In this document: positions 1 through 64,000 of the stretch, one piece after another
Layout of the letters: each line of letters starts with the position of its first letter
Position numbering within the stretch: the first letter of the stretch is position 1
Source: a bacterium
Lineage (GTDB): Bacteria > UBA8248
DNA length: 64,000 nt
Assembly: GCA_965261085.1 (NCBI GenBank)
Contig: OZ253442.1
Span: forward strand, 1,056,001-1,120,000
Reading direction: 5' to 3'
Position numbers and translations under genes: made by a program
Notes under the pieces: generated by a model
What the model was told of the DNA's origin: nothing
Databases searched by the model: none
Seen by the model: only the letters and a program-made list of their open reading frames with translations

Positions 1-362
1 CACACAAACCGGCGGTATTCGGCCTGAGTCGTTAGGTTCTTGTCGATAAAGTATTCGGGCAAGATGACGCGCTTGCGTAGCAGTTCCCAGTTGTCGAACC
101 AGCGCCATCTGCGCGCGGCGTGGCTTCCGATTCGATAACCATAATCCCGCTCGGCCCTGTCGCTGCCCATCGAAAAAGCCCCCGCAGGGATCTCGATGAC
201 TCTTGAATCTCTCACGCAGGTGCTCGACGCGGCCTCGGCGGAAACCTGAAGAGTGAGGAGTGATAAGGAGGCGAGGATGAGCCACATGAGCGGTTTCCCT
301 TGGATGCAGATTCGGAGTGAGGTTCTTTTTACGCGAACAGTTCGAAATATGTTATCTTGCAT
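1..362 (-). CDS. Formylglycine-generating enzyme (SUMF1/FGE-sulfatase) domain protein, 5' part; runs off the window edge
   Basis: Manual minus-strand translation: signal-like MWLILASLSLLTLQVSAEA, then EIPAGAFSMGSD...VILPEYFIDKNLTTQAEYRRFV, a typical FGE N-terminus. Start at 362 or 287. Confidence 0.7.
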   Translation of the reverse strand, partial: MQDNIFRTVRVKRTSLRICIQGKPLMWLILASLSLLTLQVSAEAASSTCVRDSRVIEIPAGAFSMGSDRAERDYGYRIGSHAARRWRWFDNWELLRKRVILPEYFIDKNLTTQAEYRRFV

Positions 363-393
363 AAGGCCGCTTGAGTCTACATAAGGGAGCATC

Positions 394-972
394 GTGCGAC
401 CAATTCCATTCTTCAAACTTTGTTTTCTCGTCTTTAGCGCTCTCATGTTACTGGCGGTGCCGGTTTCTACCGCACATGCTCAAAGTCGTTTCAACGTCTT
501 ACGGATGGCGCCAGAAAACTCCGCCCCGCCCCCTGATTTTCAATATCCAGACCTAATGGGAAAGCACCACAAACTCAGTGAGTTTAAGGGAAAAATGGTG
601 ATGCTCGCTTTTTTTGCCACTTGGTGTCCATTGTGTGATGAGGAGATGCCCAGGTTTTCCGACCTTCAGAAAAAATATGAGGACGAGGGTTTTACGGTTC
701 TAGCTGTTTCCGTCGACAGAGCGAGTCCGGGTTTTGTGCAAAAATGGGCGGAGAACAAAAAGCTGAAATATCCGGTTTTGCACGATCAGAACTGGTCGTC
801 TCGGCGTACGCACAACGTGCGCTATGTGCCGACGGTGTATCTCATCGACCGAGAGCAGCATTTGGTCGCTTGGGTGGTGGGAGCTACGGATTGGAGCAGC
901 GATCGGGCGAACGCGATTATCCGCCGCACGCTCGAGAGGAAATCAGTCGCACAGATACCCGAAATCAAATAG
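394..972 (+). CDS. TlpA/ResA-like thiol-disulfide oxidoreductase (redoxin), exported
   Basis: Signal peptide, FFATWCPLC CxxC motif, VPTVYLID. Confidence 0.85.
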   Translation: MRPIPFFKLCFLVFSALMLLAVPVSTAHAQSRFNVLRMAPENSAPPPDFQYPDLMGKHHKLSEFKGKMVMLAFFATWCPLCDEEMPRFSDLQKKYEDEGFTVLAVSVDRASPGFVQKWAENKKLKYPVLHDQNWSSRRTHNVRYVPTVYLIDREQHLVAWVVGATDWSSDRANAIIRRTLERKSVAQIPEIK

Positions 973-1097
973 GAAGTGTTCGGTTTGTCTCGCTCAAATT
1001 TACATACGAGCAGCCAGGCTTAGATTCCCGTTGCCTAATATATGGTCGTGTTTCATTATCAATGTGGTAGTTCTGCTCTTATCTGCTCGGGGGCGCC

Positions 1098-1742
1098 ATG
1101 AAATTCGATTTTTCGCTGATTGTCATAACCGACCGGGAGATATTATCACAGGCTTCCGGGTGGAAGCTAAAGGATGCGGTTCGTGCAGCCGCTATGGGCG
1201 GGGCCACCATGATCCAGCTTCGGGAGAAAAACATAGGCGGTGTGGAAATGATTCGCTTGGCGGATGAGTTGCGAGAGGCTCTGGAGGGAACTGGCTGCGC
1301 CTTTACGGTGAATGATCGGGTGGATGTCGCCATGGCCTGCGGCGCGGACGGGGTACATTTGGGACAGGAGGATTTTCTGCTTCCGAGAGCCAGGGCGATA
1401 GCCGGAGATACGTTGTTTTACGGTGTGACGGCCGGAAAATCCGAATGGGCGTCGCGGGCTGCTGCCGAGGGTGCGGATTATATCGGCGTGGGGCCCATAT
1501 ACGCGACGGGGAGCAAAGCCGATGCGAGGGTGCCGATCGGGCCGGAAGGATTCCGTCGAATTATCGAACACGCCCCCGGATTGCCCGCAGTCGCCATCGG
1601 GGGAATCGGCATCGAGAACGTGGAACCCGTCATGGAGTCCGGCGCCTCCGGCGTCGCCGTGATCGGCGCGGTGATGGGGGCGTCCGACCCGGAAGCCGCG
1701 ACCAGAGAGTTGAGCAATCGCATCGAGAGGGCGAAAGGATGA
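1098..1742 (+). CDS. thiE: Thiamine-phosphate synthase
   Basis: IQLREK, VNDRVDVA, GVHLGQED, GPIYATGSK, VAIGGI motifs. Confidence 0.95.
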   Translation: MKFDFSLIVITDREILSQASGWKLKDAVRAAAMGGATMIQLREKNIGGVEMIRLADELREALEGTGCAFTVNDRVDVAMACGADGVHLGQEDFLLPRARAIAGDTLFYGVTAGKSEWASRAAAEGADYIGVGPIYATGSKADARVPIGPEGFRRIIEHAPGLPAVAIGGIGIENVEPVMESGASGVAVIGAVMGASDPEAATRELSNRIERAKG

Positions 1743-2767
1743 GTGGCGAATCGGCGAAAGAGTACGGCGAATTCGCTCTGATACAGCGCCTGAGAAACAA
1801 GCTCGATGCGGTGGGGAACGACGCGGATGTCATCGTCGGTAATGGGGATGATGCGGCCGTTATCAAGGCGGGAGATGGGAAATGCTGGGTGGTGACGTGC
1901 GATGCGCAGGTAAGCGGCGTGCATTTCCCGTCCACTGAGGGTGTTTCCGGTTTCACCTTGGGCTACAAGTCGCTGGCGGTGAACGTGAGCGATGTAGCGG
2001 CTATGGGAGGCAAGCCGCGCTTTGCGTTCATCTCATTGGGCATACCCGAAGATACGGCGGTTTCGTTTCTCGATGAGGTGTACGACGGGGTGCGTACGCT
2101 CTCGCAGCAATACGATATTTTGGTTCTGGGCGGAAACGTCACGCGGACGAGTGGCCCTTTGTTCGTCGACGTGTTTCTCGTTGGCGAAATGATGGAGGAG
2201 AAGGTTCTTCGCCGAAGCGGGGCCCGCGCCGGGGATCGAATTCTGGTGACGGGGCATTTGGGCGATGCCGCAGCGGGGCTTCATTTGGCGTCCCGGCCGC
2301 TAATCCAGATTCGCGAAGACATGCGCGCCTCGCTCACCCGCGCACAACTCGAGCCGCAGCCCCGTGTTGCGGAGGGGACAGCTATCGCGGAATCGGGGCT
2401 GGCCACGTCCATGATGGACATCAGTGATGGTCTGGCGGGCGATATCCGCCACATGTGTGAGGCGAGCGGGGTAGGCGCAATTCTTTGGGAATCTGAGCTG
2501 CCCATCTCCGGTGTCCTCAACGAATTGGCCTCTGATATTGGGCAAAACCCCCTGGAATGGGTATTGCACGGTGGAGAGGACTATGAACTTCTCGTTACGA
2601 CACCCGCTGAATCCGTTAATATGCTTCAAGAGGTCGTCCGGCAGGCGGGAGGGGCGCCGCTCTCGCCTATCGGAGAAATCCTGTCAGTTTCGCAGGGGAT
2701 TTCTCTCAAGCGCGCGGACGGGATCTTCGAGTTGGAAAACCTCGCTTGGGAGCATTTTCCCGCCTGA
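1739..2767 (+). CDS. thiL: Thiamine-monophosphate kinase
   Basis: GEFALI, GDDAAV, NVSDVAAMGG, DISDGL, GGEDYELL; ATG overlaps the thiE stop (ATGA). Confidence 0.95.
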   Translation: MSGESAKEYGEFALIQRLRNKLDAVGNDADVIVGNGDDAAVIKAGDGKCWVVTCDAQVSGVHFPSTEGVSGFTLGYKSLAVNVSDVAAMGGKPRFAFISLGIPEDTAVSFLDEVYDGVRTLSQQYDILVLGGNVTRTSGPLFVDVFLVGEMMEEKVLRRSGARAGDRILVTGHLGDAAAGLHLASRPLIQIREDMRASLTRAQLEPQPRVAEGTAIAESGLATSMMDISDGLAGDIRHMCEASGVGAILWESELPISGVLNELASDIGQNPLEWVLHGGEDYELLVTTPAESVNMLQEVVRQAGGAPLSPIGEILSVSQGISLKRADGIFELENLAWEHFPA

Positions 2768-3013
2768 ATGTTTTCATCATGAATGGATATTATACCGTCG
2801 GGCTAAGCGCTCCTATGGGGAAAACTGCTCGCTTGCGTGAATCGGAACGGAGAGTTTCCCCTCCGCGTCGGCGCGAACTTGCAGAAACGTTATTTTGTGT
2901 TATCCCGATGCCGAGAAGAGGTGCGTTGGATTTCATGAAGATTCCTTGACAGATTACCCTGCACCTTTGCACATTCTATGCATTCGTAAAATTCTTCTTG
3001 CCTATCATTCAGG

Positions 3014-4264
3014 ATGGGGTCGATGAGCGCACAAGGACCATTGAAGGGAATTCGCGTGTTGGATTTGTCCCGCATCCTCGCGGGACCCTTTTGCACCACG
3101 ATGCTTGCAGACTTGGGTGCGGACGTCATCAAGCTCGAATCCCTCGGAGCCGGGGATGAAACCCGCACCTGGGGTCCCCCGTTCGAGAAAGGGGAGAGCG
3201 CCTATTTTTTGAGCGTGAATCGCGGGAAGAAAAGTATAGTGGTCGATCTCAAGAAAAGCGAGGGCCTCGAAATCGCCCGCGCCATTGCAAAACAGGCGGA
3301 TGTCGTCGTTGAAAATTTTCGCCCGGGTGTCGCGGCGCGCCTAGGCGTCGGGTATGAGGCGCTATCCGCTTTGAATTCTCGATTGATATACGTTTCCGTT
3401 TCTGGCTTCGGACAGACGGGTCCTTATCGGGAGCGCTCGGGTTTTGACATTATCGGCCAGGCGATGAGCGGCATCATGAGCGCGACGGGTGAGCCGGATG
3501 GCGGGCCTTGCAAGGCCGGGATTCCGTTGAGTGACCTCACGGCGGGCATGTGGGCGGCTTATGGTGTAACCAGCGCATTGTACGCCAGGGAGAAGACGGG
3601 CAAAGGGCAATATATCGATCTGTCCCTTCTCGACAGCAGCGTGTCGCTGCTCACCAACTTGAGCGGCTGCTATTTCATGGATGGCAGCGTTGGCGGGCGA
3701 TGGGGGTCGGCGCATTTTCAAATCGTTCCCTACCAAGCGCTCCGGGCGAAGGATAAGGAAATTATCATCGGGGTGACGAGCGATCGGTTCTGGGGATATT
3801 TTTGTGACATTATTGAGGCTCCTGAGCTAGCGAATGACCCGAGATTCGTCGACATCCCCAGTCGCGCGAAAAATCGCGATGAACTCATCCCCATATTGGA
3901 GAGGCGCCTCGCCGAGCGAAATGGAGATGAGTGGCTGAAATTGCTGGAAGAGAAGGGGATTCCCTGTGGTCCGGTTTATGACGTGCGGGAAGCGCTCGAA
4001 GATGAACAGGTACGCCATAGAGAGATGGTGGTGGAGACGAATCATTCGCTTCTGGGCAAAGTGAACGCCACCGGTGTTCCACTTAAGTTTTCAGAGAATC
4101 CGGGTAAGGTCCAGGGGCCGGCCCCTTTGCACGGGGAACATACCCGAGAGGTATTGTCGGATATCCTCGGGTTCAGCGATGAGCTGATAGAAGAGTTCTT
4201 GAAAGATAAAGTGGTCGGAGAGCCTAAACCCAGATCGGAGATCGGGATGCCCTTGGAAGACTAG
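3014..4264 (+). CDS. Class III CoA-transferase (CaiB/BaiF family)
   Basis: PLKGIRVLDLSRILAGPF, LADLGADVIK, NRGKKS, DVVVENFRPG. Confidence 0.93.
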   Translation: MGSMSAQGPLKGIRVLDLSRILAGPFCTTMLADLGADVIKLESLGAGDETRTWGPPFEKGESAYFLSVNRGKKSIVVDLKKSEGLEIARAIAKQADVVVENFRPGVAARLGVGYEALSALNSRLIYVSVSGFGQTGPYRERSGFDIIGQAMSGIMSATGEPDGGPCKAGIPLSDLTAGMWAAYGVTSALYAREKTGKGQYIDLSLLDSSVSLLTNLSGCYFMDGSVGGRWGSAHFQIVPYQALRAKDKEIIIGVTSDRFWGYFCDIIEAPELANDPRFVDIPSRAKNRDELIPILERRLAERNGDEWLKLLEEKGIPCGPVYDVREALEDEQVRHREMVVETNHSLLGKVNATGVPLKFSENPGKVQGPAPLHGEHTREVLSDILGFSDELIEEFLKDKVVGEPKPRSEIGMPLED

Positions 4265-4282
4265 GGGCTCTCGCTATACACC

Positions 4283-5440
4283 TCACCCTGAGGATAAATT
4301 TTCAATCAAGCCTCCGAGCAGCGCGCCTCTTGGAGCGATGGAATCTAGTTCCAGGTATTCTTGATCCGTATGTAAATTTCCTCCCACAGGACCTAATCCG
4401 TCCAGAACGGCGACTCCGAGCGGGGAGAGATAATTCCCATCGGAACCTCCACCGGTGGGGCCGTGCTGTAATTTGACGCTCGCATCCTGTGCGATTTGCG
4501 CCGCGGCGGACAAGAGTTTTTCCGTCCCATGGTTGAATTCCATGGCTGGTCTTCCGCTGATTTTTTTAAATTCTGAACGTGTTTCGTCGATGTCAGCTTT
4601 GGAAACGATACGATGCAGTTCATCCGTCATGGCATCGAGAGTCGCCTGCCGGTCTGCACGCACTTCAATATGGCAAGAAGCTTCATCCGCCACAATGTGC
4701 GGCCTGTAACCACCTGAGAGACCGGTGATGTTGATGGTGCCGCCTCCTTGCTCCAGGTTTTGAATAGCTACCATTTTGTGGGCGAGTTCATGCACGGCGC
4801 TTCTACCTCTTTGCGGGTCAACACCGGCATGCGCCGAGACGCCGATGACGAGCAATTTCCCGTAGCAACTTCCTTTTCTCGAAGAGACGATGGAGCCGTT
4901 TGCACGCCCAGACTCGATAATTAATGCGGCGGTCGCGTCTTTTCCGATTCGCTCTATCACTTTTCTTGAGGAGGGGTTCCCGCGTTCTTCATCGGTGTCG
5001 TATAAGATTTGAATTCTCGTGAACTCTTCGAACCCTTCGGCCAGTAATGCTTCAATCACGAATTGGCAAACCACCAGACACCCTTTCATATCGACCACCC
5101 CGGGGCCGTAGGCTATCCCGTCTTTTATAGTGAACGGCCGTTGCGCCGCGGTTCCCTCGGAAAAAACGGTGTCGCAATGCCCGATCAAGAATATATGGGG
5201 GCCATTTTTTCTTGCGCCATGAAACGTCGACAAAAGATGATCTCCCGTTTCATGCGTGCCAGGAATCATCTCTACTTCGGCTCCCATTTCAAGGTATTTT
5301 TCCGCAAAATGGGAGGAAACAGCGTTCGTTCCCGTATTGGGAAACGTCGGGGAGTCGATGTTCACCACATGAGCGATTTGCTCGATGATTTCATCTTTTC
5401 TGGCTTCAAGCGCTTTTCTGATGGTGGCCGCACCGATCAT
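4283..5440 (-). CDS. M20 metallopeptidase (glutamate carboxypeptidase-like)
   Basis: GHCDTV, GPGVVDMKG, DEERG, AHAG, GGGSDGN, HTDQE. Confidence 0.9.
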   Translation of the reverse strand: MIGAATIRKALEARKDEIIEQIAHVVNIDSPTFPNTGTNAVSSHFAEKYLEMGAEVEMIPGTHETGDHLLSTFHGARKNGPHIFLIGHCDTVFSEGTAAQRPFTIKDGIAYGPGVVDMKGCLVVCQFVIEALLAEGFEEFTRIQILYDTDEERGNPSSRKVIERIGKDATAALIIESGRANGSIVSSRKGSCYGKLLVIGVSAHAGVDPQRGRSAVHELAHKMVAIQNLEQGGGTINITGLSGGYRPHIVADEASCHIEVRADRQATLDAMTDELHRIVSKADIDETRSEFKKISGRPAMEFNHGTEKLLSAAAQIAQDASVKLQHGPTGGGSDGNYLSPLGVAVLDGLGPVGGNLHTDQEYLELDSIAPRGALLGGLIENLSSG

Positions 5441-6222
5441 TCATGTAATCCTTTGCGATAAAAATCTCCTGCGATGGAATCTCCTGCGAGCATGTAATCG
5501 TAAATACCGTTCGGTACGGCCTCGAATATCTTTTGGGCATCCTGAAGGGCCTTTTTTGAAGAGCAATGGCTCAAATACAGTATTCGCTTTGCATTTTGAG
5601 GAAGCCGACTCGGATAGCTATCCAGCTCACTCGCCAACCTCGCTAAATGATGTGGCTCGATTACTTCCCCGGCTTTCAAGCCCGCAATGGTGCGAACTGT
5701 TTCCATGCGATGAACAATTCGATCGTCCGCTTTTTGTCCAATGGCAGTAAGCCCCAGCACGAGTATGCAATGTGTCGCCCCTTTCGGAATGACCGGCTCG
5801 CCTGGTCCCGGGGCCTTGATAAGTCGTTTTCTCGCCCCATCGGTTTTTACTATCATCACGCCATGGAAGTCTGAGTCATGTAATGCCTCTACCTGACTAG
5901 CCTCGAGGCCGCGAAACATGTTCTGGGGCAATTTCCTCTCCACCCAGACAACCGCGCCGCGCCCGGACCAATCCTGAGCGGCGGATTGCAACTCGGCGCG
6001 TCCCTCCTCGCTCAGCAGAACGGGCGGAGAATTTTCACCACCCAGGGCGTGGAGATTCGTCGTGCTGGTGATGATGACGGGAAACGGCTCATCCAGCATC
6101 TCTCGGATGAGCCGTTTCATGAGAGTGGCCTTGCCGCCGGCGCCCATAACACAGACCATATCACCGGAGGCGATGTCCATTATCGTGCTGAGCTTTTGCG
6201 AAGGAGTTGATTGAATGGGCAT
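5437..6222 (-). CDS. yqeC: Selenium-dependent molybdenum hydroxylase accessory protein YqeC
   Basis: GAGGKATL, ITSTT, DGARKRLIKAPGPGEPVIP, VHR motifs match YqeC. Confidence 0.8.
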   Translation of the reverse strand: MPIQSTPSQKLSTIMDIASGDMVCVMGAGGKATLMKRLIREMLDEPFPVIITSTTNLHALGGENSPPVLLSEEGRAELQSAAQDWSGRGAVVWVERKLPQNMFRGLEASQVEALHDSDFHGVMIVKTDGARKRLIKAPGPGEPVIPKGATHCILVLGLTAIGQKADDRIVHRMETVRTIAGLKAGEVIEPHHLARLASELDSYPSRLPQNAKRILYLSHCSSKKALQDAQKIFEAVPNGIYDYMLAGDSIAGDFYRKGLHE

Positions 6223-6224
6223 TT

Positions 6225-7373
6225 TCAGGCAGCGGCGCGGTAGATTCTCTCGATGTCCTCAAGCGTAAGTTCTTTGGGATTACAGCTTAAAAGACGTTCG
6301 AGCTTGAAAGCGGCTTCGGCCAATTCCGGGATGGCGTGTGCGGGTACATCCACTTCGCCGAGCCGGGTGGGTACGCCGCAGTCACGACAAAGTTTCTCGA
6401 CCGCGCCGACGGAAAGCGCTGCCGCTTCGCCTTGAGATATGCCATCGGTGGATTCGCCCAGTATTTGGGCGATGCGGGCGAATTTCTCAGGCGCCGCCGC
6501 GTGGTTCTCCTTCATAACGTGGGAGAACATCAGGGAATTGCTGACCCCGTGGGGAATATGAAACCTGGAACCTAGCGGATACGCCAGGGCATGAATGGCT
6601 CCCGCGCCGGCCCCTGCGAGCGCGACCCCGCCGTAGTATGAGCCCAGAGCCATATCGGTTCTGGCATCAATGTCGCTTCCATCCTCACATACGCGCCGTA
6701 AAGAATGGGCGATGAGTTTCATTCCCTCCAGGCTGTACATCTCGCTCATGGGGGTGGCGTTTCTGGCCACGTAGGTTTCCAGGCAGTGGGTGAAAGCGTC
6801 CACACCGGCGGCGGAGGTGACTTTCGGAGGTGCGGAAAGTGTGAGTTCCGGATCGACGATGGCGGCGAACGGGATAACATGCGTACTCACGATAGCCAAT
6901 TTCACTTGCTCCTCCGGCACCGAGAAGATGGCGTTGGGCGTGGCTTCTGCACCGGTTCCACTCGTTGTGGGTGCCAAAATCGTGGATATGCCGGGTTTCG
7001 GCACGAGTTCGACTCCTAGATAATCCCTGGGAGCGCCGTCGTTTCCGAGCAATACACCGATGGATTTCGCCATGTCCATCGAACTGCCGCCCCCGACACC
7101 GACGACGAGGTCGAAAGAGCCGTTTTTGTACTCATCAAATGCCTTCTCGAGATCAGCGATGGCGGGCTCAGGAGGGCACCCATCGTATATAGTGACTTCT
7201 ACACCGGCCTCTTTCAGAGGGGCCAGCGCCATGTCCGCTACTCCTGCACCCCTCACGCCCTTGTCCGTGAGGAAAAGCGCGTTGCGGGCGCCCAGAAACT
7301 CCGCTTCATCCTTGATCTTCGAGATGGCTCCGAGGCCGAACCAGGTCCGTTGCGGGTGACGTATGCTGTACAT
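6225..7373 (-). CDS. Iron-containing alcohol dehydrogenase
   Basis: GGGSSMDMAK, PTTSGTGAE, DAFTHCLE, HALAYPLG, PHG. Confidence 0.93.
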   Translation of the reverse strand: MYSIRHPQRTWFGLGAISKIKDEAEFLGARNALFLTDKGVRGAGVADMALAPLKEAGVEVTIYDGCPPEPAIADLEKAFDEYKNGSFDLVVGVGGGSSMDMAKSIGVLLGNDGAPRDYLGVELVPKPGISTILAPTTSGTGAEATPNAIFSVPEEQVKLAIVSTHVIPFAAIVDPELTLSAPPKVTSAAGVDAFTHCLETYVARNATPMSEMYSLEGMKLIAHSLRRVCEDGSDIDARTDMALGSYYGGVALAGAGAGAIHALAYPLGSRFHIPHGVSNSLMFSHVMKENHAAAPEKFARIAQILGESTDGISQGEAAALSVGAVEKLCRDCGVPTRLGEVDVPAHAIPELAEAAFKLERLLSCNPKELTLEDIERIYRAAA

Positions 7374-7499
7374 AAGGCGAACTCCTTGCGGGTAAGCTTT
7401 TATGTCGGGAAATCAGTTTCAGGATGTTTTCAACCCCGAGAGTTGGCATTATGTACATGCGCCGGGTTGGATGCAACGGATTCGGGAGAATTTTACGGG

Positions 7500-8558
7500 T
7501 TAAGGCTTCCAGTTCCGGTTTGTGAGAAGACGCCATGCGTTCTGGTAGGCGATGAGCCTTCTGGCTGGCGGGCTGATTTTTTCGAGCACCTTTTCACGAA
7601 AAAAGAGTGTCCTTCCAGCATATATCGCCGGGTTGTGCGGGGAGGAATCATTCCCGGCCATGAGATGCCCCACCCGCGCTTCGAGCAACGCCCTCCATTC
7701 ACGGGAGAACACCGCTCCAGGGTCGAAGAGGTGGTTTTTCCTTGGAGCGGGTGAATCGGCGGGGGCAGGCGGGTCCTGAGTCAGTGTGAAGAAAAGGTGG
7801 GGGTGCCTCAGGCTCAGCGCCCTGAGAAGCCCGTGTCCATAGCCGGGCAAAGCATTCAAATTCAATATCCTGCCGGCTTGCGTCCAGACGACTCTCGCCT
7901 CGGGCGCAGCTCTCAGTTGACGCTCGAGTTGTTCCAGGCCGCCGTCATCGGGCGGCATATCCAGCAGGAGGAAGCTGCGCTTTTCCGTCGCCAGACGGAT
8001 AATCGCCCCCAGGGCCTCTCTTACCCGCGCCGACTCGGCTTTACCTGTGGACCCTGGCCGCCACGTGATCCTGCCGATACCGAATGCGCCTCCCTCGAGT
8101 TGCCGCTTGATATTGGATAGGTAGGGGCTTTCTGGCCGCATCCAGTCTTTTTGAGCGGCGGACGTGGTGAGCGGAATCAATCGGCCGGGATATTGCGCTA
8201 CCGCCTTTTTGATGGCCTCCTCACTCGTCGAAGTGACGGCGCCCAGCGCTACGCCTGCGCGGTCCATGCCCTCGATGAGTTGCGCTGCGCTTTTCCACTG
8301 ATCGAGCGTGATTTCCAGATCGATAAGGGGATAAGAGCCGGACGCGAGGTGTTTCCTCAGCGTACGCTCATACAGCTTGATGCGCGGCTCACGGCTCTGA
8401 TTTTGTTTGGCTTTAGATTTCAGTGAATTAGGTGGCTTCGCGGCGTCTGAGTATCCCGAGATGAAGAACAGCGCGATGAGGATCGAAAGCGAGAAGACGA
8501 TGAAGTGCATCGCCCATTTTCTCGCCTCGGTGACTTCTCTACGGCCCGTGAAAGTCAC
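7500..8558 (-). CDS. Exported amidohydrolase-fold (TIM-barrel) protein with degenerate metal ligands
   Basis: N-terminal hydrophobic segment; GMDRAGV, YPGRLIP, GIG, IAYQNAWRL resemble Amidohydro_2; true start may be ~8510. Confidence 0.55.
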   Translation of the reverse strand: MTFTGRREVTEARKWAMHFIVFSLSILIALFFISGYSDAAKPPNSLKSKAKQNQSREPRIKLYERTLRKHLASGSYPLIDLEITLDQWKSAAQLIEGMDRAGVALGAVTSTSEEAIKKAVAQYPGRLIPLTTSAAQKDWMRPESPYLSNIKRQLEGGAFGIGRITWRPGSTGKAESARVREALGAIIRLATEKRSFLLLDMPPDDGGLEQLERQLRAAPEARVVWTQAGRILNLNALPGYGHGLLRALSLRHPHLFFTLTQDPPAPADSPAPRKNHLFDPGAVFSREWRALLEARVGHLMAGNDSSPHNPAIYAGRTLFFREKVLEKISPPARRLIAYQNAWRLLTNRNWKP

Positions 8559-8564
8559 TTTCGT

Positions 8565-9284
8565 CTACCCGTTCACGATGGCGACGGCGCGAATGTGCGT
8601 CCCGGTGGCGCCTCGCCAGTGAAGCGGCAGGACGCTGGCCGTGAACCCGTGGGCGGCGGGGATGGCGTCTAAGTTGCAGAGATTCTCGATGTGCCAGTAT
8701 TCGCGCGTCTGGAAGAGGCGATGACACGGCCAGGGGTCTTTTCTCTCCATCATCTCCTTGATGGGCAAATCAAACCCCGGCGCGTCGATGCCCATCACCT
8801 GTACGCCCTGGTCGATGAGCCATTCGGCGCTCTCGCCCACCATGCCGGGGTGCTCCGTCAGGTAGCGCGGCTCGTCGTTGTAGGCGGCGGCCCCCGTCCA
8901 GAGCAAGACGATTTCACCGCCCTGGATTGTGTAGTTCTCCTTGGCGAGGGCGTCTTTCAAGTCATTGACTTGAATGGCCTCGCCCGGGTTTTTGCGGCGC
9001 ATGTCGAGTCTTACGCCCGGTCCGTAGCACTTATCCAGCGGGATGTCCTCGGACCATGAATCGTTGCGGCCGCCGTGGCTTCTCGCGTCGATGTGGGTGC
9101 CGCAATGCTCGCTGAAGATGCACACGCTGTGCGCGAATAGTTCGGGAAAGCCCATCTTGTCGGTCCCGATGCGCTTGGCCGATTCGAACGTGGTCTCTAT
9201 CATCTGGATGACGGGCTGCGGCGTGCCGGGGTAGCGCTCCATCCACATGTGGACGGGCATGGAAAGGTCGATGATTTGCGGCAT
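8565..9284 (-). CDS. Cyclase family protein (kynurenine formamidase-like)
   Basis: IIDLS, HCGTHIDA, GIDAPG, HIENLCNL; ATG at 9284 with GAGGAG RBS. Confidence 0.9.
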   Translation of the reverse strand: MPQIIDLSMPVHMWMERYPGTPQPVIQMIETTFESAKRIGTDKMGFPELFAHSVCIFSEHCGTHIDARSHGGRNDSWSEDIPLDKCYGPGVRLDMRRKNPGEAIQVNDLKDALAKENYTIQGGEIVLLWTGAAAYNDEPRYLTEHPGMVGESAEWLIDQGVQVMGIDAPGFDLPIKEMMERKDPWPCHRLFQTREYWHIENLCNLDAIPAAHGFTASVLPLHWRGATGTHIRAVAIVNG

Positions 9285-9404
9285 TTGCTCGTATCTCCTC
9301 GCATCTCCTGGTTTTATGAGGGCGGCGATGCGCCTAATATACATCATCGCGCCACCGGAATAACCCCCTGCAGGCTCCGATTCTCGCCGATTCAATCTTC
9401 AGAA

Positions 9405-9535
9405 ATTTATCGAAAAACCCCGTGAATTTATCGATATTTTCAGAAATTCCTTATTCTTGAACGCGGCGATGCGCTTCGCCATCATACACGCGCGCGTCTT
9501 GAGTCCGATAACGGCAATTGCGGGCAAATGCGTGT
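9405..9535. repeat. 131-bp dispersed repeat, copy 1 (copy 2 at 35168-35298)
   Basis: First ~51 bp identical, remainder colinear with substitutions, same orientation. Confidence 0.9.
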
Positions 9536-10015
9536 CCGCTCCGGCCGGGTTGGGATTCGACTTCTACGCCCCGGCGAAACCTTTACGCAATCTTTAACCT
9601 CAAACACCGCCTCCCCTGATACCATTCAACCCGTTTGTTGAGCCTCGACGGGTGTTTGTGGAGGCAACGGGCGAGTCCGGCGGGGGACGCCGAGCCGCTT
9701 CGCGCTTAGGAGCCGAGGCGCCGGGCCGGATACGCCGCGCGGGGGTCAATTCCGAGGGAAGACCGAGGAATTGGGGCCACGCATGCGGGTCCGCCCGTCC
9801 CGGAAACGGGGGCTGCATCCAGTCGCGCGGATGCGCACCCGAAACCCGGCCGTTTGTCCGCCTTTTTGGCTCGGGCGACACTGTCGGGTCCTCCGGAGAC
9901 GGAAAGTCCGAATGCGGGGACAGACCCGACCGAGAAGGGAGGGTTTGCCCCCGCGCGGCCCTTCGCTCCGGCCGGGTCAATCGCTCATTCTTCACTCGGC
10001 AAACTCGCGGTCTTC

Positions 10016-10261
10016 GGGGTTGTTGAAAAAGACCCCTTTTTAGAGAGTAGAGGGGACACCCCTTTCGACTGGTAAAAGCAACCCCCCTGTCCCCCCTTGT
10101 CAGGGGGGTAAAGGCGATGCCCCCCGACGAGGGGGTGGAAGAAAAGCCCCCCGACGAGGGGGTGGAAGAAAAGCCCCCCGACGAGGGGGTGGAAGAAAAG
10201 CCCCCCTGACAAGGGGGGACAGGGGGGTTGCTCCCTTGACAAAGGCTTTTTCAACAGCCCC
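10016..10261. mobile_element. MITE with IS1182-type ends
   Basis: TIRs GGGGTTGTTGAAAAAG / CTTTTTCAACAGCCCC; 5-bp direct repeat TCTTC on both sides; internal GC palindromes and 3 x 27-bp tandem at 10119-10199. Confidence 0.85.
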
Positions 10262-10634
10262 TCTTCACTCGGGTTTGACCCCTTACGGCCCTTGCGGGCG
10301 AGCTGCATCCGGCGAGAAGAGCATGTCCCGAACGCGGCAATCCCTCCCTTCCCGGGGCTGTTGAAAAAATCCCCCAAAAACAGGGAATGAATTTCTCAAT
10401 CGACATATGCTTATGAAATGACTCCCCCCTTGAGGGGGAGTCGGCAAGGTGAGGACGGAGTCCGAAGCCGCGCCGGTGGGGGGTGAATTCCGACTGGGGA
10501 AAGAGGGTTTTCGGTTTCCGACCGGGGGGAGTGCCCCCAAACAGATGATCATCCTCCTCAGACACCTCCGGCGCGGTTCATGAAAATCCCCTTGCAACTA
10601 GCGAGGGATTTTGTGGTAACTTTATTTTATTATC

Positions 10635-10854
10635 CGGCGTCCCACTGTCAGCGGATCGTTTCGGAACGCCCTGTCCACGGCGCAGTTGCGGCCCCACAGC
10701 AGAATTCATCCAAAATAACACGATAACAACACGTAATTATCGCAAACGCTCACACTAAGTTCACACATTTTGTGCTTAAATGGGTTCATGGTCATTTACA
10801 GTGCTCCGTAGAGCAACTACGGGGCGGTGCATGGGGAGTTTTCGGTGAGTGTGA
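10635..10854 (+). promoter_or_regulatory. Duplicated promoter/leader, copy 1, with JUMPstart/ops-like hairpin at 10799-10833
   Basis: Colinear with 15352-15569; contains CAGTGCTCCGTAGAGCAACTACGGGGCGGTGC. Confidence 0.65.
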
Positions 10855-10992
10855 GTGTTTGGGGGGATTTTCCGGATCCATCGATGAGGAGAAACGAGTT
10901 GAGCCGGGGCGCCCATTGCCCCGGTCGGTCGGACCGGCGCCCCCTCGGAGGCAGGTTTCATTGCGTTATTGACTTGAGAAAGGGGACAGACC

Positions 10993-13563
10993 ATGCCTGA
11001 CGACTATTTATCCACGACGCAGACCACCGGCGCGGTTGCGGTGGGCGGCTCGGCGACGGGCGATATCGAGACCTCGAATGACTTCGACTGGTTCGCGGTC
11101 GACCTGGTCGCCGGCCATACCTACGTCATCGGCCTGGAGGGAGCCGACAGCGGCGGTGGCGCCCTGCAGGACCCGGTACTGCGAGGCCTCTACGACGCCG
11201 ACGGCAACCGGATTGCGGGCGCCCGGGACAACGATGGCGGCGTCGGCAGGGACGCCCGGTTGACCTTCACCGCCGCCACCACCGGCGCCTACTATATCGA
11301 AGCTCGCGGCCATTTGAATCAGACGGGCGACTACACCGTGCGCGTGACGGAATGGGTGGATACGGACGCCGAGCGCGGCGGCGCCGCCGCGCTCGGCGAT
11401 ATCACGGCTCTCGCCGGGCCGCAGTTTCCGGCAGCATCACTCGACGGCTCCTCCGACTCGGTGGACTACTGGCGCTTCACGCTTTCGGAGGCCAGGAGGG
11501 TTGGACTGGGTTTGCGCCAACAGGATGCGAATGCCGACCTGTTTCTGGAGGACGCCGAAGGCAACGTCCTCTACAGCGGCACGGAGGAGGGGACGGCGAG
11601 CGAGTGGATTTCGCAGACGCTCCTGGCCGGCACGTATTTCGTGCGTGTGGAAGCGCAGGAAGAAGGCGCCAACGAATTCAAACTGCGTTATGGGGTAAGT
11701 GCGGCCAATCCCGCCGTGGTGGCCGCCTTGGAGCAGCAGCAGCAGGAGGGGACGGATGAGGCGCCGGCGTTCGCGGAGGGGAGCTATGCGTTCGACCTGG
11801 CGGAGAACACGGACGGCGGCGCGGTCCCCGTTTCGCTCGGCTTGGTACAGGCGACGGACCCTGAGGACGATACGATTACCTACAGCATCGAGGCGGGCGA
11901 CTCCGGTGGCCTGTTCGCCATCGACTCCGAGACGGGCGCCCTGTCGTACCAGGGCGCGGGCGAGGATTACGAGTCGGGGACGACGAGCTACGAGCTGACG
12001 GTGCGGGCGAGTGACGGCGGCCTGCACAGCGACGTCACCGTCACCGTCAACGTCACAGACGTAGAGGAATACGTCATTCTTGCGCAGCAGGGGAGGGATG
12101 AGGCGCCGGTGTTCGCGGAGGGGAGCTATGCGTTCTCACTCGCGGAGAACGCCGACGGCGGCGCGATCGGTGTAGCGTTGGGCGCGGTCTCTGCGGCGGA
12201 CCCGGAAAACTCGACGATTACCTACAGCATCGAGGCGGGCGATTCCGGTGGCCTGTTCGCCATCGACTCCGAGACGGGCGCCCTGTCGTACCAGGGCGCG
12301 GGCGAGGACTACGAGTCGGGGACGACCAGCTACGAGCTCACGGTGCGGGCGAGCGACGGCGGCCTGCACAGCGACGTGACCGTGACCGTCAACGTCACCG
12401 ACGTAGCCGATGTGGAGGAATACGTCAGTCTTCAGCAGGAGGCTAGTGTGTCCGAACCGGACGGCCAGGACCTTCCGGCAGGCGCCTCCACAACCGGCCG
12501 GGTTGCGGTGGACGGCTCGGCGAGGGGCGAGATCGAAGTCAGTGGCGACCGCGACTGGTTCGCGGTGACGCTCGAGGCGAACAGAACCTACCGGATCGAT
12601 CTGGAGGGCGCGTTGACCGGGGCCGGCACCCTGAGGGACCCGTACCTGCGCGGGGTCCACGACGCGGACGGCGCCCTGATCGACGGCACGACGGACGACG
12701 ACGGCGGCGAGGGCAGCAACAGCCGGGTGAAGTTCACGGCGGCGGAAGCCGGGACCTACTACGTGGCGGCCGGCGCTGATAATGATAACAGGGAAGGAAC
12801 CTACACGCTGTCGGTGACGGATGTTACGGACGGCGTCCCGGACGATTTTGCGGCCGGGACCGAGACGACCGGCGTGGTGGCGGTGGACGGCTCGGCGAGG
12901 GGCGAGATCGAGACCGAATACGACCGCGACTGGTTTGAGGTCGAACTCGTGGCGGGCCGGATCTACCGGATCGATCTGGAGGGTTCGGAGACGGGGGGCG
13001 GCACCCTGAGGGACCCGTACTTGTACGGTATCCACGACGCGGAAGGCAACCTCATCGCGGGCACGAGGAGCGACGGCGGCGGCGAGCTCTTCAACAGCCG
13101 GGTGTATTTCACGGTGAAGGATGCCGGGACCTACTACGTGGCGGCCGGCGCTTATGGAAACAGGGAAGGAACCTACACGCTGTCGGTGGCGGATGTGGAC
13201 GAATTCGAGGCGGGAACCGGGACGACCGGCGCGGTGGCGGTGGGCGGCTCGGCGAGGGGCAAGATCAACTTCCGTGGCGACCGCGACTGGTTCGCCGTCG
13301 AGCTCGATGCGGGCAGTACCTACCTGATCGACCTGGAGGGCTCGCCGACCGGGGGCGGCACCCTGAGGGACCCGTATCTGCTTGGGATCCACCGCGCGGA
13401 CGGCCGTCGCATCGCCGGCACGACGGACGACGACGGCGGCGCGGGCTACAACAGCCAAGTGGAATTCACGGCGGCGGCGGCCGGGACCTACTACGTGGCG
13501 GCCGGCGGTTATGCAACCCACCAAGGCACCTACACGCTGTCGGTGGTGGAAGAGGTCTTGTGA
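10993..13563 (+). CDS. Repeat surface protein with several PPC-like domains and two cadherin domains
   Basis: Four GxI..xDxDWF.V.L...GTYYV-type repeats plus one further PPC-like unit; two near-identical APxF...ENxDG...ATDPE...DYESG..YELTVRASDG cadherin repeats; AGGGG RBS. Confidence 0.85.
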   Translation: MPDDYLSTTQTTGAVAVGGSATGDIETSNDFDWFAVDLVAGHTYVIGLEGADSGGGALQDPVLRGLYDADGNRIAGARDNDGGVGRDARLTFTAATTGAYYIEARGHLNQTGDYTVRVTEWVDTDAERGGAAALGDITALAGPQFPAASLDGSSDSVDYWRFTLSEARRVGLGLRQQDANADLFLEDAEGNVLYSGTEEGTASEWISQTLLAGTYFVRVEAQEEGANEFKLRYGVSAANPAVVAALEQQQQEGTDEAPAFAEGSYAFDLAENTDGGAVPVSLGLVQATDPEDDTITYSIEAGDSGGLFAIDSETGALSYQGAGEDYESGTTSYELTVRASDGGLHSDVTVTVNVTDVEEYVILAQQGRDEAPVFAEGSYAFSLAENADGGAIGVALGAVSAADPENSTITYSIEAGDSGGLFAIDSETGALSYQGAGEDYESGTTSYELTVRASDGGLHSDVTVTVNVTDVADVEEYVSLQQEASVSEPDGQDLPAGASTTGRVAVDGSARGEIEVSGDRDWFAVTLEANRTYRIDLEGALTGAGTLRDPYLRGVHDADGALIDGTTDDDGGEGSNSRVKFTAAEAGTYYVAAGADNDNREGTYTLSVTDVTDGVPDDFAAGTETTGVVAVDGSARGEIETEYDRDWFEVELVAGRIYRIDLEGSETGGGTLRDPYLYGIHDAEGNLIAGTRSDGGGELFNSRVYFTVKDAGTYYVAAGAYGNREGTYTLSVADVDEFEAGTGTTGAVAVGGSARGKINFRGDRDWFAVELDAGSTYLIDLEGSPTGGGTLRDPYLLGIHRADGRRIAGTTDDDGGAGYNSQVEFTAAAAGTYYVAAGGYATHQGTYTLSVVEEVL

Positions 13564-13705
13564 GATGCGCGGCGGCGACAACGCTCCTCCCTCATCCCGA
13601 GTAGGCGCGCTCGCGCGCCGTATCGAGGGTTTGACCCGACCGAGCAGGGAGGGTCAACGGGGCGCATCGAAAGGGAGCGCCCTTCGATACAAACGCTCCT
13701 TTTTC

Positions 13706-15233
13706 GGGGTTGTTGAATAACCCGGTTTCGGGAGCGGGCGGTATGGAGGGTCACGCGGCGGCGGACAGGAAGCCCACGCAGCTTGCGAGGCCGCGATGGA
13801 CGCACAGAGGCTCTTCCCGGGCCGACCAGGCCCTCCAGAGGGCGAATAACCTTGCAGCAAGTGCGGCGGAGAGCCGCTTGAGGTTGATCGCCGCCGCCGT
13901 CAGGTAGGACTGTATCTTCATGTTCTCAAGACCGCGCCGCACCGCGCGCGCAAGCCCGTGCCAGGTCTTCGCCTCGCCGTGGTAGCCCTCCGAGCGCCAC
14001 ATATGACGCCGGTACATCCGCCGCTCCTCCTCCCTCCATCGCGCATGGCGCCGGCGCGCGCGCAACAGCGCCGGATACGCATGCGGAACCAACACCACCT
14101 TGCTCGACCACGCCTTCGGCAGGCAATCCTCGCGAAGCGCGCAGCCCGCGCAATCACGGGTCTTCGAACGATAATAACGCCCCCCCTTTGCGGGCCGACG
14201 GGGGCTCAGTATCTTGCCGCGCGGACACTTCACGATGTCGTGCCGCGCGTCGTAGCGGAACAGGCGCAACGGAACACGGCTCTGCGAGGGTTCCCTCTTC
14301 GCCGGAATGAGCGCGGCCACACCCCGGCGCTCCAGGGCCGCGTAGACCTTCGAGTAGGCGTAGCCAGAGTCCGCCGTCACCATCGCGGGCGCGCGCCCCG
14401 ATACCTCGCATACCGCTTCCACCTGCGATTCGAGCACCTCACGCTCGTTCACCGTACCCTCCGTCACCGATACGTCGAGCACCACCCCGCGCGTGTCGTC
14501 CACCACAGCGTGCTGCTTGTAGCTCGGCTCGAATCCCCCGCGCCCGCCTGATCTCGCAAGGCGCGCGTCCGGGTCCGTTCGGCTCACCTTCCCCGAACCC
14601 CCGCCCCGGCGGCCTCCTCCACCCTTCTTCCCGGCCTCCTCCTCCAAGGGGTTCTCCGCCATCACCTCGTCCACGTGACGCTCCACCAGACTCTCCCAAC
14701 TCACGTCCGCGCGGATCAATGAGGCGTCCACGTGCACGACTTCGGCCTTGGCCACCTTCGCATCCAGGCACGCACGGACCGTGCGGCGGAATATCTCCCG
14801 GAACCGGGCCTCCCCCCAGCGCTGCCGTATCCGCGTCAGGCTCGAATGATCCGGCAGCCGATCCTCCAGCCCGTAACCGATGAACCACCGGATCGCGATG
14901 TTCACCTGCGCCTCGCGCATCAACCGACGGTCGTGCACGAACCCCAGCAGAAGGCCCGCCAACATCAACCGAACCGCCACTTCGGGGTCGATCCCAGGAC
15001 GGCCGTTGTCCGCGCAATAACAATCCGCCACTTCCTCGCGCAGCCAACTCAGGTCCAGAACGCGGTTCACGCGGGCCAATATGTGATCCTCGGGAATCAA
15101 CCTCTCCAGCGAACCGGTGATGAACAAATCCATCTGGGCGCGGTTCTTGCGTCCCAACATCGCGGATATTCCCTTCTCGGGCGCGTAATATCCATACATC
15201 CAAGCATAGAGTCAGGGGTTTTTCAACAACCCC
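13706..15233 (-). mobile_element. IS1182-family insertion sequence, apparently intact
   Basis: TIR GGGGTTGTTGAA at both ends; TSD TTTTC at 13701-13705 and 15234-15238. Confidence 0.9.
13751..15160 (-). CDS. IS1182-family DDE transposase
   Basis: IPEDH, GRPGIDP, PDHSSL, VDAS, TDPDA, ADSGY, C-terminal Cys cluster, EGYHGEAK...GLAR. Confidence 0.92.
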   Translation of the reverse strand: MLGRKNRAQMDLFITGSLERLIPEDHILARVNRVLDLSWLREEVADCYCADNGRPGIDPEVAVRLMLAGLLLGFVHDRRLMREAQVNIAIRWFIGYGLEDRLPDHSSLTRIRQRWGEARFREIFRRTVRACLDAKVAKAEVVHVDASLIRADVSWESLVERHVDEVMAENPLEEEAGKKGGGGRRGGGSGKVSRTDPDARLARSGGRGGFEPSYKQHAVVDDTRGVVLDVSVTEGTVNEREVLESQVEAVCEVSGRAPAMVTADSGYAYSKVYAALERRGVAALIPAKREPSQSRVPLRLFRYDARHDIVKCPRGKILSPRRPAKGGRYYRSKTRDCAGCALREDCLPKAWSSKVVLVPHAYPALLRARRRHARWREEERRMYRRHMWRSEGYHGEAKTWHGLARAVRRGLENMKIQSYLTAAAINLKRLSAALAARLFALWRAWSAREEPLCVHRGLASCVGFLSAAA

Positions 15234-15351
15234 TTTTCAGTCGCGTTTGACCTTCGGCGGCTACTCAGGGTGAAGTCGATACAGTGGCCATGCAAGACGT
15301 GGGTATCGGGCTCGGCGCCGACGCGGTCATATTCCGGGAGAATGAGCCGGA

Positions 15352-15569
15352 CGGCGTTCCACTGGCAGCGGATCGTTTCGGAGCGCCCTGTCCACGGCGC
15401 GGTTGCGGCCCCACAGGGGGATTCATCCAAAATAACATGATAAAAACACGCAATTGTCGCAAACACTCACACTAAGTTCACGCATTTTGTGCTTTAATGG
15501 GTGTGATAATTTACAGTGCTCCGTAGAGCAACTATGGGGCGGTGCGCGGGGAGTTTTCGGTGCGGGTGA
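15352..15569 (+). promoter_or_regulatory. Duplicated promoter/leader, copy 2, with extended -10 (TGTGATAAT) and JUMPstart/ops-like hairpin at 15514-15548
   Basis: Colinear with 10635-10854. Confidence 0.65.
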
Positions 15570-15599
15570 AGAAAATCTCTTAAATACAGGGGAAACGAC

Positions 15600-16568
15600 A
15601 TGCCAAGCACAAGAAACGGCGGCGAGGGCAACGATAGGATCTCTGGCGGCTCGGGCGACGACTGGATCTCTGGCAACGAGGGCGACGACTTGCTCTTTGG
15701 CGGCGAGGGCGACGACACCATCTTTGGCGGCGAGGGCGGCGACACCATCTATAGCGACGAGGGCGACGACACCATCTATGGCGGCGCGGGCGACGACAAC
15801 CTAGCTGGCAAGGAGGGCAACGACTGGATCTCTGGCGGCGCGGGCAACGACTTGCTCTCCGGCGGCGCGGGCGACGACAAACTAAGTGGCGACGCGGGCG
15901 ACGACTTGCTCTATGGCGGTGAGGGCGACGACACCATCTATGGCGGTGAGGGCGACGACATCCTTGTTGCCGGTACGGGCGACGACAAACTAAGTGGCGG
16001 CACGGGCGACGACACTCTAAGAGGCAACGAGGGCGACGACACCATCTATGGCGGCGGGGGCGACGATATTCTAAGTGGCGGCTCGGGCGACGATACTCTA
16101 AGTGGCGGCTCGGGCGACGATATTCTAAGTGGCGGCGAGGGCGACGATACGCTCACGGGCGGCGCGGGCGACGACACGCTCGAGGGCGGCGAGGGCGACG
16201 ACACGCTCACGGGCGGCGCGGGAGACGACATGCTCGGCGGCGGTGCGGGCGACGACACGCTCACGGGCGGCGCGGGCGACGATACCGTCTACGGCGACGC
16301 GGGCGCGGACACCTTCGTGTTCACCCCCGACCACGGCGCGGACACGATCAAGGATTTCGCCGACGGGGAAGACATGATCGATCTCACGGCGATCACGGAC
16401 ATTTCCGGCTTCGAGGATCTGGCCATCACCGCCGATGGCGGCAATGCCGTGATCACCCACGGCGGCGGAACGATCACCCTGGAGAACTTCGACATGGCGG
16501 ATCTCGATGCCAGTGATTTCATCTTCCAGGAAACGACGGTGGACGACGGCGGGGTCGAAGGCATCTGA
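15600..16568 (+). CDS. RTX (hemolysin-type Ca-binding) repeat protein, likely T1SS substrate
   Basis: 26 consecutive GGxGxDxLx nonapeptides, then DTFVF...DTIKDF...IDL...DFIF C-terminus. Confidence 0.9.
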   Translation: MPSTRNGGEGNDRISGGSGDDWISGNEGDDLLFGGEGDDTIFGGEGGDTIYSDEGDDTIYGGAGDDNLAGKEGNDWISGGAGNDLLSGGAGDDKLSGDAGDDLLYGGEGDDTIYGGEGDDILVAGTGDDKLSGGTGDDTLRGNEGDDTIYGGGGDDILSGGSGDDTLSGGSGDDILSGGEGDDTLTGGAGDDTLEGGEGDDTLTGGAGDDMLGGGAGDDTLTGGAGDDTVYGDAGADTFVFTPDHGADTIKDFADGEDMIDLTAITDISGFEDLAITADGGNAVITHGGGTITLENFDMADLDASDFIFQETTVDDGGVEGI

Positions 16569-16579
16569 GGAACGCCGGA

Positions 16580-16800
16580 GCAGGGGTCGGTCCCTCCTCG
16601 GGGCCACCCTACAGACCTATGTGTTCGCCCGGTTTCATGACGCCCGCCACCGCACGGGAGAGCACACCGGTTCTCCCCTACCCAGAACCGCCCCTACCGT
16701 CTTGTCATTCCGCAGTAGATGTGTTTCTCATCCGCCTGGATTCCGGCGTCCGCTGGAATGGCGGCAGTCCTCGATTCAGGGACCGCAGGGGTAGCGGGCT
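16580..16800. repeat. Cluster of REP-like palindromes
   Basis: GTAG/CTAC-ended GC hairpins and a GTCATTCC...GGAATG-type palindrome in intergenic DNA. Confidence 0.5.
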
Positions 16801-16902
16801 CCCCTGAGAAAGGGAAGCCCTTCCGCCGCGCATCCGTGTGTCGTTGCTCTCTTTGTGGTATCAGGACGTAACTTCGGGTTGGCGCGAAACGAGGACGGGA
16901 AA

Positions 16903-17378
16903 ATGGAGAGGGAACACACCTACGCAGCGCTCATCACCTGGACGGGAAACCAGGGTGAGGGCACGACCACCTACAAGGCGTACACGCGCGACTACAAGGT
17001 CGCCTGCGCGGGCAAACCGCCTATCATGGGCTCGGCCGATCCCGCCTACCTGGGCGATGCGGGCCGCCACAACCCGGAAGATTTGCTGGTGGCCGCGCTC
17101 TCGGCCTGCACATGCTCTGGTACCTGCACCTGTGCGCGGCCGGCAAGGTCGTCGTCACGGCCTATGAGGATGCCGCCGAGGGCGTCATGCGTACTCATCC
17201 AGACGGCTCGGGTGAGTTCACGGGCGTGAGCCTTAAGCCCCGCGTGACGATCACCCCGGAGAGCGACCCCGAGACGGCGGAGCCTCTGCACGAGAAGGCC
17301 AACGCCATGTGCTTCATCGCGCGCTCGGTCAACTTCGCGGTGAGTCATCGGGCGGAGATTGTGAAGGGGCAGGCATAG
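16903..17378 (+). pseudogene. OsmC/Ohr-family protein with a 1-bp frameshift (or sequencing error)
   Basis: NPEDLLVAALSAC in one frame continues as MLWYLHLC...CFIARSV in another; TGC-AC-ATG at 17107-17114 lacks one C of the His codon. Confidence 0.85.
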
Positions 17379-17550
17379 AATAATGCTGCGACGCTTTGGC
17401 CCCTACGGGGTTCGTTTATTTCTCGCCCTTCACCAGACCGCTCCGAGCCATGCTAAAATAACGGGCGGATTTTCTCCCGCTTGCCGGAACAACCCCGCCC
17501 GAGGAGGAAGGGGTTGTCCCGATTGAGGAGGGAGGGATTGCGCTTTTCGC

Positions 17551-17636
17551 GGAGGGATGGCCGAGCGGCCGAAGGCGGTGGTCTTGAAAACCACTGAGCG
17601 AAAGCTCCGGGGGTTCGAATCCCTCTCCCTCCGCCA
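17551..17636 (+). tRNA. tRNA-Ser (anticodon TGA)
   Basis: GGAGGGA acceptor stem, anticodon loop CTTGAAA, long variable arm, GTTCGAATC, encoded CCA. Confidence 0.95.
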
Positions 17637-17669
17637 ATTTGATATGGGCGGGCCCGGTGGCCTGTCAAA

Positions 17670-17824
17670 TTTCTCGCAGCCGTTTAATACGGGCAGGGTT
17701 GGTGGACACACTAGTTTCTCGCAGCCGTTTCATACGGGCAGGGTCGGTGGACACACAAGTTTCTCGCAGCCGTTTCATACGGGCAGGGTCGGTGGACACA
17801 GCAGTTTTTCGCAGCCGTTTCATA
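17670..17824. repeat. 45-bp tandem repeat, about 3.5 copies
   Basis: Units start at 17670, 17715, 17760, 17805: TTTCTCGCAGCCGTTTCATACGGGCAGGGTCGGTGGACACA-nnnn. Confidence 0.95.
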
Positions 17825-17881
17825 TGAACATACCCGGCGGGTGATTGAATTTCTCTCCACACGGAATCAGGAGAAAAGAGA

Positions 17882-19300
17882 ATGGACGCAACCGGCATCT
17901 GCGATCTCACCATTGCGGATTTATCGAAAAGAATCGGCGGCGGAGAGTTGTCGCCCGTCGAGGTGACCGAAGCTCATCTGGCGCGCATCGACGCGCTCAA
18001 CCCGGTGGTGAACGCCTTTACGACCGTGGCGCATGAGCGCGCGCGCGCCGAGGCGAAGATGGCTGAAGAAGAAATCGCTGCTGGCGGAATCAGAGGGCCG
18101 CTCCACGGCGTGCCCATCGGGGTGAAGGACATCATCGATACGGCGGGCGTGCGCACCACGCAGGGGTCCAGCTTTTTCCGCAATAACGTGCCGGCGGAAG
18201 ACGCCGAATGCGTCCGGCGGCTCCGCGAGGCGGGCGCCGTCATGATCGGCAAGTGCAACACGGCGGAATTCGCCGCCGAATCGGCGACCAAAAACCCTCA
18301 CCACGGGGCGTGCCGCAATCCCTGGGACGTCACCCGCGTGCCGGCGGGCTCGAGCGGCGGCTCGGGCGCTGCGGTCGCCGCGCGGATGGCGCCCGGTGCG
18401 CTCGGAACCGACACCGGGGGGTCGGTGCGTGGCCCGGCGGCGATTTGCGGCGTGGTCGGGCTGAAGCCCACCTACGGGCGAATCAGCCTGCGCGGCGTCT
18501 ATCCGAATGCGACCAGCCTCGATCACGTAGGACCCTTGACGCGGACGGTGCGTGATTGCGCGTTGCTGTTTCAGGCGCTCGCCGGTTACGACCCGGACGA
18601 TCCGTTCTCCGCCGATATGGAAGCGCCCGATTTTTCCGCCGACCTGGAAAAGGGCGTCCACGGCATGCGTTTCATGATCTCCTCCGATTTGATCGACGTC
18701 GAAATCGACGCGCCGATCGCAGAGGCGTTCGAGGCGGCGCTCGTCGCGCTGAGCGGGCTGGGTGCTGAAATCGAGGAAGTCTCCTGCCCCTTCGCGGGGG
18801 AGATCAACCCCCACCGCCGGGTCATCGCGGACGCGGAATTCTACCGCGTTCACGGCGAGCGTTATCATGAGAATCCGGAAGGCTACGGGGTCCGCTTGCA
18901 GCAACGAATCGCAAACGCCGAGAAAACCACGCTGGCAATGTATATCGATGCGATCAATAGCCGCAAGGCGCTGACGCGCTCGATGCTCGACCTCATGGCC
19001 CCTTATGACGCCATGCTCTCGCCCGGCTATCCATGTCTCGCAGCACCCGTCGAAACGACCATGGCGAGCGTGAACGGAAAGGAGATAGATTTCATCGGTC
19101 TCGCGCGAAACCTGACGGGCGTGCAGAATTTTCTCGGCTTTCCCGGCCTGATGGCGCCCACGGGCTTGGATTCGGCGCATGGACTGCCGATGGCGATTCA
19201 GATTACGACCCGCCCCGGCGATGAGGCCCGCGGCTTCCGGGTGGGCCACGCCTTTGAGCAGGCGACCCCCGAATGGAGAACGAGAAAACCGGCCTTGTAG
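17882..19300 (+). CDS. Amidase signature family protein
   Basis: [23 protein letters not shown] (Lys-Ser-Ser triad). Confidence 0.93.
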
Positions 19301-19673
19301 GGGTTGTTGAAAAAGCCCCCCTGACAAGGGGGGTTGGGGGTCGAACGCGACCGGGGAGGGAGCGTTCATGGCAAGGAAGGATGGGGGGGAGTCGGAGGGA
19401 ATAGTACTTTACCCGTCCCGCTCGCCCTCCCTCGGCTGGAAACCAACCCCCCTGGCCCCCCTTGTCAGGGGGGTAAAGGCCATGCGCCCGACGAGGGGGT
19501 GGAAGAAAAGCCCCCCTGAGAAGGGGGGTTGGGGGGTTACTCCCTTGACAAAGGCTTATTCAACAACCCCGAGGAGCGAGGATTTGTTTGCCGACCGACG
19601 AGGGAAGTATTACGTGCCAGGGTAGCGAATGCGCCGCAGGCATTTTCCTTTGAGGGGGTTTTTTAACAACCCC
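19300..19673. mobile_element. Composite MITE with IS1182-type ends
   Basis: Left TIR GGGGTTGTTGAAAAAG; internal right TIR ending 19570; outer right TIR ending 19673; TSD TTGTA at 19295-19299 and 19674-19678; body homologous to the MITE at 10016. Confidence 0.82.
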
Positions 19674-19862
19674 TTGTAGGGTAGTACGCTCTCGTTCGCC
19701 TTGCGGGCGCAAGGTTTGACCCCATCTCGCAAACCTGCTCTAATAAATGGAAATGAACAATTAGAAGCAGCAGGGTAACCGCTTCGGAAAAATTCGCAGC
19801 GAACGAGTCCTCATCAGACTTGTTCTTGGGAAAATTCGTTCCACCATCAGGGAGAGGCAAAC

Positions 19863-20873
19863 ATGAAACTTTACGTGAAGTCGATTCTCGTGAGTCTGGT
19901 CATTGCCGGTATCGTGGCGTTCACGTCCCAGGCAGCCGTGGCGCAAAAATCCAACCTCATCTTCTACTCCTCGCTCACCACCGCCGCGCAGGCGACGCTG
20001 GTGAAGGGCATCGAAAAGAAATTCCCGGACATCAAGGTCCAATCCATCACCGCAGGCGGCGTCAGCTTGTATCAGCGTTTCGTGGCCGAGCGCAGCGTGG
20101 GCAAGGGCAAAATCGATCTGCTTCACTTCAGCTACACGCCGGGCTGGTATGACCTCGCCAAAAGAGGCTGGGTGAAGAACGTGACGCAACTCCCCGAAGC
20201 CAAGAAGTTCCCGGCCTGGGCCAAGGACGAAAAAGCTCAGTGGGTCGGGCTGCGCGCGCCGACTTTGCAGGTCATCTACAACACCGACAACGTGAAGCCC
20301 GGCGAGGCGCCGACGAGCTTTGCGGAATTGACGGGGCCGAAATGGAAGAACCGCCTCGTGCTGGTGGATCCGTTCCAGTCCGCGGGCCTGTGGGATTTCT
20401 TCTACGGCGCGAAAGGCTTTGGGGAGAAATACATCAAGGGCCTCCTCTACAACGGAGCCCTGGTGCAATCGCGCATGGGCGCCTCGAACGAGCGCGTCGC
20501 CACGGGTGAGCGCGACGTGACGATGGTATTCGAATACATCGCCATCCGGCGCATCAACAAGGGCGCCAAGATCAAGATCGCCAAGATGAAGGAAGGCACG
20601 CCGGTCATCCCGGCTTCGTTCGGCATGATCAAGGACGGCCCGAACCCGAAAAACGCGGAGAGGGTGTATCGCTGGATACTTTCGAAGGAAGGCCAGACGG
20701 TCATCACCCAGAACGTGAAGATCAACTCCGCGCGTACGGACGTGCCGCACGTGAAAGGCATTCCCTATCCCTTCACGCCGCTGTATGCGGACTGGGAGAA
20801 AGTCGCCAACGAACAGAAAAAATATCGCGCCTTCATGACGAAGCACATTCGTGAAGCGAAGAGAAAGAAATAA
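19863..20873 (+). CDS. ABC transporter substrate-binding protein (Fe3+/thiamine/polyamine class)
   Basis: Signal peptide; IYNTDNV..APTSFAEL..PKWK; PNPKNA...WILSKEGQ; first gene of the operon. Confidence 0.85.
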   Translation: MKLYVKSILVSLVIAGIVAFTSQAAVAQKSNLIFYSSLTTAAQATLVKGIEKKFPDIKVQSITAGGVSLYQRFVAERSVGKGKIDLLHFSYTPGWYDLAKRGWVKNVTQLPEAKKFPAWAKDEKAQWVGLRAPTLQVIYNTDNVKPGEAPTSFAELTGPKWKNRLVLVDPFQSAGLWDFFYGAKGFGEKYIKGLLYNGALVQSRMGASNERVATGERDVTMVFEYIAIRRINKGAKIKIAKMKEGTPVIPASFGMIKDGPNPKNAERVYRWILSKEGQTVITQNVKINSARTDVPHVKGIPYPFTPLYADWEKVANEQKKYRAFMTKHIREAKRKK

Positions 20874-20899
20874 CCGGCTTCGTCGGTCGATGACCTGAG

Positions 20900-22615
20900 A
20901 TGCGTCCCCGTTCGTTAGCCATGTTCAGGATTCCGAGCACCGTTCGGCTACTCGAATGGGGATGTCTTCTCGTCATCGGCTTCGTGGTGCTGTACCCGCT
21001 GTTCTGGCTTGTGCTGGGCAGCTTCAGGCCTGACCCGATGAGTTCGGACTTCACCCTCGACGCCTACTTCGCCATATTCGAAGCGGAGTACATGGGCGAG
21101 GTGCTGTGGAACACCGCCGTCATGTCGACCGGCGTCACGAGTTTGGCCGTCCTGATCGGCGTTCCGCTCGCCTGGATCGTCGGACGCACCGATACGCCGT
21201 TCAGAAACTACATCAACATGGTCGCGATTTTGCCCTTCATCATGCCGCCCATTGTGGTGGCGGTGGCCTGGGCCTATCTCGGTACGCCGCGCGTCGGTTT
21301 CGTCAACTTGTTCTGGAAGTGGATAGTCGGCACCAAGGAGCCGCTGTTCGACATCTTCACCATGGGCGGGCTCATCTTCGTGATGGCCCTCTCCCTGGCG
21401 CCGTATGTTTTCATCTTCACGGTCACGGCGTTCAAGAACATGGACCCGACGCTGGAGAATGCCGCCCACGTGAGCGGCGCGAACCAGTGGAAAACGACGC
21501 TCCGGATTACGCTGCCCATGGCGGCGCCGGCCATATTGTCCGGCGCGCTGCTGACGTTCATCCAGTCGCTGGAGGTTTTCGCCATACCGGCGACCATCGG
21601 CGTCTCGGGCGGCATATACGTGTTCTCGACCCAGCTTTGGCGCATGATGCTCGGCATCCCGCCGAACTTCTCCCATGCCGCCGCCATGTCTATTCCCATC
21701 CTGCTGGTTTGCGGGCTGGCGCTTTGGGGACAGACCAGGGCGCTGGGGCGAAGCGCCAGATACACCACGGTGGCAGGCAAGAGCTTTAGGCCAAGGCTCG
21801 TGGAGTTGGGTCCCTGGAAATACGTCGCGCTGGGCTTCGCCGCCGCCTACCTTCTGGTGTCGGCGATTCTCCCGGTGCTGACGCTGATCTACGGCACTTT
21901 CATCTCCAACCGCGGACGCCCGCCGACCCTGGAATTCCTCACGCTGGGCCACATCCATGAGATCATCACCGGTGATGGAGGCGCGGTCATCCTCCGGTCC
22001 ATCCAGAACAGCCTGTTCCTGAGTTTTCTGGGCGCTACGATCGGTATCGCGCTCTCCGCCGTCGTCGCCTATTTCGTGGTCCGCAGCACCTGGCGGGGCC
22101 GGGGAACGCTCGATTTTCTGGCCCTCATTCCGGTGGCGATTCCGGGCTCGGTCATCGCCATCGCCATGCTCTGGGCGTATATCCGCCAACCGTTCGACCT
22201 GTATCACACGCTGTGGATCATCCTCATCGCCTACATCACGCGTTTTCTGCCCTTCGGCGTGCGGGCGGTATCCAATTCCATCACGCAAATCCATGAGGAG
22301 TTGGAGCGAGCCGCCGCCGTGAGCGGCGCGAACTGGGGCGTCGTCTTCTGGAAAATCCTGGTGCCCCTGGCCATGCCGGGCATCGTCGCCGGCTGGGTTA
22401 TTCTTTTCGTATCGATGATGCGCGAACTATCGGCCTCGATCATGTTGTTCAGCTCCAACAAGGAGGTGATCGGCACGATCCTCATCCAGCTCTATGACGA
22501 GGGGCTCTTCTCGCATGTGTGCATTCTTTCGCTCATCATCGTCATCTTGTCGCTGGGTTCGGTGGCCTTGGTGCGCTGGCTCACGAAACAAAAAGACGTG
22601 GAGGGCCTCACCTGA
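20900..22615 (+). CDS. ABC transporter permease (FbpB-like, double domain)
   Basis: Multiple TM helices and two EAA loops (LENAAHVSGA, LERAAAVSGA). Confidence 0.9.
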   Translation: MRPRSLAMFRIPSTVRLLEWGCLLVIGFVVLYPLFWLVLGSFRPDPMSSDFTLDAYFAIFEAEYMGEVLWNTAVMSTGVTSLAVLIGVPLAWIVGRTDTPFRNYINMVAILPFIMPPIVVAVAWAYLGTPRVGFVNLFWKWIVGTKEPLFDIFTMGGLIFVMALSLAPYVFIFTVTAFKNMDPTLENAAHVSGANQWKTTLRITLPMAAPAILSGALLTFIQSLEVFAIPATIGVSGGIYVFSTQLWRMMLGIPPNFSHAAAMSIPILLVCGLALWGQTRALGRSARYTTVAGKSFRPRLVELGPWKYVALGFAAAYLLVSAILPVLTLIYGTFISNRGRPPTLEFLTLGHIHEIITGDGGAVILRSIQNSLFLSFLGATIGIALSAVVAYFVVRSTWRGRGTLDFLALIPVAIPGSVIAIAMLWAYIRQPFDLYHTLWIILIAYITRFLPFGVRAVSNSITQIHEELERAAAVSGANWGVVFWKILVPLAMPGIVAGWVILFVSMMRELSASIMLFSSNKEVIGTILIQLYDEGLFSHVCILSLIIVILSLGSVALVRWLTKQKDVEGLT

Positions 22616-23709
22616 TGCAAAACGTGCGGGTCGAGAAACTGGTCAAAAGATTCGGCGAGGTGATCGCCGTCGACGGGGTTTCGTTCGAAGTGCCCAAGGG
22701 CAAGCTGCTGACCCTGCTGGGACCGAGCGGCTGCGGCAAGACGACCACCTTGAACATCATCGCCGGTTTCGAAACCCCCGACGGCGGCGACGTCCACGTC
22801 GGCGAGAGGCTCATCTCGAGCGCCACTGAAAACGTGCTGGTTCCCGCTCACAAGCGAAACCTCGGCATGGTGTTTCAATCCTACGGGCTCTGGCCGCATT
22901 TGAGGGTGCGCGACAACGTCGCCTTCGGCCTGCAGATGAGGAAAACCCCTAGAAACGAAATCGCAGGCGCCGTGGAGCGCGCCTTGGGGATGGTGCGGCT
23001 CGACGGCCTGGGGGAGCGCTACCCCTCGCAGCTCTCGGGCGGCCAGCAGCAGCGCGTCGCCTTCGCCCGCGCGCTGGTGTATGAGCCCGACGTGTTGCTT
23101 CTCGACGAACCACTCTCCAACCTCGATGCGGCGCTGCGCGAGGAGATGCGCCTGGAGCTCAAGGAACTGCAAACCGAATCCGGCATCACCACCATATTCG
23201 TCACCCACGATCAGGTCGAAGCCATGGTGATGAGCGACATCATCGTGGTGATGAACCACGGACGCATCGAGCAGATGGGCTCGCCGAGCGACATCTACCA
23301 GAACCCCGCCAATCAGTTCGTCGCCGGTTTCGTCGGCATCTCGAACTTCCTGGAAGGCGAGGTCGTCGCCGCAGGTGTGGGCGAGGAGCGGACTGCGGTG
23401 AGGGTCGGCGACATGACGCTGTTCTGCAGGAGCACCGGCGTGTCGGAAGGTTCGAAAGTGCTGCTGTCGATCCGGCCCGAGGATTGCGTCGCAAGCCTGG
23501 ACGCGCCTCCGGAAGGAACCCCGAACCTCATCAGGTGCAGCGTTGATAAGGCGGTATACATGGGTGGCGTGCTGGAGCTTTGGCTGAGCGCCGGAGACCA
23601 GAAAATCCGCGTGCATGGACACCGCTTGCCGATACTCGACTCGGGGGCGAGTGTTTACGTCTCCATCGAACCCGAATCAATCAACGCGGTTGAAAACAAG
23701 CCTTCATGA
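22615..23709 (+). CDS. ABC transporter ATP-binding protein (FbpC/PotA-like)
   Basis: GPSGCGKTT, LSGGQQQR, LLLDEP, THDQ; C-terminal TOBE-like region. Confidence 0.93.
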   Translation: MQNVRVEKLVKRFGEVIAVDGVSFEVPKGKLLTLLGPSGCGKTTTLNIIAGFETPDGGDVHVGERLISSATENVLVPAHKRNLGMVFQSYGLWPHLRVRDNVAFGLQMRKTPRNEIAGAVERALGMVRLDGLGERYPSQLSGGQQQRVAFARALVYEPDVLLLDEPLSNLDAALREEMRLELKELQTESGITTIFVTHDQVEAMVMSDIIVVMNHGRIEQMGSPSDIYQNPANQFVAGFVGISNFLEGEVVAAGVGEERTAVRVGDMTLFCRSTGVSEGSKVLLSIRPEDCVASLDAPPEGTPNLIRCSVDKAVYMGGVLELWLSAGDQKIRVHGHRLPILDSGASVYVSIEPESINAVENKPS

Positions 23710-24084
23710 CAAAGGAATAGGGGGCGGATCACCGGCCCCCCCCGGAGCCTTTGACCTAAACGGGTCACCTTATTCCGTCATCGCCTTCATCCTGGTTGAC
23801 TTAAGCGCTAGTACACGGCGTTCAAAGGAGCGCACCCTCGGAAACTGCTTCACGCCGGAACTTCTCGACGCGGGCGCTGACCACATCTCCCTCGGCGCAA
23901 CGATGGAACCGACCTCGCCGAGGAACGTGGCATGGCGATTTGACGCTATACTTAATCAGGCTCTTCTAGCAAAATATGGTCATTATACGAAGTCCAACGA
24001 AACGACGACCGATGGGAGCGGTCGAATGGACCGGAAGGCGACATGGTGATTGCAAGACGGGAAAAGGACCGTGACGGGGCCGGG

Positions 24085-26559
24085 ATGAGCGGACGACTTG
24101 AGGGCAGGTGTGGCGTCCGCTCCGCGTTTGCGCTGAATCGAACCTCGGTTTGCGCCATTCTGCTTTCTGCGATGCTTGTCCTGACCAACTGCGGCGGCGG
24201 GGGCGGCGGAGGCGGCGGAGCAAGGGTGCAACCGCAAGCCGCGGTGATGCCCGAAACCCAGCAGCCGCAACAGCCGCCGCCTGCCTGCCCGCCGGGTCAA
24301 GTCGGGACGCCCCCGAACTGCACCACTCCGCCGCCACCACCACCGCCGCCGCCACCACCACCGCCGCCGCCGCCGGAAAAGTGCATCCCGCTCCACGGCG
24401 GGACTTGCGCCTCAATCGGAGACTTCAATACCCAGGCGGCGTTGCTTGCCGGGGATTACAGCCTCGAGGACCCCTTCAAGAACCAGTGGGGCTTGGAGAC
24501 CATCGGCGCAGATTCGGCCTACGCCTACGTCAACCTGCTCAAGGGTGAAAACACCGCGCCGGGCTCCGGGGTGACCATCGGCTTCATGGACACGGGTATC
24601 GACACGTCACACCTGATGTTCGAGGGGAAGACGGTTACGGAAGTGTTCATGAGCGGCGCCACGGACGAGACGGGTCTGCCGCGGTTTTCTCACGGCACGG
24701 CCGTCGCGAGCGTCGCCGCAGGCGTTCACGTAACCTCTAACTCCACCTCGCCGCAAGGCGTCGCGTGGGGCGCCGACATCGCCATGTTTGCGATTCCCAC
24801 AGGAACCGGAGGCGGCAACTACAGACCCATCTCTCTCGCGGGCCTGTCCGGCCAAAGCGCCTCATGGGCGCGAGATATCAATGAGGTCCTGGCGTGGCGA
24901 AACGGTCAAAAGCGCGTCGATATCCTGAACCTGAGCATCGGTTACTCTGGCATCATCGACAGCTACAGCGAAGCCGACCTCCGCGCCAACTTCGCACGGG
25001 CGATCACCGCGATGGCGCAGGCGGGAGCGAGCGAGAAGGCGATTCTCGTCTGGTCGGCCGGCAACGCCCACGGCGACCCGTGCGATCCGGCCGTCATGAC
25101 GAGCAACTGCGTTGGAGGCACGGTGGATCCCCCTGTTCTCGGTACCGTCGACGCCGTATCGGTCGAGGTGATGCCGGGCCTCGCCGCGCGCATCGCGGAG
25201 CTTAGAGGACATACCATCGCCGTCGCGGCGCTCAGACCGGGCAATAAGAGGATCACCGGCTTTTCGAATCGCTGCGGCATCGCGGCGAATTATTGCATCG
25301 CGGCGCCCGGAAAAACTGTTAGGGCCGCCTATTTCGGGCCCGACCCAAATGACGACACCAAAGTTGTCCGGGGTATCGCCCAGAGCTTACGCGGAACGTC
25401 CTTTGCCGCGCCGATGGTGGCAGGCGGGCTTGCTATCATGAAGCAGCTCTTCCGGGATCAGCTCTCGAACACGGAACTGGTCACCCGCCTCTTAGAAACC
25501 GCCGACGATACCGGCGTGTATTCGAACAGCGCCATATACGGCCGGGGCAAGCTCGACCTCGCCGCCGCCACGCACCCCGTGGGCGTTCTGGAGGTCCCGG
25601 TCGTCACGAACACGAGCCAGGCCGGGAACACTCTGCGCGCCACGCGCCTGAGTCTCGGAGCCCCGTTCGGAAACGGGCTCGCCCGCTCGGTCGCGAACCA
25701 TGAAATCATGGCCGTAGACGATCTGGGCGCGCCGTTCTGGTACACGCTGGGAAATTTTGTAACGGCTGCGAAGGGCCCGCCGGTGGACGCGCGGGTCCGG
25801 GGTTTTCTCGCGGGTGCGACTGGCGGCGCTTTACAGGGTTCCGGGGTGAGAATTCAGAATACATCGGCGGGAGCCGACGGCGGACACTTCTCGCTGGCCG
25901 AAGGCGGGATGATGGCGACCTTCACGGGCCGGGCGGGTCTTTCCGCCTCTCTCTTCGGGACCCACGAGGAACACGACGCGGTGGGCGCGACGCTGAACTG
26001 GCGGCAGGAAGGCTCACCGCTCGGCCTCCGCCTCGGGTGGATAACCGAGGATGAGACCATTCTCGGAGGCGAAGGCCAAGGGGCTTTCGGGTCGCTGGCG
26101 GCGGATACCGCCTTCATCCGCTTCGAGGGAGATGTAAGACTCGGCGCGTGGCGGCTCGGAGCCAGCGCGGAATGGGGAAACGTGCGCCCGAAAGCCCGAG
26201 GCGGGCTCATCGAGGAGGTATCGTCCATGACGACCAGCGCGTTCTCCCTGCACGCGCGCGCCTCCCTCACGCATACGGACGTGGTGCGCTTCTCCCTGGC
26301 GCAGCCCTTGCGCGTCGAGGACGGCCAGGCGTCGCTGACGCTGCCGGTGGCGCGAACCAAGTACGGGCGGGTGTTGCGCACATCGCTCGCCTCGCCCCTT
26401 GCGCCCGATGAGCGGCAGATCGACGTCGCCGCGAACTGGGAGAGGCCACTGGCGGATGGACAGCTTCGCCTTGGCGTCATCTGGAGCCACTACCCCGGCC
26501 ACAGCGGGGACGCCGAACCGCAACTCACGTTCCTCGCCGGCTGGCGGCGGAAGTTTTGA
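24085..26559 (+). CDS. S8 subtilase with lipoprotein-like signal, poly-Gly/poly-Pro linker and C-terminal beta-barrel-like domain
   Basis: LVLTNC lipobox-like; triad FMDTG, SHGTAVA, GTSFAAP; C-terminus ends in WRRKF; start 24043 or 24085. Confidence 0.85.
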   Translation: MSGRLEGRCGVRSAFALNRTSVCAILLSAMLVLTNCGGGGGGGGGARVQPQAAVMPETQQPQQPPPACPPGQVGTPPNCTTPPPPPPPPPPPPPPPPEKCIPLHGGTCASIGDFNTQAALLAGDYSLEDPFKNQWGLETIGADSAYAYVNLLKGENTAPGSGVTIGFMDTGIDTSHLMFEGKTVTEVFMSGATDETGLPRFSHGTAVASVAAGVHVTSNSTSPQGVAWGADIAMFAIPTGTGGGNYRPISLAGLSGQSASWARDINEVLAWRNGQKRVDILNLSIGYSGIIDSYSEADLRANFARAITAMAQAGASEKAILVWSAGNAHGDPCDPAVMTSNCVGGTVDPPVLGTVDAVSVEVMPGLAARIAELRGHTIAVAALRPGNKRITGFSNRCGIAANYCIAAPGKTVRAAYFGPDPNDDTKVVRGIAQSLRGTSFAAPMVAGGLAIMKQLFRDQLSNTELVTRLLETADDTGVYSNSAIYGRGKLDLAAATHPVGVLEVPVVTNTSQAGNTLRATRLSLGAPFGNGLARSVANHEIMAVDDLGAPFWYTLGNFVTAAKGPPVDARVRGFLAGATGGALQGSGVRIQNTSAGADGGHFSLAEGGMMATFTGRAGLSASLFGTHEEHDAVGATLNWRQEGSPLGLRLGWITEDETILGGEGQGAFGSLAADTAFIRFEGDVRLGAWRLGASAEWGNVRPKARGGLIEEVSSMTTSAFSLHARASLTHTDVVRFSLAQPLRVEDGQASLTLPVARTKYGRVLRTSLASPLAPDERQIDVAANWERPLADGQLRLGVIWSHYPGHSGDAEPQLTFLAGWRRKF

Positions 26560-26750
26560 GCGGCGTCACCTGAAACTGAAAATCGTCGAAGAAAAGCAGG
26601 TACGGGAGTAATGAGGCTTCGCCCCGTGCGAATCCTTGCGCGGCGCTGCGTGTCGAATCTTCCTCGCGCAATTACAGCAGCCGGGCGATGATTTCCCGCA
26701 ATGAGGATAGCCACCACCCCTTCTTGTGGTATAGAATAGCGGCCCCTCGT

Positions 26751-26842
26751 GGAGAGATGGCCGAGTGGCTGAAGGCGCTCGCCTGCTAAGCGAGTAGGCT
26801 GGGAAACTGGCCTCGAGGGTTCGAATCCCTCTCTCTCCGCCA
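26751..26842 (+). tRNA. tRNA-Ser (anticodon GCT)
   Basis: GGAGAGA acceptor stem, anticodon loop CTGCTAA, long variable arm, GTTCGAATC, CCA. Confidence 0.95.
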
Positions 26843-26960
26843 TATGCAAGCCCGCCTTCTGGCAAACTAACTCCCGGCACATCACTGGCGCCGCCTTGTT
26901 CCTCCCGGTGGTTCGGATGAAGACGATGTTCAGCTCGGAACCGGCAAGAGGGAGAGTACA

Positions 26961-27245
26961 ATGCGGCGCAACTTCTTTCGCCTGAACGCGACCCGGCGGC
27001 TTCCTGTCCCGCTTGACGCCGCCTGGGAATTTTTCTCGAATCCGCAGAACCTGAAGGAAATCACGCCGCCCGAGCTTCACCTCGTCGTGGAGAACGAGTT
27101 GCCTTCAAGGATGCACCCCGGCGCCCTCATCTGCTACCGGGTGAAGCCCTTTCTTGGGATTCCGGTCCACTGGGTCACGGAGATCACGCACGTGGAGGAG
27201 GGCCGCCTCTTCGTGGACGAACAGCGCTTCGGCCGGATGACTTGA
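26961..27245 (+). pseudogene. SRPBCC-family protein, 3'-truncated
   Basis: AWEFFSNPQNLKEITPP, WVTEI, FVDEQRFG, then an abrupt stop; the expected WHHxH half is missing. Confidence 0.75.
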
Positions 27246-27376
27246 ATTGCCCCATTCTATAGACTTAGAGCACAACACACTATAAAACACGAAACGCCCG
27301 GCTGGATTCGTCTGGCCCGAGCCGCCCGGGGCAATGGGAAAACGCAACATTTCACGCAGCAACCCGGAGATACGCA

Positions 27377-28207
27377 ATGAAAATCATACTTGCAATCGCC
27401 CTCTCGCTCTTCATGGCTTCAGCCTCTTTCGCGCAGGAAATCGTAAAGGAAAAACCCACCAACCCGATTCTCCTGATGAAGACGAATTTTGGCGACCTCT
27501 ACATCGAAATGTTCCCCGAAGAAGCGCCCAAGACGGTGGCTAACTTCATGGACCTCGCCACGGGCAAGCGCGCATTCGTCGACCAAAAGACGAAGGCGAA
27601 AGTGACGCGCCCGTTTTATGACGGGCTGAAATTTCACCGCGTCATCAAGGAGTTCATGATCCAGGGTGGCGACCCCAGGGGAAACGGAACCGGAGGCCCT
27701 GGCTACAACTTCGAAGACGAGATCAACGCCGAAGCCCTGGGCCTTCACAAAATGAAGGCCATCAAGGACGGCCGCCCCCACAGTTATCTGCCCATCAGAA
27801 ACCAGAACGATATTCAGCGCACCCTGATGAGCCCCCTGTTCCAGAAGATGGGAATCCGCTCCCAGGCCGATCTCGACAAGCGCAGCGAAGAAATAAAAAA
27901 GCGCATCGACAATCTCACGCTCAAAGACGCCTATGAGAACATGGGCTACCGCTTCAACGAGAAGCTCAAGTCACGCCCGCCCCAGAAGGGCGTGCTCGCG
28001 ATGGCGAATTCAGGTCCCAACACGAACGGCTCGCAGTTCTTCATCAACCTGATCGACACGCCCTGGCTCACCGGCAAGCACACGGTCTTCGGCAAGGTGG
28101 CCAAAGGCATGGACGTGGTGGAGAAAATCGGCGAAACGCCGGTGGGGACGGGAAGCGTGCCCAAAAAAGAGGTGCGGATCATCTCGATCCGGCTTCACAC
28201 TCCCTGA
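27377..28207 (+). CDS. Cyclophilin-type peptidyl-prolyl isomerase, exported, with an internal insertion
   Basis: APKTVANF, FHRVIKEFMIQGGDP, AMANSGPNTNGSQFFI, HTVFG. Confidence 0.93.
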   Translation: MKIILAIALSLFMASASFAQEIVKEKPTNPILLMKTNFGDLYIEMFPEEAPKTVANFMDLATGKRAFVDQKTKAKVTRPFYDGLKFHRVIKEFMIQGGDPRGNGTGGPGYNFEDEINAEALGLHKMKAIKDGRPHSYLPIRNQNDIQRTLMSPLFQKMGIRSQADLDKRSEEIKKRIDNLTLKDAYENMGYRFNEKLKSRPPQKGVLAMANSGPNTNGSQFFINLIDTPWLTGKHTVFGKVAKGMDVVEKIGETPVGTGSVPKKEVRIISIRLHTP

Positions 28208-28220
28208 TTTCCGCGTGAGG

Positions 28221-28829
28221 CTACATATCGCGGCGTCCTTCCAGGGAGCGGGTGAGTGTCATCTCGTCCGCGTATTCGAGGTGACTGCCCATGGGAAGGC
28301 CGTGCGCTAACTGGGTGACTCGCACGCCGAGCGGCTTGAGCACCTGGGCGAGATAAAGGGAGGTTCCCTCCCCCGCCATATTGGGGTTTAAGGCCAAAAT
28401 CACCTCTTTCACCTCCCCCCCCTTCACGCGCTCGATGAGCTTGGCGATGGTGAGGTTCTCGGGCTCCACGCCGTCGAGAGGGGATATGACGCCCATCAGT
28501 ACATGGTAGCGGCCCTTCACGCCTCCTGCGCGCTCGACCGCGAACACGTCGGCGGGTTCTTCCACCACGCAGATGACGCCGGGTTCGCGCGCGCCGCAGA
28601 CCGAGCAATCGTCCCCGCCGGCTTCGCCCTCCACGAGCATAGAACACGTGCCGCACAGGCCCACTTTCTCATGAAGGGCCTCACACGAAGCGGCGATTCT
28701 GCCGGCGGCTTGGGGGTCCTTGCCCAGCAGATGAAAGACGAATCTCTGCGCGCTCTTCGGCCCCACCCCCGGAAGGCGGCGAAAGGCCTCGACGCACTCT
28801 TCTATGGCGGGAAACCGGCTCAGTTGCAT
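28221..28829 (-). CDS. recR: Recombination mediator RecR
   Basis: LPGVGPKSAQR, Cys4 finger, CVVE, YHVL, EYADEMTL. Confidence 0.95.
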   Translation of the reverse strand: MQLSRFPAIEECVEAFRRLPGVGPKSAQRFVFHLLGKDPQAAGRIAASCEALHEKVGLCGTCSMLVEGEAGGDDCSVCGAREPGVICVVEEPADVFAVERAGGVKGRYHVLMGVISPLDGVEPENLTIAKLIERVKGGEVKEVILALNPNMAGEGTSLYLAQVLKPLGVRVTQLAHGLPMGSHLEYADEMTLTRSLEGRRDM

Positions 28830-28934
28830 GGTGTTTTCTCACTCGCATTTTAAGGGCGGCGGCCTGGGGCGACGATGAAGACGATATGATCTCCAACACG
28901 AAAACAATGGGCGGCGGCGAGGCCGAGCATCGGC

Positions 28935-29252
28935 TCAGAACAGACCGGGAATGGGCAGGCCGCCGGTCAGTTTCTTCATCTCCTCGGACATCATGTCCTT
29001 GCCTTTTCTGGACGCCTCGTTACACGCGGCGCGCACCAGATCCTCAAGCATCTCCACGTCGTCGGGGTCAACCACTTGCGGGTCTATTTTCACCGACACC
29101 ACGTCGCCCGCCCCGTTGGCGGTCACGTTCACCATGCCCCCGCCGGCGGAGGCCTCCACCATCTTCGCCGCCATCTCCTCCTGAAGTTTGGCCATCTTAT
29201 CCTGGAGTTGGCGCGCCTGTTTCATTAAACCGCCGATGCCGCCTTTTAACAT
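28935..29252 (-). CDS. ybaB: Nucleoid-associated protein YbaB/EbfC
   Basis: MKQA, AGGGMV, EMLEDL; located between dnaX and recR. Confidence 0.95.
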   Translation of the reverse strand: MLKGGIGGLMKQARQLQDKMAKLQEEMAAKMVEASAGGGMVNVTANGAGDVVSVKIDPQVVDPDDVEMLEDLVRAACNEASRKGKDMMSEEMKKLTGGLPIPGLF

Positions 29253-29283
29253 GAGAATCTCCCCGAGGTATTTCCCTCACCGC

Positions 29284-31011
29284 TCAAGCAAATGAATTTC
29301 CACCTGATTTTCGCACTCGCGTGCGACGAATGTCGACTATCTTCCCGTTGAACAAATCCACGATTTCCTGAATCAAGGCCTGCTCGCTCTCATCCGCCTT
29401 CTGAGCGCGGGCTTCGTCCCTCTCCCCCGCCCCGCTCGCGGCTCGTGAATGAGCGCCGTTCTCCGCGCCCGTTATCTCGACCCTGGCGCTCCAAGGGGAA
29501 TGCGTCCTGAAAAATTCCTCGAGTTCGGGCAGCACCTCTTGCGCCATGTGCAGGCCCTGCGCGTTTCTGTTCTCCCGGGCGAGAACCACGCGGATGATCC
29601 CTTCTGTTTCCATATCCAGCTCGATGCCATGAAAAAGCGGGCGCCTCATCGGGCGTAAGGCCTCCACCGCTCCCGTCCATACGCGCCGCGCCTGGGCGGT
29701 GTCCCACTTTTGCGCTTCTGCCTGAGCGACGGGAGAACCTCCCGAAGCGGTTTTGGGCGCAGGAGAAGCAGGAGCAGGCGCTTCCCGAGGAGCCGGGGGC
29801 GGCGTCGCGTCGCCGGAAGTTTCCGCTCTCTGCGAGGGGGTGCGAGGAGGCATCGGCGGCGCTCCCCCGCCCATGGTTTCGAGCCTTTCCATCAATGCGC
29901 CCAAATCCGCTATCGGCTCGATCTGGCACATTCGCAGAATCGCGACTTCGAGTGTCATGCGGGGATGATCCGAGGTCCTGAGTTCGAATTCCGCCCCCTG
30001 TAGAATGGAATACGCCTGATGCGCCTCGGCGAAAGTCATCTTCGCGGCCACTTCCTTGCGCTCGGCGATCTCCGAGGCAGCCACTTCGAATAGCGCCTCG
30101 TCGTCGCCGGCCGATAAAAGCACCATGCAATCGCGCAAATACTCCAAAAAGTTCGCGGAGAAAAGCTTGAGATCGTGTCCCGCGTCGAATAGGCCTTTGA
30201 GCTCGGTGAGCGCCTTGTTCCCGTCGCGTTCGATCACCGCTTCGACCAGGGTCTTATGAATACTGCCCGACGGCACCCCGAGCACTTTTTCCACTTCTTC
30301 GCTCGATACCGGATCCTCAGTGGCGAAAGCCAGCACCTGATCGAGCAAGGATTGCGCATCGCGGATGCTGCCCTCTCCCATCCGCGCCAATAACTTGACG
30401 GCCGCCTCGTCCATCTTCCTGCCCTGCTCCTCGACTATCCGCGCAAGATGCGCCGCGATGACAGAGGTCGCGATTCTCCGGAACTCGAACACCTGGCAGC
30501 GGCTCAAAATGGTGTCGGGGACGTTTTTGACTTCCGTGGTGGCCAGGATGAAAACGACGTGGGGCGGCGGTTCTTCGAGCGTCTTTAGCAGCGCGTTGAA
30601 GGAGCTTTTGGAGAGCATGTGCACTTCATCGAAAATCACCGTCTTGTAACGCCCGCGCGCGGGATGGTAGCGAAGGCCCTCGCGCAGTTCACGCACGTTG
30701 TCCACCCCGGTATACGTGGCGGCGTCGATTTCCAGGATGTCGGGATGGCTTCCTCTGGTGATCTCCTCGCACGATGAGCATTGGTTGCACGGCTCGGGAA
30801 GAGGCCCCTCCCCCGATTCGCAATTGAGCGCCTTGGCGAGAATACGCGCCGTGGTCGTTTTGCCGACCCCTCGCGTTCCGCTGAACAGATAAGCGGACGC
30901 GACGCGCCCCGAGGCCAAGGCGTTCGAGAGTGTTCGCCGGATATGTTCCTGGCCGATAAGTTCTTCGAAGCGCTGCGGACGCCATTTCCTGGCGCTGCCG
31001 ATGAAGGCCAT
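29284..31011 (-). CDS. dnaX: DNA polymerase III subunit gamma/tau
   Basis: ARKWRPQRF, GTRGVGKTT, DEVHMLS, NALLKTLEEPP, SRC. Confidence 0.96.
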   Translation of the reverse strand: MAFIGSARKWRPQRFEELIGQEHIRRTLSNALASGRVASAYLFSGTRGVGKTTTARILAKALNCESGEGPLPEPCNQCSSCEEITRGSHPDILEIDAATYTGVDNVRELREGLRYHPARGRYKTVIFDEVHMLSKSSFNALLKTLEEPPPHVVFILATTEVKNVPDTILSRCQVFEFRRIATSVIAAHLARIVEEQGRKMDEAAVKLLARMGEGSIRDAQSLLDQVLAFATEDPVSSEEVEKVLGVPSGSIHKTLVEAVIERDGNKALTELKGLFDAGHDLKLFSANFLEYLRDCMVLLSAGDDEALFEVAASEIAERKEVAAKMTFAEAHQAYSILQGAEFELRTSDHPRMTLEVAILRMCQIEPIADLGALMERLETMGGGAPPMPPRTPSQRAETSGDATPPPAPREAPAPASPAPKTASGGSPVAQAEAQKWDTAQARRVWTGAVEALRPMRRPLFHGIELDMETEGIIRVVLARENRNAQGLHMAQEVLPELEEFFRTHSPWSARVEITGAENGAHSRAASGAGERDEARAQKADESEQALIQEIVDLFNGKIVDIRRTRVRKSGGNSFA

Positions 31012-31046
31012 CAAGAATCCATCCTAAGGATTTTCGCCATGAAAGA

Positions 31047-31303
31047 GCCCCATGTTCCATGAGCGACGCGCGGATCCTGCGATGGAGTCGACCGGCCAGG
31101 CGCCCTCGTGGCGCCCAGGAGCATCCACTTACCGCTGCTTCCTTCCGGACCTGACGGGGTTCGCGGGCTCCCGCCGCACGAGACCCAACCGGCCGAATCC
31201 ATCGCAGGTTCCAAAGGAAATCCTAACCCGTCCCCCGGCCTTTGGGAAGCGGGAGCGTCCGCATTTTTTACCGGGGAACCGCATCGCCCGGGGGGAAACA
31301 GGC
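31047..31303 (-). ncRNA. ffs: Signal recognition particle RNA (probably the long type)
   Basis: Minus strand CCGTCAGGTCCGGAAGGAAGCAGCGG helix-8 core, long flanking stems, canonical position upstream of dnaX; ends approximate. Confidence 0.88.
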
Positions 31304-31463
31304 AACCACGCATATAACATGGTGTTAGAGGGAATCGCCTCCGCTGGACCTGCGGCGCGAGCGAATAACCACAAGTCATTCCGCGTGGCCGCATGTATGA
31401 TTTCGACCCGCTTTGAAACCACAACCCCTCGCTCTTTTGCGGGGATTGGTTCTCGCCTTTGCT

Positions 31464-31630
31464 CGTCATTCCGGCGCATACGCCGGAATAACGGTGGCGG
31501 GGCCGCACATGGGGCGGGGATACGAAACCGCGTGGATATACGATAGGGACAGGTCGCGACCTGTCCCTACGAACACCTTTTCATCGGCCGGAGGATTCCC
31601 TCGCTCCTCGGTGGGGATTGCCGGGATGAC
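31464..31630. repeat. REP-like palindromes
   Basis: CGTCATTCCGGCG...CGCCGGAATAACG and TAGGGACAGGTCGCGACCTGTCCCTAC. Confidence 0.6.
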
Positions 31631-31759
31631 GGGCAAGGGGGGAGTGATATGGGCCTCGCCATTTCGCGTGCAATGGGGTTACAATGGGTTTTTCTATCAC
31701 CTCATCGCGCGACCCAAAGCAGTTTATTTCGCGCTGCATCAAGAAAGGCCGCCGGACGC

Positions 31760-32623
31760 ATGTCTTATTCCAAGGTAGTCGAACTCGCGGAGGGAAAGGC
31801 CTACGTCCTCCACAACGCGTTTCCCCTCGATGGCCGGATCAGCGCCTATCCCATCAGTGCGCGCGGGCACAGCGTCTCGAATTGTTATCTCTTGAAAGAA
31901 GACGAGGGCGCGCTCCTGCTCGATACGGGCTATGCGGTTCATGAGGCCGAAATCCTGGCGCAGCTCGCATCCATTCTCGACCCCGAGACGCCGCTGTCGC
32001 TGCTTCCGCTTCGCATCAACGAATTCATGTCGGTGGGCAACGCCATGGCGATCGCCAAGCGCTTCAACGTGGTGGAATGCCTGGCCCCCGTGCCGAAGAT
32101 CAACGAGTGGCTCGAATTCGAAACAATCGACCCGGGTGGTGCGAACAACGGCAATCCCACCCTCCACACCACGCTGTTGAAACCACTCCACCTCCTTGAT
32201 ATCGGGGCGAGACACATCGAGGTCATGAACGCGCCGATTCGCCTCATCAACACCCGCTGGATTTACGATGAGGCCACGCGCACGCTGTTCACCTCGGACA
32301 TGTTCTCTCACATCTGGCAGGAACGCGCCGTCGGCCCCTGGCTGCTGGATGAAGACGATGTGACGACAACCCCCTTTGTGCGCTCGTTCTTGCTCAACAC
32401 GCGCTACTGGTGGCTCGAGGGCGCAAGGACGGATTCCATCCGCAAAGGGATCGCCGAGGTTTTCGAGCGTTACGAGATAGAAACCATCGCTCCGGGCTAC
32501 GGCGCCATCCTTTGCGGGCGTCACCTGGTAGAGCAGCAATTCACCGTGCTCGATGAGGTTTTGGCGGGCCTCGACCGCAAGGTCGTCAAACCTGGATACG
32601 TCGCGCTGGGCCTCGAGAGATAG
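31760..32623 (+). CDS. MBL-fold (FprA/ODP-like) protein with degenerate first metal motif
   Basis: NCYLL...LLDTG, TLFTSDMF, IAPGYG; the HxExxH position reads LRINEFMS. Confidence 0.7.
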   Translation: MSYSKVVELAEGKAYVLHNAFPLDGRISAYPISARGHSVSNCYLLKEDEGALLLDTGYAVHEAEILAQLASILDPETPLSLLPLRINEFMSVGNAMAIAKRFNVVECLAPVPKINEWLEFETIDPGGANNGNPTLHTTLLKPLHLLDIGARHIEVMNAPIRLINTRWIYDEATRTLFTSDMFSHIWQERAVGPWLLDEDDVTTTPFVRSFLLNTRYWWLEGARTDSIRKGIAEVFERYEIETIAPGYGAILCGRHLVEQQFTVLDEVLAGLDRKVVKPGYVALGLER

Positions 32624-32632
32624 GATACATCC

Positions 32633-33394
32633 ATGAGCATTCCGCTGCCCCGAGAGATATCGCCCGGCGTCTTCTGGCTCGGCGACTGCCTGGTCCAGCA
32701 CTCCCAGGGGAAAATCTACCACTCCTACAACGCGGCTTTTCTCGTCATCGGCTCAGAAGCCTCCATACTCGTCGAGACGGGACATCCCAAGGATTTTCCC
32801 ATTATCGAGGGGCAGATGCGAGACATTCTGGCCAGAGGCGGAGGGCCGCTCAAATACCTGTTCCTGACCCACCAGGAAACCCCCCACTCGGGCGGTCTGG
32901 GCCGCGTGCTCGACCAATACCCCGACCTCACCATCCACGGGGACATGTGCGACTACCACCTGGCGTTCCCCCAGCACGCGGATCGCTTCAAGGAAATGCG
33001 GGTGGGAGAGACCATCGACTTGGGGAACACGCAATTCATGGCCGTGGAGCCCGTGATCAGGGACTTGAGGAGTTCTCTGTGGGGGTTCGAGACCGCCGGG
33101 CGCGTGCTCTTTCCCGGAGACGGCTTCGCCTACAGCCACTACCATACGGACGGCCATTGCGGGATGTTCGCGGAGGAGGCCACCTCTCTCGATCTGGTCG
33201 ACGTGCTGGGCGTATTCGCCGAGCGCGCCCTGTTCTGGACCACTTTCACCGACATGAACATCTACACCGATAAACTGGAAGAACTGATAGATGCGTTGAA
33301 CGTCGACGTGGTCGCGCCGACGCACGGCCTCCCGATACGGGACATCGCGCAAACGATGCCCAAGGTGAGGGAAGGCTTAATCAGAGGCGAATAA
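32633..33394 (+). CDS. MBL-fold (FprA/ODP-like di-iron) protein
   Basis: YNAAFL, THQETPH, LFPGDGF, APTHG; no flavodoxin domain. Confidence 0.78.
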   Translation: MSIPLPREISPGVFWLGDCLVQHSQGKIYHSYNAAFLVIGSEASILVETGHPKDFPIIEGQMRDILARGGGPLKYLFLTHQETPHSGGLGRVLDQYPDLTIHGDMCDYHLAFPQHADRFKEMRVGETIDLGNTQFMAVEPVIRDLRSSLWGFETAGRVLFPGDGFAYSHYHTDGHCGMFAEEATSLDLVDVLGVFAERALFWTTFTDMNIYTDKLEELIDALNVDVVAPTHGLPIRDIAQTMPKVREGLIRGE

Positions 33395-33421
33395 GCCTCA
33401 GCGCCGAAACTTCAGAAAATC

Positions 33422-33820
33422 TTAGACGTCCTCCACCAACTCCCACAGCGTGCCCATGGTGCTTTTGGGCTGGATGAAGGCGATGAGGTGTCCGCCGAAG
33501 CCGGGTCTTGATTTCTCATCTATCAACTTGAAGCCCTGCGCCTTCATGTCGGCTATTACGCCCTCGATGTTCTTCACGTCGAAGGCCACGTGGTGGAGGC
33601 CCTCGCCGCGCTCTTCGATGAACTTGGCGAGAGGGGTGCCTTCCTTGATGGGCGAGATGGGCTCGATGAGGTCGCCGCCCAGATCCAGCATGGCCAGATC
33701 GGTCGCGCCGTCGGCCGAAGTCTCTCTCGCGAGCAGTTTCGCGCCCATGCTTTCATACAGAGCAATGGAGGCGTCCATATCCTTCACCGCGACGCCGATG
33801 TGATGAAATTTGTTGAACAT
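33422..33820 (-). CDS. mce: Methylmalonyl-CoA epimerase (VOC family)
   Basis: HHIGVAV, KFIEERGEGLHHVAF, IAFIQPKSTMGTLWELVE. Confidence 0.85.
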   Translation of the reverse strand: MFNKFHHIGVAVKDMDASIALYESMGAKLLARETSADGATDLAMLDLGGDLIEPISPIKEGTPLAKFIEERGEGLHHVAFDVKNIEGVIADMKAQGFKLIDEKSRPGFGGHLIAFIQPKSTMGTLWELVEDV

Positions 33821-34036
33821 ATTCGCGTTTCCTCCCGGTCAGGCGCGGCGGCGGGATTTCCTCCCCCTCGCCGCATCAATGCCTTGAAATTTGATGACCT
33901 GTCTGTTTAGCAGGCTTGCCGGAATTCCACAATCAAACCCGCCGATGCTTGAGAAACTATACTTGGCGAAGCGTTTGTCGTATTCTCGACTTATCAACGG
34001 GAATCATGCGGAGAACATATTCATAAGGAGAAATTC

Positions 34037-34597
34037 ATGGAAGGTCCGATTGATGGACACGGCACCTCCACCGCGCCGGGCGAGCGCGTCATCGACAAGC
34101 CCGAACACCCGGCCGGGGGACTCTCCACCGACAACACCGTCCATACCGAGATGATCGAGGGCGCCTTACAGCTCAAACGCGGCACGGCGGGCGATTTCGA
34201 GATATTCTGCGACGAGGGCGCGGGGATAGGCGGCACGGCCCAATATCCCACGCCGATGGCCTACCTGGCGATGGCGACGGGGTTCTGACTGCTCACCCAG
34301 GTGTCGCGGTACGCGCACATGATGAAAATGGAAATCAAGGGAGCGAGCGTCTCGGTCCGGTTCAAGAAGCTGCTGGGCGGCTCCGTGCTCAAGGGAACCG
34401 TGTTCAACAAGTGGGAGAGCGTGGACACGCACCTGAAAGTCGAATCGGACGAGCCTGCGGACAAGCTCGCGCATCTCATCAAAAACGCCAAGAACGGCTG
34501 TTTCGCCGAGGGCCTCATCACCGAGCCCGTGCCTTTGAACTCCACCGTGGAGGTGAACGGCGAGCCGTTCAGAATCGAAGGGGTCACGGCGGATTAA
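34037..34597 (+). CDS. OsmC-like probable selenoprotein (186 aa, Sec84 at TGA 34286-34288)
   Basis: ORFs 34037-34288 and 34301-34597 are in the same frame; read-through gives PTPMAYLAMATGF-U-LLTQ...NGCFAE, the two OsmC redox positions. Confidence 0.85.
34301..34318 (+). promoter_or_regulatory. Candidate bacterial SECIS hairpin
   Basis: GTG-T-CGCG GTA CGCG-CAC, starts 12 nt after TGA, bulged U, G in the loop. Confidence 0.65.
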
Positions 34598-34622
34598 CCC
34601 TTATATACATGGAGTTTTTTAG

Positions 34623-35075
34623 ATGGAATCCTTCGACGCATCATCCGACATATCCTTCGGCTCACAGCCCGAGCCTGCCGACCTCAAATCCCTCGCCGCG
34701 AGAGGGGTCAAGACCATCATCAACACGCGTTTTCCCGAGGAAGACCAGGGCGCTCTGCCGCCTGCGCGCGCCAAAGCCGAGGCCGAGGCGCTGGGGATGC
34801 GCTACGTGAACATCCCCGTCTCGCCGGTCGAGTTCAGCCCCGATTCGCTGGCCGAGGTGAGCCGCGCGCTCACGGACGCCAAGGCCCACGGGCCCACGTT
34901 CGTCCACTGAAAGGCCACGGGGCGGGCCGGGATTTGCTCGCTGAATCATCTCGCGGATGAGAACGACTGGAGCGCGGGGCAGATGGAGGGGGCCGCCGAC
35001 GCCACCGGCTTCAACTGGCGCGAAGCGCCGCTGGCGCCTAAATACCGTGAGTTCTTCGCGCAGAGGGCCGGGTAG
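34623..35075 (+). CDS. DUF442/Blh-like (PTP-fold sulfurtransferase) probable selenoprotein (150 aa, Sec96 at TGA 34908-34910)
   Basis: SQP..DL..LAARGVKTIINTR..EE, YVNIPV, then PTFVH-U-KATGRAG at the Cx4R catalytic loop; 54 further codons to TAG. Confidence 0.82.
34921..34942 (+). promoter_or_regulatory. Candidate bacterial SECIS hairpin
   Basis: GGCGGGC CGGGATTT GCTCGCT stem-loop starting 10-11 nt after TGA. Confidence 0.55.
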
Positions 35076-35167
35076 TCGCACAGGGGGAGCCGAGCGCCCG
35101 ATACCTTTGCAAGTAATTGATTATACTTACGTTATAACCTTAAGCGCCCACCGGTAATGTATCATTT

Positions 35168-35298
35168 ATTTATCGAAAAACCCCGTGAATTTATCGATAT
35201 TTTCAGAAATTCCTTATTTTCGAACGCGCCGATTCGCTTCGCCATCATACACGCGCACGCCTTGAGTCCAATGACGGCGAATGCGGGGAAATGCGTGT
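35168..35298. repeat. 131-bp dispersed repeat, copy 2
   Basis: Matches 9405-9535. Confidence 0.9.
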
Positions 35299-35516
35299 TT
35301 TTCCATGTGCGAAAAATCCTGAACAAAGGAGAGAAATTGACGCCGGAACGGGTGAGGCGTTTTTGATTTTCGCTTTTGATCGTCATTCGGCAGCGCTTGA
35401 ATGTGGAATCGAGAAGTTCGTTAGAAAGGGGGATCGCGTTTTTCACTGGTCCCCGGATCAAAGCACTCCGTATGACGAGGGAAGGCCACACGCGTCAACA
35501 ATCATTCCCCCCTTGA

Positions 35517-35745
35517 GGGTCAAGCCCGATTGAAGAATGAGGGAAAGCCGGTAGGGGCGGACCCATGTGTCCGCCCGCTCTACCCGAGCGTCCGTCATTC
35601 CGGCGCATGCCGGAATCCAGTGACTTTTTCGCTTTGTCTTTCGTGGCCATTTTGAATCGACGAGGGAGGAAATCCCGCTACTTCGTCCCCTTCGTCGGTT
35701 CTGGTCAACCTTGCGGTTGCCACCAGCATGCGCCGGAATGACGAG
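35517..35745. repeat. REP-like palindrome cluster including an empty IS1182/MITE target motif
   Basis: GGGTCAAGCCCGATTGAAGAATGAG; GTAGGGGCGGACCCATGTGTCCGCCC; CGTCATTCCGGCGCATGC...GCATGCGCCGGAATGACG. Confidence 0.65.
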
Positions 35746-35942
35746 CAAAAACATAAATCAAATAAATCAATCCGACATCGATGCGCCTGAATGCGCTATC
35801 GTATTATAACTATCTGTTTTATTTGTTTATATTTCTTCTTTTCGATTTGAGACCTCTTGCATTTTCGCCACATTCATGCTTGAATGCGCCCCTGTTTGAT
35901 ACCGCTCGTATGCGTTTTGATTACTAATATACAGGAGGGCGC

Positions 35943-37118
35943 ATGCCGAAAAGAAGCGAGTTCAAGCTCCTCAAGCGAGCCGTCGACGCGCTCGAAGTCG
36001 AAGGGAAGGATGCGGTCTTCTGGGACCGGGACCTGGCCGGCTTCGGGGTGCGGGTCCACCCCACGGGCAAGAAGGTCTACGTGGTGCAGTCCCGGGGACC
36101 CGGAGGTCCCAAACGCGTGACGCTCGGCCGGCACGGGGATATCTCGACCGATGAGGCGAGGAAGCAGGCGGCCTCCGTCATCGACCGCATCAAGCGTGGC
36201 GAGGAGCCGAAGCCCGGACCGCCCGAGGCGGAACTCACCGTGGCCGGACTGGCGGAGCGCTTCATGCGCGTCTATGCCGGGGCGCACTGCAAGCCGGGCA
36301 CGGTCGCGACGTATCGCTCCATACTGGAGAACCACGTCCTGCGGGCTCTGGGCTCGATGACGGTAGGCCAGGTCGGAGCAGCCGAGATATCGGCATTGCA
36401 CCACCGGCTTCGCGAAACGCCGAGGATGGCGAACTCCGTGGTCGACGTGCTCTCGCGGATGTTCACGCTGGCGGAGGCGTGGGAGCTGACTCCGCCCGGG
36501 AGCAACCCGTGCCGGGGGTTGCGCCGCTACAGGATGCGCCCTTGTGAGCGGTTCCTCACACCCGAGGAATACCGACGCCTGGGCCGGGTCTTACAGGAGG
36601 CGGAGGGAACGACCTGGCCGCCTGCGGTCGCGGCTATCCGGTTGTTGATGCTGACCGGATGCCGGAGTAGCGAGATACTGAACCTGCGCTGGGACGACGT
36701 GGACCGTACGGCGGGCGAATTGAGGTTGAGGGACACCAAGACGGGCCCGCGCATGGTTCCCATGACGGCGGCCGCCCTGGACGTGCTCGACGCGATCCCC
36801 CGTTCTCCGGGAAACCCCTGGGTGATCCCCGCACAGAAGGGAAGGGGCCGCCTCTCGGACCTCTATCACTACTGGCGGCCCATCCGGGCGCAGGCCGGTC
36901 TCCACGACGTACGCATCCATGACTTGCGGCATTCCTACGCCAGCAGGGCGCTGGCGCTGGGCGAGGGCTTACCCGTGATCGGGAGGTTGCTCGGACACAA
37001 GGAGGTCGCGACGACGGCGCGCTACGCGCACCTGATTCGCGACGCCGAGAAGGCCGCGGCGGTCCGGGTGGGCGAGAGCATCGGGGCCCACATCGTGCGG
37101 AACGAAGATGAGGCATGA
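35943..37118 (+). CDS. Tyrosine integrase with N-terminal arm-binding (DUF4102-like) domain
   Basis: WDRDLAGFGVRV; TGCRSSE, DTKTG, HDLRH, LLGH, TARY. Confidence 0.93.
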   Translation: MPKRSEFKLLKRAVDALEVEGKDAVFWDRDLAGFGVRVHPTGKKVYVVQSRGPGGPKRVTLGRHGDISTDEARKQAASVIDRIKRGEEPKPGPPEAELTVAGLAERFMRVYAGAHCKPGTVATYRSILENHVLRALGSMTVGQVGAAEISALHHRLRETPRMANSVVDVLSRMFTLAEAWELTPPGSNPCRGLRRYRMRPCERFLTPEEYRRLGRVLQEAEGTTWPPAVAAIRLLMLTGCRSSEILNLRWDDVDRTAGELRLRDTKTGPRMVPMTAAALDVLDAIPRSPGNPWVIPAQKGRGRLSDLYHYWRPIRAQAGLHDVRIHDLRHSYASRALALGEGLPVIGRLLGHKEVATTARYAHLIRDAEKAAAVRVGESIGAHIVRNEDEA

Positions 37119-37125
37119 GGGAGGA

Positions 37126-38328
37126 ATGGACATGACGAAGCTCGCATACAGGACGCTCTCGAACCGGATGGTAGGGAAGCTTACGGTCGAAAAAGATACC
37201 GTATTCTGGGACAGGGAGCTCACCGGCTTCGGTGTGAGGGTCTATCCCACGGGGAGTAAGGTGTACATCGCGCAGGCGCGGGGACCGGAGGGTCCCAAAC
37301 GTGTGGCGGTTGGCCGCCAGGGGGTGATCCATGCGGAGGAGGCGCGCAAGCGGGCCGCCCTCATCATCTCCCGGATCAAGGCGGGTGAGGCGCCCGTGCC
37401 CGAACCATTGATACCCGCCGGCGGGCCGAGCGTGGCCGAATTCGCTGCGCGGTATCTCACGGAATACGTCTCGGTGCGGTGTAAACCGCGCACCGTAAAA
37501 CTGGCCCGCTCCGTGGTCCACAGGCACATCGCGCCGGCCCTGGGCAGGATGCCTCTCGCGGCGGTCGAACGCGCGCAGGTGGCGGAGCTCCACCAGAAAC
37601 TGTACGAGACGCCTGCGATTGCGAACGCCGTGGTCGGCGCCCTGTCTGCGATGTACAAACTGGCCGGGGAGTGGGGACTGGTCCCCGAGGGAGTGAACCC
37701 CTGCCGCTCCCTCGTCAAATACCCCGCACGCAGGCGGGAGCGGTTCCTGACGGAGGCGGAGTTTATGCGCTTAGGGAGCGTACTGGACAACGTCGAAGCG
37801 AAGGGCGTCGCGTCGGCTCCCGCGGTGGCGGCGATCAGGCTCTTGATACTGACCGGGTGCCGGAAGTCGGAGATCCTCACCCTTCGCTGGGAAGACGTGG
37901 CGCCGGATGAGAACGAACTGAGACTGCCCGACACGAAGACGGGCGCGCGGGCGGTCTCGCTCTCGCCGGCGGCGGTGAAGCTTCTCGCCGGGTTGCCGCG
38001 CCTGCCCGGCAACCCGTGGGTCATACCCGGCAGGAAGCCGGGCGGGCGCCTGAGCAGCCTCGATTACGTCTGGCGAATCATCCGCGCGCAAGCGGGCCTG
38101 GAAGACGTCCGTATCCACGATTTGAGACACTCCTACGCCAGCCGCGCCCTGGCGCTGGGGGAGTCCCTCCCGATGATCGGGAAGTTGTTGGGCCACAGCC
38201 AGATACAGACCACGGCGCGCTATGCGCATCTGGCGCGCGACTCGGTGAAAGAGGCCGCAGAACGCATCGCCGCGAGCATCGCGGCGGATATCATGGGCGG
38301 AGACCGGGGACCGGCTTCGGTTTCATGA
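37126..38328 (+). CDS. Tyrosine integrase, close paralog of the upstream gene
   Basis: WDRELTGFGVRV; TGCRKSE, DTKTG, HDLRH, LLGH, TARY. Confidence 0.93.
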   Translation: MDMTKLAYRTLSNRMVGKLTVEKDTVFWDRELTGFGVRVYPTGSKVYIAQARGPEGPKRVAVGRQGVIHAEEARKRAALIISRIKAGEAPVPEPLIPAGGPSVAEFAARYLTEYVSVRCKPRTVKLARSVVHRHIAPALGRMPLAAVERAQVAELHQKLYETPAIANAVVGALSAMYKLAGEWGLVPEGVNPCRSLVKYPARRRERFLTEAEFMRLGSVLDNVEAKGVASAPAVAAIRLLILTGCRKSEILTLRWEDVAPDENELRLPDTKTGARAVSLSPAAVKLLAGLPRLPGNPWVIPGRKPGGRLSSLDYVWRIIRAQAGLEDVRIHDLRHSYASRALALGESLPMIGKLLGHSQIQTTARYAHLARDSVKEAAERIAASIAADIMGGDRGPASVS

Positions 38329-38698
38329 CTTCGTCGTCGTAGCGGCCCACGCGCGTCGGCAACGGCTGTTCGGGATCGCATTTGTACGCTCTCTGCGAAT
38401 GCCGAAGGCAACGCCGATATCCCTGGCCGCCGACAAGCATTCCCGACGAACGCCACGACATTCGATCCGAAATAATCGGCGACGGCGGCTATGGTCACCG
38501 ACAGCGCGAGGACCGTCAGCACGGCATTGAAAGCCGATTTCACAGTTCATTCTCTTCTCTGTAAGCGTTTCCTATCACCGGCGTCCTGTCAGGATTTGAG
38601 CGCCGCCGAGAGGCCGAGCCGGGTGGGTCCGGGGCGAACCAGGGAAGGCCCGAGAGGGTTTTCGGGCTTTCCCATCCCATCCACAGGAGGAGATTCAT

Positions 38699-40981
38699 AT
38701 GGCTCAGGTTAAACCGCTTATCCGCTCCATTCCATTGAACCGGCTGGAACTCGCGCCGGAGAACGTCCGCAAGACGCCGGCCGACCCGGCCGCGCTCGAG
38801 GAGCTCAAGGCCTCCATCGCGGCCCACGGTCTGCTGGAGAACTTGATCGTCAGGATAGAGGACACAGGCCATGACCCCGGATCGGGTCCGGGGCAGGCTC
38901 ATGTCGACCGCTGCGCCGTGGTCGCCGGCGGCCGCCGCCTCGCGGCCATGAAAGCGCTCGCCGAAGAGGGGATACTGGACGCGGACCACCCCGTGCCCTG
39001 CCGGGTGATCGGCGCGGCGGAGAACGCCGGGGAACTCTCTCTCGCCGAGAACGTAGTACGTGTCGCCATGCACCCCGCCGACCAGGTGGTCGCGTTTTTG
39101 AAGCTCTCAGAAGCAGGCGTCACCGTGGCCGCGATCGCCGCGCGCTTCGGCGTCACGGAACGCCTGGTCGAGCAGCGTCTCAGTCTCGGCGGCGTCGCCC
39201 CGGAACTGCTAGACGCCTACCGGGCGCAGGAGATGGACCTCGATACCCTGAAAGCCTTCACGGTCACCATCGACCACGCCCGCCAGAAAGCGGTCTGGGA
39301 GCAGGTGAAGGAACAGGGCTACGGGCCCAGCGGCTGGCAGGTGAGGCGCATGCTGACCGAGGAGAGCGTGCCTGCCGCCTCCGCCGTGGCGCGCTTCGTC
39401 GGTATGGAGGCCTATGAGGCGGCAGGCGGTACGCTCACGCGGGACCTCTTCGCGGGGGAGGACGGGAGCGGGACGTGGTTCGACGACCCCGTTCTCCTGA
39501 ACGAACTCGCGACGGAGAAGCTTCGTGCGGCGGCTGACGATCTGACGACGCGCTGGAAGTGGGCCGAGGCGGTACTGGAAGCCGACTGGAGCGCGGTCGC
39601 GGGCTTCGGGAGGATATCCCCCGAGCCGGGGGTCCCCACCGAGGAGGAGAAAGCCGAACGGGAGAGTCTGCGTGCCCGCCAAGACGAACTCGCAGATCTG
39701 GATGACGACGAGTGGACCGAGGAACTCGCCTGCGAGGCCGAAGGGATCGAGTCGCGCCTCCGTACGATCAAAGAAGCCGTGGAAGCGCGGGCCGCGTTCC
39801 GTGAGCAAGATTACGCGATAGCGGGCTGCATCGCCACGGTCGGCCACGACGGCGCGCTCAAGGTCATCAAGGGCTTGGTCAAGCCGGAAGACTTGCCGGA
39901 GCGGACGGGCGCAGGCTTCGAGGGCAATGGAACCGATGCCGGCCGCGTGGATTCACCGGTGATCAGCGAGCCGCTCGCGACGCCCACCGACCCGCGCGCG
40001 AAGGTCCGCGAGGAGACAGGGATCGGAATCGGACTCGCGGACGATTTGCGCGCCGTCCGCACGACGCTCGTCAAGGCGCACTTGTCCGGGGATTTCGAGG
40101 CGGCCTTCGACCTCACCCTGTTCCAGCTCGCACGCGCCGTCTTCAAGGAAGGCTACCGGGCCGACGCGCTCGACATCGCCTTCAGGGAGACCGCCGACAG
40201 GCCGCCGCCTCGGGCGAGCGACGATGACTTCGCCGCCTGGAGCCCGGGCGAGGCCATGCTCGCCGAGCACTCGGGCCTCTCTCTTGGCTGGATGGAGGAT
40301 GAGGACGACGGAGCGGCCTTCACGAAGATGCGGGCGCTTCCCGAGGAGGAGAAGCAGGCGCTGTTCGCGGCAGCCGTCGCGCGCACGCTCAAGGGCCGGC
40401 TCGCCTTCGAACCCGGCGCCCGGCCCGAACTCGAAACCACCATCGCCCGTCTCGATATCGATTTTGCGAAGCATGTGCGCCCGGGCGCCGCGATGTTCTG
40501 GTCGCGCATCAGGAAAGACCGCATCCTCGCCGTGGGGCGCGCGACGCTTGGTCCCGTCTGGGCTTCTGCGCGCGCGAAATACAAGAAGGCGGACTTGGCC
40601 CGCGCGATGGAGGAAGCCTTCGCCGCCGACCCGCCCGCGGGGCTGAACCCCAAAGCCCGGGCCGCCGCCCTCGCCTGGACGCCTCCAGGATTCACGCCCT
40701 TCGATACGGGCCGCACGGAAGAAGCCGGGGAAGACGGCTCGCCGGCAGGTGAACCCGAACCGGATTCCGCTACGGCCCCGGACGCAGTCGATGAAGAAAC
40801 ACCCGATGCGGCTTGCGGCGACACTCCGGCGCGCGGGGAACTCGCCCGGGCGGTCGATGCCCTGAACGCGGTCCCCACAGCGGACGGCGGCCCGAGGGTG
40901 ATCGTACAAGAGATCGGCCCTGTCAACGGCCACGATAGCGGCGAGGGAATCGATATCCCCGAATTCCTGCGCGGCGACTGA
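38699..40981 (+). CDS. ParB/Spo0J N-terminal domain protein (long, ICE type)
   Basis: NVRK, LKASIAAHGLLENL, VVAGGRR, SLAENVVR, HPAD, HTH. Confidence 0.9.
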   Translation: MAQVKPLIRSIPLNRLELAPENVRKTPADPAALEELKASIAAHGLLENLIVRIEDTGHDPGSGPGQAHVDRCAVVAGGRRLAAMKALAEEGILDADHPVPCRVIGAAENAGELSLAENVVRVAMHPADQVVAFLKLSEAGVTVAAIAARFGVTERLVEQRLSLGGVAPELLDAYRAQEMDLDTLKAFTVTIDHARQKAVWEQVKEQGYGPSGWQVRRMLTEESVPAASAVARFVGMEAYEAAGGTLTRDLFAGEDGSGTWFDDPVLLNELATEKLRAAADDLTTRWKWAEAVLEADWSAVAGFGRISPEPGVPTEEEKAERESLRARQDELADLDDDEWTEELACEAEGIESRLRTIKEAVEARAAFREQDYAIAGCIATVGHDGALKVIKGLVKPEDLPERTGAGFEGNGTDAGRVDSPVISEPLATPTDPRAKVREETGIGIGLADDLRAVRTTLVKAHLSGDFEAAFDLTLFQLARAVFKEGYRADALDIAFRETADRPPPRASDDDFAAWSPGEAMLAEHSGLSLGWMEDEDDGAAFTKMRALPEEEKQALFAAAVARTLKGRLAFEPGARPELETTIARLDIDFAKHVRPGAAMFWSRIRKDRILAVGRATLGPVWASARAKYKKADLARAMEEAFAADPPAGLNPKARAAALAWTPPGFTPFDTGRTEEAGEDGSPAGEPEPDSATAPDAVDEETPDAACGDTPARGELARAVDALNAVPTADGGPRVIVQEIGPVNGHDSGEGIDIPEFLRGD

Positions 40982-41070
40982 CCCGCAGCAGCAAACCCCT
41001 CCGACACGGCGCCCCGCAGCATATGCCTGCGGGGCGCTTTTTCGTTTTCACGCCCCATGGAGTCCATGAC

Positions 41071-42792
41071 ATGAACTGCAACCAACATGCTACGAGCAAT
41101 AAACTTCCGGAGCGGATCCGCGCCCGGGTCTTTGAGGGCGCGCTCAGTCGCGTCACGAGGATGTACGCCGCAGGACTCGCCGACGTATTCACCGAGACGC
41201 TCCAGAACAGCCGCCGGGCCGGCGCCACGCGGGTCCGCGTCACCATCGACGCCTCAGAGGAAACGCCCGGCGTCCTGTCGGTCACCTTAGCCGACGATGG
41301 GGCCGGCATCGCCGATCCCGCCGTGCTCCTCTCGTTCGGTGAGAACGGATGGAGTGAGGACCTCGCGCGCCGCGAGGACGCGGCGGGGATGGGGTTCCTG
41401 AGCCTCGCGCGCCGTGGCTGCACGGTTGTTTCCAGACCGCGTTCTGATGGTGGCGAGACGGCCCCGGCTTGGCGCGTCGATCTCACGCCCGCCCACTTCC
41501 TGGGAGAAGAAGAGGCGGAGGTCCTCCCCGATGCCGACGCGCCCAAGCCCCACGGGACGGCGGTCCGCTTCCGGACGGAAGAGGCCCGCGAGGCGATCCG
41601 GCGCACGCTCGAGAACGCGGTACGGCATTACCCGCTCCCGGTCACGCTCGATGGTGAGAGCCTCCCCCGCCGGGCCTTCCTCGATGGCGCCGTCCATGCC
41701 GAGTCCTGGCGGGGCCTCGCCTTCGGCGTCTTCACGGGGCGCAGCCGCTACCGCGACGAGCCGGACTTGAACTTCCACGGCCTGATCCTGGCGGCCCACC
41801 TGCCCACGGTCCATCCCGTAGACGGCCTGGCCTTCTCGGTCCGCGCCGATGTCGGGAACTGTCCCGAACTCGAACTCGTCCTCCCGGCCAGGAAAGAAGC
41901 GGTCGAGACGCCCTTCTTGGATGAGATGAGAGAAGCCGCGCGCACCGCGGTCTACCAGGCGATGGCTAAGGCCGATCCCGCGCCGGTCGTCGCATTCCAA
42001 GACTGGAAGCGCGCGCGGGCGGCCGGGGTCGAACTGCCGGTACCGGCGCCTGCGCTCCGGCCCTGGCGGCCTCCCGTCGCCGATACCGACAACTGGCTCG
42101 CGGGACCAGCACCCGAACCCCTGCCCACAGGCGCGCTCGTTATGGACGTGGACTTTGAGGCGCCCGAAGCCCAGGCGCTGTGGCGCGCCGCCGAACGCAG
42201 CGGAATGTCTCCGCGGCTTTTCGAGACGGACCGGCGGTTCGAAGGCTACGGCTGGTACGACACGCTCCCCCGCGTCACCGGTGTCCAGACCCGGATCGTG
42301 GGCAACGGGGAAGTCCGTCCGCTCGTGGACTACCAAACCCCGCCCGTCGAGACGCCCCCGCGGCCGGACGCAATCCGCGTGAAGCTCGATGTCCAATACC
42401 CGGACGGAACGAATGAAACACTCGCGCTCGACGCCGACCTCGCCTTCGCCGGTGAGGCCTGGGCCTGGCTCTCAGACGTGCGTCCGCTGGTCACGGCCGG
42501 GAGCGCCATCGAACCCGCAGAACTCGCCGGGATCCTGCGCGACGCCTTCTTCTCGCCCTCGGACGAGTCGGACGCGGACAGCTGGGAGACCCAGCGAACG
42601 CGCTTCGAGGAGGAAGCCACCCACCTGGCCATCGGTCTCCTGTGCTCGGAAGAGGAGGCGCTCAGGCGCTCGATCGCAGAGGCCGTGCGCCGCGAACTCT
42701 CCTGGCTCATGCCGCGGGACCGCGCGGTCACCATCACCGTGCGCGGTGGTGAGGTCGGCGTCGTGTTCTCTGCCGGGGAGGCCTCGCGATGA
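41071..42792 (+). CDS. GHKL (HATPase_c) ATPase domain protein
   Basis: ETLQNSRRAGA (N box), DDGAGI (G1), AGMGF (G2), HGT. Confidence 0.78.
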   Translation: MNCNQHATSNKLPERIRARVFEGALSRVTRMYAAGLADVFTETLQNSRRAGATRVRVTIDASEETPGVLSVTLADDGAGIADPAVLLSFGENGWSEDLARREDAAGMGFLSLARRGCTVVSRPRSDGGETAPAWRVDLTPAHFLGEEEAEVLPDADAPKPHGTAVRFRTEEAREAIRRTLENAVRHYPLPVTLDGESLPRRAFLDGAVHAESWRGLAFGVFTGRSRYRDEPDLNFHGLILAAHLPTVHPVDGLAFSVRADVGNCPELELVLPARKEAVETPFLDEMREAARTAVYQAMAKADPAPVVAFQDWKRARAAGVELPVPAPALRPWRPPVADTDNWLAGPAPEPLPTGALVMDVDFEAPEAQALWRAAERSGMSPRLFETDRRFEGYGWYDTLPRVTGVQTRIVGNGEVRPLVDYQTPPVETPPRPDAIRVKLDVQYPDGTNETLALDADLAFAGEAWAWLSDVRPLVTAGSAIEPAELAGILRDAFFSPSDESDADSWETQRTRFEEEATHLAIGLLCSEEEALRRSIAEAVRRELSWLMPRDRAVTITVRGGEVGVVFSAGEASR

Positions 42793-43280
42793 AAAAGCCA
42801 TATACGGTCCAGTGCGGATATACGGCCCACTTCGCCAATACGGTCACCGTGGAAGCGGAGACGCTCGAGGAAGCGCTCGAAAAAGCCATCGAGACCGCCA
42901 ACGCCGATGAGGACTGGCGCTCGACCGGCCATTGCAGCAGGACTTTCGTGGACGCCGTCTGCGAGGGCGCCGGCGCCGATCCCCGGGACACGGACGCGGC
43001 ATGGCCGGTCCCCGAGCGGTTCACCGAGCGGGGCGAGCCGCCGGTCGTCACCCTGACCGATCCCGGCCGGGCGGGCGGCGGCACCATCGAGGTTTCCGGG
43101 GGCCGGGCCCTGCTCCGCTTCCAGACCCCTGACGCCACGATCACGAGCGAGATTTCCGATCCGCCCCATCCGCCCGGCAACAAGCCGCTCGTGACGATCC
43201 GCCGCCGCGACGACGGCGCGCCCGACGTCACCGTGACCGGGGGCCGGGCGCGCGTCCGCATTCTCGATTTCCAACCCTGA
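42789..43280 (+). CDS. Hypothetical protein of the element
   Basis: ATGA-coupled to the upstream gene; codon pattern consistent with neighbours. Confidence 0.65.
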   Translation: MKKPYTVQCGYTAHFANTVTVEAETLEEALEKAIETANADEDWRSTGHCSRTFVDAVCEGAGADPRDTDAAWPVPERFTERGEPPVVTLTDPGRAGGGTIEVSGGRALLRFQTPDATITSEISDPPHPPGNKPLVTIRRRDDGAPDVTVTGGRARVRILDFQP

Positions 43281-43347
43281 CGCCAAACGACACCGGAGCC
43301 TCTCCGGCCTTTCCACGTCCGCCTTTCACGTAGAGGAGAACGTCCCG

Positions 43348-43740
43348 ATGGAACTCATCACACCCGAGCAGCGCGAACAACTTATCGCCAACGGCGCCGA
43401 CCGGGGCGCAGACCACATGCCCGTGGTCAAACTGTTCAATCCGTGCGGCGCCGGGACCTGGCTCGTGACCGAACTCGACCCAGAAGACACATCCGTCGCG
43501 TTCGGGCTCGCCGATCTCGGCTTCGGTACTCCCGAGGTCGGGAGCTTCTCTATCCAGGAACTCGAATCCTTCCGGGGGCCGTTAGGCCTCGGTATCGAGC
43601 GCGACCTGTATTTCGAGGGGAAATTCACCCTCGCCGTCTACGCCGAAGCGGCACGCGCCGCAGGCCGTATCGTCGAACACGGCTCCGAACTCGCCGCCGC
43701 CGCCCGGCGACGGAGCAAGAGCGCCGCCACCTGCGGCTGA
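43348..43740 (+). CDS. DUF2958 family protein
   Basis: PVVKLFNPCGAGTWLVTELDP, FGLADLGFGTPEVG, IERDLYF. Confidence 0.88.
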   Translation: MELITPEQREQLIANGADRGADHMPVVKLFNPCGAGTWLVTELDPEDTSVAFGLADLGFGTPEVGSFSIQELESFRGPLGLGIERDLYFEGKFTLAVYAEAARAAGRIVEHGSELAAAARRRSKSAATCG

Positions 43741-43775
43741 TCGATCCTTTTCCCCTATCCATTCTGGAGAGAATC

Positions 43776-44093
43776 ATGCCCGACACCGTATCCCGAACTC
43801 CGGCCATACATCCCATGGACCCGAGGCGCGGTGAGAGCCTCTCGCCGATGTTCACGGCCTTTCTCTGTTGGCTGCTCGGCTTGCCGCCCATGACGGAACC
43901 CGCAATCACCGGGGTCGCGGTCACGGGGGACAGCGTCCTCGCCGCCACCGATACAGATCCGTTCTTCAACGCGCACATAGGCAGTCTCACTGATTTCGAG
44001 CGCAACATCCGAGGCTGGGGCGAGGCCTGCGGCGCCGATGCCGCAACGATCGAAGACCTCCTCACCAGGCTCCGCAGCGCCGCCCGTACCTGA
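43776..44093 (+). CDS. Hypothetical protein
   Basis: GGAGAG RBS and ATG at 43776; co-oriented with the element. Confidence 0.6.
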   Translation: MPDTVSRTPAIHPMDPRRGESLSPMFTAFLCWLLGLPPMTEPAITGVAVTGDSVLAATDTDPFFNAHIGSLTDFERNIRGWGEACGADAATIEDLLTRLRSAART

Positions 44094-44223
44094 CCCGCAC
44101 TTCTTCGAGCTGCGCCGGGACGAGTTCGAGACCGGCCCGGCCGGGGCGAACCGAGAGGTCCCGGGGGAGTGATCCTCCTTCTGGACGACCGACCCCCATT
44201 CCCCGACATCCGAGGAGACTTCT

Positions 44224-47200
44224 ATGTCGCAAGTCCTGACGGCGGACGCCTGTCCGAACGCCCCCCGCTCCACCCCGCCGACTTCCGAGGCCGCGCTCCT
44301 CGAAGCGGCCAAGGCGCTGCTGCCCGTCCTGGCGGCCGGACGTCCGCTCGACGCGAACGTGCTCAGGGACACCATGACGCGCGCCTTCGGCGCAACCGAT
44401 GCGCAGGGCGCCTGGCTCTGGAAAGACGCCTACGAGGCGGCGGAAGCGGCGGTCGTTCTCTTCCTCAAACGCTACGGGCGGGCCATGCGCCGCCGGGCAG
44501 GGGCCGGACCCGAAGGCCCCGCCGCCATGCTGGCCATGCTGCAAAAACTCTCCGCGCTGGAACCCTCCCACACGAAGCGCTCGCAGGAACAAGTCCGCCT
44601 GCAGCAGTTCTCGACCCCGCTCGGCCTCGCCTACGCCGCGCTTCGGGCCGCCGCGCTCCGACCCGGCGACGTCGTTCTGGAGCCGAGCGCCGGGACCGGG
44701 ATGCTGGCCGTGATGGGCTGGTGCGCGCTCGGGTGTGAGCGCGCGCTCCACCTGAACGAGATTGCGAGCACCAGGGCCGGTCTCCTCGCCCGCCTCTTCC
44801 CCGAGGCGAGCGTCACACGCCACAACGCCGAGGCCATCGCCGATTATCTCCCCGGCGTCCGGGCGGACGTCGTCCTCATGAACCCGCCGTTCTCGGCGAC
44901 GCCGGGCGTCGCCCGCATCCGGCATGATGCGGACCTCCGCCACATACGCTCGGCGTTTTGTGCGCTGGCGCCGGGCGGACGTCTGGTCGCCGTCACGTCT
45001 GCGGGCTGTATGCCTGGGGATGCCGCCTGGAACTCGGTCTTCTCATCCTTTGAGGCGCCCGCGCGTGTCGTGTTCACGATGGAGATCGAGGGGCGCGCCT
45101 ACGCGAGGCGAGGGACCACGTTCGACACCCGTCTCACCGTGATCGACCGGGGCGAGGAGCGCGGGAACGCCGTGATCGATCCCGCTGCCCGGGCGGCGAA
45201 CGCTGAGAAACTTCTCCGGGCCGTCATCGCGGGAGTGCCCGCGCGCCTCGCCACTAGCACCACCCGTGCGACCGTACCCGCCGCCCCGCTTCGCGATCTT
45301 TTCGGCGAGACGCCGGCGCTCAATGCCAAAGAAAGCAAGACCAAGGAGAGGGACGCCGGCAAGACGACATCGAATCCGCAGCAAGATATGGGTCCCGTCT
45401 CGGAACTCGCATACGAGGCGGCCCCGCCCTGCGGCGACGCCGCGGCCATGGGCCCCTACGCGCCCTGGAAGCCGAGTGTCGTGAGCGTATCCGGCGCCGT
45501 CGCGCATCCCACGCCGCTCGTCCAGTCGGCCGCCATGGCCGCCGTCGAGCATCCAAAGCCCTCGCACCGCCCGCTGCTGCCCGAACGCGTCGTCACCGAG
45601 GGTCTCTTGTCGGACGCGCAGATCGAGAGCGTCGTCCTGGCAGGCGAGGCCCACAACCGCCATCTCTCCGCCCGCTACAGGATCGGCGCCGGCTGGGAGA
45701 CCGTCCGCCGCTGCGACGAAGACGATACCACTGCCGAGTCCGTCACCGAGGACGGTGAGGCGCTCTCGGCGCAGGTCCGGTTCCGTCGCGGGTGGATGCT
45801 GGGCGACGGCACCGGGTGCGGCAAGGGCCGCGAGGTCGCGGCGGTCATCCTCGACAACCGGCTCCGGGGACGGAGCCGCGCGCTCTGGCTCTCGGCCTCC
45901 GCCAACCTGCTCGAAGACGCCCGCCGGGACTGGGCCGCGCTCGGGGGCCGTGAGGAAGACGTGATCCCGCTTTCCGGTTACCGGCAAGGGGCCGACATCC
46001 CGCAGGATGAAGGCATCCTGTTCGCGACCTACGCGACGCTGCGCGCGCCGGCCCGCGAGGGCAAGGCCTCGCGGCTCGACCAGGTCGTCGCCTGGTTGGC
46101 AGGCAGCCTCGAGGAAGAAGACCGCCACGGGTATGAGAGCGTGATCGTGTTCGACGAGTCCCACGCCATGGCGAACGCCGCAGGATCCAGGGGATCGCGA
46201 GGCAATATGAAACCCTCGGCCCAGGGACGGGCGGGACTCAGGCTCCAGCACGCATTGCCCGACGCCCGTGTCCTCTACGTCTCGGCCACCGGAGCCACCA
46301 CCGTGACCGGCCTCGCCTACGCGGTGCGCCTGGGACTCTGGGGCGCCGGGGAGACGCCCTTCGAGAGCCGGGGTGATTTCGTATCGGCGATGGAGGCGGG
46401 CGGCGTCGCCGCCATGGAGGTGGTCGCCCGGGACTTGAAGGCCCTGGGCCTCTATCAGGCGAGGGCGTTATCTTATGAGGGGATCGAGGTCGACATCCTC
46501 GAACACGCGCTCACGCCCGAGCAGCGCCGCATCTACGACGCCTACGCCGGCGCCTTCAAGGTCATCCACGCCAACTTACAAGACGCGCTCGAAGCCACCG
46601 GGATCACGCAGGGCGAAGAGACCCTGAACAGGAACGCGAAATCAGCCGCGCTCTCCGCCTTCGAAGGCGCCAAGCAGCGGTTCTTCGGCCACCTTTTGTG
46701 CGCCATGAAGTGTCCCTCGCTCATCCGCGCGGTCGAAGCCGACCTCGAAGCCGGCCGCTCGGCCGTGATCCAACTCGTCTCCACGGGCGAGGCCCTGATG
46801 GAGCGAAGGGTCGCGGAGATCCCGCCCTCTGAATGGGACGACCTATCGATCGACCTGACGCCCAGGGAATACGTGCTCGACTTCCTGGCGCACGCCTTCC
46901 CGGTGCAGTTACAGGAGCCCTTCACCGACGAGGAGGGTAACCTCATGAGCCGGCCCGCCGTCGATGAGGACGGGAACCCCGTGCTCTCCCAGGAGGCCCT
47001 CGTCAAACGCGAAGCGCTGATCGGGAAACTGGCGTCGCTCCCGCCGGTGCCCTCCGCCCTCGATCAAATCGTGCACCACTTCGGCCATGACGCCGTGGCC
47101 GAGGTCACAGGCCGCTCCCGCCGGGTGCTCAGGACCCAAGACGCGCAGGGCGTGCGACTCGCCTTGCGCCCGCGTCCGGCCTCGGCCGGACTCGCCGAGA

Positions 47201-48660
47201 CGGCGGCCTTCATGGACGCGAAAAAGCGAATACTCGTCTTCTCCATGGCCGGGGGCACGGGGCGCAGCTACCACGCCGACTTGGGATCCGCCAACACGCA
47301 GCGCCGGGTCCACTACCTGCTCGAACCCGGCTGGCGGGCCGACCAGGCGATCCAGGGCCTGGGGCGCACCCACAGGACGCACCAGGCCTCGGCCCCCCTG
47401 TTCCGGCCCGTCACCACCGACGTCAAGGGAGAGCGGCGCTTCATCGCCACCATCGCGAGGAGACTCGATTCCCTGGGCGCCATCACCCGTGGCCAGCGGA
47501 ACTCGCAGACCGCAATGGACGGCGAGGCGACGCTCTTCCGCGCCGGCGACAACCTGGAAAGCCCCTACGCCCGGGCGGCGCTCCGCCAGTTCTATGGAGC
47601 GCTCTGGCGGGGCGGTGTCCCCGGCTGGTCGCTCGGGCGCTTCGAGGAGGCAACCGGTCTCAAGCTCACTTACGAGGGAGCACTCAAGGAAGACCTCCCG
47701 CCCATGCCGAAGTTCCTGAACCGCCTGCTGGCGCTTCCCATAGAGGAGCAGAACGCGCTGTTCGCAGAACTCGAATCGCGCGTCGAGTCCAACATCGAAC
47801 AAGCCGTCGAGGCGGGGACCTATGAGGTAGGCGTCGAGACCCTGCGAGCGGACTCGCTCACCGCGGCCGGCAGCGAGACCCTCTACACCCACCCCGATAC
47901 CTGCGCGGCGACCGGCCTCGTCGAGATCCTCCGACGCGACCGGCTCGTGCCCACGACGGCCGACGCCGCGCTCGATATGTCCAGGAAGGCCGGCGCGCCG
48001 GCGCTCGTCGTGAACGCCCGCTCAAAACGGGCGGCCGCCCTCCTCCCCGCGCCCTCGATGATGTTCGACGACGGGGGCGTGCAGGAACGGGTGCGCCTCC
48101 TGCGGCCAGCGGCCCGGGAGGGCATGGCGAGGGCCGAACTCGATGCCTCGAACTGGCGCGAGGCGGAGGAAGCCGAATGGCGCGCCCTCTGGGAGGACGA
48201 GGTCGCCGGCCTGCCGACGCACACCGAATCGCGTTTCTGGCTCGTCACCGGGCTCCTCCTGCCGGTCTGGGACCGTCTGGGCGCCGAGAACATGCGGGTG
48301 CGACGCCTCGACACCGACGACGGTGAAGCGATGATCGGGCGCGCCTTGGACGCAGGGGGCGTCCGGGCCGTGCGCGCCGCCTTTGGTCTCGACGGAGGTC
48401 CCTCTCTCACCTCCGGGGAAGCCTTCGATGCCGTCATGGGGCGCGGCGAGGTACTGACCCTCGCGAACGGCTGGCGCCTCGCGCGCCGCCGCATCATGGG
48501 GGCGCCGCGCCTGGAGATCGAGGGACCCGACGACCGGCACGTCACAACCCTCAAGCGCCTCGGCTGTACGGTCGAGATCGTCTCCTGGAGCGCCCGCGTC
48601 TTCGCGCCAGACGCCGTCGTACTCGCCCGCGTCCTCGAAAGCCGGCCCCTCGCGGGCTGA
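44224..48660 (+). CDS. Methyltransferase / strawberry-notch SF2 helicase fusion
   Basis: QQFSTP, LEPSAGTG, NPPF; GDGTGCGKGR, FDESH, SATGA, QGLGRTHR. Confidence 0.92.
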   Translation: MSQVLTADACPNAPRSTPPTSEAALLEAAKALLPVLAAGRPLDANVLRDTMTRAFGATDAQGAWLWKDAYEAAEAAVVLFLKRYGRAMRRRAGAGPEGPAAMLAMLQKLSALEPSHTKRSQEQVRLQQFSTPLGLAYAALRAAALRPGDVVLEPSAGTGMLAVMGWCALGCERALHLNEIASTRAGLLARLFPEASVTRHNAEAIADYLPGVRADVVLMNPPFSATPGVARIRHDADLRHIRSAFCALAPGGRLVAVTSAGCMPGDAAWNSVFSSFEAPARVVFTMEIEGRAYARRGTTFDTRLTVIDRGEERGNAVIDPAARAANAEKLLRAVIAGVPARLATSTTRATVPAAPLRDLFGETPALNAKESKTKERDAGKTTSNPQQDMGPVSELAYEAAPPCGDAAAMGPYAPWKPSVVSVSGAVAHPTPLVQSAAMAAVEHPKPSHRPLLPERVVTEGLLSDAQIESVVLAGEAHNRHLSARYRIGAGWETVRRCDEDDTTAESVTEDGEALSAQVRFRRGWMLGDGTGCGKGREVAAVILDNRLRGRSRALWLSASANLLEDARRDWAALGGREEDVIPLSGYRQGADIPQDEGILFATYATLRAPAREGKASRLDQVVAWLAGSLEEEDRHGYESVIVFDESHAMANAAGSRGSRGNMKPSAQGRAGLRLQHALPDARVLYVSATGATTVTGLAYAVRLGLWGAGETPFESRGDFVSAMEAGGVAAMEVVARDLKALGLYQARALSYEGIEVDILEHALTPEQRRIYDAYAGAFKVIHANLQDALEATGITQGEETLNRNAKSAALSAFEGAKQRFFGHLLCAMKCPSLIRAVEADLEAGRSAVIQLVSTGEALMERRVAEIPPSEWDDLSIDLTPREYVLDFLAHAFPVQLQEPFTDEEGNLMSRPAVDEDGNPVLSQEALVKREALIGKLASLPPVPSALDQIVHHFGHDAVAEVTGRSRRVLRTQDAQGVRLALRPRPASAGLAETAAFMDAKKRILVFSMAGGTGRSYHADLGSANTQRRVHYLLEPGWRADQAIQGLGRTHRTHQASAPLFRPVTTDVKGERRFIATIARRLDSLGAITRGQRNSQTAMDGEATLFRAGDNLESPYARAALRQFYGALWRGGVPGWSLGRFEEATGLKLTYEGALKEDLPPMPKFLNRLLALPIEEQNALFAELESRVESNIEQAVEAGTYEVGVETLRADSLTAAGSETLYTHPDTCAATGLVEILRRDRLVPTTADAALDMSRKAGAPALVVNARSKRAAALLPAPSMMFDDGGVQERVRLLRPAAREGMARAELDASNWREAEEAEWRALWEDEVAGLPTHTESRFWLVTGLLLPVWDRLGAENMRVRRLDTDDGEAMIGRALDAGGVRAVRAAFGLDGGPSLTSGEAFDAVMGRGEVLTLANGWRLARRRIMGAPRLEIEGPDDRHVTTLKRLGCTVEIVSWSARVFAPDAVVLARVLESRPLAG

Positions 48661-48746
48661 ACCCGCACGTGCGGCCGGCCCGCATACGTATGGCCGTCCG
48701 GCGGGGGGCCGTTATGCCTTCTTCATCATTCAAGGGAGATCAATCC

Positions 48747-49007
48747 ATGACTGCGCACACACTACCCAGGAACCCCGACTACGCCTTCTGCCCGGCCTAC
48801 GGCCCGGGGGACGCGCCGCAGGAGATACGGCTCGTCATCGACGGGATGAGCGGGAGCATCCCCACCGCCCTCGTCGCCTTGACTCTCGAGGACGCACAGC
48901 GATTCTGCGACAGGCTCAACGCCCGGCTCGGAATGGACCGGGAGGCCTGGTCCGCTCTGGCCGCACGCGCAATGGAGGAGACTCCAAACGATGGGAGCGC
49001 CGGTTGA
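48747..49007 (+). CDS. Small hypothetical protein
   Basis: GGGAG RBS; co-oriented with the element. Confidence 0.55.
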   Translation: MTAHTLPRNPDYAFCPAYGPGDAPQEIRLVIDGMSGSIPTALVALTLEDAQRFCDRLNARLGMDREAWSALAARAMEETPNDGSAG

Positions 49008-49362
49008 GCCACCACCCCGCCACCCAGACCGGCAGGCTTAGAATCACCGCGTAGACGGCGATGGCGAGCGGGCCGAGCAGACCCGCCACCAGCGACGCCG
49101 CCACCGTGACGACGCCGAGCACAACCCCCGCCGTCCAGGCGGTGCTGCGGTAACCCAGCCGCCACAGCCGCCGGCAAGCGAGCGCCAGGGGGAGGCCGCA
49201 CGGCGCGACCGGAAGCAACGCCACCGCCGATAACGGCAGCATCGCCCAGGTCGCGGGCTCGTTCCCGAAGCGCAGGACAGCGGTCACGGCCACCCCGGCC
49301 GGCAGCCACAGGAGCGCCGGCGCCCAGAAGCCGCGCCGCTCGATACCTCTGCGATTGTCCAT
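48916..49362 (-). CDS. Putative membrane protein
   Basis: About four hydrophobic segments; overlaps the 3' end of the convergent ORF. Confidence 0.5.
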   Translation of the reverse strand: MDNRRGIERRGFWAPALLWLPAGVAVTAVLRFGNEPATWAMLPLSAVALLPVAPCGLPLALACRRLWRLGYRSTAWTAGVVLGVVTVAASLVAGLLGPLAIAVYAVILSLPVWVAGWWLNRRSHRLESPPLRVRPERTRPPGPFRAGR

Positions 49363-49549
49363 ACCTTATCTCACCCGAATCCCGGACCGGGCGCAAGCCC
49401 GGACGCGGTCCGCGAGCGGTACTCATCGGCCGTGAACCTGCCCGGGAGAGGTAGAGAGAAGCGGGGAGCCGGGCAAATGCCCGGTAGGGAGAGGGAGACG
49501 GTCTCCCGGTCCCGACGCCGGGGACGACAACCCGAGAGGAGGCTGGACA

Positions 49550-49696
49550 ATGTATGAGAACGACTTCGACCCCGACAACCTGACCGGTGACGAACTCCTC
49601 GCCGAGATCGGACTCGACGCGTACACGATCCGCAAGCTGCGCAGTGAGGCGCTCCCCACCGAGGCGGGAAGAGGAGAGGAGTTCAGTAGCGTATAG
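49550..49696 (+). CDS. 48-aa acidic protein (below the ORF-track cutoff)
   Basis: GAGGAGG RBS; MYENDFDPDNLTGDELLAEIGLDAYTIRKLRSEALPTEAGRGEEFSSV. Confidence 0.5.
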   Translation: MYENDFDPDNLTGDELLAEIGLDAYTIRKLRSEALPTEAGRGEEFSSV

Positions 49697-49774
49697 GGCG
49701 AACCGAGGGGCCGGGGAGAGAGGATTCCCGGTCCCATCAACTGTCATCCACATCACACCACAAGGAGAATCACC

Positions 49775-49999
49775 ATGGCATTCGGACTCAACCGCGCGGA
49801 ACTGATCGGACGTCTCGGCGCAGACGTCACCATCAACCACCTCACGAGCGGCGGACGCGTCGCCAACATCTCGATCGCAACCGACGAGGGCTACGTCGAC
49901 AAGCAGACAGGCGACCGGGTCGACAAGACCGAGTGGCACCGGGTCGTGACCTTCCAGCCCGGCCTGGTCGACATGTTCGAGAAACATATTATACCATAA
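49775..49999 (+). pseudogene. ssb: Single-stranded DNA-binding protein, truncated
   Basis: LNRAELIGRLGAD, SIAT, TEWHRVV; breaks after FEKH into AT-rich DNA; VEGKL half missing. Confidence 0.88.
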
Positions 50000-50175
50000 C
50001 GGACAATCGTGCGATTGTCTGCGCATGAAACGACTATATCATATATTTTTCAATAAATTATAATTGATTCCTGTCTTTGATCTAGCGTAATACGTACGTT
50101 TGTGCGCGCCCCGGTTTCTTTTTATGTGTTGACATCAGTGTTGCTAAATTTGATGCACGGTGCTATAGTCCGGGC

Positions 50176-51393
50176 ATGAACGAGAACACCGGAAAACGTA
50201 TTGCCAGGGTCAGGACGACGCTTACAAAACGCACCGTCGAGGCGCTAAAGCCTGATGAAAAGTCCTGGATCGCATGGGACGACAAACTGACGGGTTTCGG
50301 CGTTCGCGTCCAGCCCTCGGGCACGAAGTCGTTCATCGTCAACTACCGCGCAGGCTCAGGCGGCCGCAAGGCGCCCAACAAGCGGGTGGTGATCGGACGC
50401 TACGGCCGCATCGCCCCCGACCGGGCGCGGCGCTTGGCCCAGGACCTGCTCGGACGCGTCGCCCGGGGGGAGGACCCTGCCGGGCAGCGGGCCGATGCCC
50501 GCGGCGTCCCCAACCTGGCCCGTGCCTTCGAGGTCTACATGGCGGCGAATCCGAACCGCGCGGTCAATACCGTCAGGCTCTACGAACAGAACCTGCGGGT
50601 CAACCTCTCAGACTGGCTGAAGCGTCCGCTCGACGCCATCACCCGCCAGGACGTGGAGGACCGCTTCAATCTCATCACCACCAGGCACGGCTGGTCGGCG
50701 GCCAACCAGACGCTCTCGATGCTGCGTTCGATCTATCGCCGGCCCTGCGTCGACTATGAAGGATTGCGCAATCCGGTCGATCTGTGGCTGGCGGCCGGCG
50801 GGCGCTTCCACCAAAAAAGGAGGCGGCGGATATCGAGCCCGGCCGAGGTGTTGCCGCGCTGGCGGGCGGGCATCGAGGCCGTGGACCTCGAACCGGAGGT
50901 TCGCGACATCTTCCTGATCGGTATCTACACCGGCATGCGCCGGGGCGAGATCGTTACGCTGCGCCGGGAGCAAGTGGACATGGAGCGGCGCATCTTCAGG
51001 GTCGAAGAGACCAAGACCGGGGAGCCGCTGGAGCTTCCGATCACCCGGCAGCTCGCCACCATCTTCGAGCGGCGCCTTGCGGATGGCGAGGACCCGTGGG
51101 TGTTTCCCTCTCCCCGGAGCGGGGCCGGACACGTGGCGGACATTGCGCGGTTCTATGGTGAAATCACAGGGAAAGGCGGAACGCGGTTCTGGTTCCACGG
51201 ACTGCGCAACGCCTTCATCACGGTGGCGGAGCGCGAACTCATGCTGCCGCGTTCACTCACGAAGCGGCTGGTGAACCACGCCCGGCCCGGCGACGTAACC
51301 GAGGGCTACGCCGCCGACTGGAGCGTCGAGCAGCTACGCGAACCCGCGCAGCGCATCGCCAACCGCATCGACGAACTGATGAAGGGGACATGA
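50176..51393 (+). CDS. Tyrosine integrase with arm-binding domain (different subtype)
   Basis: WDDKLTGFGVRV; TGMRRGE, ETKTG, HGLRN, LVNH, TEGY. Confidence 0.92.
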   Translation: MNENTGKRIARVRTTLTKRTVEALKPDEKSWIAWDDKLTGFGVRVQPSGTKSFIVNYRAGSGGRKAPNKRVVIGRYGRIAPDRARRLAQDLLGRVARGEDPAGQRADARGVPNLARAFEVYMAANPNRAVNTVRLYEQNLRVNLSDWLKRPLDAITRQDVEDRFNLITTRHGWSAANQTLSMLRSIYRRPCVDYEGLRNPVDLWLAAGGRFHQKRRRRISSPAEVLPRWRAGIEAVDLEPEVRDIFLIGIYTGMRRGEIVTLRREQVDMERRIFRVEETKTGEPLELPITRQLATIFERRLADGEDPWVFPSPRSGAGHVADIARFYGEITGKGGTRFWFHGLRNAFITVAERELMLPRSLTKRLVNHARPGDVTEGYAADWSVEQLREPAQRIANRIDELMKGT

Positions 51394-51789
51394 CGGTGGT
51401 CGAAGGTTCGCGCGCGGCAAAATAGCAATCCGCTACTTCTTCGCATAGCCAGTCGCGGGTCCTATGCGATGTTTTATTCAGCGGCCTCATTGGTATCTGG
51501 CTCGCTGTCGCAACCATGTTTTGTGACCCCGGGAGTTATACCAAATTCCATCTAGTGAACGAAATTTCTAATTTCCTACGAGTTACTCTCAGCTCTTGTG
51601 TATGGGCTGAATTGAAGAAGGCGGCGCATTCCTGCTGAAATGTAGTTTTGACGATATTCATTTCAGAGAAAGAATACGCATCATCATACGGTAAAATACG
51701 AAAATTTGATTTTCGAATCCAGCTTTTAGGGTCAAATTCAGTGAACTTGTACACTAGGGCGCACAACGGCTGATTCAACAAGCCGTGGA

Positions 51790-52665
51790 ATGGCGTCTGA
51801 AGTTAGCGAGGTGGAAATGATGAATACCAGGGGTAGTGTGCTCGGAATTGATGTGGGCTGGTCGAAAAATAAGAGGTCAAGCGCCGTTTGCCGCCTTTTT
51901 TGGGACGCCTGGGAAGTTAAGTGGCAAATCCAGAGGTTCCGTGCGATCGATCTCGACCGTGAGGATACGATTAGGCATGTCGTGGACAATCGCATGCTAC
52001 TTGCAGTCGCTATCGATGGTCCCCTTCGTCCTGAATTTCGTGAGGTAGATCGTTATCGTGGCGCCGAACGGCTTCTCAACCGGGGAGAGCTTCCGAAACG
52101 AGTTGGCCACCCGGGGCCGTCCAGTTCTTCGAACGGGAAGGACCTCAACGCTCAAGCGAATAAGTGCGCCACGTTCTTGAAAAAGCACTGTCGTATTCGT
52201 AAGGCAAAGCACAAGGTTCGGATAGACGAGTATGCAATAGTGGAGGCTTTCCCTACGACCTTTCTTGGAGTAATGCTCGATCATCCTGATTATTTAAAGC
52301 AACCCAAAAGCAAGAAAAAGTCAGATATCTTTTTTGCTGATTTGGTGAGTAACCGAAGTCTTGATCAGTTCCTTAAGAAGTTTCTAGGAAATCGGAAGTG
52401 GTCACAAAATATAGATGAAATCAATAACCACGACGATCGAGCGGCTTTCGTATGCGCGCTCACAGCGCTCTGCGTCTCGGCAGGAAACTTTACGGCGGTT
52501 GGCGACGAGAGGGACGGCTGGATCATCTTGCCGCCGCAATGGGCGTTCGCTGAGTGGGCATGGGAGGCGATTTCTGAGACAGCTAGGCAGACGGCGGAAT
52601 GTCATGAAGACGGAGAGTTAAAGGTGTTTTCAAAAAATCGGCTGAGTTCTATGTCGCACCGATAA
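51790..52665 (+). CDS. DUF429-like predicted nuclease (RNase H fold)
   Basis: LGIDVGWS, VAIDGPL, VEAFP, DDRAAFVCAL, GWIILP. Confidence 0.78.
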   Translation: MASEVSEVEMMNTRGSVLGIDVGWSKNKRSSAVCRLFWDAWEVKWQIQRFRAIDLDREDTIRHVVDNRMLLAVAIDGPLRPEFREVDRYRGAERLLNRGELPKRVGHPGPSSSSNGKDLNAQANKCATFLKKHCRIRKAKHKVRIDEYAIVEAFPTTFLGVMLDHPDYLKQPKSKKKSDIFFADLVSNRSLDQFLKKFLGNRKWSQNIDEINNHDDRAAFVCALTALCVSAGNFTAVGDERDGWIILPPQWAFAEWAWEAISETARQTAECHEDGELKVFSKNRLSSMSHR

Positions 52666-53083
52666 GGTAAGAACTCATAGATGCGTTAATCGTAAGAACT
52701 CATCCCTCTTTCAAAAGTGCAAACTCATGTGACGCTTTCGATTGGCGGTTTTTCCGCTCCTTACCCGGTTTTGTGGCATTGATTTCCCCCCTACCGCAGA
52801 GTTTCTCCTGGAACCAGTTGAACATGTAGGTAGTGCCGACAGGTAGTTGGCAATGCCGGGAGCCGTCCTCTTTCGCGATGAAGAGTTTGAACGTCTTCTG
52901 CTCGGAGCTGATGACGTTACAAAGAAATTGCGCGTCTTCACAGGAAATTTGTTTACAGTTCTTCCCGAGCGTATCACCTCGATACTGGACAGAAACGAAT
53001 GGATATCGGAGTGATGTTACAAAAGCGTGTTCCAAAGAGTGAATACACAACCGAATGTTCCAATGTCTCCCGCGAAAAACTCC

Positions 53084-54016
53084 CTAAAAGGTAGAAACAT
53101 CTCCGCTCCCGAATTTTTTCCTCTGACTAGGGGGAGTCGGAACTTTGAACCGTGCTTCGTTCAACTGCCAATAGACATCGGTTCCTTCGAGTGAAGGGTT
53201 CTTTTTCGCTAAGTCCCACGCTGTTTTACCTTTTTCGTCTTTTGCAGCCGGGTCGGCTCCCGCTTTCAACAACGCCGCTACTATCGCTGGGATGCCATAC
53301 TCTGCCGCCCAGTGCAAGGCGGCACGTCTATTTTTGTCTTGCATATTGGGATTTGCTCCGGCATCCAACAGAGCGATCACGACTTCAGGATTTCCTCCGC
53401 TTACCTCCTTAAATATCCTCTTACGGGCAGCTTTCTTGTAGGCTGCCTCGGCCATCTTGCCCTTCCGTTTGGCCGTTGCTGGCGAGTGGCCATCCTTGAG
53501 AGCCGCTAGTGAGGCTTTTAAGTCGATAGTTCTGGCTCTGAAATAGGCGCCAAGGATTGCACCATATCTGCCTCCTGCCCTTGCCGCTCTGTGTAAGGGT
53601 GTGAATCCGTGCTTGTCTCGCGCGTTCACGTTGGCCCCTGTTTTCAGCAAGGCCCTTACAACCTCAGGGGATTTATAACTCGCTGCATTATGCAAGGGTG
53701 TGTCTCCGCTTTCGTTTCGAGCATTGATCTTGGCCCCGGCCTGCACCAAGGCTGTAACAACTGCGGGCGCTTTGCTGTGTACTGCTGCCCAATGCAGAGG
53801 TGTTCTTCCATATTTATCGCGTGCGTTCACGTTGGCCCCACCCTTTAAGCAGCGTGACACATCTTCCGTATCAGCGATTCTGAAGAAGGTGCTCGTATTC
53901 CATTTCGCGCACGAAACTGCTGCCGACGATGGGGTTATGCTCATCCACGTGGCGAGACAAAAATAAAATCCCACTATGAGTGGCTTGATAAGTAAACGCA
54001 TCTCAATCCCTCTCAT
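53084..54016 (-). CDS. Secreted ankyrin-repeat protein
   Basis: Signal peptide; repeated GANVNARD..G.TPLH.AA. Confidence 0.92.
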   Translation of the reverse strand: MRGIEMRLLIKPLIVGFYFCLATWMSITPSSAAVSCAKWNTSTFFRIADTEDVSRCLKGGANVNARDKYGRTPLHWAAVHSKAPAVVTALVQAGAKINARNESGDTPLHNAASYKSPEVVRALLKTGANVNARDKHGFTPLHRAARAGGRYGAILGAYFRARTIDLKASLAALKDGHSPATAKRKGKMAEAAYKKAARKRIFKEVSGGNPEVVIALLDAGANPNMQDKNRRAALHWAAEYGIPAIVAALLKAGADPAAKDEKGKTAWDLAKKNPSLEGTDVYWQLNEARFKVPTPPSQRKKFGSGDVSTF

Positions 54017-54479
54017 TTCCAGCTTAAAGGTTAAAGTCTGCGCCCTATTGGTATCTTACATCGTAGAGCAGGGTTTCGGCCACTGCTTCGGGAAAGGGCT
54101 GTGCGAGCCTCTACCCGGCGGCGGGTGTGCACGTCCGACAAAGGAGTTGCCCGAAGGAGGAAGACGCAGTCGCATCGCTCCCTTGCATGCATCCCGAAGA
54201 GGCCGAGCCGGGTCGTGAGGGGGCGGATGCCGGGCGTCCGGAAGGGCGCTCCGCTTCTAGCAACCATCCAACACCAGGAGGTTCAGACAATGCGGACACT
54301 AAAAAAGAGGCGCGCACCTTCCTCACTCACACCTTCGGCCGCGGTCTCGCGGATAAGCGTTACGGCGGACGGAACCCTGAGCACCGCCGACGGATAGCGC
54401 GGGACAGGAGCAGTAAGTGCAGGTGCGAACGACGCGAGGCGGGTCTTTGCACACGCTTCGGGGGGCTTCGGTCGCTGCG

Positions 54480-55322
54480 ATGAACGGTGTTGGCATGGTG
54501 ACCCATCGCCAAGCTGCTCGGCCATGCGCTGGTCGGGACCACGGAGCGCTACATCCATCTCTCCGACCGGTCGATTGCCGACGCCGCCGACCGGGTATCG
54601 GGGCGCATCCATGCGGCCCTGGCCGGAAGGGGCGGAGGATGAGGGAGGGCGCGACCATGCCCAGGGTTGACCTTACTGCGCGCCTAGCCCGCGATGCCAA
54701 GCGGCAGGACAGGGACACCATCCTGTTCGACAGGGCACAGCCCGGCTTCGGGGTTCGCATCCACCCGTCGGGCCGGAGGGTCTGGATCGTGCAAGCCCGT
54801 ATCGAGGGACGGAGCCGCCGCATCGTAATCGCCTGGCATGGCGAGATGGAGTTTTCCGAGGCAGGCCGCCGCGCGCGCGACATGCTCGGGCGCATCCGTG
54901 CGGGTGAGAACCCCGCCGACGAAATCGGCAGGGAAAAGGAGACCCCCGACCTTGCAGAAGTTCGCAGACGAGTAACTGCGGCGCTGCGAGCCGCGCTAGA
55001 AGCCATCGGGGCGAAAGACCGTACGCAACTACATCAAGTCCCGAATCCTGCCCGCCTTCGGCAGAATGCCGCTCGACCGAATCGGGTACGCCCTCGACAC
55101 TCACTAAGGCTGTTGGCCCGAGGCCGTCGCCGCCATCCGCTTGCTAGCACTCACCGACTGCCGTTGCAGCGAAGTGCTAAATCTGCGCTGGCGCGATATT
55201 GGCGGCGACGCCCTCAACCTGCCCGACTCGAAAATGGTCCCCGCGCAGTGCCGCTCGGCAAGGCTGCAAAGGCGCATATCGACGCGCTGCCGCGCCCCTG
55301 CGAACCCGATGACATCCTGTGA
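54480..55322 (+). pseudogene. Two tandem degraded tyrosine integrases (3' tail 54480-54642; frameshifted, internally deleted gene 54657-55322)
   Basis: KLLGHALVGTTERYIHL; FDRAQPGFGVRIHPSG; AIRLLALTDCRCSEVLNLRW, spread over different frames. Confidence 0.85.
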
Positions 55323-55555
55323 GCTAGGTTCGTGCCACTACCGAACAGTACCAATTCCCCAGTCTGCCGATTGCGCAAATCATACACACTCGGAACAAAA
55401 TGAGCGCACAAATACCCACATTCCCTCGGGTCGGGAAATGCCGACCAAGGGCTCCACCCGCTCACAGCACTTATGCTCGATCCTTAATTCAACGGCATCT
55501 CCATACCCGCGATACTTGTCGCAATATCATGCGAGCCGGGACAACTATCTTGTCT

Positions 55556-56413
55556 TCACCTGCCTGGTTTGAGGCCTCGTGGAACGAATCCAAAGGCAAG
55601 TTCCTTGTCCGAAAACAACAACCCGGCCAGGTTGCGGTTTCCGCCTCGGTGGGCAACCCAATAGGAGCACGTCTGCACACTCAGACGCCTTGCAAGGTCG
55701 TCCACAAATGCCCAAAACTGACGTTGCGGGTTATTCTGTTGGGTACCCATCCTGTAAACGAAAAAGCATGCAATGCCGGGTTGCCAGCTATCGAAAAACT
55801 TCCTGAGCGTGCATTCCAGTAGGTCCAAATCTGAACGATGCAGCTTGTCATCGTCTTCGCAGCCGTCTTCCGTATAGGTCATCGGGTCCATTGAAAACAG
55901 CCATGGCGCATCGAGACGGTTCGGGCAATCCAACACGCCGTCTGGACGCAGTTGCTCGCGCCATGATGAACAGGCGACAATGATTCCTGAAGCGGACCAA
56001 GCTTCTGCAAGTGCCTTGTGATTTGTTTCGTCCTTTTCCGTGATGCCGTCGGACAACCTGTCCGTTCCAATGACCGCCCGCAACAATTCCGCAGTGTTGG
56101 GATAGCGCTTTTCCTTCTTCATCTCCTCGAACAGATCCGCGATGTTGGGACAATACGCCTGAGACGCCCATAATTTCCGGTATGCTTTCACAAGCTCCTG
56201 TTCATCGCACAGGGATTCGCTGACAGCCTCTTCCAACGCTCCGTAAAGAAGACGGTGGTGATTGTCGTTGGGCTCACCGAGCCGCTCGAACGGTTCCATG
56301 CCATGCGTAAGCGCGACATGGAGACGGCCTTCAGGTTCGGTTTGGACGAGACGCACTACAGCCTCGATTTCAATGCAATGCTGCAAGTAGTTTCCATCGT
56401 TTCCTCGTGCCAA
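55556..56413 (-). CDS. Hypothetical cargo protein (285 aa)
   Basis: Long ORF with ordinary globular composition; no motif recognised. Confidence 0.65.
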   Translation of the reverse strand: MARGNDGNYLQHCIEIEAVVRLVQTEPEGRLHVALTHGMEPFERLGEPNDNHHRLLYGALEEAVSESLCDEQELVKAYRKLWASQAYCPNIADLFEEMKKEKRYPNTAELLRAVIGTDRLSDGITEKDETNHKALAEAWSASGIIVACSSWREQLRPDGVLDCPNRLDAPWLFSMDPMTYTEDGCEDDDKLHRSDLDLLECTLRKFFDSWQPGIACFFVYRMGTQQNNPQRQFWAFVDDLARRLSVQTCSYWVAHRGGNRNLAGLLFSDKELAFGFVPRGLKPGR

Positions 56414-56450
56414 GAGAATTGCCTCATTAGGACCTTATAGAATCGAAATG

Positions 56451-56744
56451 TTAGTAATATCTTAGCTTTCGTTCAATCGTTTCCGCCACCCGATAGGCTG
56501 CATCGCTGAGCGTCGCGTCGTTGAGATGTACGGAGCGGTTAGTCGTGCAGGCCCGGCGGTGTCCAAGCAAGCGGCCCGCGACATGCAGGCTTTCACCGTT
56601 CATGACTGCTTGCGAGGCGTGCGAGTGGGGCAAATCATGCAACCGCGCATACGCCACAATCACGGATGCGCGGCGTGTCTTGGTCCAGAAATAGTAGAGT
56701 TTGATCTTGGTTAACGGTTCGTCCCCGCGCTTGCCAGGAAACAC
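56451..56744 (-). pseudogene. Tyrosine integrase C-terminal fragment
   Basis: RLHDLPHSHAS, GRLLGH; catalytic Arg and Tyr substituted. Confidence 0.85.
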
Positions 56745-56813
56745 CCACTACCAGGAAGCCGAATCGGCAAGGCTGTCCATCAGTTCCCGCGCCGCCTCGT
56801 CGATCTCGACGGT

Positions 56814-57340
56814 GTGCGCCTCCACGACTGCCGCCACATGTTCGCAAGCCACGCCGTGATGAGCGGCCTCGAACTCTACACAGTCGGTCGCCTGCTCGGC
56901 CACGCCGATACCGGCTCCACGGAGTGCTACGCTCATTTCGCCGACGAATACGTACGCGAGCCAGCGGGATGCATCTCAGGTATAGTACAATACGCGATTA
57001 CCGGAAGAGGGAAGAAGGCGGAGAATGGCGCATAGACGCAAGAAAAAGCGGCTCACGCACAAGACTATCGCCGCAGCGAAGCCGCGAGAGAGAGAATACA
57101 CGCTGTGGGATGGCGCGCTCGCGAACTTCGGAGTCAGTGTACATTCCTCGGGTGTGAAGTCCTTCATCGTCCAGGCCCGTGTCCGGAGCCGGATGCGAAA
57201 GTTCACCCTGCGCCGATACCCGGAAGTCAGCGTAGGAAAGACTAGAAGGGAGGCTGCAGCCCTCCTCTCGCGTCTTTGGAGAGGCGAGGCGATGGAATCC
57301 ACACGCATGACGCGGGTGTCGCTGTTCCGCGAATTCCCGG
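56814..57340 (+). pseudogene. Integrase C-terminal fragment followed by the N-terminal fragment of a second integrase
   Basis: RLHDCRHMFAS...LLGH...Y; then WDGALANFGVSVHSSGVKSFIVQ from 57025. Confidence 0.85.
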
Positions 57341-57589
57341 TCCGTTCTATGAAGAGCAGCGAAACCACATTGCTCAATGATCAATTCGTTATTCGTTGTT
57401 CAATGCCCTTCCGCCCGCTTAGAGGCGTTAGTCTATTTCCAACGGCTATGAAATTTTTGTAGTTTATTGAAACTATTGCAGATATTTGTTTTTTCGAATT
57501 TTGCTCGGGATTTGCTATTTGCAATATGTAATCGGTGATTATCCCATTGACAAAGTAAGGCGCAAGATGTATATTTGAAGCATGGACAT

Positions 57590-57745
57590 TCACACTTTAC
57601 CTTTAACGGGCTTCGTAACACTCGCAACCACCTTATCAGCTTCTTCCATTGCACGTTTCCCGAAAATCCTTTCCATGATATCGCGGTCGTTCATTTCCAC
57701 GACTTCCTTGGGAAGCTTCTCTCTAGTTGGGGGCTTTTGAGCCAT
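57590..57745 (-). CDS. 51-aa ORF divergent from the transposase
   Basis: MAQKPPTREKLPKEVVEMNDRDIMERIFGK; GAGGT RBS; ATG overlaps the transposase ATG. Confidence 0.5.
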   Translation of the reverse strand: MAQKPPTREKLPKEVVEMNDRDIMERIFGKRAMEEADKVVASVTKPVKGKV

Positions 57746-58631
57746 GATGAACCTCATGCAGTTGATTGACGAGTTCGACTCCGAAGACGATTGCAGGGAT
57801 TTCCTTGAGTATATTCGCTGGCCTGCGGGCGTGTGTTGCACGCGCTGCGGAGATATGAACGTCCTCGAACTCCCGAAGCATCACCGCTGGGAGTGCAGGT
57901 CGTGCAAGTATCAGTTCAGCGTCAAGTCGGGAACCATCATGCACGACTCTCATCTTCCCCTCCGCAAGTGGTTCATGGCGATTTACCTTATGTGTGAATC
58001 TCGCAAGGGAATCTCCGCAAACCAGATGAAGCGAACTTTAGGATCAGGATATCAAACTGCGTGGTATCTTTGCCACCGCATTCGTGAAGCAATGGGAAAC
58101 GACCCTCTTGAGGGGCCGACCCTGGTGGGCGTGGTGGAGGTCGATGAGACCCTGATAGGCGGTCGCACACAGGGTAAGGGGCACGCATACAAGGGAAACA
58201 AGACGTGGGTTGCGGGCGCCATCCAGCGCGGGGGCGCACTCCGTATCAAGCGCATCCCGAATACGAAGAGCGACACGCTCCACGGCTTCATCGAGCGCAA
58301 CGTGAAGGACGAAGCCGAGGCAATCTATACGGACGAGTGGAAGGCATATCTGGGTATAGCGGATGAGAACACCCGCCATGAGACCGTGAACCACTCCGAA
58401 GAGGAATGGGTGGTAGGCGACGTCCACACGAACGGAATCGAGGGCGTCTGGTCGCTCTTCAAGCGGTCGATTATCGGTTCGTTCCACAAGATGAGCGCAA
58501 AGCATATGGATCGCTATCTCCGTGAGCTTGAGTTCAGGTTCAACAACCGCAACAACCCGCATATCTTCCGCGATACGGTGAAGCGGATCATGAACACAGG
58601 GCGCGTCGAATACAAGGAAATGGTGGCGTGA
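57744..58631 (+). CDS. IS1595-family transposase
   Basis: Zn ribbon CTRC/CRSC, GISA HTH, VEVDET, YTDE, HTNGIEGVWS. Confidence 0.93.
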   Translation: MMNLMQLIDEFDSEDDCRDFLEYIRWPAGVCCTRCGDMNVLELPKHHRWECRSCKYQFSVKSGTIMHDSHLPLRKWFMAIYLMCESRKGISANQMKRTLGSGYQTAWYLCHRIREAMGNDPLEGPTLVGVVEVDETLIGGRTQGKGHAYKGNKTWVAGAIQRGGALRIKRIPNTKSDTLHGFIERNVKDEAEAIYTDEWKAYLGIADENTRHETVNHSEEEWVVGDVHTNGIEGVWSLFKRSIIGSFHKMSAKHMDRYLRELEFRFNNRNNPHIFRDTVKRIMNTGRVEYKEMVA

Positions 58632-58637
58632 ACGACG

Positions 58638-59177
58638 TCAAAACGATTCCACCTTACCTCGCCAAGGTGATTTCCTTGGTTTCTCAAACTGCTTCAGAAA
58701 TTCTTTCGAGAGACCTTTGAGTTTGGCTGAATTCTCTTCCAACAATTTTTTCAGTTCAGTCGAATCAGCCCGGTCAAGTTGCGCCTTTCGTTTCTTGATT
58801 TCCTGAGGAGTGGTGATTTCACTGAGGACTGATATCTCATCCGCGCATCCTCTCCTGAAGCACCATGACATGAGACGAGGTTTGTTTTTGATGCACTTTA
58901 TCCTGTTTCTTTCACTGAGCCCAGGAATGGAATTGCAAGGACGAAAATCTCTCGGGAGCAATGAAGTGCCAAATCGTCTATTGAAGCACTCTGCGAAATT
59001 GCGGAAATCCTTGAGCGGCTTCTTTTCCCATCTACTTGTTCCTTTTGAATCTGGGGGCGTCATGTATTTTGCTTCCGGGTGAAGTTCAGCGCAATACTTG
59101 GATTCTGACTTAACTGATTCAGGAACGAACACGCAAAACAAGACCACAATAATCCCTATCGACATTGATGCCTTCAT
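58638..59177 (-). CDS. Passenger: secreted Cys-containing hypothetical protein
   Basis: Signal peptide, several Cys, AAGGGG RBS. Confidence 0.6.
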   Translation of the reverse strand: MKASMSIGIIVVLFCVFVPESVKSESKYCAELHPEAKYMTPPDSKGTSRWEKKPLKDFRNFAECFNRRFGTSLLPRDFRPCNSIPGLSERNRIKCIKNKPRLMSWCFRRGCADEISVLSEITTPQEIKKRKAQLDRADSTELKKLLEENSAKLKGLSKEFLKQFEKPRKSPWRGKVESF

Positions 59178-59204
59178 CGCCTTTCCCCTTATGTTCCAAC
59201 AACC

Positions 59205-59672
59205 CTATTGTTTGAACGCTTGCCTCAATCTGTCGAAAATATACTTGTTTTTTTCGAATCTGCATTGAGATTCAAGGTATTCTTTGCTGTCTTGAAACAA
59301 TTTCTTTCCAAATCTTTTATCGCCGTCAATATCTTCGGCAAGTATGCAAAATATATTGATATAGCGTTTCATTCGCCCGAGCGAATTGTTGATAGGCTCT
59401 GGATCGCCTTGAGGCGACACAAATTGAATATCTGGGACCGGTAATTCAAGAGACTCGATTGAGCGATAAATTCTTTCTCCCTGCTGCACTAAGGGGAGAG
59501 CCTCGCCGTTAGTGCCGCCCGAAACCATATTGGCTTTGTTGAGCCAAAGTTGCGCTCTCCTCGACACCGATAAGGCACGAATCCAGACTGGAAGGAAATT
59601 GACACTTACAACCCAATTTAGCATTGCGTGTCGCACCAACCATTCAATAATATGCCCGGCGATGAATTCCAT
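59205..59672 (-). CDS. Passenger: hypothetical protein
   Basis: ORF starts just inside the right TIR. Confidence 0.55.
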   Translation of the reverse strand: MEFIAGHIIEWLVRHAMLNWVVSVNFLPVWIRALSVSRRAQLWLNKANMVSGGTNGEALPLVQQGERIYRSIESLELPVPDIQFVSPQGDPEPINNSLGRMKRYINIFCILAEDIDGDKRFGKKLFQDSKEYLESQCRFEKNKYIFDRLRQAFKQ

Positions 59673-59752
59673 GAGCAAACACTATATATTGCGCTATACT
59701 TTGTCAACGGGATAATCACCATTCATTTTACCTGCCGGAAAATGAGCCGTTT

Positions 59753-60316
59753 TTGGAAGTTGTGCAGGCAAGAATAATGGATGGCGCTGAGATGACCTTG
59801 GATCATTCCAGCAGAGCAGACTTAATGAGAGCGTCACTTTCACATAGTATTGGTGAATCACAGTTTGAACATATGCTATACGGCTCTTTCGAGGAGTTTC
59901 TGAAAAAGGCCGATGCCGTCTATTACGAGTCAGATAGCAGCGGAAACCGGAGGCACATGCGTTGGGCCAATTATAGTGCGAGAGATCATGAATACGGTCG
60001 ACCTTACGTTGTAGTGGGAACTGAATTTTTTGCCCGTTTCGTCAAGGGCATTATTGAATTTTCTCAGAACCAGACCACATGGCATCAAGAATTTGCCCGG
60101 CGGTGGCATGAGCGACGCCAATACAACATCAGGAAGCTTATGGAGGCACACATGCAACAGAACTATAAAGGAAAAATAGAGTTTCCTGAGATGATATCTA
60201 TTGATGAGGCGCAAAAGTTATTTTGTGACCCATTACCTATAAAAGGCACAAAATACGATGTCCTGCATAAACGCTATAATCTGCAGGCGAAATCTGAGGC
60301 GAATCCAGACTATTGA
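59753..60316 (+). CDS. Hypothetical protein (possibly 5'-truncated by IS1595)
   Basis: 187-aa low-GC ORF abutting the TIR. Confidence 0.5.
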   Translation: MEVVQARIMDGAEMTLDHSSRADLMRASLSHSIGESQFEHMLYGSFEEFLKKADAVYYESDSSGNRRHMRWANYSARDHEYGRPYVVVGTEFFARFVKGIIEFSQNQTTWHQEFARRWHERRQYNIRKLMEAHMQQNYKGKIEFPEMISIDEAQKLFCDPLPIKGTKYDVLHKRYNLQAKSEANPDY

Positions 60317-60395
60317 GCTTCATAACATCTCCAAGACTTGTCTACGTGTGGCGATAAGGCAGTGAAGAAACGAAGCGCGTCAGCTATTTATACCC

Positions 60396-60510
60396 GGGAA
60401 ACTGCTCGATCTTAGACGACACTGAACCACGGCGGTATACGCCCACCTCGCCGACTACCATCTGGTCGAGGCGACGGAGAAGGTCGGCTGCATCATCGCA
60501 ATTCCGATGG
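60396..60510 (+). pseudogene. Integrase 3' tail remnant
   Basis: GKLLDLRRH*TTAVYAHLADYHLVEATEKVG. Confidence 0.8.
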
Positions 60511-60611
60511 AAAACAATCGAATAATTCGGTGTCGAGCGTAATCGGAAAATGCCAAATATCTTTAATTTCTGGCAAGTCTTCCTGAGAGACTCGGTCTTA
60601 CTGTGTGGAAT

Positions 60612-60926
60612 TCAGAAAAAACTTCCTATTGCCTCGGCAATGGTCGCCAACGGAACTCCTTCCTCTATCTTCGACCTAACTTTTCTCCATACACTCGGGT
60701 TATTTCGAGCGGCCAAAAAATCATGTCCCGTGTTCGTAATTTCAAAGTAGTTGTCTTTGCCGCCTCTATATTCAACCAAACCGGCACACCGCATGACCTC
60801 AAGGTGGTGGCGTTTCTTGAGATAATCTACATCTGGATTGAGTTTCGGGGGACAAAAAATTGAAGAATCTGGTTGATCCTCGCATAGTTGGAGAAGGTGT
60901 ATGATAAACTCTGGATCGTGTTTCAT
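60612..60926 (-). CDS. DUF2513-like winged-helix protein
   Basis: MKHDPEFIIHLL, HHLEVM..AGLV, ITNTGHDFL...VWRK. Confidence 0.75.
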   Translation of the reverse strand: MKHDPEFIIHLLQLCEDQPDSSIFCPPKLNPDVDYLKKRHHLEVMRCAGLVEYRGGKDNYFEITNTGHDFLAARNNPSVWRKVRSKIEEGVPLATIAEAIGSFF

Positions 60927-61260
60927 TTCGAATCCCCTTTTGGATCACCGCACAGTTCAAGATATTAACAGCTCATATCTATGCTGTTTTCTGCAACCGT
61001 AAAATCTCCATTTGTTGTCGCCAAGCGATACCACGATAGTTGACGCCTATATCGACGACAATAGGGTAAAACAATCCCTATCGATTCTCCGAATCCGACA
61101 AGAATGAAACAGGAGTAATGGTCAGAGGACTTCAAAGAACATCTCCAGAGTCGACTATTTTTCTTTCCTGAAGAAGTACGCGATTTAATTTAGACAGCAC
61201 TCGAAGGCTTTTGACAAACGCATTCAGAGGTTACACGACCTTCGGTACTTTGCCATCGAC

Positions 61261-61492
61261 TAACGATCTTTGTCATTCGATGGCCAGTCATGCCGTCATG
61301 TCCGACGAAAATCTACCGCTGGTCGGGAAACTGCTCGGACATCGGCGGCACCGTACGACGGCGGGCTACGTCCATCTCGCCGATGAGCATCTTGTCGAGG
61401 CGGCGGAAAAGGTTGGAAAAATCATTTTGGAAAACATGAAGAAATCATCACCAATGGAAACATTCCAATTGACATTACAAAACAGAACGTGA
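61261..61492 (+). pseudogene. Integrase 3' tail remnant
   Basis: NDLCHSMASHAVMSDENLPLVGKLLGHRRHRTTAGYVHLADEHLVEAAEKVG. Confidence 0.85.
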
Positions 61493-61565
61493 AGAAAAGA
61501 AAAAAGATTTGATACAGGTCGACTTACTGACAAAAAGTTACAAAAGTACGTTTTTTCCCAAAACT

Positions 61566-63338
61566 TCATTGCGACAAATGTTCGCCATCTCGGCGTGCAA
61601 GTAGCTGCTTGTCAACATTCTCGGTCGTCACCGGAAGATCATATCGCCACTCGACCAATCTCACGCCATTCGCTTCAAGGATAGCTTTTTTCCGGGCGTC
61701 ACGCGCCTGCGTGGCCAACAAGCCGTCTTGTCCGCCAAAGAGTTCCACGGCTTGAAAATGCTGCTGACCTTGGTATTCGATGGCGATTTTCTCGGATGGC
61801 AGGTAAATATCGACAGATCGCAGACCTAAAGAGCTTGGCCGCCACTGATGGATTGCGTCTGGGTAGCGGCTCCTCACCAGATCGTAAAGTGCCACTTCTG
61901 AGACCCACCCCCTGCCGACTTCAGGTATGCCTCTCATACGACGGAAGGCGTTTTCCGCCGTGACCATCTGTGGAGCGAATGCGTTTTGCAGTGTTGAGAG
62001 AGAAAAACTGCCCAAGTCTGGATGCCAAACAAAAATACGGCCGCGTGGAGCAACCGGATGTCCATAAAGATCAAGTGCCTTGTAGTAATGCCGACGGGTG
62101 GCCGTCCAGTCGGACCTGGGTGGAGTATTCCGAACAAACTCGCTTGGATCGCTTTCGTAGATCAAATTACGATCCTCGAACCCAGGAAACCTACTCGTCA
62201 AGGGACCTGCTTCCGCCAGTTCACGATCAAGGTCCGAGATAAAGTCCTCAAATTCCTCCTCCAAGCGAGACTGGATCGGTGATCTCACTACATGCCGACG
62301 TGCCAAGTAGCGAACATCTTCTCCGCGCAGTATTGTGCCGGTCAGAAAGCGTAGATAGATCACCTCATCAAAAAGGACCTCGCGCTCGGTTCCGGGGATC
62401 GTTTCGAGCAATTCAACAGCATCAAGAAGACGATCTTCTTGGGTGCTTTGCAGAATCACCTGAAAGCGGGGGTCCGGATCCCAAGGCAGGCTTTCGGGAA
62501 TGAGAGGTCCATCTTGCGGTAATTTGATCGATGGCGAGAGCTGCCCACGACGTAAAGTCCAATGGTAGAGGCGTGCGCAAAAATTGTCGTCTGCGATACG
62601 CCGCCAAGGTGATGCGACATCATCGAATTCACGGTCTTTCATGAAACTTCCGTCCTGTTTAATCCAACCTGCGAAGCTTCCCGATTTCAGGGGAACGCCT
62701 AATCCCTCTGAGCCAGTGGACTCAACCAAACGCTCAAAAAACTGCACTCGGGCAGACGAAACACCTACTGATAAAAGAACATCGCCATTCGGTGCGGTTT
62801 GGCGATGGACAGCATCTGCATACTTGACTAGCGTGGCGGAACGTTCTCGTTTCAAAGATCCGCAGGCGAGGAAATGAACTCGGTTCGCAAGGGCGGCGGA
62901 GAAATCTGGATAAGCGAGGGGGGTAGTCGGAGCATTAGGTTTTTTTCGGCTTTTTGGAGGTGCCTCTGGACCATAAGCTTCGAGCTGATGTGCGAAGAAA
63001 TCCGAAAGCGCTTCGTAAAACGCGCGTGCCTCGCTGGCTTCTGGGTTCTTATTGGCCAGTGTGGCGTAGAACTTTGCCTTTGACCGAAGCTCCTTGCGAT
63101 AGAATTCTCGATCATAGCGGTTTCTTAGGCTGTACTCAAAAAAATCAAGCTGCTCTTTGAAATCGTCGAGTGCCGTTAAACCGGCTTTGGCCTTAGGTGG
63201 TCTGGGAAACATTTGGAACCTCATGTTGGCATTTAGCGCAATAAAGATGTCCTTCCCACCGGCTGCCAAGCTCTTCTTTAAGTGCCGAGCGCACCGCAAG
63301 AAGTGCGCAATACTCGTTGATTGGCTATAGCCTCTCAT
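61566..63338 (-). CDS. Large protein with C-terminal PD-(D/E)XK (DUF559/Vsr-like) nuclease domain
   Basis: SEVALY...SVDIYLPSEKIAIEYQGQQHF...RDARKK...NGVRLVEW. Confidence 0.72.
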   Translation of the reverse strand: MRGYSQSTSIAHFLRCARHLKKSLAAGGKDIFIALNANMRFQMFPRPPKAKAGLTALDDFKEQLDFFEYSLRNRYDREFYRKELRSKAKFYATLANKNPEASEARAFYEALSDFFAHQLEAYGPEAPPKSRKKPNAPTTPLAYPDFSAALANRVHFLACGSLKRERSATLVKYADAVHRQTAPNGDVLLSVGVSSARVQFFERLVESTGSEGLGVPLKSGSFAGWIKQDGSFMKDREFDDVASPWRRIADDNFCARLYHWTLRRGQLSPSIKLPQDGPLIPESLPWDPDPRFQVILQSTQEDRLLDAVELLETIPGTEREVLFDEVIYLRFLTGTILRGEDVRYLARRHVVRSPIQSRLEEEFEDFISDLDRELAEAGPLTSRFPGFEDRNLIYESDPSEFVRNTPPRSDWTATRRHYYKALDLYGHPVAPRGRIFVWHPDLGSFSLSTLQNAFAPQMVTAENAFRRMRGIPEVGRGWVSEVALYDLVRSRYPDAIHQWRPSSLGLRSVDIYLPSEKIAIEYQGQQHFQAVELFGGQDGLLATQARDARKKAILEANGVRLVEWRYDLPVTTENVDKQLLARRDGEHLSQ

Positions 63339-63890
63339 TATGCGTTAGGTAGCGAAGCAATACGACGCTGGAACGCCGACACCAAGAAAACATGGCGGCG
63401 CTGAAAGCTGAGCGCTAGGCGCAGAGCAAAAAGCATTGGGAAACCATGTATGCGCTGGAAGGCCAAAACAAAGCGCTTATTCAACTTATCCGCCGCATGT
63501 CCGCGCCGTCAGCACAGCAGGGTGGTGAGGGGTGACTTCGACTGTTATTTCATGATGACGCAAACTATCAGGATATCATCAGTAATATAATCCACGGGTT
63601 ACCTTCGAGCTTTTTTTACTCTTCTCTTAGGGTAGAGATTTACTCCTCAGGACACCCGACGCGGTATGCGGATGCTTCTTTGTTGTCGTGATAGTTGTGA
63701 TCTTGATGTTAGCTGGCAATTCATCAAAACCTTAAACTAGGAAATTCCGTATGTAATGACCATCCAACTCTCTGGATGTCGATTAACGGCTTATCTGTTT
63801 CGTGGCAGCGGCGCGATTGGCGAGTGCAAAATACGCTATTTCCGACTTGCTCGGAGTACATCGCGCCGGAACAGTCAAAAACCTTCGCAC

Positions 63891-64000
63891 TTACGCCAAT
63901 TGACGCGGGTGGATAGCTCGCAAGGCGTCTTCATTGTCCCGTGCCGCAAGTTCGAGCTCGTAACGATCCTGAAGATTCATCCAACTCCTTGCGTCTGTGT
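63891..64000 (-). CDS. higA: HigA-family antitoxin, 3' end (partial)
   Basis: Manual translation TDARSWMNLQDRYELELA...* matches the HigA C-terminal WxNLQxxYxL motif. Confidence 0.7.
   Translation of the reverse strand, partial: TDARSWMNLQDRYELELAARDNEDALRAIHPRQLA

Follow-up and report, generated by a model that had tools for sequence, protein, structure and literature searches.

Two adjacent genes in the 64,000-nucleotide stretch of bacterial DNA analysed here (the window) are each interrupted by a single in-frame TGA, at codon 84 of gene 1 and codon 96 of gene 2. The locus raises the question of whether both are intact selenoprotein genes, what their products would do and whether they act together. 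The preliminary description had placed each TGA at the catalytic Cys of the respective family, and coordinates, spacing and codons were as it described. The features of the locus, in window coordinates, are:

34025-34030, + strand: Shine-Dalgarno-like AAGGAG in the sequence, 6 nt upstream of the gene 1 ATG
34037-34597, + strand: gene 1, OsmC_like_Se selenoprotein candidate, 186 codons, TAA stop
34286-34288, + strand: TGA of Sec84 in gene 1, context G-F-U-L-L-T-Q, where the OsmC fold has its first Cys (peroxidatic position)
34499-34501, + strand: codon of Cys155 in gene 1, context N-G-C-F, the second of the two Cys residues conserved in the OsmC fold
34598-34622, + strand: 25-nt spacer between gene 1 and gene 2, containing the Shine-Dalgarno-like motif of gene 2 (GGAG, 34611-34614)
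34623-35075, + strand: gene 2, candidate selenoprotein with a stand-alone DUF442/BLH_phosphatase fold, 150 codons, TAG stop
34908-34910, + strand: TGA of Sec96 in gene 2, context F-V-H-U-K-A-T-G-R, in the H-U-x4-R active-site loop
34935-34937, + strand: codon of Cys105 in gene 2, a clade-specific Cys nine residues past Sec96 that also lies inside the predicted hairpin

The Sec machinery was present in the genome. The four genes that the preliminary description had named for checking were all detected above curated cut-offs: selA (579 bits), selB (384 bits), selD (336 bits; this gene also contains one TGA) and the tRNA-Sec gene selC (75.9 bits, anticodon TCA). An integrase ORF at 35943-37118 stops at TGA, and reading this TGA as U would extend it to 37259. 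Genuine TGA stops are thus in use in the window, so recoding is local and the genetic code is unchanged.

Comparison of related loci demonstrated conservation of both TGAs and of the sequence beyond them. Both genes were full length at 20/20 related loci, with both TGAs kept and the frame open past each, which bears out the expected conservation downstream of the TGA. Among DUF442 loci sharing 35-99% protein identity, the gene 2 TGA was present in 51 of 52, and the remaining locus, L104, carried TGC. Across 41 related genomes, exactly one TGA was found in 45 of the 48 gene 2 matches listed; one other match had two TGAs and two had none (a C-terminal fragment and a weak match). The gene 2 matches extended to residues 145-150 of 150, beyond the TGA. 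For gene 1, the TGA was found in every family copy listed. Contigs of four public runs (RNA and DNA) carried both TGAs unchanged, and the TGC or TGT that the preliminary description had considered appeared at neither site. The taxonomic breadth of Sec-type DUF442 rests on 51 genomes of the source phylum; outside this lineage, query P0062 returned no relative and query P0144 only four partial matches (residues 4-80), short of the Cys/Sec site. On this evidence, the candidacy of both genes as selenoprotein genes, with Sec where the family has its catalytic Cys, is confirmed.

A stem-loop had been proposed 10-12 nt past each TGA. Folding predictions placed the hairpins 12 nt past the TGA of gene 1 and 10 nt past that of gene 2:

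34301-34318, + strand: SECIS-like hairpin predicted in gene 1, with stem GUG-(U)-CGCG / CGCG-CAC with one bulged U, loop GUA
34921-34942, + strand: SECIS-like hairpin predicted in gene 2, with a 7-pair stem GGCGGGC / GCUCGCU, loop CGGGAUUU

Single-sequence folds were no more stable than shuffled sequences (z = -0.76, +0.59, +0.09 and +0.67). Thermodynamics alone thus does not exceed chance, whereas the comparative data do. In gene 1, synonymous change was seen at 2/10 sites within the 12 codons that follow the TGA versus 85/117 elsewhere (Fisher p = 0.0015); the corresponding values for gene 2 were 4/11 and 53/73 (p = 0.03). Suppression of synonymous change therefore accompanies both predicted hairpins, in agreement with the earlier proposal. 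Codons 100-106 of gene 2 were frozen in 51/51 Sec-form loci, with Arg101 alone alternating between CGG and CGA; other conserved codons of the gene used 2-6 synonyms. All 210 of 210 cells in the gene 2 helix were paired, the sole variation being A-U/G-U. Six of its seven pairs were invariant, and no two-sided covariation was found in this helix. The G-R-A-G protein motif could account for part of this conservation, yet synonymous sites were also frozen. In the gene 1 helix, pair 20:30 changed in a compensatory manner across paralogs (CG in 22 rows, AU in 2, GC in 1). The gene 2 hairpin element was missing from the Cys-form locus L104. An Rfam scan of positions 33800-35300 returned no SECIS family and one chance-level sRNA match only.

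A lower helix extending the gene 2 hairpin was also considered and dropped; by eye it was not conserved, and in the window it is broken by a CTC codon.

According to profile searches, gene 1 belongs to the OsmC family, scoring 48 bits against Pfam OsmC (cut-off 27.5) and 163.9 bits against NCBIfam NF041052, OsmC_like_Se (cut-off 95). In the alignment with PDB 3cje, the Cys of that protein fell opposite U84, giving the Cys/TGA pairing sought for gene 1, and its K-K-G-C-F fell opposite N-G-C-F with Cys155. The genome encodes several OsmC_like_Se paralogs, among them the gene 1 product, a putative oxidoreductase of the OsmC fold acting on hydroperoxides or thiols. Sec84 would replace the first active-site Cys. 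Cys155 would most likely resolve the oxidised selenium as a selenenyl-sulfide, a probable role by comparison with the OsmC/Ohr family.

Gene 2 scored 52.3 bits against Pfam PF04273 (gathering cut-off 26.1). It resembles the TIGR01244 sulfur-transferase family without being called a member (50.6 bits, below the cut-off of 85.85). The match to NF040641 (Blh; 50.1 bits, below the cut-off of 625) covered positions 4-129 of 423 only, and no dioxygenase domain was found in gene 2 by this match. The AF2 model had a mean pLDDT of 95.5, with a predicted strand at residues 92-95 and a predicted helix at 100-114, so that the nucleophile position falls between the two. The best PDB matches in the fold search were the DUF442 structures 3gxh and 2f46 (TM 0.72-0.75); a phmmer search of the PDB sequences with gene 2 as query had returned 0 matches. 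In 45 aligned relatives, the Sec96 column held Cys in 43, the second of the two Cys/TGA pairings, and His95 was present in 45 and Arg101 in 43. The Cys homolog P0037, 50% identical to gene 2, reads FVHC. Cys in the Cys105 column occurred in 3/45 aligned relatives, namely the two Sec forms and P0037. Relatives at 37% identity were fused to rhodanese and MBL domains.

The preliminary description had stated that DUF442/Blh domains act as sulfurtransferases, and such activity has been published for Cys-type domains. Rhodanese activity was measured for the DUF442 domain of Xylella Blh (PMC5823870) and for that of C. pinatubonensis SQR, which the C94S substitution inactivates (PMC9163753). By analogy, the gene 2 product, predicted to be a cytoplasmic single-domain DUF442 protein with a PTP-like fold and an H-U-x4-R loop, is most likely a sulfane-sulfur (possibly selenium) transferase in which the Sec96 nucleophile would carry the transferred atom. 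Its activity would then be a selenium version of the Cys-dependent, rhodanese-type activity of DUF442.

The preliminary description went further and coupled the two proteins in a Sec-based peroxide/persulfide relay. In an obligate form of this relay, DUF442-Sec would pass sulfane sulfur (or selenium) to OsmC-Sec, or would re-reduce OsmC-Sec. Several features of the locus are consistent with it: the genes share a strand and are separated by 25 nt with no terminator-like site found between them, and the pair is kept adjacent at 20/20 loci of one genus. In three RNA libraries, from two studies, contigs were found that span 34008-35149, retain the two TGAs and run across the junction of the genes (X16 record 6 and X17 record 10 are among those crossing the spacer), although such contigs may include DNA and a contig over two genes is no proof of a single transcript. 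Positions 33900-34007 were covered by none of the RNA-library contigs, but by the DNA-comparison run (X2, library type unrecorded). A sigma-70 promoter scan of positions 33300-36000 gave 0 sites. Co-expression of gene 1 and gene 2 is plausible.

However, conservation of the neighbourhood held within the genus and failed beyond it. An OsmC gene was present within about 2.5 kb at 0/14 Sec-form DUF442 loci of other genera, where the DUF442-Sec gene sits between a Transglut_core2 (transglutaminase-like) gene and ilvD. One species of the genus itself has gene 1 and gene 2 ~6.9 kb apart, and a second DUF442-Sec paralog in the source genome has no OsmC neighbour. OsmC_like_Se is itself present in 2-11 paralogous copies per genome, most of them away from the DUF442-Sec gene. 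In the source genome no clear SQR was found (best score 26 bits) and no Blh/PDO (persulfide dioxygenase) scored above the cut-off; the usual DUF442 partners are thus not evident. With adjacency confined to one genus and no SQR or PDO evident, the coupled relay in the form proposed earlier is only weakly supported, and we regard an obligate relay as unlikely.

A different function for gene 2 was also weighed, namely that of a phosphatase- or arsenate-reductase-type enzyme with a PTP fold and a Sec nucleophile, without sulfur transfer. PTP and dual-specificity phosphatases ranked next after 3gxh and 2f46 in the model-based fold search, and weaker Pfam matches were obtained to PTP-NADK and PTP-SAK. 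Redox-regulated phosphatases and ArsC use a back-door or resolving Cys, and the clade-specific Cys105 could serve as one. The loop of PTP and dual-specificity phosphatases, however, is C-x5-R. This loop is absent from gene 2, in which four residues separate U96 and R101 (H95-U96-x4-R101), and the H-C/U-x4-R loop was recovered by pattern match in 37/45 relatives. Asp was found in 3/45 at residue 67, the single candidate general-acid column, whose loop placement is itself a candidate one. The rhodanese and MBL fusions among close relatives also argue against phosphatase chemistry, and the DUF442 domains assayed in the two cited papers were sulfurtransferases only (PMC5823870, PMC9163753). A phosphatase-type role for gene 2 is consequently distinctly improbable.

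That the TGAs are true stops, and the genes pseudogenes, short ORFs or assembly errors, would agree with public gene calls, in which 53/55 database relatives of gene 2 are 95-aa fragments ended at residue 95, but is contradicted by the same-codon TGA in 51 loci, which come from numerous separate assemblies and whose protein stays conserved up to the C-terminus, by the predicted folding of the part after the TGA into the essential helices of the domain, by the contigs of four runs and by the complete Sec machinery, and can be considered extremely improbable. The preliminary description had anticipated fragmentation of the genes by standard annotation, and these calls demonstrate it for gene 2. 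Because of the cut at 95 residues, gene 2 is missed by selenoproteome counts and annotation pipelines.

We therefore return to two intact selenoprotein genes, encoding an OsmC-Sec oxidoreductase and a DUF442-Sec sulfur transferase and probably transcribed together, as the likely explanation of the locus. SelB with Sec-tRNA(Sec) would recognise the hairpin 10-12 nt downstream of each UGA, and selenocysteine would be inserted there. Adjacency at the genus level would probably lead to co-expression in redox defence and not to an obligatory two-protein relay.

Sec-type DUF442 was not found in the selenoprotein reviews or papers searched. The text of the 2026 review PMC13188914 contained 0 occurrences of PF04273, DUF442, TIGR01244 or "phosphatase". 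The BSepDB supplement, which apparently carries no family list, contained 0 occurrences of OsmC, sulfurtransferase, phosphatase, DUF442 or Blh. A joint reading can be outlined, in which an uncatalogued DUF442-Sec family would transfer sulfane sulfur (or selenium) through a Se-S or Se-Se intermediate with Cys105 as partner and, after recruitment to the neighbourhood of the OsmC-Sec peroxidase in this genus, would form with it a two-selenoprotein unit for peroxide and persulfide (or selenium); we consider it doubtful. If true, it would link the handling of peroxide and persulfide (or selenium) without the usual SQR/PDO route. Taken separately, gene 2 would make PTP-like DUF442 a further enzyme fold with replacement of the catalytic Cys by Sec. 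Gene 2 and P0037 provide a natural Sec/Cys pair for studying the role of selenium at an active site for sulfur transfer. The one new aspect of gene 1 is the strength of the OsmC_like_Se paralog expansion, a local feature of the source lineage. The general principles of Sec decoding are unaltered by gene 2.

In bacterial SECIS elements such as that of E. coli fdhF, a hairpin begins ~10-12 nt after the UGA and G residues of the apical loop lie ~20 nt from it. The predicted hairpins of gene 1 and gene 2 resemble this element in UGA spacing and in the apical-loop G, and gene 1 also has a bulged U. Their sequences differ from it.

The OsmC-like selenoprotein family was already known, as the preliminary description had noted. 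It has its own model, NF041052, and its UxxT motif appears in the 2005 description by Zhang, Fomenko and Gladyshev (PMC1088965) and in a review table (PMC13188914). Gene 1, with U-L-L-T as its UxxT motif and the distal Cys in N-G-C-F, differs in nothing essential and is a member of this family. A conserved 33-residue N-terminal extension ahead of the NF041052 model start is a local feature of the gene.

Gene 2 shares its Pfam family, its fold and the position of the H-C-x4-R motif with the Cys-type DUF442 domains of Xylella Blh, C. pinatubonensis SQR, 3gxh and 2f46. The catalytic Cys of the SQR-fused domain, C94, corresponds by motif to Sec96. In contrast to these domains, gene 2 would carry Sec, stands alone at 150 aa with no ETHE1/PDO or SQR fusion, adds the clade-specific Cys105 and falls below the TIGR01244 and NF040641 cut-offs. 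The rhodanese-like domain selenoproteins, forms 1-5 (PMC13188914), have a PF00581 rhodanese fold unrelated to the PTP-like PF04273 of gene 2. They are enzymes of the sulfur-transferase type, in which the catalytic Cys of a short Cys-Arg loop is likewise replaced by Sec, and among the selenoproteins listed in that review they are the nearest functional analogy to gene 2.

Two adjacent reading frames on the forward strand of the window are predicted from sequence to be genuine selenoprotein genes. The preliminary description had placed them 25 bp apart with one in-frame TGA each, and both were recovered in this form, with a spacing of 25 nt. The frames and their putative hairpins are as follows:

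34037-34597, forward strand: gene 1, OsmC-like, 186 codons, U84; frame open when TGA is read as U
34623-35075, forward strand: gene 2, stand-alone DUF442, 150 codons, U96; frame open when TGA is read as U
34301-34318, forward strand: gene 1 hairpin predicted by folding, stem GUG(U)CGCG / CGCGCAC, loop GUA
34921-34942, forward strand: gene 2 hairpin predicted by folding, stem GGCGGGC / GCUCGCU, loop CGGGAUUU

A Shine-Dalgarno-like motif precedes each gene, and no terminator-like site was found between them. Translation with table 11 splits gene 1 into pieces of 83 and 98 aa and gene 2 into pieces of 95 and 30 aa. Elsewhere in the window TGA is a normal stop, since the integrase ORF at 35943-37118 terminates with it. 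The expectation that standard annotation would report fragments was borne out: public gene calls shorten the Sec forms, with a length of 95 aa in 53 of 55 close database relatives of gene 2, and one 53-aa entry is the post-TGA part of a Sec-form DUF442 called as a separate protein.

The window's genome, a single 4.27-Mb contig, contains all four components of the Sec machinery: selA (579 bits), selB (384 bits), selD (336 bits, with one TGA of its own) and tRNA-Sec (75.9 bits, anticodon TCA). A weak selD-like ORF was also observed at 215011-215745 of this contig (G000:C1; 95.9 bits, under the 125-bit cut-off), with an OsmC_like_Se copy carrying a TGA 366 nt upstream (G000:C1:214244-214645). A second weak selD-like match lies inside the window at 1796-2533 (G000:C1:1057796-1058533; 75.2 bits, below the cut-off).

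Both TGA sites were covered by contigs from three RNA libraries of two studies and from X2, a run of unrecorded library type taken as a DNA comparison. The contigs of all four runs kept TGA at both sites, with no difference and no TGC or TGT. The RNA-library contigs (34008-34442, 34563-35085, 34493-34753, 34507-34728 and 34754-35149) cross the junction of the two genes and end close to both limits of the unit; positions 33900-34007 were covered by X2 and by no RNA-library contig. This pattern hints weakly at a single transcription unit, as DNA may be present in such libraries and contigs are not transcripts. The two genes are probably co-expressed.

Conservation extended past the TGA in both genes: in 20/20 loci of the genus they were full length, with the TGAs at identical codons. 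Gene 2 was matched in 26 of 41 genomes (the window's genome and 40 relatives). Among the 48 places listed, 45 had exactly one TGA and one had two; of the two TGA-less matches, one covered just the C-terminus and the other was weak. Across 52 DUF442 loci of 35-99% identity, TGA was present in 51 and TGC in one (L104). Pairing with Cys was evident for both genes. U84 aligns with the Cys in G-C-V-M-T-Q of PDB 3cje, and the N-G-C-F of gene 1 lies opposite K-G-C-F of the same structure. In a 45-sequence DUF442 alignment, His95 was found in 45/45, Cys96 in 43/45 and Arg101 in 43/45, with the H-C-x4-R pattern in 37/45; the database protein P0037, full length and 50% identical to gene 2, reads F-V-H-C-K-A-I-G-R. 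A search of 1.84 billion representatives returned 1469 relatives of gene 2 at E ≤ 0.001, and the full-length ones among those listed were mostly Cys forms, 30-40% identical. PF04273 occurred in 36/51 genomes of the phylum set, all of one family (35/41 other family genomes and the window's own), and both PF04273 genes of the window's genome carry a TGA.

Single-sequence stability of the hairpins did not exceed that of shuffles (z from −0.76 to +0.67), and no Rfam SECIS match was found at the two-gene locus. Comparison among relatives gave a strong signal for the predicted hairpins of both genes. When only codons whose amino acid never changes were counted, 2/10 varied synonymously within the 12-codon stretch following the TGA vs 85/117 elsewhere in gene 1 (p = 0.0015), and 4/11 vs 53/73 in gene 2 (p = 0.03), the p-values being a guide only because the species compared are related. 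In 51 Sec-form DUF442 loci, codons 100, 102, 103, 105 and 106 were invariant (GGG, GCC, GGG, TGC, TCG) and Arg101 was CGG or CGA only, vs 2-6 synonyms at every other conserved degenerate codon. The seven-pair helix of gene 2 was paired in 210/210 cells (30 of 39 distinct sequences); it offers no two-sided covariation because six pairs are constant and one alternates between A-U and G-U. The element is missing from the Cys-form locus L104. Among OsmC copies (54 in all, giving 25 distinct sequences), helix 18-23/27-32 was 93.3% paired, pair 20:30 was C-G in 22, A-U in 2 and G-C in 1, and the covariation score lay above all 500 shuffles. The window's gene 1 copy has a bulged-U register in this helix.

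Gene 1 matched Pfam OsmC (48 bits, cut-off 27.5) and NCBIfam NF041052, 'OsmC-related (seleno)protein' (163.9 bits, cut-off 95). Its U-L-L-T conforms to the UxxT motif given for OsmC-like selenoproteins in the 2005 Sargasso Sea paper (PMC1088965), a 2022 review and a 2026 review (PMC13188914). As in the OsmC/Ohr family, the gene 1 product would run a hydroperoxide or thiol oxidoreductase cycle, in which Sec84 would be oxidised and Cys155 would resolve it. OsmC_like_Se was present in 42/42 genomes of the bacterial family at 2-11 copies each, with one TGA in every copy among those listed; the expansion includes tandem copies, e.g., at G041:C69:5634-6653 in a related genome. The window's genome has three copies above the cut-off, each with one TGA, and a weaker fourth. 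This ORF (G000:C1:4155008-4155400; one in-frame TGA, NF041052 score only 48.8 bits) may belong to a different Sec-OsmC subfamily.

Gene 2 matched PF04273 (BLH_phosphatase/DUF442; 52.3 bits, cut-off 26.1) and fell under the cut-offs of TIGR01244 (50.6 vs 85.85 bits) and Blh NF040641 (50.1 vs 625 bits). Its AlphaFold2 model, built from 45 relatives, had a mean pLDDT of 95.5, with U96 lying between a strand at 92-95 and a helix at 100-114. The best PDB matches were 3gxh and 2f46, both structures of DUF442, ahead of atypical dual-specificity phosphatases; a phosphatase-type or ArsC-type enzyme is the main rival to a sulfur transferase. The preliminary description had invoked sulfurtransferase activity of DUF442 domains, in agreement with published data: rhodanese-type activity is reported as measured for the domains of Xylella Blh (PMC5823870) and C. 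pinatubonensis SQR (PMC9163753), where C94S abolishes it. Two relatives 37% identical to gene 2 are fusions, one of MBL, two rhodanese domains and DUF442, the other of rhodanese and DUF442. Sulfane-sulfur (or selenium) transfer via Sec96 would be the most likely chemistry. No SQR (best match 26 bits) and no Blh/PDO above cut-off were found in the window's genome, so the classical sulfide-oxidation context is missing there. Cys105, shared among the 45 relatives only by the two Sec forms and P0037, may act with Sec96 as its redox partner; its codon also lies inside the gene 2 hairpin.

Conservation of the neighbourhood held within the genus and failed beyond it. The two genes were adjacent in 20/20 genus loci and in 20/21 type-A loci, the lone exception having an OsmC_like_Se copy ~6.9 kb upstream of the DUF442-Sec gene. 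In the family's other genera, none of 14 Sec-form DUF442 loci had an OsmC gene within ~2.5 kb. Given this and the presence of OsmC_like_Se throughout the family, the adjacency is a genus-level arrangement and not an ancient linkage; the coupled peroxide/persulfide (or selenium) relay proposed earlier is unproven, and the gene neighbourhoods do not favour it. In other genera and in the genus's second paralog, DUF442-Sec lies directly downstream of Transglut_core2 (PF13369, SirB1-like), with ilvD on the opposite side, each being found in 17/20 loci examined outside the OsmC context. Transglut_core2, which may be its older functional partner, lies ~24 nt upstream (e.g., L033:619-1461 and equivalents in related loci L073-L106).

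Upstream of gene 1, window positions 31649-33394 encode a 324-aa protein with no Pfam/NCBIfam match and then a 253-aa MBL-fold protein whose sole resemblance is to flavorubredoxin's di-iron domain (43 bits); the pair is kept in most genus loci. Just downstream of gene 2 are short dispersed repeats at 35136-35225 and 35586-35645, with up to ~77 and ~45 matching places in the genome (blastn-short); in X2 the first stood out by a very high summed depth of contigs and by numerous loose ends. Synteny with close relatives stops at ~35202. Two tandem tyrosine-integrase genes (35943-38328), found in none of the related loci, start a stretch at ~36000-50000 with 66-71% G+C vs 56-60% in the flanks, probably a strain-specific integrated island adjoining the selenoprotein pair.

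Close relatives appear in databases as 'Nitrospinae bacterium', 'Nitrospinaceae bacterium' and 'Nitrospinota bacterium' MAGs. The BSepDB paper places MAGs so named, linked to the window's genome only through the names of these relatives, in its top ten of bacteria by number of selenoprotein genes (48-54 each). A Sec-type DUF442 was unreported in the literature searched; the 111 families of BSepDB and Haft and Tolstoy 2025 lie outside that search and may bear on this. The text of the 2026 review contains PF04273, DUF442, TIGR01244, tyrosine, Blh and phosphatase 0 times, that of the 2022 review contains phosphatase 0 times, and NCBIfam has no Sec-specific model matching gene 2. Compared with known systems, gene 1 belongs to the already known family of OsmC-like selenoproteins, and gene 2 is apparently an uncatalogued Sec form of DUF442.
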